Both the position numbers and the translations under genes were made by a program. 23,621 nucleotides of DNA from an uncultured Deferribacteres bacterium (GTDB lineage: Bacteria > Zhuqueibacterota > Zhuqueibacteria > Zhuqueibacterales > Geothermadaptataceae), in assembly GCA_964014485.1 (NCBI GenBank), contig CAXHAT010000128.1, forward strand, positions 1 through 23,621, read 5' to 3'. Numbering within the stretch: the first letter of the stretch is position 1; every line of letters starts with the position of its first letter. Shown one piece after another: positions 1 through 23,621 of the stretch. The notes below the pieces were generated by a model. It made no database searches. It saw only the letters and a program-made list of their open reading frames with translations, and was not told the DNA's origin.

Positions 1-1
1 C

Positions 2-208
2 AAGGGATCATGTTTGATCGCTACCAACAGGCCGATTGAAGATTGGGGTAAACTGCTAGGCGACACTGCCGCGACTTCGGCAATCCTTGATCGGCTTCTG
101 GAAGACGCCTTCCTTCTAAAAATCACCGGCAGAAGCTATCGATTGAGAACCATGACGCAAAAAAATGAAAATCAAAAAGCTGTTGCCAAAAAACAGGGAA
201 AAAGCTAA
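2..208 (+). CDS. istB: IS21-family helper ATPase IstB, C-terminal part (5'-truncated by the window edge)
   Basis: The frame is open from nt 2: KGSCLIATNRPIEDWGKLLGDTAATSAILDRLLEDAFLLKITGRSYRLR. This matches the IstB C-terminal signature TN..W...G D...A.A.LDRL......I.G.SYR. Confidence 0.92.
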   Translation, partial: KGSCLIATNRPIEDWGKLLGDTAATSAILDRLLEDAFLLKITGRSYRLRTMTQKNENQKAVAKKQGKS

Positions 209-214
209 AATTAA

Positions 215-288
215 CCGCTTCTGAAGTGGCCGCTTTTGAAGCAATCTAAAGTGCCCATTAATGGCCGGTTTTAAAGTGCCCCCCGACA
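215..288. repeat. IS21 terminal inverted repeat with reiterated transposase-binding motifs
   Basis: CCGCTTCTGAAGTGGCC (215-231), CCGCTTTTGAAG (230-241), TCTAAAGTGCCC (245-256), CCGGTTTTAAAGTGCCC (265-281), then CCCGACA. Confidence 0.8.
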
Positions 289-486
289 GTCTCTGATCCT
301 GAGATTCGCCGCTTGCGAACCTTGCACGTCCGGCGCGACCATCAAAAATTGTTCTTTTTAGCAAAGGAGGTTATCAAAGGCGTCTCAGCGGAAGTATTTG
401 CGCCCAATCGGTCCAGGCATTGTCGCGGTTGTGAATATCGTCTGCAGTGTTGGATGTGGTATGGTGAGTTTCCGCGAGACGCATAA
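289..486 (+). pseudogene. 3' remnant of a PD-(D/E)XK (Cas4/RecB/AddB-like) nuclease gene interrupted by the IS21 element
   Basis: Reading from the first base after the IS end gives VSDPEIRRLRTLHVRRDHQKLFFLAKEVIKGVSAEVFAPNRSRHCRGCEYRLQCWMWYGEFPRDA* (TAA 484-486). There is no start codon. The F.PN....CxxC.Y...C..W tail is the C-terminal Fe-S cysteine motif of PDDEXK_1/Cas4-like nucleases. It is absent from the supplied ORF track. Confidence 0.72.
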
Positions 487-530
487 AAACAAAAGGGAGT
501 TTCTCGAAATGAGAGCTCCCTGCTTTTTAT
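485..530. terminator. Probable bidirectional intrinsic terminator
   Basis: AAAAACAAA-AGGGAGTTTCTC-GAAAT-GAGAGCTCCCT-GCTTTTTAT: a GC-rich stem (494-521) flanked by A and T tracts. It sits directly after the nuclease-remnant stop and between convergent genes. Confidence 0.7.
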
Positions 531-720
531 ATTCTGTTCCGTTTCGAAATGTGGCCAAACCAGTACGAAATGTAACAGACATCTCCCCTTAGCAGGATGT
601 CAAAGGATGAGAGATATCTCTAATGCTATAGTCATTCCTGATTCGGCGTGTGTTTGGAGATACACATGCAATACCAATTAATTGTATGCAACATAAATAA
701 TTTTGGAGTTATACTCAGAA

Positions 721-3700
721 CTATTGCACCAACAGCATCTTGCGCGTTTGGATGAAATCCCCCGCCTTGATTCGATAGAAATAAAGACCGCTCGCCACGA
801 TATTTCCCTGCCGATTGCGCCCGTCCCAGACGGCGGCGTGGTAGCCTGCTTGTTTTTGTTCATCACTCACCAACTCGGCAATTTCCTCGCCGAGAATGTT
901 GTAGATTTTGAGCGTGACTTTCTCCGCGCGCGGCAGACCGTAGCGGATGGTTGTGGACGGATTGAAGGGGTTGGGGAAGTTTTGTGATAATTCAAAAGTT
1001 TGCGGAATCTCCTGATACGTCGCCACTTGCTCCTCGACAAAACTCTGCTTGCCAACCACCAATTTTAGCGCTCGCGGCGACTCCGGCCCGCGACCGGCGA
1101 GGCTGTATTGATTGCGCTCGCGCAGATTGCGCGCAACTCCCGCCGCTTCATCTACTAGCCAGACTTGAAACTCGACGGGCACGCTTTCCATGTTCTTGAA
1201 AGTGAGCAAAACCTTATCGGTTGAGCTTGTTCTCACTTCGAAATCCCAGATTTCGCCTTCCGTTGGCTCGGGGCGAAAATCGCGACAGTAGCTTTTTAGC
1301 GGCTTTTGCCACTCCGGGTGCGGAAAGTAGACGGAGATAAAGTCGCCAATGACCGGCGGCTCGGATTTATCCATGAAATCCCACTCGACGGCAGCGTTGC
1401 GGGCGACGCCGGCGATGTTATCTCTATCGCTTGCGCGGCCGTTTTCGGCATGGATGCGGATGGCCCACGTTGCCGCAGTCGTTGATTTGTGTGGGCTATT
1501 GGTTTTGGCAAGTGAGTTTGGCGTACGCGAGAGATCCGGATCGACCAGCAAGGTGTCCCACATCGTTTGATTGTTGGCAATGGCGTAGCCCGAAAAAGAT
1601 TCGATGGACTCGACCTGGATGCTGTCCGGATCGTTCCAGGCGCCGTCGTAAGCGCGCAACTCAACCGCCTCGCCGCTTTTGCGCGAGAGATGCGAGATAG
1701 GAATGAGAAAATCAAACGGATTGCCGATAAAATTCCAGCCCGGATGCAAAGGAATTTGGAATGGCCCTGAGGTAACATTGGTTTTTCCCGCTCCTGTTCT
1801 CACTACTTTGCCAGCATCCACGACATTGAGCCAAAAAGCCTTACCCGGTGCGAATCCAGAAGTATTCGGATACTCGACGTAGTTTTGGTCGGGATCAAGC
1901 TCAAAAAAACGCCAGTGTGTACTGCCATACTCTCCTAGATCGTCGATCAAGACAGATTCCGGGGCATTGTTTTCCAATTCAAACGGAACGGAAAAAAGAC
2001 GATACCCTGATTCTAGGAAATTGCCGGAAGAAAGAGCCGGGCTGGAAACACCTGGATTCTCAAACGCAACTTGTATTGAAAATTCATCTAAAACAGGTTC
2101 GCGGGTTGCTCCGCCCGCGTTGTCTGTTGCCGTCAAATAATATTCAAGACCACGAGTGGAAATGTCTTCCGAGGGTATCGTTCCGACATAAACCGTTTCT
2201 TCCAAACGCATGACCGCTTGGGTAAAATTGTTCTTGCCTGCTTCGCGGTACAACAAAAACGTGCTTACAATACCATCATCGTCCGTAATGCGTGCGGTGA
2301 TTTCCAGATCCTGGTTTAGGGGTGATGACTCTGCCTGGAACGCCTGGATTTCGGGTCGACGGAATTCGGCCTGAACGAAAACACTAAATTGATCTTTGGT
2401 TATCCCTCCGAAACCGTCGTCTGCTGTAACGGTAATATCGGTTTGGCCTTCAGAGCGGGAAGTCACTTGTAATGTCTTACCACTTATTTGAACAATCGCA
2501 ATAGTTGTATCCAAACTGGAAGCTCTATAGCTTAAGTTATCGTTGTCCGGGTCTAGAAATACGGTGGGGCTTTGCTCTAAATCTCGTTGAAAAACGTCTC
2601 CGTTTCTACCTAGTCGAAGACCCGGAAGTGAATTGGCTAATGCTGGTCGGTTATTGTTTCCTTTTTCAGCGATAGTCAAAAATTGATCTGGCTCCAAATT
2701 CGTAGCAATCTGCTTTATCACGGAGGTCCATTCGATTTTTATAGAGTCGACAATTGACGAGATCCAGATTCCTAACTCGACATTAAGGCTGTTTTGACTA
2801 GCTAAGCCTGTTTGCCCTGAAATTTCTTGCATTTGCCAGACTGGCTTTCCATTGATATTCGCTCTAATACGAATTTTTGTGCCAATTGCCGATGAGTTTG
2901 AAATTCTGCCTTTTGCTCGAATGTTAATCCAATTGTTGTTGGTTTCGAGGTTTTGATACAGTAAGTTGTTATTTCCGAAAATTGTTACAAACAAATCTAG
3001 ATCACCGTCATTATCATAATCGCCCCAACTGGCGCCTCTTGAATCTGTATTATCGACAACAATTACACTACCAGAGATTTTTTGAAAGTTTCCATTGCCG
3101 TTATTTTTGTATAGAAAATTTTCGGAGTCATTGTTTGAAACAAACAAATCTAACAGACCATCATTGTCATAATCTCCCCAACAACTGCTTTGAGAATTAT
3201 GCCCATCTGAAACAATTGCGCCAGTCGTTACTTTTAGAAAGCTTCCGTTACCGATATTTTCATATAAAAAGTTACTCTCTCCTGAGCCGTTAGCGACAAA
3301 TAAATCCAGATCGCCGTCATTGTCATAATCACCCCAACTACTACTTTGAGAATCACCGTTATCAGATACAATTACATCCGCCGTTAATTTTTGAAAGCCG
3401 CTTTCCGTATTTTCATATAGAAAGTTATTCTCTCCAGAAGCATTGGCTACAAATAAATCCAGATCACCGTCATTATCAAAATCGCCCCAACTACCACATT
3501 GAGAGTCACCGTTGTCAGATACAACTACACTCGTCGTTACTTTTTGGAAGCCACTTTCGGTATTCTCATACAAAAAGTTGTTGTTTTCGGGAGCATTGGC
3601 GACGAACAAGTCCAGATCGCCGTCATTATCATAATCGCCCCAACTGCCGCTACGAGAAATTCCACCATCACTTGTTATAGGACCAGCGGAAATTTTTCTA

Positions 3701-6700
3701 AAGCCGTCTTGACTGTCGTTCCTGAACAAAAAGTTGTTTTCGACATCGTTCGCTACAAATAAGTCCAAATCACCATCGTTGTCATAATCTCCCCAACTGC
3801 CGCTTCTAGAAGCGCCTCCACCTGAAAATATTGCTCCTGAGGAAATGAGGCTAAAATCACCCACGTCTGTGTTCATGTAAAGAAAATCACTTTCGCCATA
3901 ATTTGCTACAAACAAATCTAAATCCCCATCGTTATCAAAATCGCCCCAGCTACTACCCATCGATCTTCCGCCACTATTACCGATTGTATCTGCCGTAATG
4001 CGAATAAAAGAGGAAGTTGCGAAAGTGCCATCTAATCCATAAGAAGTACCGCTATCATTTGAAGCTATTATACGGTAATGATATCTGGTGTCAGGGGTTA
4101 AGCTATTCAGAACAGCGCTAACCGAAGAATTGCCAGCGCCATTTATCGGGTTAAATGTAGACGAAATAGTATGGCCATAATCGGTTGTTTCGCCCCACTC
4201 AAAGATAGCTGATGTTATTTGACCATTCGGATTGACTGTGCCACGAAGAGTCGCACTTGTTACTGAAACCAGTGCTGGGTTTGTTATAACAATTGGAGCT
4301 TGAGGTTTTTCTGTTAACGTCAAGAATTGATCTACGTGTGTATTCTCAATATACTGAATTATTCCGCTAGGCCATTCAACTTTGAGCGAGTCTATCGTCT
4401 TTGCATCGCCTAAACCAAACTCGGCGTTTAAGCTGTTTTGACTAGCGAATCCTGTCTGACCAGAGATTTCTTGCAACTGCCAAAGTGCTTGCCCGCCAAT
4501 AGTAGCTTTTAGACGTATCTTTGCACCGATAGCTGAAGTATTGGAAAGAGTTCCTACGAGGTATGTATTGATCCAATGATTACTATTGCCTTCATTTCTA
4601 TAAAGCAGAATTTTACCATCGAAGTTGATAACCACCAAGTCTAAATCGCCGTCGTTGTCATAATCACACCAACTCCCGCTTCGAGAATTGAGACTGTCTT
4701 TGACAATTTTGCTCTCTGTGATTTTTTGAAAACCAAGGTCTCTGTCGTTTCTGTACAAAAAGTTACTTCCATTAATATTCGCAACGAAAAGATCCAAATC
4801 GCCATCATTGTCATAGTCGCCCCAACTACTGCCTCTGGAAGAACCTTTGTCATTAACAATGTCACCATCTGTGATTTTATTAAAGGTGCCATCACCATTA
4901 TTCTTATACAAGAAGTTCTTCCTTGTTGAAATGACATTTGTCACAAACAAATCCAAATCGCCGTCATTGTCATAATCGCCCCAACTTCCGCCTTGGGAAC
5001 TCCCCCCATCATTCACTACTGGACCGGTGGTAATTCTGGAAAAGCTGCTGCCACCGTCATTACGGTACAAAAAATTGTTTTCGTCGTCAATATTCGCTAC
5101 GAATAAATCCAAATCACCGTCATTATCATAATCGCTCCAGCTACATCCTATTGAGTTTCTACCATTGGTGGCAATTGGACCATTGGTGAGTTTTTCAAAA
5201 CCATTGTTGTTATCATTGATATAAAGGAAGTTAGGAGAGCCACTGCCCGCGAGGGAAGAGTTCGCTACGAATAAGTCTAAAGACCCATCATTGTTATAAT
5301 CGCCCCAGCTAGTTCCGAATGAATGACCGTTATCGCTGGATATGGAGCTATCGAGCACTTTTGTAAAACTCATGGCCCCATCGTTACGATACAAATAGTT
5401 CTCCCCATCATTTAAAAGCAAAGCATTTGCCACAAATAAATCTAGGTCTCCATCATTGTCAAAGTCGCCCCAACTACTTCCTATTGAATAAGCAAGATCG
5501 GAAGTAAGCGCACCCAAAAATATTCTACTAAAACGACCATCGGCGAGGTTTTCATACAAGTAGTTTGTTCCACCAAAAACGGTCACAAATAAATCGTTAT
5601 CGTTATCGTTATCAAAATCTCCCCAACTTGCGCCTTCCAAAAATCTGTCTTCCTGGATAGTGGCATCCAAAACGATACATGTGAAATGGGTTAAAGCTAA
5701 AGTCAAAAATGTCTTACCAGTACCTCGTGTTGTATCCACTCCATTTGTTGCAACAACGCGGTAGTAGTATTTAGTTGCGGGATTCAGATCATTTAAAACA
5801 GCGCTAATTAAAGTTGTGTTTGTCCCGCTTAGAGGATTTTCGACTGCAAAAACCTTGCTTCCATAGTTCATTGTCTCGCCATATTCAAAATATACTTCTG
5901 TAGCAAAGCCATTTGGGTTAACGGTACCGAGGAGTTGAGCAGAAGATGAAGTAATTTCTACTGCGTTGCCTGTCTCCACTTCAGGCGTACTTGGTCTTGG
6001 TTCTTTAATAGTTATAAATTGATCTGTTATGACATTTGTAGTATCCCAAACAATGCCGCTTGGCCATTCGATTTTTATCGAATCAATCATAGTCGCATCG
6101 GCTAAACCAAATTCGACATTCAGGCTGTTGTGACCGCCAAAGCCTGTTTGCCCAGAAATCTCTCGCGATTGCCACATTGAAGTTTGCAAACCTCGTTGCT
6201 CAACCTTGATTCTTACTTTTGTTCCTATAGCAGACCTGTTTGAAACCGAACCCAAACAAAGGATATTGATCCAATGACCACCATTGTTGTTGTTTTGGTA
6301 TAAAAAATTATTATCTCCTAATGTCGCAACGAACAGATCAATATCGCCATCATTGTCATAATCGCCCCAACTACAGCCCCAGGAGTTCCCGCCATCATTG
6401 ACAATTTCGCCGGATATGATTTTAGTAAAAGCACCTCTGCCATTGTTCTCATATAAGAAGTTGTTGCCGTTAAAAACATTTGTGACAAACATATCTAAAT
6501 CGCCGTCGTTGTCATAATCCCCCCAAGCGCTACCGTTCGAATTTCCTATATCAGTTACAATTGGATTACTGGCGATTTTGGCAAAGCCACTCATTCCATT
6601 ATTTTTGTACAAAAAATTATTTTGACCGAGGTTGTTCGTTACGAATAAATCGATGTCATTATCGTTATCGTAATCTCCCCAACTGCCACTACTTGAAGCA

Positions 6701-7515
6701 CTAATATCGGTGACAATCTCACCGGTAGTGATTTTGGTAAATTCGCCGTTACCATTATTCTCATATAAAAAATTGCTCTCGGTAAAAAAGTTTGCTACAA
6801 ATAAATCCATATCACCATCATTGTCATAATCACTCCAACTACAGGCTCCTGAGTTTCCGGCATCATTGACAATTTCGCCGGTCACGATTTTTGTAAAGGC
6901 GCCATCGCCAGTGTTCTCATACAAGAAATTATTTTGATTTTCGTTACTGACAAATAAATCCAGATCGCCGTCATTGTCGAAGTCGACCCAACTGCAACTC
7001 CAGGATTTTCCACCATCATTAACAACAACCCCTGTTGTGATTTTGGTGAAGTTGCTGTCACCGTTATTCTCATACAAAAAATTGTCTTGGTTGGAGCCGT
7101 TTGCTACAAACAAATCTAAATCGCCGTCGTTGTCATAGTCCCCCCAACTACTACTGTGAGACTGCCCTCCATCATAGACGATATCGCCGATAATGATTTT
7201 AGTAAAATGCCCATCGCTGTCATTTCGATACAAAAAGTTGTCTTCACCTCTGTTATTCGTCCCTGTGCTGTCAGGCGAGATTGTGTTCACTACAAACAAA
7301 TCCAGATCGCCGTCATTATCGTAATCACCCCAACTCGCCCCTATCGAGTATCCTTCGTCATTGACAATAGCGCCAGTAGTGATTTTGGTGAATTGTTGTG
7401 CATAAAGATCATGAAGCCTAGGGAGGAAACAAAAAAGCAACAGTATAGCAAAAATGCTCCTGTTAATAACGGCAATCAATACAGTTGTAGATGAAGTTTG
7501 TTGTTTAGTTTGCAT
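721..7515 (-). CDS. Large secreted protein: 3x (FG-GAP/VCBS beta-propeller + ASPIC/UnbV, CRTAC1-like) separated by FN3-like domains, then Ig-like domains and a C-terminal FlgD-Ig/T9SS-type sorting domain
   Basis: 2264-aa ORF with a hydrophobic N-terminal signal and about 20 'SWGDYDNDGDLDLFV.N....N.LY.N' blades. Three 'N.W.......G..SN.SAIG.K.R...SGQTG...NSLN.EFGL...EWPSG' ASPIC/UnbV domains end near nt 6000, 4305 and 2660. Two 'SA.L.GTVNPNG..T...FE.GET..YG' domains lie between them. The C-terminus is 'FELSQNFPNPFNPSTTIRYGLP...IYNILGE...WDGRN..G..VASGLYFYRI...KMLLVQ'. Confidence 0.92.
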   Translation of the reverse strand: MQTKQQTSSTTVLIAVINRSIFAILLLFCFLPRLHDLYAQQFTKITTGAIVNDEGYSIGASWGDYDNDGDLDLFVVNTISPDSTGTNNRGEDNFLYRNDSDGHFTKIIIGDIVYDGGQSHSSSWGDYDNDGDLDLFVANGSNQDNFLYENNGDSNFTKITTGVVVNDGGKSWSCSWVDFDNDGDLDLFVSNENQNNFLYENTGDGAFTKIVTGEIVNDAGNSGACSWSDYDNDGDMDLFVANFFTESNFLYENNGNGEFTKITTGEIVTDISASSSGSWGDYDNDNDIDLFVTNNLGQNNFLYKNNGMSGFAKIASNPIVTDIGNSNGSAWGDYDNDGDLDMFVTNVFNGNNFLYENNGRGAFTKIISGEIVNDGGNSWGCSWGDYDNDGDIDLFVATLGDNNFLYQNNNNGGHWINILCLGSVSNRSAIGTKVRIKVEQRGLQTSMWQSREISGQTGFGGHNSLNVEFGLADATMIDSIKIEWPSGIVWDTTNVITDQFITIKEPRPSTPEVETGNAVEITSSSAQLLGTVNPNGFATEVYFEYGETMNYGSKVFAVENPLSGTNTTLISAVLNDLNPATKYYYRVVATNGVDTTRGTGKTFLTLALTHFTCIVLDATIQEDRFLEGASWGDFDNDNDNDLFVTVFGGTNYLYENLADGRFSRIFLGALTSDLAYSIGSSWGDFDNDGDLDLFVANALLLNDGENYLYRNDGAMSFTKVLDSSISSDNGHSFGTSWGDYNNDGSLDLFVANSSLAGSGSPNFLYINDNNNGFEKLTNGPIATNGRNSIGCSWSDYDNDGDLDLFVANIDDENNFLYRNDGGSSFSRITTGPVVNDGGSSQGGSWGDYDNDGDLDLFVTNVISTRKNFLYKNNGDGTFNKITDGDIVNDKGSSRGSSWGDYDNDGDLDLFVANINGSNFLYRNDRDLGFQKITESKIVKDSLNSRSGSWCDYDNDGDLDLVVINFDGKILLYRNEGNSNHWINTYLVGTLSNTSAIGAKIRLKATIGGQALWQLQEISGQTGFASQNSLNAEFGLGDAKTIDSLKVEWPSGIIQYIENTHVDQFLTLTEKPQAPIVITNPALVSVTSATLRGTVNPNGQITSAIFEWGETTDYGHTISSTFNPINGAGNSSVSAVLNSLTPDTRYHYRIIASNDSGTSYGLDGTFATSSFIRITADTIGNSGGRSMGSSWGDFDNDGDLDLFVANYGESDFLYMNTDVGDFSLISSGAIFSGGGASRSGSWGDYDNDGDLDLFVANDVENNFLFRNDSQDGFRKISAGPITSDGGISRSGSWGDYDNDGDLDLFVANAPENNNFLYENTESGFQKVTTSVVVSDNGDSQCGSWGDFDNDGDLDLFVANASGENNFLYENTESGFQKLTADVIVSDNGDSQSSSWGDYDNDGDLDLFVANGSGESNFLYENIGNGSFLKVTTGAIVSDGHNSQSSCWGDYDNDGLLDLFVSNNDSENFLYKNNGNGNFQKISGSVIVVDNTDSRGASWGDYDNDGDLDLFVTIFGNNNLLYQNLETNNNWINIRAKGRISNSSAIGTKIRIRANINGKPVWQMQEISGQTGLASQNSLNVELGIWISSIVDSIKIEWTSVIKQIATNLEPDQFLTIAEKGNNNRPALANSLPGLRLGRNGDVFQRDLEQSPTVFLDPDNDNLSYRASSLDTTIAIVQISGKTLQVTSRSEGQTDITVTADDGFGGITKDQFSVFVQAEFRRPEIQAFQAESSPLNQDLEITARITDDDGIVSTFLLYREAGKNNFTQAVMRLEETVYVGTIPSEDISTRGLEYYLTATDNAGGATREPVLDEFSIQVAFENPGVSSPALSSGNFLESGYRLFSVPFELENNAPESVLIDDLGEYGSTHWRFFELDPDQNYVEYPNTSGFAPGKAFWLNVVDAGKVVRTGAGKTNVTSGPFQIPLHPGWNFIGNPFDFLIPISHLSRKSGEAVELRAYDGAWNDPDSIQVESIESFSGYAIANNQTMWDTLLVDPDLSRTPNSLAKTNSPHKSTTAATWAIRIHAENGRASDRDNIAGVARNAAVEWDFMDKSEPPVIGDFISVYFPHPEWQKPLKSYCRDFRPEPTEGEIWDFEVRTSSTDKVLLTFKNMESVPVEFQVWLVDEAAGVARNLRERNQYSLAGRGPESPRALKLVVGKQSFVEEQVATYQEIPQTFELSQNFPNPFNPSTTIRYGLPRAEKVTLKIYNILGEEIAELVSDEQKQAGYHAAVWDGRNRQGNIVASGLYFYRIKAGDFIQTRKMLLVQ

Positions 7516-7539
7516 ACGAGTATATCCCCAATGAAATGT

Positions 7540-8313
7540 TTATTGCTGATCTGGCAAAGCCGGCGGTGCCGGTATTTGTCGTTCTTGTTTTATGCCAAGA
7601 AAATATGCGGTTATCCCCGCCGCTGAGACAAGGCCTCCGCCAATGATGAGCCGCCATTTCTTTTGACCGGATTTTTTCCCCAACTGTGGTCTCAGTTCAT
7701 CGAGCATTTGTGCAAAAGCGGGCGAGTCATCCGGGTTGGCGGCATAGGCCGGATTCAATCGTAGAATTTCCTGCACCGCCGTCTTGGCCAGATTGGGATA
7801 GTCGTTCCGAATATAGGCCAGGCTAACCAGTCGGTAAACCTGTATGGCCTGAGCGTCATCGTCAAAGTCTCCGGCAAGGCAAGGCTTCATGCGCTCAATA
7901 ACCCTATCAAAGCGGCCAAACTCGTAGTCTTGCTGCGCCCTTGCCAGGGCTTCGGCGCAAGCGTTCTGTGTTTGAGAAAACCCGGGCGTCAAGCCGGTAA
8001 AATGAAACAGCAGCAGCAATCCGGCGAGTCGCAGGCGCGCTTTGGCAGTGGGGCAAAGATTCGCCCGAAAAGGTGTTTTGAAACGAGCCGCCAATACCAG
8101 CAAGGTCATACCCGGCCCCGCCTGCGCGAGGCTAAACTCCGGCGAGTATCCAAATTCTTTGGGTGTTCGGCGAGACTGGATGCCCGCCTGCGCGGGCATG
8201 ACACCGTCGGTTACGCTCAAATTTTCGCCAGAACCATTTTTAAGCGTTTTGTTACGGATGTTTTTTGCTATCATTTTAGAATCGTTCATCGTCGAAGCCA
8301 TACCGCTTAGCAT
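7540..8313 (-). CDS. Exported TPR-like helical protein with C-terminal membrane anchor and Pro-rich tail (start codon uncertain)
   Basis: Signal-like 'RLRLAGLLLLFHFTGLTPGFSQ', TPR-like helices 'CAEALARAQQDYEFGRFDRVIERMKPCL...YRLVSLAYIRNDYPNLAKTAVQEILRLNPAY', then 'KKWRLIIGGGLVSAAGITAYFL' and 'IPAPPALP'. The 5' part of the ORF contains a palindromic element, so the true start may be further downstream (e.g. ATG at 8109). Confidence 0.75.
   Translation of the reverse strand: MLSGMASTMNDSKMIAKNIRNKTLKNGSGENLSVTDGVMPAQAGIQSRRTPKEFGYSPEFSLAQAGPGMTLLVLAARFKTPFRANLCPTAKARLRLAGLLLLFHFTGLTPGFSQTQNACAEALARAQQDYEFGRFDRVIERMKPCLAGDFDDDAQAIQVYRLVSLAYIRNDYPNLAKTAVQEILRLNPAYAANPDDSPAFAQMLDELRPQLGKKSGQKKWRLIIGGGLVSAAGITAYFLGIKQERQIPAPPALPDQQ
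8105..8202. repeat. GTCAT...ATGAC palindromic element (REP/RPE-like MITE)
   Basis: Ends are GTCATACCCGG...GAGTATCC and GGATGCCCGCCTGCGCGGGCATGAC, and CCCGCCTGCGCG occurs in both arms. It translates to the hallmark peptides VMPAQAGIQ (minus strand) and LDARLRGHD (plus strand). Confidence 0.85.
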
Positions 8314-8318
8314 AATTT

Positions 8319-11075
8319 TTAATTCGAGCCTGTTTGAGCATTCGGGCCCGGCAGATCAGGACACGCACGCTCGTAAGGAATATCGACGCCGACATAGGTC
8401 GCCCATTCTTCCCTGGCCAAATTGCGCGTGCACTCCCCGCAGACTTTTTCCGCGAGAATCTCGGGGCGGGTGATCCAGAAACGCAGGGTTTTATCACCGC
8501 CGCCCGTGACCAGGGTTTCGCCCCCCGGGTCGAAAGCAATGCTCCAAACCCAGGATTCATGGCCTTGCAGCATGATTGGATCGATCTCTTCTTCCAGACT
8601 CCACAGGCGAATAGTCTTGTCCGAGCTTGCTGTTGCAACCCGACGACCGTCCGGACTCAAAGCAATGGCGTTGATCGGTCCGGCGTGGCCGGTTCGCAAA
8701 ATCGGCTCAGAGTTCGGGTCATTCAGCCGCCAAAAACGCAGAACGCCAGCCGTTCCGCCACCAGTCATCAAAACGGAATCTTCCGCGACGAAATGCAGCG
8801 CATTGACCTTGCCGTCGTTCTGAAAGGTTGAAGCATCGCCGGTTTGCGTGTTCCAGAGCTGAACCACGCCGTCATCTCCGGCGGAAGCGAGTTGGTCGCC
8901 CTGAGCGCTGAACGCGAGCGCTCGGACGCGACTTTCGTGCTCAAACGTTTTTTTCAGTTTGGTGTTTGGCTTTGCCGTGTCCCATAGCAAAATCTTGCCG
9001 CTGGCACCCGCTGAGGCCAGCGTTTGAAAATCCGCGCTCTGCGCCAAAGCCCAAACGCGATTCTCATGCCTGTCCGAAGTCGCTTTCCGGCGTAAATTAT
9101 CATCTTTGGTGAATTGCCAGAACATGATGGCGTTATCGTCGCCCGCCGTAATCAGCGAGTTCGTTTTCGAGTTGAAAAGCATGGCGCGAACGCCGGCTTT
9201 GTGGCGGTTGTCACCGGACAGAAACCGCTGGGTGTCCTTGGTCATCAGTTCAAGATATGAAACCGACCCGTCTTCGCCGCCGGTGAAAACGTATTTCCCG
9301 TCGGGTGAAACCGCCAGCGCTCGCACGCCGGAAGAAAGACGCATCACGGTTGGGCCGCCCAGATTTTTGCCATCTCGCTCGCCCAGGGCGTTCAATGAAG
9401 TGCGCAACGCTTCATAAACCTGCTCCTCAAAGCCGCCGCCGTATTTTTCATTAAAAAGCCAGGCTTGCCTTGCCAAGAGAGCGGCGCGTTCGAGCTCAAA
9501 TTGTTCCTGCTGTTTTTGCGATTCAATGGTCAACGAGAGCGCCAAAGTCGTCAAACGCTGGCGGCTCACTTGCGAGATGGTTTTTTCCAAAGAATCGTTG
9601 GCGACGTCGGCTACACCGAGCAAACTATCGGCGCGTTGTTTTTCTTGCGTCGTTTGTCGCTGCGCCTGTCGGGCCTGGTTGGCGGCGCGTTGTTCGGCCT
9701 CGGCAAAAGTGGTCGCACGTTCCGCTTCTTTTTCGGCTTCCAGCCGCGCAAACTGTAAAGCCGTGGTCGAATCATTCAGGTTTTTATTTGCGCTTTGCAA
9801 TTGCTCATTGAGTCGCAGGGTTTCATTCAGCCTTTCTTGCGCAAGTCTTGCATTTTCCTGGGCAGTGTTCGCGGCTTTTGTTCTTTCGCGTGTGGCGTTG
9901 ATGAATCCGAAAAGCAAAACCAGTGAAGTTATCAGCAAAAGAACGACAAAAGCCGACGCCACTTTGACGCCTCGCGGCACGGTCTGGAACCAACTCACCG
10001 GCCAGTGTTCTTTCAGCCAATTGCGGTCGAAGACGTTTTTATAAATACGATTGCGAACATGGAGCTTGCCGTTTTCCCGCCGTACGATGCCGGAAAGCTT
10101 GAGATGGTTTTTCACCGGCGATTGTTCTTCATCGCGCAACGGACGCTTGGTGTAGCGAATTTCCTTGTAGGTCAGCAAGGTTTTGAGCACAGCATCAGCG
10201 CGCTTGGTCAGCATTTCGCCGACAAAGCGCAGGTTGTGATCGTGCTCGCTTTCCGGGCCGAAGAAGGTTTCCGCAACAAGGTCGTTTAAATTGTCTTCGC
10301 GCCATTCGTCACGCGCTCGTTCCGCCATCGCCTGGCACAAGCGTTGGGTGAGGTAAGGATGCCCGCGCGTCCAATGCATGATCAAATCGAGCGTTCGCTC
10401 GTTTTGGTCGCGCGGCAGTCCCAGACCTTCGACCAGCGGCAAGGCTTCTTCAAAAGTGAAATCGGTGACGTCCACCCGTTGCCCGATGTTGAACGGCGTG
10501 CGGTTGGCGTCTTTCATCAAATCGCCGGGGGTGGCGACGCCGATGAGGACGAACGAAAGGCGGGAGAATTCCGGCGTTTGCGCGCGCTTATTGTACAGGT
10601 AGCGGATGGCGGCAAAAAAGTCGTCGGTGAAGTCGAGACTGAGGGTGATATCGATTTCGTCGATGAAAATCGTCACTTGTTGCTCGATGTTTGCCAGAAC
10701 GAATTCCTGGAAAAAACGAATCAAACGATGAGAAACGCCCAGATTCGCATTTGAGCGCCACCACTCGTCGATATCCGCATCCAACGTCAGCTCGTCGGCG
10801 ATGATGGTCAGCAAAGTGACGTACCATGTTTCGGCGTCGACTTGCGTACCGACCTGGTTGAGATCGATGATGATGCAACGCTGTTCTTCTTTTTTCAGTT
10901 GCGCGGCCGTTCGCACCATCAGACTGGACTTCCCGACCTGGCGCGCGGAAAGGACGTAGGCGAACTCTCCTTTTCGGCAGAGTTGGAATAAGTCCTTGTC
11001 CGCGTTACGGGCCACGTAAAGCCCGACGCCCGGGCGGATGGTGCCGCCGACGGTGTATGTGAGCGTATCAGCCAT
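8319..11075 (-). CDS. AAA_35-type STAND P-loop NTPase - transmembrane helix - coiled coil - WD40 beta-propeller
   Basis: N-terminus 'YTVGGTI....LYVARNAD', Walker A 'LSARQVGKSS', Walker B 'TIFIDEID', plus 'RTPFNIG' and 'WTRGHPYLTQRLC'. TM 'VASAFVVLLLITSLVLLFGFI' is followed by an Ala/Gln/Glu-rich coil, about 7 WD40 repeats and a C-terminal 'C.RNL.REEW..Y......C P' motif. The ATG at 11075 overlaps the upstream stop (ATGGCTGA), so it is preferred to the track start at 11102. Confidence 0.9.
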   Translation of the reverse strand: MADTLTYTVGGTIRPGVGLYVARNADKDLFQLCRKGEFAYVLSARQVGKSSLMVRTAAQLKKEEQRCIIIDLNQVGTQVDAETWYVTLLTIIADELTLDADIDEWWRSNANLGVSHRLIRFFQEFVLANIEQQVTIFIDEIDITLSLDFTDDFFAAIRYLYNKRAQTPEFSRLSFVLIGVATPGDLMKDANRTPFNIGQRVDVTDFTFEEALPLVEGLGLPRDQNERTLDLIMHWTRGHPYLTQRLCQAMAERARDEWREDNLNDLVAETFFGPESEHDHNLRFVGEMLTKRADAVLKTLLTYKEIRYTKRPLRDEEQSPVKNHLKLSGIVRRENGKLHVRNRIYKNVFDRNWLKEHWPVSWFQTVPRGVKVASAFVVLLLITSLVLLFGFINATRERTKAANTAQENARLAQERLNETLRLNEQLQSANKNLNDSTTALQFARLEAEKEAERATTFAEAEQRAANQARQAQRQTTQEKQRADSLLGVADVANDSLEKTISQVSRQRLTTLALSLTIESQKQQEQFELERAALLARQAWLFNEKYGGGFEEQVYEALRTSLNALGERDGKNLGGPTVMRLSSGVRALAVSPDGKYVFTGGEDGSVSYLELMTKDTQRFLSGDNRHKAGVRAMLFNSKTNSLITAGDDNAIMFWQFTKDDNLRRKATSDRHENRVWALAQSADFQTLASAGASGKILLWDTAKPNTKLKKTFEHESRVRALAFSAQGDQLASAGDDGVVQLWNTQTGDASTFQNDGKVNALHFVAEDSVLMTGGGTAGVLRFWRLNDPNSEPILRTGHAGPINAIALSPDGRRVATASSDKTIRLWSLEEEIDPIMLQGHESWVWSIAFDPGGETLVTGGGDKTLRFWITRPEILAEKVCGECTRNLAREEWATYVGVDIPYERACPDLPGPNAQTGSN

Positions 11076-13299
11076 CGAGATGTTGTCCAAAATAGTCCGC
11101 ATACAGTTTACAGCGCGGCTTCATCTTGCCGTTTTCCCGGTGAACTAGCCCGGCGCCACGCAGCCGGAAGAAAACGCGCTCATCCTGGCACGTGTTGTTT
11201 TGAATGATCTGCCTCAAGCCGTGCAGCAGCTTTTCATGATCGATGAGATGAAAAAGGTAGTAACGCAAATTATCGCCAAACGGGCCGTCGTCATGGCCAG
11301 CGGTTTTAAAAAAGTCTTTCACCATGAACGCGCCACTTGCGATTAAGTAGAGCGCCTTGCGCGTCAGGTAAGGATGACCTCCCAACAACTCGGTTAGCTC
11401 AGCCAATTCATCCTTCGTGAACGGCGCATCGTGCAACCGGTTGAGCGTTTCGATATGTCGAAGAGTGAAGTCGGACAATTCGATTTTGACGCCGACATTG
11501 AACGGCGATTGATAAGGGTTTTCGATAAACAGATAAGGCTCGGTCGAAGTGACGAGCGCGAGGTCGAGCCTGCTCCAAACCTGGCTCGACGCTCTTTTGT
11601 TGTGCCAGCCGCGCAGCATGCCAAAAAAATCGTTGCGAAAATCCTTGTCGAAAATACTCTCGACCTCGTCCATCGCCAGAAGCAACGGCTCGGTCACTGT
11701 ATTCAACACATGGCGTTGCAGGTAACGCAGACATTTTTGCGTATAACCGGCGGCGGATTGCCAATACTCATCAACGCGATCTTCGATTTCGAGCTCATCC
11801 GAGATGTAGGTGCAGAATTGACGAAAAAATGTGTCTGCGTCCTTCATAGTGGAATCATCAAAGAATTGAAAGTCGAGAAAGGCGACGTGCTTATCGGCGT
11901 CTCTCGCGGCGCTCATTACACGATTGAGCAAAGAGCTTTTACCCATCTGACGCGGCGCTTTGATGGTGATCGTGACGCCCTGCTGGGCGATGGCTTGCAG
12001 CGCAACGTGGTCGCCGTTACGTTCAACATAAAATTGGGATTCCGTCCGCATTGTGCCTTCCGGCATTTCCAACTGAATCGGTTGCGCCGAAGGAAGCGGC
12101 TCATCATACTTCCTTTCTTCTTTTTGAGTAATTTCATGCCTGGATTCTTCCACCAAAACCGGCTCGCCGCCAGACACGACGCGCAGCAATTCATCGATCA
12201 GTCGTCGGCTATCATTTTCATCTTCCCAAAAGGCGCAGTTGATGTGATCTAAGTAAACGCTAATTGGGTAGGGCAGATCATCACGGAAAGCCACACGAAT
12301 CGGGAGAATCAGGGGGCGTCCGTTTCGTTTGGCAAGCTCATTCGATTTCTTAATTTCATACGCCACCATTTCACTGTTGATAGATTTTTTGGAAAGGAGA
12401 ATGATAATAAAATCGGAATTTTCGAGTTCAGAATCGATGCGTTCCGCCCATTTCGTCCCAACAAGCATCGCCTGGTCAATGAACACGCTGTGCTCCTGTT
12501 TCAAGGCGTCGTAGAGTCTTAGGGCCAGCGGTTCGTCCGGTTCATGATCACGCTTGTAACTCAGAAAAATACGCTTTTTCGGCTTTCGTTCGGCCTTGAT
12601 AATAGTGTTGTTGATCAACAGTTGAGGTGTGTCTTGCTCCCCAATATTTTCCATATCAATTTGCAGGCAACCGAGCTCAAAGGCGGTTTTGATGTCCCTG
12701 CCAAATCCAAGAGCCTGATAAAACGCGGCAGCAAAACTCACCGACGCTGAGTCTGAAATGGCTCTCGACATGCCGACGACATAGTCAATGTTTTGCGCAA
12801 CGCCTTCTGCTTGCTTTTCGGAATAACAGGCATTCAAAACCACGCATTTCACATTGTCCTTCAGAACTTGAAACAATTTAGCAAAAGCGTCCGACGGCAC
12901 GGGATGTAAATCGCCGGAATCGTCTTCTAACAGAATCTCACTTTCCGTGCTGCCGTGCCCGCTAAAATGTACGATATCCGGTTGATGGCGTAATAGATGG
13001 CCCTGTAAATCGCTTACGCGCACCGCCCATTCCTGCTCGAGAATGAACTTGTCATGTAGCGCCGATTGCCGCAATGCTTGCTTGATTTCGCGTATCTCGC
13101 CGTCCAATCTGAGCTGCTCTGTACCGCGCGGATTGGAAGCGATGAAGAGAACTGAAATTGGTGATACTCCTTCGCTTCCAACGCTCGCTCCATCTAAAAG
13201 CAATTCGTTTTTAGAATCGGATACTTCGCTCCCGACAATCTTTCGATTCGAGTTCATACGCTTTCTAAATGTATAATTGTTATATACTTGATGATGCAC
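11068..13299 (-). CDS. CHAT (caspase-like) - TIR - AAA_35 STAND NTPase fusion protein
   Basis: CHAT 'VLFIASNP...LRLDGEIREI...DIVHFSGHG...CVVLNACYS' (nt 13152-12616). TIR 'RIFLSYKRD...VFIDQ...GTKWAERIDSELENSDFIIILLSKKSINSEMVAYEI' (from ~12573). AAA_35 'PEGTM....FYVER', Walker A 'IKAPRQMGKSSL', Walker B 'LAMDEVE', 'QSPFNVG', 'GGHPYL'. The start may instead be the ATG at 13257. Confidence 0.92.
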   Translation of the reverse strand: MHHQVYNNYTFRKRMNSNRKIVGSEVSDSKNELLLDGASVGSEGVSPISVLFIASNPRGTEQLRLDGEIREIKQALRQSALHDKFILEQEWAVRVSDLQGHLLRHQPDIVHFSGHGSTESEILLEDDSGDLHPVPSDAFAKLFQVLKDNVKCVVLNACYSEKQAEGVAQNIDYVVGMSRAISDSASVSFAAAFYQALGFGRDIKTAFELGCLQIDMENIGEQDTPQLLINNTIIKAERKPKKRIFLSYKRDHEPDEPLALRLYDALKQEHSVFIDQAMLVGTKWAERIDSELENSDFIIILLSKKSINSEMVAYEIKKSNELAKRNGRPLILPIRVAFRDDLPYPISVYLDHINCAFWEDENDSRRLIDELLRVVSGGEPVLVEESRHEITQKEERKYDEPLPSAQPIQLEMPEGTMRTESQFYVERNGDHVALQAIAQQGVTITIKAPRQMGKSSLLNRVMSAARDADKHVAFLDFQFFDDSTMKDADTFFRQFCTYISDELEIEDRVDEYWQSAAGYTQKCLRYLQRHVLNTVTEPLLLAMDEVESIFDKDFRNDFFGMLRGWHNKRASSQVWSRLDLALVTSTEPYLFIENPYQSPFNVGVKIELSDFTLRHIETLNRLHDAPFTKDELAELTELLGGHPYLTRKALYLIASGAFMVKDFFKTAGHDDGPFGDNLRYYLFHLIDHEKLLHGLRQIIQNNTCQDERVFFRLRGAGLVHRENGKMKPRCKLYADYFGQHLDG
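12616..13152 (-). repeat. CHAT-coding direct repeat, copy A (537 bp)
   Basis: Gap-free alignment with 15394-15930; 156 of 179 aa identical by manual count. Confidence 0.92.
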
Positions 13300-13417
13300 T
13301 GATATGGCATTCTTTTATACTGACTGTAGTCAAGAATGGAATCGAGCTTGTTTTGATTACTATCACGACAGATACCCGTTGTGCAATACGATCCAAAAAA
13401 CACAAAGATTAATTTGG

Positions 13418-14497
13418 TTAATTCTTTGTATTTACTCGCTCTATGTAAAGTATTGTGTCTCCTTCGGCAAGACCCTCCAAAATTTCTGTAAAATTATCGT
13501 CTTTCCAGCCTGTCCTCACCCAGCGCTTGGTCACGGTGTGTCCGCTCAAAATATTAACGTATGGGCGACGTCGTTCTTTTTCAATGGACCAGTTCGGGAC
13601 TGTTAACACATTAGGAATTCCTTTGGCCTCGAACTTAACCGTAGCCGTCATTTCCGGTTTAAGAGGAAGATCTCTATCATCTGTGATTTTTATGAGACAA
13701 ACGAACTGCATAACTCCTTCATTCATTTCACCTCTTGGGCGAAGGAATTCGACTCTGCCTTTGCATTCTTCCCCAGGATATGCATCAAGGAAAAAAGATA
13801 CTTTTTGACCACGTCCGACTCTACCAACGTCAGCTTCCTCAACGTACGCCCACAATTCTAACCTTTTAAGATCGATGATCGTCAAAAGCGTTGGTGCGAG
13901 AAAACTGGCTGCCACGGTTTCACCTTGATCGATGTTTATAGCCGATACGACTCCTGAGATAGGGGCGACAATTTCTGTATATTCAAGTTTAACTCTGGAA
14001 GCCTCTAAATTAGCTTCGGATTGCTTTTTCTCATATTCTGCGATTATTTGAGCTTTTTCAGCTAGATCTTTGTCCTGTTCTGAAGCAAACTTCTTTTCAT
14101 ATAGTTCTCTAATCCGTCTTACGGCTAAATTGGAGTATTCGAAGCTAGCGTCGCTGCCCTGTTTTGCAGCCAACCATTGTCTGTGAGAAGCTTCGTATTC
14201 TGATTTATCTAACTGGCCTAGAGTATCTCCTTCTGAAACGATATTCCCAACTTTGACAAACATACTCTTGATAATACCCGAAGCTCTACTTCCTACTTTT
14301 ATCTCAGCGTCCCTCTCAGGCTTAATCGTTCCTATAGCCACCACGACAGAGTCCAAATCCCGATGGGTTGCGATAGAAACTTGTCTTGTTCGCAAACTCT
14401 TAGATTCGACTTGCAATACCTTGTCATAGACAATCCAGCCCGATAATCCTAGGATAACTAAAAAACAAAAAAACAAGAGTATGTTTTTCGTATTCAT
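13418..14497 (-). CDS. Efflux transporter periplasmic adaptor (membrane-fusion protein), MacA/HlyD-like
   Basis: N-terminal TM anchor; lipoyl-like halves 'IKVGSRASGIIKSMFVKVGNIVSEGDTLGQLD' and 'IVAPISGVVSAINIDQGETVAASFLAPTLLTIIDL'; an alpha-hairpin between them; 'LKPEMTATV' and 'VRTGWKDDNFTEILEGLAEGD'. The track start at 14509 is also possible. Confidence 0.92.
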   Translation of the reverse strand: MNTKNILLFFCFLVILGLSGWIVYDKVLQVESKSLRTRQVSIATHRDLDSVVVAIGTIKPERDAEIKVGSRASGIIKSMFVKVGNIVSEGDTLGQLDKSEYEASHRQWLAAKQGSDASFEYSNLAVRRIRELYEKKFASEQDKDLAEKAQIIAEYEKKQSEANLEASRVKLEYTEIVAPISGVVSAINIDQGETVAASFLAPTLLTIIDLKRLELWAYVEEADVGRVGRGQKVSFFLDAYPGEECKGRVEFLRPRGEMNEGVMQFVCLIKITDDRDLPLKPEMTATVKFEAKGIPNVLTVPNWSIEKERRRPYVNILSGHTVTKRWVRTGWKDDNFTEILEGLAEGDTILYIERVNTKN

Positions 14498-14526
14498 GAT
14501 AACATGCACTACAGATGTTGACGGGC

Positions 14527-15987
14527 TTATTGAGTTTGAGAAGAATTACCAATAAGTACACAAACAGCTCGAACTGATCTTGTAGAATGAGCGGGAGTAT
14601 GCTGATATAATGCATCTACAAATGAAACAGTCCAGCAATTCCCTTCTTCACTTTTTGTAGATGTCCAAATATCTTTTTGTGTCGCATCAAACAAAGGACT
14701 GACCGCCAAATTGGCATTTTTCTTTTCAGATTCCAAGAGAGCAAGAGCTTCAGGAAGAGTTGGTAAACGCCAATTCTTATATCCGGCAAACTTAACCCTT
14801 CTCAAGCTTTCAACATATACCACAGCTTTCTCAAAAGACAGGGGCAGAGACGATCCCGATTGTTGCCATACTAAATCCGTCGCTTCATCAATCACAACTT
14901 CCTGATTATTGAAAGACTCTACGCGGTATTTGTGCTGGATTCCGTTTCCTTCACGGTTAATAACTTTATCATACAAGTTGTTGTTTTTTATTATTTGTTC
15001 AACTTGTCCTGATGACAGCAGAGTATGTTTTGGCGAATAAATCGAATCGGTTTCACTATTTTGGTTTTTATGAGGTGATTGAGGCTGTTTGCCCGGATTA
15101 AATTGAAGATATTGATCGTCAGAGTACTCTCTTTGTCGTGGTGAATAAGAGGCATCTTTCGCTTCTGGACCTGAAAAAGAATCCTTTGATGAGAGGGACT
15201 TAATAGGGAAAGACCCACTGTATATATAAAAGACTACAGTCAAAGTTAGAAGCAATGCCCCCACGACACCCGCATACCATTTCCAATTTTTCTTTTTCCC
15301 GTCTTTTCCTATTTCTGTATGATCTGAGCCAATAGTTCTTTTGAGTTCCATTGTCGCGACAGGATTAAATGTTTTGTGCGTTCCGTCTTTCGCCAACAAT
15401 TGGGGCGTGTCTTGCTCACCTAGTATTTCCAAATCAATTTGCAGGCAACCCAGGTCAAAAGCTGTCTTGATATTCCGGTCAAACCCTAGAGCTCGGTAAA
15501 ACGCCATGGCAAAACTCACTGAAGCTGAGTCTGAAATCGCTCTCGACATGCCGATGACGGAGTCGATATTCTGCGCGATGGCATGTCCCTGTTGTATCGA
15601 ATAACAGGCGTTCAGAACCACGCATTTCACATTGTCTTTGAGTACTTGAAACAGTTTGGCCAAAGCGTCCGAGGGCACGGGATGCAAATCGCCTGACTCG
15701 TCTTCTAACAGAATTTCGCTTTCCGTGCTCCCGTGCCCGCTAAAATGCACAATGTCCGGCTGATGACGCAAAAGATGCCCCTGCAAATCGCTGACGCGCA
15801 CCGCCCATTCCTGTTCGAGAATGAACTGGTCTCGCAACGCCGATTGTAGTAATGCTTGCTTGATCTCGCGTATTTCAACGTCCAGTCTGAGCTGCTCTGT
15901 GCCGCGCGGGTTGGAAGCGAGGAAAAGAACTTTTAACGGCTTGGAGCGTTCTTGTTGCTCCGTGCCGTCGTTTTTCTTCATTGCCAT
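14527..15987 (-). CDS. CHAT (caspase-like) - transmembrane helix - DUF1566 (Lcl C-terminal, C-type-lectin-like fold)
   Basis: CHAT with 'HFSGHG' and 'VVLNAC'. TM 'KKKNWKWYAGVVGALLLTLTVVFYIY'. DUF1566 motifs 'VVIDEATDLVWQQSGS', 'FAGYKNWRLPTLPEALALLE' and 'IWTS.......WTVSF..........VRAV'. Confidence 0.88.
   Translation of the reverse strand: MAMKKNDGTEQQERSKPLKVLFLASNPRGTEQLRLDVEIREIKQALLQSALRDQFILEQEWAVRVSDLQGHLLRHQPDIVHFSGHGSTESEILLEDESGDLHPVPSDALAKLFQVLKDNVKCVVLNACYSIQQGHAIAQNIDSVIGMSRAISDSASVSFAMAFYRALGFDRNIKTAFDLGCLQIDLEILGEQDTPQLLAKDGTHKTFNPVATMELKRTIGSDHTEIGKDGKKKNWKWYAGVVGALLLTLTVVFYIYSGSFPIKSLSSKDSFSGPEAKDASYSPRQREYSDDQYLQFNPGKQPQSPHKNQNSETDSIYSPKHTLLSSGQVEQIIKNNNLYDKVINREGNGIQHKYRVESFNNQEVVIDEATDLVWQQSGSSLPLSFEKAVVYVESLRRVKFAGYKNWRLPTLPEALALLESEKKNANLAVSPLFDATQKDIWTSTKSEEGNCWTVSFVDALYQHTPAHSTRSVRAVCVLIGNSSQTQ
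15394..15930 (-). repeat. CHAT-coding direct repeat, copy B (537 bp)
   Basis: Gap-free alignment with 12616-13152 at an offset of 2778 bp. Confidence 0.92.
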
Positions 15988-16047
15988 TACATACTTCTGT
16001 TAGCTTTCGGGATTATCGGTGTTCATTATACAACCCCCGCCAATAGC

Positions 16048-17331
16048 CTACTCCGCCATCGCGTCTTCATAAAGCATCTTCATCATTTCCTCCAAATCCG
16101 TGACTTCCGACTCGACCGGATCATGACGCGACGGCGTAATCTGCGGCGCAGCCGTACAATCGCGGCGCGGCGCGTCTTTAGTGAGCAATGAACTCAACGG
16201 CGTCGCCGCCTGCACGCGCTCGCTCATAAAAGGAATCTCGCCATTATTATCACGTGCAAATCTGAGCAAAATGGTTTTCAGCGTTGACGTATGATCAAAA
16301 ACTTCATGCGAAACTGATCGTTTGCCGATCCACGGCGAAACCACAATGGTCGGAATTCTTACGCCGAGGCTTTTGCGCATATGCGGATATCTGTCTTCAA
16401 CAGTCGGCGGTACGACATGATCATAAAAGCCGCCATGCTCATCGTAGGTAACAACAAAGAGCGTCTTTTCCCAGTTCGGGCTGCGCAATAAGGCGTTATA
16501 AACCTGGCTCACCAAGGCCTGCCCTTTTTGCACATTCTTCGGCGGATGGTCGTCGTTGCCGGAGCGGCTGAGAATGCCGAAGTTGGGGTCGATCCAGGCG
16601 ACGGACGGCAATCTGCCTTTCTTTGCATCGAGAAAAAACGACTGCATATTGTCGGTGAGCGGCTTAATCATGGTTTTCACTTTGCGATGCTGCTTGAAGA
16701 ACAACAGCGACGCCACGTCGGCGGCGTAATGCTTGACGCTGACGTTCGACAGAAACTCGAAGATCGTTTTTAAATCATAGGATCGGAAGGGAATGGTCTT
16801 GCCGGGATTAGCCGTTTCACCGTCCGACGTGCCCGCCATGGCGTATAGACGATTCGGCACCGTCGGCCCGGCCAGCGAGCAGAACCAGCGGTCGCAGACG
16901 CAGAACTGCTCGGCGAGATGATCAAACGCGCGCAACTGAGCGCCGGTGTGATAGCCCATAACCTTGCCGGGATCGTTCTTCTCTGCTCCCTTGACCAAGG
17001 TATGCGCTTTTTTACTCTCCATAAAGTTTCTGACGAATCCGCCGTTGTTGTCTTCGAGTTGGATTTGCGTGTCCTGGTAAGAATGCGCCGGATCCCAAGG
17101 GAAGATCAGGAAGTCATCATCCAGCGGTTGCGGCGTGTAGACTTTGTCTTTGTAAATGTTTCGGTATTCATCGGAGGCTTTCAGTCCGTCGATTTCATCG
17201 CGGCCTTTGCCGCCCATGGATTCAGGCAATGACAGGTAGCCGAGCATGTGGTCGAAGGAACGGTTTTCCAGCATGAGCACGACGATGTGGTCGATTTCGT
17301 CAAGCTTCGCAAGATTCAGATCGGTCATCAT
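16048..17331 (-). CDS. Phospholipase C / acid phosphatase AcpA-family phosphoesterase (alkaline phosphatase superfamily), no export signal
   Basis: Motifs 'IDHIVVLMLENRSFDHMLG', 'DPAHS', 'FCVCDRWFCSLAGPTVPNRLY', 'DDHPP', 'VTYDEHGGFYDHVVPP', 'LGVRIPTIVVSPW' and 'FDHTS'. RBS-like AAGGGG just upstream of the ATG. Confidence 0.92.
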   Translation of the reverse strand: MMTDLNLAKLDEIDHIVVLMLENRSFDHMLGYLSLPESMGGKGRDEIDGLKASDEYRNIYKDKVYTPQPLDDDFLIFPWDPAHSYQDTQIQLEDNNGGFVRNFMESKKAHTLVKGAEKNDPGKVMGYHTGAQLRAFDHLAEQFCVCDRWFCSLAGPTVPNRLYAMAGTSDGETANPGKTIPFRSYDLKTIFEFLSNVSVKHYAADVASLLFFKQHRKVKTMIKPLTDNMQSFFLDAKKGRLPSVAWIDPNFGILSRSGNDDHPPKNVQKGQALVSQVYNALLRSPNWEKTLFVVTYDEHGGFYDHVVPPTVEDRYPHMRKSLGVRIPTIVVSPWIGKRSVSHEVFDHTSTLKTILLRFARDNNGEIPFMSERVQAATPLSSLLTKDAPRRDCTAAPQITPSRHDPVESEVTDLEEMMKMLYEDAMAE

Positions 17332-17416
17332 GATCCCCTTGTGTTGGTAGTGACTCGCTTTTTTGACTGCGCTTTGGCTGGCAAGTCATTTGGCGGGAGG
17401 CGCAGCCTTAATAATG

Positions 17417-17444
17417 AATATAGGACAATAAGAGCTTGTGTCAA
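17417..17444 (-). promoter_or_regulatory. Candidate sigma70-type promoter for the minus-strand block
   Basis: On the minus strand: TTGACA (17444-17439), 16 nt, TATATT (17422-17417), about 85 nt upstream of the phosphoesterase start. Confidence 0.55.
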
Positions 17445-17783
17445 CGAAATCCGCGTCGAGTACGCAGACGACGGATCACGCTTTTCCGTACGACAAGCAT
17501 TATCGTTTGATTTCCCGGCGAGTACAAAAATATGCTACATGAGCGTTGAACGCTATCTAAAAGCTTACTCTGGTCCATCTAAAAAAGTCATGGATTTTAT
17601 CAGATTTCTTTGAGATATTCTCAAACCTTCCGCAACGGACATTCTACGGGACAAAAAACGCCGATCTCTTTGGGATCAGACGGCAAAAAAAGCGTCCCAA
17701 AGAATACAAGGGGTTATTGCATATTCTTCAGTGGGCGGCTTCATTTTAAATCCCTTTGTCGAAAACTTCATCGGTGATCCAAA

Positions 17784-20231
17784 ATGTTTAACGTGAGCAT
17801 ATCCATGAAAAACGGCAAAGCGCATTTTTTATTTTCAATCCTGTTTACGCTTGGCTTCGCGATCCAGGCGCTTTTGAGCCAAAGCAGCCAGGTGCCTTAC
17901 GGCGCGCGTCCGGCGGGAATGGGCGACGCTTTCGTCGCGCTTGAGAACGACGCCAATACGTTGTTTTGGAATCCGGCGGGCATGTCATGGCTTGAGCACC
18001 ATGAACTCATTACCATGTACGGCAATCCCCTCGGGGTGCCCGGATATTCCAATCGGATGCTGGGCTACGTCTTTCCGGTCTCTTCCCGCCTTGCCCTTGG
18101 CGCCAGCGGCTTCTTTGACGGCGTTCAGGATCTGGATGACAACAGTCTGGGTCTTGATTTCGGATGGACCATGCTGCAATTGTCATCAAGTTACAAGTTT
18201 ACGGACAAGCTTTCCTTTGGCCTGACCGGCAAGTTCGTACAGATGAGCGCTTCGGAAGACTTGCAGCAGCAAGGGAGTCCCGTCGGCTTTGGCGCAGACC
18301 TGGGGGCGTTTTACAAAACAAATAAATGGCGCTTCGGAGCGATGTGGCAAGACGCGGGCGGCATGCGCATCCGTCATGCAGCCGGAAGCGCCGGCGACGC
18401 AACAACGCCGGACTCGTTGCGCAGTTCCTGGGAAACCGTACGCGATCAACTCTTTCGTCTCGGCGCGGCCTGGTCTCCGCGTTCGCCATTGACATTCTCG
18501 GCGATGATTACGCCCGGAGATCGCATCCACTTCGGCGCTGAATACTGGATGTTGAACGACCTTGTCGCCGTGCGCGCGGGCTTGCAGCACGACGTCTACG
18601 ATACGCCGTCGCCGGAAACGATCTACGCCGCCGGTTTCAGCCTGAAAAAGTCTATCGTGCGCATCGATTACGCTTACGTTATGCCGCCAGTGCTGCCAAA
18701 CAGCTCTCGTCTGTCTTTGTCTCTGGCCGTTTCCTTCCGCCGCGCCAAAGTCAAGTTAAGCGATGAGCGTTTCGACAGGCTGTTTCCCAGCCGTTACGGC
18801 GACTATCAAGCACTTTCGCTCGGTCATGTGACGCTTGCAAACGAAGAAAAAACGGAGATCCTAGCCAGTGTCGAGTTTTTCATACCAGCCTTAATGGAAA
18901 AGGCGGAAACTGTGATCAGTAACAAGACCATGGCGCCAGGCGAGACAAGCACGATTCATTTCAGTCCGAAAAGCCTGCTTCGAAAAAAGGCTCTGGCCGT
19001 CGACAATCCACGGGGCGCTAACGCCGAAGTTCGGGTGCTTTATGATCAAGGCGCTGATGCCAATTTCAATAAGAAGCACAAGCGCAGATATAGAGTCCAG
19101 CTATTAAAAGCCGGGGCCGTCTCCTGGAAAAACGGACCCGGAGCTGCGGCCAGTTTCATATCACGCGATGCTCCAATTGTGCAGCAATTCGCACGCGACG
19201 TTCTCGATCCTTTCGCGGATGATTTATCAAAAGTCGAAGGCTCCGACAATTTACACAAAGCGGCTATCTTGTTTGACGCGCTTGGGCGTTTGGACATTCG
19301 CTACTTTCCTGACCAGGAGAAACCATTCGTTTCCATGGTCGCCGACACCAGCGGCGACGCCTTTGACGTGATTCACTATCCAAGCGAAACGCTGACGCGC
19401 TATGGACGCGGCGATTGCGACGACCTGACCGTGCTTTACGCTTCGCTGCTGGAATCCGTCGACGTGCCGACGGCGCTTGCTTTTTCACCAGGGCATATCT
19501 TTCTCTTGGTCGACAGCGGACAAAAGCCCTACGCCGCTGAAGAATTGTTTGACGATCCGTCCGTCTACCACGTCCGCGACGACAGGTTGTGGCTGCCCGT
19601 TGAAGTCACCATGATCGGCCAAAACTTTCATCAGGCAGTCATCAATTCCCGGATCAAAGACCTGCAACAGATGGTTACCGTAGAAAAAGCGTGGACGCAG
19701 TTCCGCCCCGGTTATCCGGCCCAAGAAAACCGGTCGCTGCCCGCGCCGCAACGCTCGAGCATCGAAACGCTCTATCACGCTGATCTCAAATGGCTGCAAA
19801 CGCGCGGCTTGAGCGCCGAGCGAGAAAACCTGGAAAAAACGCTCGCGACGCAGCCCGATCATCTCACGACTTTGAAAAAACTGGCGTTGCTCGAACGACT
19901 CGAAAACAACCGACAGCGCGCGAAAGAACTCTATCTGCGGCTTACTGAATTGGAAACCGACGTTCCGGAGCATCTTTTCGAATTGGGTCGTCTGCACAGT
20001 GCCGACGGTGAATTTGATGCGGCGGAAAGACAAGCGCAAGCTTTGCAAACGCGCTTTCCGCAGCAGCCGTATGCGCTGGTGCTGCGGGCCATAGCTTTCT
20101 ACGAAGCAGGCAACGATCAGGAAGCCCTGCAGGTTTATAGCCAGGCCAAACAGCTCGACCCGGAAGCGGCGGTGGTGAAGGAATACAAAGTGGACGTCTG
20201 GATCAATTCACGCAATGAACAAGGGAACTGA
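17784..20231 (+). CDS. PorV/PorQ(FadL)-like outer-membrane beta-barrel fused to an Ig-like region, a transglutaminase-like (Cys-His-acidic) domain and TPRs
   Basis: Signal peptide (start possibly ATG 17805) and 'YGARPAGMGDAFVALENDANTLFWNPAGMS'. Amphipathic beta-strands run to 'RIDYAY...RLSLSLAVSF'. Then 'IHYPSETL...GDCDDLTVLYASLLES...PGHIFL...LWLPVEVT' and C-terminal TPRs ('ALQVYSQAKQLDPE'). Confidence 0.85.
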   Translation: MFNVSISMKNGKAHFLFSILFTLGFAIQALLSQSSQVPYGARPAGMGDAFVALENDANTLFWNPAGMSWLEHHELITMYGNPLGVPGYSNRMLGYVFPVSSRLALGASGFFDGVQDLDDNSLGLDFGWTMLQLSSSYKFTDKLSFGLTGKFVQMSASEDLQQQGSPVGFGADLGAFYKTNKWRFGAMWQDAGGMRIRHAAGSAGDATTPDSLRSSWETVRDQLFRLGAAWSPRSPLTFSAMITPGDRIHFGAEYWMLNDLVAVRAGLQHDVYDTPSPETIYAAGFSLKKSIVRIDYAYVMPPVLPNSSRLSLSLAVSFRRAKVKLSDERFDRLFPSRYGDYQALSLGHVTLANEEKTEILASVEFFIPALMEKAETVISNKTMAPGETSTIHFSPKSLLRKKALAVDNPRGANAEVRVLYDQGADANFNKKHKRRYRVQLLKAGAVSWKNGPGAAASFISRDAPIVQQFARDVLDPFADDLSKVEGSDNLHKAAILFDALGRLDIRYFPDQEKPFVSMVADTSGDAFDVIHYPSETLTRYGRGDCDDLTVLYASLLESVDVPTALAFSPGHIFLLVDSGQKPYAAEELFDDPSVYHVRDDRLWLPVEVTMIGQNFHQAVINSRIKDLQQMVTVEKAWTQFRPGYPAQENRSLPAPQRSSIETLYHADLKWLQTRGLSAERENLEKTLATQPDHLTTLKKLALLERLENNRQRAKELYLRLTELETDVPEHLFELGRLHSADGEFDAAERQAQALQTRFPQQPYALVLRAIAFYEAGNDQEALQVYSQAKQLDPEAAVVKEYKVDVWINSRNEQGN

Positions 20232-20236
20232 AAACG

Positions 20237-21115
20237 ATGCGAAATAAATATAGCGGTTGCGTCTTCTCGTTGTGTCTGCTTGCACTCGCGCCGACAACCG
20301 GCTTGACGCAAAACAACGGCGGCGCATATCTGAAAAACTACTTTGCGCGCGAAGTCTCCGACGGCTTGCTGATCAAGCTCTTTCGCGTGCAAAAAGAGCT
20401 TGAAAACAGCGCGCGCGGCGACGATCCGCGCACCGGGCTTTTTCTAAATCTCTGGAAAATCAAGGCTGATCTGAACGAGCCGCCGGAGTACTTGACCGCA
20501 ACCGAGGATCAAGACAATAACTTTCCGCGTTGGTCCCCCGACGGCAAGCGCATCGCCTTTCTGCGCGGCACGCGCGCCACCAAACTCTGGCTTATGGACG
20601 CCGACGGCGGCAATCAGCGCGCTTTGACCGACGGCTCCGGCTCGGATCGATTCCCGCTGTGGAGCCCCGACGGCGAACGGATTGCTTTCGTGCGCAACGG
20701 CGCTTTGAGGATCGCTTCGATTGCCGCAGGAAAAGTTGACGCCGTTTCTATAAAAGAACGCGTTTATCAGCCCTGCGCTTGGTCGCAGGACGGGCGCGGT
20801 CTTTTGCTCGCCGTACAGGAACGCGACGAAACCTGTCAACTGATGCAGTTAAACGTGGATTCGTTGACAACGGTGATCGTCAACCCGGAACCGTCAAAGG
20901 ATTATAAAATTTTCACCGACCTGCGCCTGCATCCGAGTGAAGATCAAGTGCTCTATGATCAGTTCTTCGGCAGGCGCTGGGACGTGATCCTGCGTCACGT
21001 CGACGACAAATCGGGCGCGACAATTTCCGAATCCTGGTCCACCGATCTCAATCCCGATTGGTCGCCCGATGGCGCGTACATCGTCTATGCTTCAACACGT
21101 AAGCCCAGGCAGTGA
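20237..21115 (+). CDS. Exported TolB-like PD40 beta-propeller protein
   Basis: Signal peptide and PD40 repeats 'FPRWSPDGKRIAF', 'FPLWSPDGERIAFVR', 'CAWSQDGRGLL' and 'NPDWSPDGAYIVYAS'. It starts 5 nt after the upstream stop and overlaps the next gene by GTGA. Confidence 0.88.
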   Translation: MRNKYSGCVFSLCLLALAPTTGLTQNNGGAYLKNYFAREVSDGLLIKLFRVQKELENSARGDDPRTGLFLNLWKIKADLNEPPEYLTATEDQDNNFPRWSPDGKRIAFLRGTRATKLWLMDADGGNQRALTDGSGSDRFPLWSPDGERIAFVRNGALRIASIAAGKVDAVSIKERVYQPCAWSQDGRGLLLAVQERDETCQLMQLNVDSLTTVIVNPEPSKDYKIFTDLRLHPSEDQVLYDQFFGRRWDVILRHVDDKSGATISESWSTDLNPDWSPDGAYIVYASTRKPRQ

Positions 21116-22920
21116 AAACGATGACGAGAAAACGAAAAATCCTGATTCTGGCCTCGAATCCGGGGGATTTGGCGCGGCTGCGTTTGGACGTGGAAGTGCG
21201 CGAAATCAGCGAAGGCCTGCGTCGCTCGCGTCATCGCGAAGCCTTTGAAATTGTACAGCAATGGGCCGTCGGGCCGCGCGAAATGCGGCGCGCACTGCTT
21301 GACGTCGAGCCGGACGTCGTGCATTTCTGCGGGCACGGCGACGAAGACGGCTTGCTGGTTGAAGGAGATTCCGGCGATTTCATCATTATGCCAAACGACG
21401 CCCTCGCCGACCTGTTTTCGTTTTTTGCCGACAAAATCGAGTGCGTCGTCCTCAACGCCTGTTGGTCGCAGGCACAGGCTGAAGTGATTGCCGAGCATAT
21501 CGCTTACGTCGTCGGCATGAGCAAGCCGGTGAATGATCGCGCCGGAATCGAGTTCGCCGTCGGCTTTTACGACGGTCTGGGCGCTGGGGAAGATTATGAA
21601 GCCGCTTTCAGGCTCGGCAAGAACGCCGTGCACGGCTTCAACCTGCCTGATCACGAAGTGCCGCAGCTTATTGTCAACAAAGCCGCGGCCAGAACGCTGC
21701 GAGAGCGCAGAGAAGAAACTCAGGTCAAGACAGAAACAAGCGCAGAGGCGGCGAACGGCGGGAAGAGCCTGGATAAAAGATGGCTGATTGGCGTCCTGCT
21801 CGCTATTGTTCCGGCGGGCATAGCGGCCTTTGAATACATTCGTTCCGAGTTTTTTAAACCTTCGGCCCTGAAATATCTTAGCATTGCGGAACCGCTGCAA
21901 TTGCCCGACACCCTTTATCTCGCGCAGGCGACGGTCTATCGTGATTCATTCATGCAGGTCAAGCTGACCGGCGATTCTTCCAAACGCGCAACCGCCGATC
22001 TATCATTCTCACTCACTGCCGGTGACGCGCAGACACAGACGCGCAAGTTGCCGGTGATGAATGATTTCAAGGGTGGAAAAAGTATCAAGACGCCTTGGCC
22101 TGCGCTCGATTCGCTCGCTCGATTGATCGATAGACCGACAGACGCTCGCGCCGAATTGAAATTGGAGATTTCTTCCTTTGAAGACGACGCAGTCGAAGTT
22201 GTCGATTTCAAAAGCGACAGCATGGTGCTCGTGCCGAGAAATTATCTTGATCTCAGCGAGGCGCGGCATGTTTGGGCATTTGTGACATCGGAAATCGCCT
22301 TGTTTGCCAAAGTTGCGCGAGAGATTGAAGCTGCGCTCGATTCGCTTTATGACTCTGAAGACGGACGTTTCTTTGGGGTGAATTTCATCAAAGCGGTTGC
22401 CGTATGGCAGTGGCTGCAAGCGCAAGACCTAAACCAGAAACCAATTGGGCGCGGGGCGCAATACCTGCAATATCCGCCGGAAACGCTGGCGGCCAAAGCC
22501 GGAACCGGCAACGATCTGGCGGTTTTGTTCGCCACGCTTCTGGAAGCAATGGACGTGGACGTCGATTTCGCCGTTGTCGGCGGCAGGGACATTTTGATCT
22601 ATTTTGAAACGGACATTCAGGACAAGTCGCATCCGCTCTACCCCCAAAGCGACGACGATCCCCTGGCGACTATAGGGCCGCTCGACAAGGTTTGGCTGCC
22701 AGTGAATTTGAATGCATTCCATGAGACGTTTTACGAAGCGTGGTTTGTGAGCAGGCTGTTTAATAAGCGGCACGAGATTGTTGCGGCTGTGGCGCAGTCC
22801 ACGAATCAGGTTTGGATCGATGAGTTATTAGAACCGAACCTTAATTCAATTTCAGTATCGCAGATGAAACAGAATGTCGAAGTGGAAATCGCGGACTGGC
22901 GGCGGAGTCTTGCGCAGTAG
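21112..22920 (+). CDS. CHAT (caspase-like) - transmembrane helix - Ig-like region - catalytically inactive transglutaminase-like domain
   Basis: CHAT 'ILILASNP...LRLDVEVREI...DVVHFCGHG...CVVLNACWS'. TM 'KRWLIGVLLAIVPAGIAAFEYI'. Then 'LQYPPETL....GTGNDLAVLFATLLEAMD...GRDILI...VWLPVNLN'. Start is GTG 21112 or ATG 21121. Confidence 0.85.
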   Translation: MKTMTRKRKILILASNPGDLARLRLDVEVREISEGLRRSRHREAFEIVQQWAVGPREMRRALLDVEPDVVHFCGHGDEDGLLVEGDSGDFIIMPNDALADLFSFFADKIECVVLNACWSQAQAEVIAEHIAYVVGMSKPVNDRAGIEFAVGFYDGLGAGEDYEAAFRLGKNAVHGFNLPDHEVPQLIVNKAAARTLRERREETQVKTETSAEAANGGKSLDKRWLIGVLLAIVPAGIAAFEYIRSEFFKPSALKYLSIAEPLQLPDTLYLAQATVYRDSFMQVKLTGDSSKRATADLSFSLTAGDAQTQTRKLPVMNDFKGGKSIKTPWPALDSLARLIDRPTDARAELKLEISSFEDDAVEVVDFKSDSMVLVPRNYLDLSEARHVWAFVTSEIALFAKVAREIEAALDSLYDSEDGRFFGVNFIKAVAVWQWLQAQDLNQKPIGRGAQYLQYPPETLAAKAGTGNDLAVLFATLLEAMDVDVDFAVVGGRDILIYFETDIQDKSHPLYPQSDDDPLATIGPLDKVWLPVNLNAFHETFYEAWFVSRLFNKRHEIVAAVAQSTNQVWIDELLEPNLNSISVSQMKQNVEVEIADWRRSLAQ

Positions 22921-23026
22921 GTTTGTGCGAAACTGTATTGTGCGCGACTTACTACTTCAACTCCAAGTTCCATGCCGTCTTTTACAGATTAAAGACGATT
23001 CCGAACAAAGCCCAGAGAAAAAGCTT

Positions 23027-23621
23027 ATGAATAAGTATACTATACTAACCGGATGGCTGTCGCTATTGTTATTCGTGTCAGGATTTGCACAAAACCCGGC
23101 CTGGACCACTTTTACTACGAATGACGGTCTGGCGAACTTCCATGTTTTGGCCATTGCAGAAGACGGCAACGGTGCGCTCTGGTTTGGTACAATTGATGGC
23201 GTGAGTCGCTATGACGGCCAAAGCTGGACCACTTTTACCAGAGCTGATGGTTTGGCTGACAACCAGGTCACCGCTATTATAGAAGACAGCAATGGCGCGC
23301 TCTGGTTTGGTACAGAAGGCGGCGTGAGCCGCTATGACGGTCAGAACTGGACCACCTTTACCGAGGCGAACGGCTTGGCTGGCAACAGGGTTTTTGCCAT
23401 TGCACAAGACCGCAATGGCGTACTCTGGTTTGGTACAAATAATGGGGTGAGCCGCTATAACGGCCAAAGCTGGACCACCTTTACCACGGCTGATGGTTTG
23501 GCTGACAACGACGTTAACGCCATTTTCGAAGACAGTAAAGGCGCGTTGTGGTTTGGAACATCGTACGGCGTGAGTCGCTATGACGGCCAAAGCTGGACCA
23601 CTTTTACCAGAGCTGATGGTT
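23027..23621 (+). CDS. Exported two-component-regulator propeller (Reg_prop) repeat protein, N-terminal part (runs off the window)
   Basis: From ATG 23027: MNKYTILTGWLSLLLFVSGFAQNPAWTTFTTNDGLANFHVLAIAEDGNGALWFGTIDGVSRYDGQSWTTFTRADGLADNQVTAIIEDSNGALWFGT... There is no stop before the window end. It is absent from the ORF track. Confidence 0.9.
   Translation, partial: MNKYTILTGWLSLLLFVSGFAQNPAWTTFTTNDGLANFHVLAIAEDGNGALWFGTIDGVSRYDGQSWTTFTRADGLADNQVTAIIEDSNGALWFGTEGGVSRYDGQNWTTFTEANGLAGNRVFAIAQDRNGVLWFGTNNGVSRYNGQSWTTFTTADGLADNDVNAIFEDSKGALWFGTSYGVSRYDGQSWTTFTRADG
23102..23621 (+). repeat. 123-bp (41-aa) coding tandem repeat, at least 4.2 copies
   Basis: TGGACCAC(T/C)TTTAC recurs at 23102, 23225, 23348, 23471 and 23594. 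The 55-bp segments 23198-23252 and 23567-23621 are identical. Confidence 0.93.

Follow-up and report, generated by a model that had tools for sequence, protein, structure and literature searches.

A CHAT protease module shared by a TIR-AAA_35 protein and a neighboring membrane protein is best read as a local copy rather than a dedicated docking domain

In the 23,621-nt stretch of DNA analyzed here (the window), two neighboring and otherwise unrelated proteins, P0001 and P0002, carry nearly the same 179-aa CHAT module at their N-termini. The most likely reading of the pair is a protease module that is reused widely and was copied locally, rather than a domain dedicated to docking. Its probable origin is a local, lineage-specific duplication, with shuffling, of a CHAT protease module that is promiscuous, catalytically competent, and slow to evolve. 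The features of the locus are the following:

8319..11102, minus strand: AAA_35 + WD40 protein of 927 aa (Pfam), with a 35-nt overlap with the end of P0001
11068..13299, minus strand: P0001, CHAT + TIR_2 + AAA_35 (STAND-like NTPase), 743 aa from GTG (Pfam)
12616..13152, minus strand: CHAT-A, caspase-like protease module of 179 aa, N-terminal in P0001 (Pfam CHAT)
12799..12819, minus strand: variable patch of CHAT-A, EKQAEGV at residues 112-118, within the helix predicted at 112-119 after Cys109
12826-12828, minus strand: Cys109 of CHAT-A, predicted catalytic from motif position
12955-12957, minus strand: His66 of CHAT-A, predicted catalytic from motif position
13153..15393, minus strand: low-GC block between the CHAT repeats (GC3)
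13418..14509, minus strand: P0003, HlyD-type membrane-fusion protein, between the CHAT genes (Pfam)
14527..15987, minus strand: P0002, CHAT + one predicted TM helix (residues 239-257) + Lcl_C/DUF1566, 486 aa (Pfam, hydropathy)
15394..15930, minus strand: CHAT-B, 87%-identical copy of CHAT-A at the N-terminus of P0002 (Pfam CHAT)
15577-15597, minus strand: matching patch of CHAT-B (IQQGHAI), counterpart of CHAT-A residues 112-118
21112..22920, plus strand: P0004, third CHAT + TM (residues 225-243) + about 350 aa (Pfam, hydropathy)
21139-21672, plus strand: third CHAT module, in P0004 (Pfam CHAT)

Re-alignment of the modules at 13152-12616 and 15930-15394 reproduced exactly what the original prediction had counted by eye, with 179 aa aligned, 0 gaps, and 23 differences (87.2% amino acid identity). 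The nucleotide identity was 83.1%, and the differences at codon positions 1, 2, and 3 numbered 17, 11, and 63, each of 179, in agreement with the many third-position changes noted earlier. A BLASTP E value of 6e-109 places this likeness far above chance. The similarity also stops sharply at the module edges, as had been claimed, since 30-nt windows of the two copies were 13-37% identical outside the edges compared to 87% for the first 30 nt and 80% for the last 30 nt inside them; sharing of the module by two otherwise unrelated proteins is supported. The modules are direct repeats 2.8 kb apart, and their carriers lie on one strand with a single gene (P0003) between them. Both proteins are recorded in the database from 3 and 4 contigs, which makes an assembly artefact unlikely. 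In the tree, CHAT-A and CHAT-B form a sister pair (support 0.996), being 87% identical to each other versus at most 73% to any other copy. Further near-identical copies, which the original prediction had proposed to count in the host, were sought in the source genome and none was found.

All three CHAT modules of the window matched the Pfam CHAT family (PF12770, curated cut-off 24 bits) with 37.1 bits for CHAT-A, 38.5 for CHAT-B, and 31.3 for the third CHAT, and all three matched the PADLOC 'chat' model. The AF2 model of CHAT-A (pLDDT 89.9) had as its top Foldseek match the SAVED-CHAT filament 8TL0 (TMq 0.83, E 7e-12; 22-25% sequence identity), followed by caspase-4, -11, -8, -7, -9, and MALT1. 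His66 (HFSGHG) is present in 44/44 aligned family members and Cys109 (LNAC) in 43/44, and both are kept in CHAT-A, CHAT-B, and the third CHAT. We take these residues to be the catalytic pair, by motif position as in caspases. From motifs and the model, CHAT-A and CHAT-B are apparently active enzymes and not small non-enzymatic adaptors. Searches with the module reached 15,601 cluster representatives with a cut-off of E ≤ 1e-3 and 4,883 with E ≤ 1e-30. Among the matches listed, most were 56-69% identical and only P0002 exceeded 70%. The two copies belong to a very large, slow-evolving CHAT subclass with dozens of partner domains, including NB-ARC-TPR, FHA, TPR, pentapeptide, SIR2, kinase, receiver, methyltransferase, FGE-sulfatase, E2-like, ankyrin, and nSTAND2 domains. 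Elsewhere the subclass is fused to the adaptor domains EAD7, EAD10, EAD11, and TRADD-like N, indicating that CHAT is the cargo there. The module begins at the very N-terminus in most relatives and is C-terminal in 65 of 96 single-module database representatives; most members of the subclass have no TIR nearby. In 17 of 113 family representatives a single chain contains two or three CHAT modules, which may mean that these modules commonly act in pairs.

P0001 matched AAA_35 (E 1.4e-108), TIR_2 (6.6e-19), and CHAT (3.1e-09) in Pfam; its database copy, of 729 aa, begins 14 residues later. The same three domains are present in at least 119 full-length homologues, which are 47-53% identical, and P0001 shares their domain order over 93% of its length. 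They are mostly cyanobacterial, uncharacterised proteins annotated as 'AAA-like domain-containing protein'. A second AAA_35 open reading frame follows immediately downstream, on the same strand, in 56 of 79 related TIR-AAA_35 loci. P0001 has this arrangement in common with the cyanobacterial proteins, the AAA_35 + WD40 gene at 8319..11102 being the conserved partner. However, the CHAT of P0001 is of another subclass. The CHATs of all 113 full-length CHAT-TIR-AAA_35 homologues fall opposite CHAT-A across a split with support 1.0, and CHAT-A is 42-51% identical to them, whereas its median identity to the other class is 65%. The TIR-AAA_35 part of P0001 is basal on the TIR-AAA_35 tree and not nested among CHAT-bearing proteins, and the N-terminal slot of these proteins changes repeatedly on the tree (CHAT, none, or other). 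P0001 thus carries the CHAT subclass of its neighbor P0002, not that of its 113 homologues, a match that could be selected.

Hydropathy suggests that P0002 crosses the membrane once and has its CHAT in the cytoplasm, in line with the membrane location foreseen for a CHAT-DUF1566 protein. No other CHAT + Lcl_C protein was seen among the 120 whole-P0002 matches listed or the 24 matches to its C-terminal part. Relatives of Lcl_C carry Peptidase_C14, TIR, or kinase domains, and a further 12 Lcl_C proteins are encoded in the source genome, of which 4 have TIR and 1 has NNH1-NACHT. From these domain combinations, Lcl_C appears to behave as a C-terminal sensor module beneath swappable N-terminal output domains. 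Base composition revealed a further discontinuity. GC3 was 0.27-0.38 in the low-GC block, composed of the P0001 leader, the HlyD-like gene P0003 (GC3 = 0.383), and the TM + Lcl_C part of P0002, versus 0.53-0.61 in CHAT-A, CHAT-B, TIR, and AAA_35 (genome GC 0.502). Within the P0002 gene, CHAT-B had a GC3 of 0.575 versus 0.27-0.34 in the rest, with the drop to 0.34 coming where the module ends. Given this drop, and the position of CHAT-A outside the CHAT clade of its homologues, both genes are chimeras with junctions in each. P0003 itself matched HlyD_D23 (7.2e-24) and HlyD_3 (1.9e-18) in Pfam and has an N-terminal TM at residues 3-21. The spacing of P0001 and P0002 fits co-transcription and suggests one operon; promoter and terminator scans gave shuffle-level results.

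The differences between the copies were said to cluster right after the catalytic Cys, and this was borne out, with 6 of the 23 falling within the 7 residues 112-118 (permutation p = 0.002; p = 0.001 when weighted by family variability). The pN was 0.48 in this patch versus 0.05 in the rest of the module, and the AF2 model predicts a helix at residues 112-119 following Cys109. Relative to the family, CHAT-B departs from the conserved Ala115 and CHAT-A from Ala117 and Ile118. The patch may tune the substrate choice or regulation of each copy.

A tentative mechanism can be drawn from the domain content. Each protein would be a sensor with the same protease output, one copy being placed on a cytoplasmic STAND-type switch (TIR + AAA_35) that would work with the downstream AAA_35-WD40 partner, and the other on a protein that putatively spans the membrane once and exposes an Lcl_C/DUF1566 domain outside the cytoplasm. 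Clustering by the sensor part would activate the protease, in the manner of caspases and SAVED-CHAT filaments. An intracellular signal through AAA_35/WD40 and an envelope or extracellular signal through Lcl_C could then converge on one proteolytic response alongside TIR activity, most likely a conflict response of the cell-death or growth-arrest type. The locus is a clean natural case of one protease output on an intracellular STAND switch and a membrane receptor.

Comparison of the two copies gave dN 0.069 and dS 0.909 (dN/dS = 0.076, far from 1), and the simple recent duplication against which the original prediction had set this ratio was not borne out. The longest identical run was 21 nt compared to a random-placement median of 26, and this test detected no conversion tract. 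Together, these results indicate an old copy under purifying selection: CHAT-A and CHAT-B share a common origin and parted long ago (dS about 0.9). Direct repeats at this distance could have recombined, but a reading of the pair as a selectively meaningless product of recent duplication or continuing gene conversion retains next to no probability; it is refuted by the dS of 0.91, the 63 third-position changes, the dN/dS, and the short identical runs. The original prediction had further argued that the sequence is held constant so that the membrane CHAT-DUF1566 receptor can heterodimerise with CHAT-TIR-STAND. Single-copy CHAT orthologue pairs in relatives, however, gave dN/dS values of 0.012-0.16 (for example 0.070, 0.075, 0.080, and 0.089), and a second CHAT copy within 10 kb was found in 0 of 20 relatives' loci, some loci in the surveys for pairing being cut by contig ends. 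The low ratio thus equals the baseline of the CHAT subclass even where there is no partner copy, and the step from constancy to heterodimerisation is not supported. In relatives, within-genome CHAT paralogues are 66-76% identical versus up to 99% for orthologues, which argues against homogenisation. The purifying selection on the pair is at a level normal for its subclass, and a low dN/dS carries little information where the constraint is equally strong across the domain family. The locus illustrates both what can and what cannot be concluded from finding a near-identical domain in neighboring conflict genes.

Effector-associated domains (EADs) and bacterial Death-like domains, described under the 'EAD principle' (Kaur, Burroughs, Iyer, Aravind, eLife 2020, PMC7159879; Kaur et al., eLife 2021, PMC8195603), are the standard against which the pair can be judged. 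As described in PMC7159879, one EAD copy sits on a core NTPase and another on a nearby protein of the same operon, the domains are small and non-enzymatic, the pairing recurs across genomes, and co-located copies are the closest. Like EADs, one copy here is on the AAA_35 NTPase core P0001 and the other on the nearby same-strand P0002, and each of these co-located copies has the other as its closest relative. Unlike EADs, the module is a 179-aa CHAT protease fold with an intact His/Cys pair, its pairing is an isolated case in the data examined, and its subclass is elsewhere itself fused to EADs. The EACC1-caspase and EACC2-caspase systems are described as joining a constant caspase, proposed by the authors to be the activating peptidase, to C-terminal domains that vary greatly, TM + extracellular domains and STAND NTPases among them, in actinobacteria and some proteobacteria (PMC7159879; PMC8195603). 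A constant caspase-like CHAT with dozens of alternative partners, many membrane-anchored, resembles these systems. The 5' EACC1 gene of the EACC1-caspase system (System 4) was, in contrast, not found, with 0 matches to PF19953 in the source genome (97% complete); the N-terminal position of CHAT in most relatives leaves no space for EACC2; many database members carry the module C-terminally (65/96); and the phyletic range differs from that published. Ternary vWA-MoxR/VMAP systems, defined by MoxR, vWA, and VMAP components, likewise place two caspase-like domains on two proteins of one system, with about 70% of effector-position caspases reported as catalytically dead (PMC7159879). None of these three components was found in the window or among the 50 neighbor ORFs of relatives' loci scanned. 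In SAVED-CHAT of Haliangium ochraceum (PDB 8TL0; Steens et al., 10.1101/2023.06.23.546230), sensor-driven oligomerisation is reported to activate a His/Cys protease through CHAT-CHAT interfaces. CHAT-A shares its caspase-like His/Cys fold best with this protein, which differs in its low sequence identity, in its SAVED nucleotide-binding sensor and CRISPR/CBASS setting, and in a partner protease described as being from another family.

These comparisons leave homotypic coupling unlikely as an account of the pair. Under it, CHAT-A and CHAT-B would co-assemble so that the Lcl_C receptor and the TIR-AAA_35 switch form a mixed protease platform or cross-activate, with the likeness kept for this purpose and the patch tuning the pairing. 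The adaptor claim of the original prediction held for the sister pair of neighboring genes, the dN/dS of 0.076, and the CHAT-CHAT contacts reported in 8TL0, and it failed on the non-enzymatic nature and the recurrence of the domain. The subclass match of P0001 to its neighbor, the tandem modules of the family, and the paired caspase domains described for vWA/VMAP systems (Kaur 2020, PMC7159879) also favor it; against it stand the baseline dN/dS, the failure to find further near-identical copies in the source genome, the lack of homogenisation, the enzymatic fold fused elsewhere to true adaptor domains, and the scarcity of pairing (0/20 relatives' loci; a second CHAT gene nearby in only 1/27 CHAT-TIR-AAA_35 loci, that pair being 55% identical). 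If the copies did co-assemble, a protease would couple an envelope sensor to an NLR-like switch. A more specific and quite doubtful form would have the receptor and the switch wired directly through matched active CHATs, clustering of one firing the other, with the STAND protein having taken its neighbor's subclass to match and the patch setting pairing or substrate order; such wiring would be a bacterial counterpart of death-receptor-to-apoptosome cross-talk using protease-protease contacts in place of Death/CARD adaptors.

A proteolytic cascade, in which one CHAT cleaves and activates the other protein as initiator and executioner, like SAVED-CHAT on PCaspase, is very unlikely. Such a two-protease cascade is reported for a CHAT protein, both copies retain the predicted catalytic pair, and the divergent patch adjoins the active-site Cys; but the proteases of the known cascade are described as belonging to different families, unlike two copies with 87% identity, neither a cleavage site nor a linker motif was identified in P0001 or P0002, and nothing in the comparative data requires a cascade. 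It is highly improbable that a nucleotide made by the TIR of P0001 activates both CHATs through a shared ligand site. P0001 joins TIR and CHAT, and N7-cADPR from a TIR is reported to activate a caspase-like protease in type IV Thoeris, but that signal is thought to be bound by a separate C-terminal domain of the protease, the AF2 model of the 179-aa module has no such extra domain, and most subclass members lack a nearby TIR. Local copying and shuffling remains the preferred reading, and several observations count against it: the copies share two hallmarks of homotypic adaptors, P0001 has a CHAT of its neighbor's subclass, CHAT-CHAT contacts are reported to be part of activation in the closest solved relative, and tandem CHAT modules are seen in the family.

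The third CHAT belongs to P0004, whose roughly 350 aa after the TM gave no family match. It is 46% identical to CHAT-A and 44% to CHAT-B, and its place in the tree is on the same side as the CHATs of CHAT-TIR-AAA_35 proteins.

The window, a complete 23.6-kb contig of an 8.4-Mb draft genome, carries six minus-strand genes arranged head to tail, P0002 being the first and the FG-GAP/ASPIC gene the last. CHAT domains are encoded by two of these genes and, in a more divergent form (CHAT-C), by a plus-strand gene:

14527-15987, minus strand: P0002, a CHAT domain (CHAT-B) with one predicted transmembrane (TM) helix (residues 239-257) and Lcl_C/DUF1566
13418-14509, minus strand: P0003, HlyD-type membrane-fusion protein
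11068-13299, minus strand: P0001, a CHAT domain (CHAT-A) with TIR_2 and AAA_35
8319-11102, minus strand: AAA_35-WD40 protein, overlapping P0001 by 35 nt
7540-8313, minus strand: 257-aa ORF between the AAA_35-WD40 and giant FG-GAP genes, without a Pfam or PADLOC match
721-7515, minus strand: FG-GAP/ASPIC protein of 2264 aa, end of the same-strand gene run
21112-22920, plus strand: P0004, CHAT-C with TM and about 350 aa without known family

The FG-GAP/ASPIC gene is GC-poor (~0.41) and contains about 21 repeats of approximately 153 nt; its product weakly matches a type IX secretion sorting tail (22.5 bits, under the cut-off). A second gene run (17784-23620, plus strand) encodes a TPR protein (815 aa), a PD40 propeller (292 aa), P0004, whose start overlaps the preceding gene, and a Reg_prop propeller truncated at the contig end. 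Promoter and terminator scans gave signals at shuffle level. A diversity-generating retroelement acting on Lcl_C was rejected, since the window lacks the template/variable repeat pair that we sought as its sign.

The original prediction held that CHAT-A (13152-12616) and CHAT-B (15930-15394) form an adaptor-like homotypic module kept constant so that P0001 and P0002 can heterodimerise. Its coordinates and counts were exact: the two 179-aa domains align without gaps with 23 differences (87.2% identity; BLASTP E = 6e-109), and their DNA is 83.1% identical, the changes numbering 17 at first, 11 at second, and 63 at third codon positions. The abrupt module edges were likewise confirmed, as identity was 13-37% in 30-nt windows outside the module compared to 87% in its opening 30 nt and 80% in its closing 30 nt. 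P0001 and P0002 have each been recorded on several contigs (3 and 4), which makes an assembly artefact unlikely. By the Nei-Gojobori method, dN was 0.069 and dS 0.909, giving a ratio of 0.076, far from the value near 1 of a simple recent duplication, and the longest identical stretch was 21 nt, under the random-placement median of 26. These results demonstrate a common origin and an old split, the two copies being under purifying selection and not homogenised; gene conversion and recent duplication were rejected on the ratio and the short identical stretch, and a neutral recent duplication is scarcely credible. At all 23 differing positions, the consensus residue was found in CHAT-A at 9, in CHAT-B at 10, and in neither at 4; the two copies are equally derived from the family consensus.

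The dN/dS test does not discriminate between the readings, because ratios are just as low among the CHATs of relatives, each of which stands alone within 10 kb (20 of 20 loci). Ratios there were 0.012-0.22 for all pairs and 0.012-0.16 for orthologous, between-genome pairs (amino acid identity ≥75% and finite dS, with some pairs involving the unpublished genomes G023 and G016), so the constraint on CHAT-A and CHAT-B is at the family baseline. A tblastn search of the host genome for further near-identical copies returned CHAT-A, CHAT-B, and CHAT-C (46%) only, all on the window contig, and thus no near-identical family; the four additional CHATs returned are distant (≤30% identity).

All three domains scored over the Pfam CHAT cut-off. 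The AF2 model of CHAT-A was confident (pLDDT 89.9, pTM 0.88) and structurally matched the CHAT of the activated SAVED-CHAT filament 8TL0 best (TMq 0.83, E 7e-12), with caspases-4, -11, -8, -7, and -9 and MALT1 next. His66 was conserved in 44/44 aligned members and Cys109 in 43/44. The combined data demonstrate an intact catalytic pair in a CHAT fold and, together with the Pfam scores, make the module look like an active protease rather than a degenerate scaffold.

At least 119 full-length homologues, chiefly cyanobacterial (Nostocales and others), share the CHAT-TIR-AAA_35 order of P0001 and are 47-53% identical to it. A tree built from 254 CHAT modules placed all 113 homologue CHATs on one side with CHAT-C and one other (support 1.0), and CHAT-A and CHAT-B on the opposite side as a sister pair (support 0.996). 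CHAT-A was 42-51% identical to the homologues' CHATs, compared to a median of 65% for the other class. P0001 was basal in a TIR-AAA_35 tree (61 sequences), outside the CHAT-bearing proteins, and N-terminal types (CHAT, none, other) were interleaved, which makes acquisition of the P0001 CHAT by independent fusion at least as likely as by replacement. Within P0002, CHAT-B had a GC3 of 0.575, compared to 0.34 and 0.27 for the remaining parts of the gene. The interval separating the two CHAT repeats (GC3 0.54-0.58) coincides exactly with a low-GC block (13153-15393; GC3 0.27-0.38), which includes the HlyD-like gene (0.38) as well as the P0001 leader (0.33) and ends at CHAT-A (0.54). It looks like foreign DNA fused in frame to a CHAT copy. 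Chimeric junctions are therefore demonstrated in both genes, the CHAT-B/TM junction being a joint as judged by composition and the CHAT-A/TIR junction as judged by phylogeny.

For the C-terminal part of P0002, 23 other relatives were identified, with Peptidase_C14, TIR, kinase, or SPOR at the N-terminus; Pfam CHAT occurred in 0/23, and none among the 120 matches listed covered more than 55% of the whole protein. Two features set the locus apart: the CHAT, TM, and Lcl_C architecture, not found elsewhere in the searches made, and a CHAT-TIR-AAA_35 protein, P0001, bearing the CHAT subclass of its neighbour P0002. The host genome encodes 12 more Lcl_C/DUF1566 proteins (4 with TIR, 1 with NNH1-NACHT, and 7 without a family match; loci L132-L143 on contigs C30, C34, C74, C5, C135, C45, C130, and C322), and across the phylum 64 of 167 genomes contain Lcl_C matches, with up to 14 per genome. 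These counts suggest a large group of sensors tipped with Lcl_C, whose output domains are swappable.

A phmmer search with CHAT-A against 1.84 billion cluster representatives gave 15,601 matches at E ≤ 1e-3, of which 4,883 reached E ≤ 1e-30. Among the single-module matches listed, the majority were 56-69% identical to CHAT-A, and only P0002 exceeded 70%. Partners included NB-ARC-TPR, FHA (an example from the unpublished G016), TPR, pentapeptide repeats, SIR2 (one of two examples from the unpublished G023), protein kinases, receiver domains, methyltransferase, FGE-sulfatase, E2-like, ankyrin repeats, and nSTAND2, as well as the recognised adaptor domains EAD7, EAD10, EAD11, and TRADD-like N. 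The module was N-terminal in 31 and C-terminal in 65 of 96 single-module representatives, and a TM helix was predicted downstream of it in 9/20 relatives' copies. Judged by these searches, the subclass is very large, slow-evolving, and promiscuous. Two or three modules per chain were present in 17/113 representatives (P0266-P0274, P0277, P0280, P0288, P0296, P0297, P0307, P0338, and P0366; 34-67% identity between copies), often with one copy failing simple His/Cys patterns, although these crude regular expressions may miss variant motifs; such chains may be active/inactive pseudo-dimers. Among 60 relatives, 16 had the module (same family 0/9, sister family 12/19), with up to 6 matches per genome (E ≤ 1e-10). 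Within-genome paralogues in relatives were 66-76% identical compared to orthologues of up to 99%, so no concerted evolution was seen in them. G023 and G016 also supplied a 254-aa copy and entries in the comparisons among relatives; they were left out of the structure alignments, and no main conclusion rests on them.

We compared 79 TIR-AAA_35 loci (L041-L119; cyanobacteria, Chloroflexota, Acidobacteriota, Myxococcota, and others) carrying CHAT, no N-terminal domain, or other N-terminal domains. A second AAA_35 ORF lay directly downstream on the same strand in 56/79, as in the window, and the two look like a conserved, apparently uncharacterised two-gene NTPase pair. The downstream gene is distantly related to the TIR-AAA_35 gene and carries repeats. 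CHAT was on the TIR-AAA_35 gene in 27/79 loci, and another CHAT gene was nearby in 1 of these 27 (L056; the pair 55% identical), a count in which several loci end at contig ends. The surroundings of the module in relatives varied: some neighbours were STAND genes, among them NACHT in L036, and others were ordinary housekeeping genes. In L022 (5572-10695), two NB-ARC-TPR genes come after a gene encoding CHAT alone, in L040 (9038-14451) an nSTAND1-HEAT gene comes after a SIR2-CHAT gene, and in L034 (2439-4823) a Peptidase_C14 gene is immediately upstream of the CHAT gene; these arrangements are split versions of CHAT-STAND fusions. A vWA-MoxR/VMAP context was rejected, as the relatives' upstream genes of 320-360 and 750-830 aa are unrelated (TonB receptors, DPP-IV-type peptidases, alkaline phosphatase, etc.).

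The locus resembles the EACC1- and EACC2-caspase systems in placing a constant caspase-like module on many partner domains: EACC1-caspase has dozens of alternative partners, many membrane-anchored, according to Kaur 2020, and EACC2-caspase follows the same logic according to Kaur 2021. We did not assign it to either, because EACC1 was absent from a search of the host genome and the CHAT module leaves no space for EACC2. In vWA/VMAP systems, Kaur 2020 describes paired caspase domains in one system with most effector-position copies inactive; in contrast, both CHAT-A and CHAT-B remain intact, and MoxR, vWA, and VMAP were not observed. Doré et al. 2024 (PMC10907252) note the combination of CHAT with TIR on diversified sensors. 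Among the papers listed by our literature searches, none dealt experimentally with CHAT-TIR-AAA_35 proteins, which is a weak negative.

The probable explanation is that two sensors share one CHAT protease output. CHAT would serve as an output or activating protease switched on by clustering of its carrier, by analogy with SAVED-CHAT, in which ligand-driven filaments are described as activating CHAT and creating CHAT-CHAT interfaces (preprint 10.1101/2023.06.23.546230). P0001 and its AAA_35-WD40 partner might respond to an intracellular cue by firing TIR and CHAT together, P0002 might use Lcl_C to sense a cue from the envelope or from outside the cell, and both outputs could converge on one proteolytic response. 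Coupling of P0001 and P0002 through their CHATs, as originally predicted, is unlikely. It agrees with two hallmarks of effector-associated domains described by Kaur et al. 2020, namely that one copy is on a core component and another in a neighbouring gene, and that co-located copies are most alike; however, such domains are non-enzymatic, the pairing shows no recurrence, and the adaptor interpretation is unnecessary for explaining the data. The score of a complex prediction for CHAT-A with CHAT-B (44-row alignment each), 0.09 against a mark of 0.32, is weighed neither for nor against binding. Weaker than coupling are a proteolytic cascade, which we consider improbable, a shared TIR-made signal, as described for type IV Thoeris (preprint 10.1101/2024.10.24.620036), which is more improbable still, and the neutral recent duplication.

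The clustering of differences just past Cys109 noted in the original prediction held up: 6/23 differences lie within residues 112-118, as follows (permutation p = 0.002; p = 0.001 with positions weighted by family variability):

12799-12819 (CHAT-A) and 15577-15597 (CHAT-B), minus strand: seven-residue variable patch

In the patch, pN was 0.48 compared to 0.05 in the remainder; we make no claim of positive selection because dN/dS over these 7 codons rests on 4.3 synonymous sites. The patch sits on a predicted helix (112-119) after Cys109 in the AF2 model. CHAT-B deviates at family-conserved Ala115, and CHAT-A at Ala117 and Ile118 (each conserved in 95-96% of 137 family members). This pattern fits post-duplication divergence in substrate choice or regulation.

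Follow-up and report, generated by a model that had tools for sequence, protein, structure and literature searches.

A triad-less transglutaminase-like module joined to a CHAT protease: a candidate periplasmic receiver encoded near an outer-membrane enzyme

Why should one operon encode a transglutaminase-like enzyme and, two genes apart, a homologous domain from which the catalytic residues have been lost? The question is raised by a window of 23,621 nucleotides (the whole stretch of DNA analysed) from a marine bacterium, in which four co-directional genes, P0001 to P0004, have been found (Table 1). The sequence TGAAAACGATG is present at both the P0001/P0002 and the P0002/P0003 junctions. The first junction is a gap of 5 nt. 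The second has the same length if P0003 begins at ATG 21121, the likely start, which gives 599 aa as in the database entry P0005, and becomes an overlap of 4 nt with the start at GTG 21112. An earlier note on this DNA placed a TolB-like propeller tightly coupled between the two homologues. The coupling and the propeller, of the PD40 type, hold, but the protein is not TolB, which is ruled out by a score of 74.2 bits against the TIGR02800 equivalog cut-off of 343. The P0004 signal peptide begins at M 23027, a start inferred from the N-terminus of the orthologue in a second locus, L005. In this locus the same order is found: a barrel-module gene (55% identity), a PD40 gene (54% identical to P0002), a CHAT-TM-module gene and a Reg_prop gene, the last encoding 1010 aa with FlgD_ig and Por_Secre_tail T9SS C-terminal domains. 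No sigma factor is encoded in the P0001–P0004 operon.

Table 1. Coordinates of the genes and domains in the window, with the evidence for each.
Feature	Position	Strand	Description	Evidence
P0001	17784..20231	+	815 aa; signal peptide, PorV/PorQ-like outer-membrane barrel, beta-sandwich, transglutaminase-like core, TPR	ORF and translation
P0001 barrel (aa 36-320)	17889..18743	+	PorV/PorQ/FadL-type beta-barrel	NF033709 E 8.9e-28; Foldseek
P0001 sandwich (aa ~323-445)	18750..19118	+	Ig-like beta-sandwich of the module	Model strands E323-440; homologous P0003 part resembles Ig-like domains, Z ~10
P0001 core (aa ~450-640)	19131..19703	+	Helical linker and transglutaminase-like core	C545 19416-19418, H571 19494-19496, E607 19602-19604
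P0001 TPR (aa ~657-815)	19752..20228	+	C-terminal TPR repeats	TPR_16 E 2e-8, TPR_2 E 4.7e-6; helical repeats in model
P0002	20237..21115	+	292 aa; secreted PD40 (TolB-like) beta-propeller	PD40 E 1.6e-20
P0003	21112..22920	+	602 aa from GTG 21112; CHAT, TM helix, dead module	Translation
P0003 CHAT	21112..21681	+	Short N-terminal CHAT (caspase-fold) domain	H75 21334-21336, C117 21460-21462
P0003 TM helix (aa 225-243)	21784..21840	+	Single TM helix	Hydropathy scan, mean KD 2.14
P0003 sandwich (aa ~253-374)	21868..22233	+	Ig-like beta-sandwich of the dead module	Model pLDDT 90.4; structural matches
P0003 core (aa ~386-556)	22267..22779	+	Triad-less transglutaminase-like core	G466 22507-22509, R492/D493 22585-22590, N532 22705-22707
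P0004	23027..23621	+	Partial (contig end); secreted Reg_prop beta-propeller	Reg_prop E 1.2e-28

The homology of the two modules and their transglutaminase-like fold, both claimed before, are supported by several lines of evidence. BLASTP aligns P0001 and P0003 with 32/99 identities (E 3e-9), and a phmmer search with the periplasmic part of P0003 recovers the entire module of ~300 residues in 296 library proteins at E<=0.001. Among 134 family modules, Pfam matches at E<=0.01 are to Transglut_core (54), DUF553 (35) and Transglut_core2 (3), every other family being matched by at most one member; the P0001 core itself reaches Transglut_core at E 0.057. For residues ~134-359 of the P0003 module model, the best VIA matches are 9crn_A TglA (Z 8.6, 140 aligned), 3kd4_B (Z 8.1) and the putative cysteine protease 3isr_A (Z 7.9), and the sandwich matches the Ig-like domain of 8u01_A (Z 10.1) and residues 473-586 of 7tvz_E (Z 10.0). 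Identity between the modules is 21% across the module and 32% across the core; they are distant paralogues, and a recent tandem duplication has been rejected.

P0001 is predicted to be held in the outer membrane. Its barrel scores 97.8 bits against the NCBIfam PorV_fam profile (cut-off 90), and its AlphaFold model (pLDDT 87.0) matches FadL 3pgu (Foldseek E 2.3e-9) and the T9SS PorV chains 6h3i_F (E 8e-9) and 8gl6_F (E 6.6e-9). C545, the sole cysteine of the protein, lies in HYPSETL...GDCDDL, H571 in PGHIFL and E607 in WLPVEVT, and this Cys-His-Glu triad is that of the family (C-H-E in 254/270 homologous modules, C-H-D in 4/270). In P0003 the equivalent motifs read QYPPETL...GTGNDL (G466), GRDILI (R492/D493) and WLPVNLN (N532), and no cysteine follows residue 117, so that the periplasmic part is cysteine-free. 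All the motifs first quoted for both proteins are present in the translations, and the contrast drawn from them, of a barrel protein with an active-type triad and a CHAT-TM protein without one, is thus borne out. The replacements had been given as C>G, H>D and E>N. None of the three positions is indeed Cys, His or Glu, but the residue in the His column depends on the alignment, being R492 in ungapped BLAST and D493 in MAFFT. The CHAT domain of P0003 (31.3 bits, cut-off 24) retains its dyad, which in an alignment of 119 matches plus P0003 is conserved as H in 120/120 and C in 118/120. P0003 has no N-terminal signal peptide. The topology proposed earlier, in which the active domain is anchored at the outer membrane, the dead one lies in the periplasm and CHAT in the cytoplasm, fits the signal peptide and PorV-type barrel of P0001 and the single TM helix of P0003.

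The loss of the triad is not a recent accident of this strain. P0006, an orthologue of P0003 (99% coverage, 44-47% identity), is likewise dead, with G/N/N at the triad positions, and strain-specific decay is therefore rejected. Both proteins retain the motifs around the lost residues (YLQYP.ETL, G.GNDLAVLFAT and WLP.NL). In midpoint-rooted module trees, P0003, P0006, P0247, P0246 and P0251 form a clade (support 0.978) in which every member is TM-anchored and lacks the cysteine. Since the orthologue too is without the triad and the whole inner-membrane-anchored clade is without the cysteine, the loss appears to be old and stable. The clade is nevertheless not uniformly dead, because P0246, like P0396, keeps Ser-His-Asp at the triad positions; judged by these residues, both may still be hydrolases, and both carry a Peptidase_C14 caspase domain where P0003 has CHAT. 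In P0247 and P0251 the cytoplasmic N-terminus is short and carries no output domain, and an inner-membrane-anchored module can therefore exist without a signalling target.

The new finding is the operon context, that of a widespread and apparently undescribed envelope signalling operon. A CHASE2 gene starts within 2.5 kb downstream in 47/59 distinct barrel-module genes with at least 2.5 kb of downstream DNA, these loci being phylogenetically non-independent. The CHASE2 outputs checked against Pfam are CHAT (9, including that of locus L017), guanylate cyclase (6), TIR (2), a sigma-54 activator (1) and a histidine kinase (1). Directly upstream of 53/61 barrel-module genes lies an FG-GAP or Reg_prop propeller gene, whose product often bears a T9SS-type tail. 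The same genome carries the canonical operon on contig C152, with a barrel-module gene, a small protein and a CHASE2-CHAT gene, and the P0001 module falls inside a 58-member clade (support 1.0) of mostly CHASE2-partnered genes. The arrangement of barrel-module and CHAT-TM-module genes is known only from the window and L005; a search of 166 further genomes of the phylum yielded no other case. A frameshift breaks the CHAT-TM-module gene of L005 in two, but P0006, which is nearly identical to it, has an intact frame. A further example of a CHAT-TM protein is P0392 in the same window (CHAT-TM-Lcl_C), the CHAT-TM part of which is 38% identical to P0003 over 261 aa; as both share this chassis, the periplasmic domain looks swappable.

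Because CHASE2 sensors hold that position in related operons, the dead module is read here as a CHASE2-equivalent periplasmic receiver controlling the CHAT protease of P0003, a reading to which we give an even chance. The equivalence is proposed from gene position and not from structural resemblance, and P0003 has no CHASE2 match in a Pfam search. The earlier suggestion of a receptor that controls CHAT gains indirect support from the CHASE2 sensors of related operons, the outputs of which include CHAT. The P0001–P0004 operon would then be a derived version of the widespread one. From its barrel, P0001 would reach into the periplasm with a transglutaminase-like enzyme of the Cys-His-Glu kind, a protease or a transamidase, followed by TPRs. 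P0002 would be a periplasmic propeller, and the P0004 propeller, probably an export substrate of the T9SS, would be retained by the barrel. P0003 would cross the inner membrane once, with the inert paralogue of the P0001 module outside and CHAT inside. The dead module may sense the state of the barrel-enzyme/propeller assembly, or its ligand or product, and the signal would cross the membrane and switch the CHAT protease, probably via a changed oligomeric state. The topology, the role of receiver, the outside-in course of the signal and the activation of CHAT are all put forward as predictions.

Alternatively, the dead module and the active module of P0001 might bind each other directly across the periplasm, as a pseudoenzyme/enzyme heterodimer or with the former as a decoy substrate, and this contact would switch CHAT on or regulate the enzyme. 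The homology of the two domains speaks for this, as do the spacing of their genes, two apart, and the periplasmic location predicted for both; the fold-defining motifs near the lost triad persist in both orthologues, and the idea is compatible with the replacement of CHASE2. Pairing is nonetheless unlikely, given the low overall identity and the origin of the dead module in a separate, old inner-membrane-anchored lineage, so that no recent duplication implies it; moreover, CHASE2, the partner in canonical operons, is non-homologous to the enzyme, and the system therefore does not require like to pair with like. Control from inside to outside, in the manner of LapD/LapG, is improbable. In it an event at the CHAT end would alter the dead module, which would sequester or release the enzyme or its substrate and so govern processing of the surface propeller. 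As described in the sources cited, the Lap system also joins an inner-membrane receptor to a periplasmic transglutaminase-like cysteine protease (PMC4359373, PMC3032545), and a dead paralogue is a natural mimic of substrate or enzyme. However, CHAT, its dyad intact, is an effector of the protease type and is not known as an input domain that senses ligands, the cytoplasmic domains at the equivalent position (cyclase, kinase, sigma-54 activator, TIR, CHAT) are typical outputs, and neither P0001 nor 134 family members matched LapG/BTLCP in a profile search. It seems equally doubtful that the module is a structural or anchoring remnant, or part of a decaying gene, with CHAT controlled otherwise. 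The frameshift in L005, the rarity of the arrangement and the clade members without output domains agree with this, but the whole 602-aa reading frame is unbroken both here and in P0006/P0395, the motifs have been kept although overall identity is down to 44-47%, the fold is modelled with confidence (pLDDT 90.4), and the existence of a Cys-less clade of varied architecture points to a retained function. Finally, catalysis by non-canonical residues of P0003, for which the Ser-His-Asp of P0246 and P0396 offers a precedent of nucleophile plasticity, is very improbable with Gly at the nucleophile position, no Cys in the periplasmic part, no His within the core strand and G/N/N in P0006.

The receiver that we favour for the dead module has partial counterparts elsewhere. 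Erythrocyte protein 4.2 is a catalytically inactive transglutaminase homologue; there too a protein of transglutaminase fold is without its nucleophile and acts in binding or as a scaffold, but it is eukaryotic and cytoskeletal, and the 7tvz_E match concerns its Ig-like barrel, not the core. In Pseudomonas fluorescens, LapD is an inner-membrane receptor acting with LapG, a periplasmic transglutaminase-like cysteine protease (PMC4359373, PMC3032545). As these sources present it, the likeness lies in an inner-membrane protein whose periplasmic domain is linked in function both to a transglutaminase-fold Cys enzyme of the same compartment and to a surface protein held at an outer-membrane pore. 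By contrast, the periplasmic domain of LapD is not a dead LapG paralogue and LapD senses c-di-GMP inside and signals outward, whereas P0003 has a CHAT protease as its cytoplasmic domain and the enzyme of P0001, lacking a LapG/BTLCP match, is fused to a PorV-like barrel. Another parallel is found in T9SS barrel/cargo pairs. In PorP-PorE-PG1035, as reported, a barrel of the PorV/PorP/PorQ kind lies beside a T9SS-CTD cargo and a periplasmic TPR/propeller protein (PMC9143113), much as an outer-membrane barrel is encoded here next to a probable T9SS cargo and a propeller; in PorA-PorY, a T9SS cargo tail is described as the ligand of an inner-membrane sensor (PMC12152298). No barrel in these two accounts is fused to a transglutaminase-like enzyme, and the PorY sensor is given as a histidine kinase, whereas P0003 would join a pseudoenzyme ectodomain to a CHAT protease. 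DdvA of Myxococcus xanthus is, in the account cited, a transmembrane TPR-CHAT anti-sigma factor proposed to turn a periplasmic signal into a cytoplasmic response (PMC11506125). Like P0003 it is a single-pass membrane protein bearing a CHAT domain, but its TPR-CHAT part is described as periplasmic and its cytoplasmic part as a zinc anti-sigma domain, whereas in P0003 CHAT is cytoplasmic, the dead module is periplasmic and the operon is without a sigma factor. In gene position the parallel is with the CHASE2 sensors, CHASE2 being described as a receptor domain that lies outside the cell and is accompanied by TM helices (PMC8195603). They occupy the equivalent place beside barrel-module genes with CHAT among their outputs, but in P0003 the order is reversed, with CHAT N-terminal and one TM helix, and the sensor would be a transglutaminase-like pseudoenzyme.

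Two proteins of the window, the barrel protein P0001 and the CHAT protein P0003, share a module made of an Ig-like beta-sandwich and a transglutaminase-like core, whose catalytic triad is kept in the first and lost in the second. Their genes and that of P0002, a secreted PD40-repeat propeller (Pfam) encoded between them, are tightly packed on the forward strand and are followed by the gene of P0004, a Reg_prop propeller (Pfam). The P0001/P0002 (20229-20239) and P0002/P0003 (21113-21123) junctions are identical, TGAAAACGATG, and consist of a stop, a 5-nt spacer and a start. The ATG is the more likely start of P0003 over the GTG, and gives the same protein as the database entry P0005. Upstream of P0001 there is a 450-bp gap and then a divergent phosphoesterase gene. 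Scans of 17250-23621 for sigma-70 promoters (6 found, 3.1 expected) and for terminators (8 found, 8.7 expected) remained at chance level. This DNA is present in three public sequencing runs, all of DNA and from a single marine-metagenome study, with no RNA run listed, which has no bearing on expression.

Coordinates of the genes and operons discussed, in the window and in related loci
Feature	Sequence	Coordinates	Strand	Description
P0001	window	17784-20231	+	815 aa
P0002	window	20237-21115	+	292 aa
P0003	window	21112-22920	+	602 aa from GTG; 599 aa from ATG 21121
P0004	window	~23027 to contig end	+	fourth co-directional gene, incomplete
CHAT-TM-Lcl_C protein	window	14527-15987	-	DUF1566-like periplasmic domain
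CHAT-TIR-AAA_35 gene	window	11068-13299	-	overlapping pair, 8319-13299
AAA_35-WD40 gene	window	8319-11102	-	overlapping pair, 8319-13299
FG-GAP/ASPIC repeat protein	window	721-7515	-	2264 aa
CHAT-TM-module gene	L005	10521-12337		two frames
Small protein	L010	6684-7208		
Small protein	L099	10159-10734		
Canonical operon	L207 (G000 contig C152)	8502-14106	-	window's own genome
Transglutaminase-like gene cluster	L207	2033-8484	+	faces canonical operon
Two-component variant	L126	104-2419 and 9291-10736		
Two-component variant	L032	1738-3192		

The homology of the two modules has been supported by several approaches. BLASTP aligned residues 530-624 of P0001 with residues 452-549 of P0003 (32% identity, E 3e-9), and a phmmer search of 1.84 billion representatives, in which the P0003 periplasmic part served as query, returned 296 proteins at E<=0.001, many of them spanning query residues ~10-320, so that the homology between P0001 and P0003 reaches about 300 residues. 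Scanned alone, P0001 matches Transglut_core with an E of 0.057, short of Pfam significance, and P0003 matches neither this nor any other transglutaminase-like family of Pfam. When 134 family modules were scanned singly (E<=0.01), PF01841 (Transglut_core) was found in 54, PF04473 (DUF553) in 35 and PF13369 (Transglut_core2) in 3, the remaining Pfam families being matched by one module each. The model of the P0003 module, obtained from a 146-row alignment (pLDDT 90.4, pTM 0.88), was split by the exhaustive structural search of VIA into two parts. Residues 13-134 form an Ig-like sandwich with Z ~10 to GH2 Ig-like domains and to the protein 4.2 beta-barrel. The best match of residues ~134-359 is TglA (9crn_A; Z 8.6, rmsd 3.6, 140 aligned), followed by a putative protease (3kd4_B, Z 8.1) and a putative cysteine protease (3isr_A, Z 7.9), values which are middling on VIA's own calibration and accord with the Pfam evidence and the motif pattern. 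Foldseek matches of this module are dominated by the Ig-like sandwich, and the transglutaminase-like ones surfaced only in the exhaustive VIA search. The clean module profile A6 gave no match to PDB sequences at E<=10; a whole-protein profile, A4, was discarded, having matched TPR proteins only, from its TPR columns. The proposal of the earlier note that these are homologous domains with a transglutaminase-like fold is thus borne out by BLASTP, by the Pfam matches of the family and by the VIA structural matches.

In P0001, the triad is formed by C545, H571 and E607, each position being at least 90% conserved in the A6 alignment, and C545 is the sole cysteine of the protein. By its fold and its Cys-His-Asp/Glu triad, as read from the sequence, the P0001 module is a predicted member of the transglutaminase-like (papain-like) cysteine enzyme superfamily. 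The LapG/BTLCP family is listed neither for P0001 (E<=0.1) nor for the 134 modules (E<=0.01), in searches whose HMMER filters drop weak matches. The corresponding positions of P0003 are G466, R492/D493 and N532. The motifs quoted for both proteins in the earlier note are all present in the translations, and the codons of C545, H571, G466 and D493 do lie at 19416, 19494, 22507 and 22588. Among the triad substitutions that it had proposed, C>G and E>N hold, and H>D depends on the alignment, H571 facing R492 in the ungapped BLASTP alignment and D493 in that of MAFFT, neither of them a histidine. The only cysteines of P0003 are residues 73, 111 and 117, so that its periplasmic part, which has none, cannot be a cysteine enzyme. 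Since the fold is kept and the triad is gone, the P0003 module is a pseudoenzyme member of the transglutaminase-like fold.

This loss is shared by relatives. In 270 pooled modules, a set that is biased, having been drawn by similarity to the modules of P0001 and P0003, and from which P0005 (identical to P0003) was excluded, the triad columns read C-H-E in 254, C-H-D in 4 and otherwise in 12. The sole full-length relative of P0003, its orthologue P0006 (44-47% identity, 99% coverage), has G/N/N at the triad positions and keeps YLQYP.ETL, G.GNDLAVLFAT and WLP.NL. Therefore, the loss in P0003 is not strain-specific, and the domain that the earlier note had called dead is also triad-less in this orthologue. 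Synonymous sites between the window and the locus L005 are saturated at ~45% protein identity, for which reason dN/dS was set aside. In a FastTree phylogeny of 261 modules (9 fragments left out), P0003 and P0006 form a clade with P0247, P0246 and P0251 (support 0.978), and all five lack the Cys and have an N-terminal TM-helix anchor. A Peptidase_C14 caspase domain stands before the TM helix in P0246 and in P0396, a relative of it at 49% identity, and both read Ser-His-Asp at the triad positions; on the cytoplasmic side, P0247 and P0251 have no more than short tails. Thus, two distinct caspase-fold families, CHAT in P0003 and Peptidase_C14 in P0246/P0396, have been fused to this module lineage, some of whose inner-membrane-anchored members may still be hydrolases.

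The CHAT domain of P0003 scores 31.3 bits in Pfam (gathering score 24) and has the dyad H75 and C117, at which 120 aligned CHAT sequences show His in 120/120 and Cys in 118/120. The inner-membrane location claimed for this protein agrees with its predicted topology, with no signal peptide, a short CHAT domain before a single TM helix (residues 225-243) and the sandwich-plus-core module, as in P0001, after it. Neither CHASE2 (PF05226, E<=0.1) nor an anti-sigma domain was matched in it by Pfam. Another one-pass membrane CHAT protein of the window, CHAT-TM-Lcl_C, bears a different periplasmic domain, and over the 261 residues of CHAT, linker and TM helix it shares 38% identity with P0003 (E 4e-49). 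Both share the CHAT+TM chassis, and the periplasmic domain on it therefore looks swappable. CHAT-related genes in the window amount to four. The overlapping CHAT-TIR-AAA_35 and AAA_35-WD40 genes look like a STAND-type conflict or cell-death system.

In P0001, a signal peptide is followed by a PorV/PorQ-family barrel, the beta-sandwich, a helical linker, the triad-bearing core and TPRs. Its N-terminus scores 97.8 bits against NF033709 (cut-off 90), which places it in the PorV/PorQ family; PorV itself and PorQ itself were rejected by their equivalog models (44 against a cut-off of 250, and 25.7 against 220). The full-length model (pLDDT 87.0) has Foldseek matches, dominated by barrel and TPR hits, that include FadL and the T9SS PorV chains 6h3i_F and 8gl6_F. 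Known FadL/PorV barrels have both chain ends on the periplasmic side, and by analogy the module and TPRs of P0001 would be periplasmic. The propeller placed between the two module proteins by the earlier note is indeed there, tightly packed and of the PD40 type; it is not TolB of the Tol-Pal system (TIGR02800, 74.2 bits against a cut-off of 343).

Among 159 loci gathered with a barrel-module alignment as query, the gene set and order of the window are repeated in L005 only. In this locus, a barrel-module-TPR gene (55% identity) is followed by a PD40 propeller (54%), a CHAT-TM-module gene and a 1010-aa Reg_prop protein with FlgD_ig and Por_Secre_tail; a FlgD_ig-type tail was present in 7/8 of the Reg_prop neighbours checked with Pfam across loci. 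From this context, the PorV/PorQ-type barrel may bind a cargo with a T9SS C-terminal domain. The CHAT-TM-module gene of L005 is frameshifted near residue 395. In other assemblies, the near-identical proteins P0006 and P0395 are intact, and the split in L005 is due either to an assembly error or to recent pseudogenisation. In 167 genomes of the phylum, a tally that takes in the unpublished G158 and G162, no second full-length P0003 was found, all strong matches being confined to the CHAT part.

The usual neighbour of barrel-module genes is a CHASE2 membrane sensor. Locus ORFs were annotated with phmmer seeds, and the labels of 43 neighbouring proteins and of 8 on contig C152 were confirmed with Pfam. 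Of the distinct barrel-module genes, 59 are followed by 2.5 kb of DNA or more, and in 47 of these a CHASE2 gene starts within 2.5 kb downstream, a count that includes related genomes, so that the loci are not independent samples. The 12 exceptions include L085 and L126, with CHASE2 upstream, L147, with CHASE2 further downstream, and L005, of the window type. On the other side, 61 genes are preceded by 2.5 kb of DNA or more, and in 53 of them an FG-GAP or Reg_prop propeller gene ends within 600 bp upstream. Two layouts were distinguished. In the first, one or more FG-GAP propellers precede barrel-module-TPR, a small protein (~170-200 aa) and a CHASE2-guanylate cyclase; in the second, a Reg_prop propeller precedes barrel-module-TPR and CHASE2-CHAT, CHASE2-TIR or a CHASE2-sigma-54 activator. 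The small protein between the barrel-module and CHASE2-cyclase genes (~165-230 aa, 57 loci, e.g., L010 and L099) gave no Pfam match in four of six cases checked and weak TPR_6 matches only in two (one also TPR_19), and its slot is filled by the PD40 propeller in the window. The variant loci L126 and L032 have a CHASE2-histidine kinase and a response regulator-sigma-54 activator on the flanks of the barrel-module gene, this envelope module being wired there to a two-component system. Lineages lacking the barrel have a single protein that joins the module to Reg_prop repeats. FG-GAP propellers are the usual upstream partners elsewhere; that of the window, a repeat protein with a T9SS C-terminal sorting domain, is on the opposite strand and 10 kb off.

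The window's own genome also has a canonical copy of the operon, on contig C152, with a barrel-module protein (733 aa, no Pfam TPR match), a 197-aa protein and CHASE2-CHAT (832 aa). Elsewhere than in P0003, CHASE2 occurs at five places in this genome. Facing the canonical copy, there is a tandem DUF3857 pair, the first also matching Transglut_core, and then a TPR-module protein (754 aa). In a midpoint-rooted tree of 134 modules, a 58-member clade (support 1.0), mostly CHASE2-partnered, includes P0001 and its L005 orthologue. Record titles of the loci name Latescibacterota, Gemmatimonadota, Neomarinimicrobiota, KSB1, Caldithrix, Cytophagia, Spirochaetota, Nitrospirae and others, and family members are currently called 'PorV/PorQ family protein', 'tetratricopeptide repeat protein' or hypothetical. 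The window is a rare variant of this widespread, unannotated propeller / barrel-transglutaminase-like / CHASE2 signalling operon.

The inner-membrane partner of the barrel-module protein would normally sense the periplasm through CHASE2 and answer in the cytoplasm through a cyclase, a kinase, a transcription activator, TIR or CHAT. In the window, this partner would be P0003, with CHAT as the answer and the dead copy of the enzyme module as the periplasmic part. Control of the CHAT protease from outside, as a receiver domain, is the most likely role of the dead module. Induced oligomerisation, as in other caspase-fold enzymes, may be the means. The target of the receiver may be the active module, with which the earlier note had proposed a direct pairing, or else the TPRs, the PD40 propeller, the propeller-cargo tail or the enzyme product. 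Support for the interpretation in that note is partial: its pseudoenzyme and its topology hold up, and the pairing is a candidate mechanism. A three-chain complex prediction (P0001 module, P0002 and P0003 module) reached 0.17 and 0.01, where the mark is 0.32, and weighs neither way. It is possible, if rather doubtful, that the operons form a new envelope-surveillance system, widespread in the FCB group and neighbouring phyla, in which a T9SS-cargo surface beta-propeller, a barrel-fused periplasmic Cys-His-Glu enzyme with TPRs and an inner-membrane receptor convert a surface event (phage contact, neighbour contact or polymer ligand) into a second-messenger, transcriptional or death-effector (CHAT, TIR) output, and that in the window the dead enzyme paralogue replaces CHASE2, contact between enzyme and pseudoenzyme across the periplasm firing the caspase-like protease. 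If the reading holds, the window offers a clear bacterial instance of a caspase-fold protease for whose extracytoplasmic sensor a pseudoenzyme has been recruited. An operon family of large size, so far unannotated, is also brought to light. To our knowledge, CHASE2 has no established ligand; in this family its conserved partners are a beta-propeller protein, in many cases bearing a T9SS-type tail, and a transglutaminase-like enzyme anchored in the outer membrane. Both the stimulus of CHASE2 sensors and the extracytoplasmic triggering of bacterial CHAT and TIR effectors become directly testable.

A full-text literature search covering the main text of articles found no description of this architecture, nor does the available text of the Aravind-group survey (PMC8195603) hold one. 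As described in the accessible parts of their reports, LapD/LapG, DdvA and the T9SS pairs have neither a barrel-fused transglutaminase-like enzyme nor a pseudoenzyme ectodomain on a caspase-like protease. In the excerpts available, cargo encoded next to T9SS barrels is held by them jointly with a TPR/propeller protein (PMC9143113), and a T9SS cargo tail is the ligand of an inner-membrane kinase (PMC12152298). DdvA resembles P0003 in that CHAT is carried by a one-pass membrane protein; however, from the portion of the report at hand (PMC11506125), the CHAT of DdvA is periplasmic, whereas that of P0003 precedes the TM helix in a protein with neither signal peptide nor anti-sigma match. Finally, in LapD/LapG too, an inner-membrane receptor is tied to a periplasmic transglutaminase-fold protease; according to the sections available (PMC4359373, PMC3032545), signalling there runs inside-out, and receptor and enzyme are unrelated.
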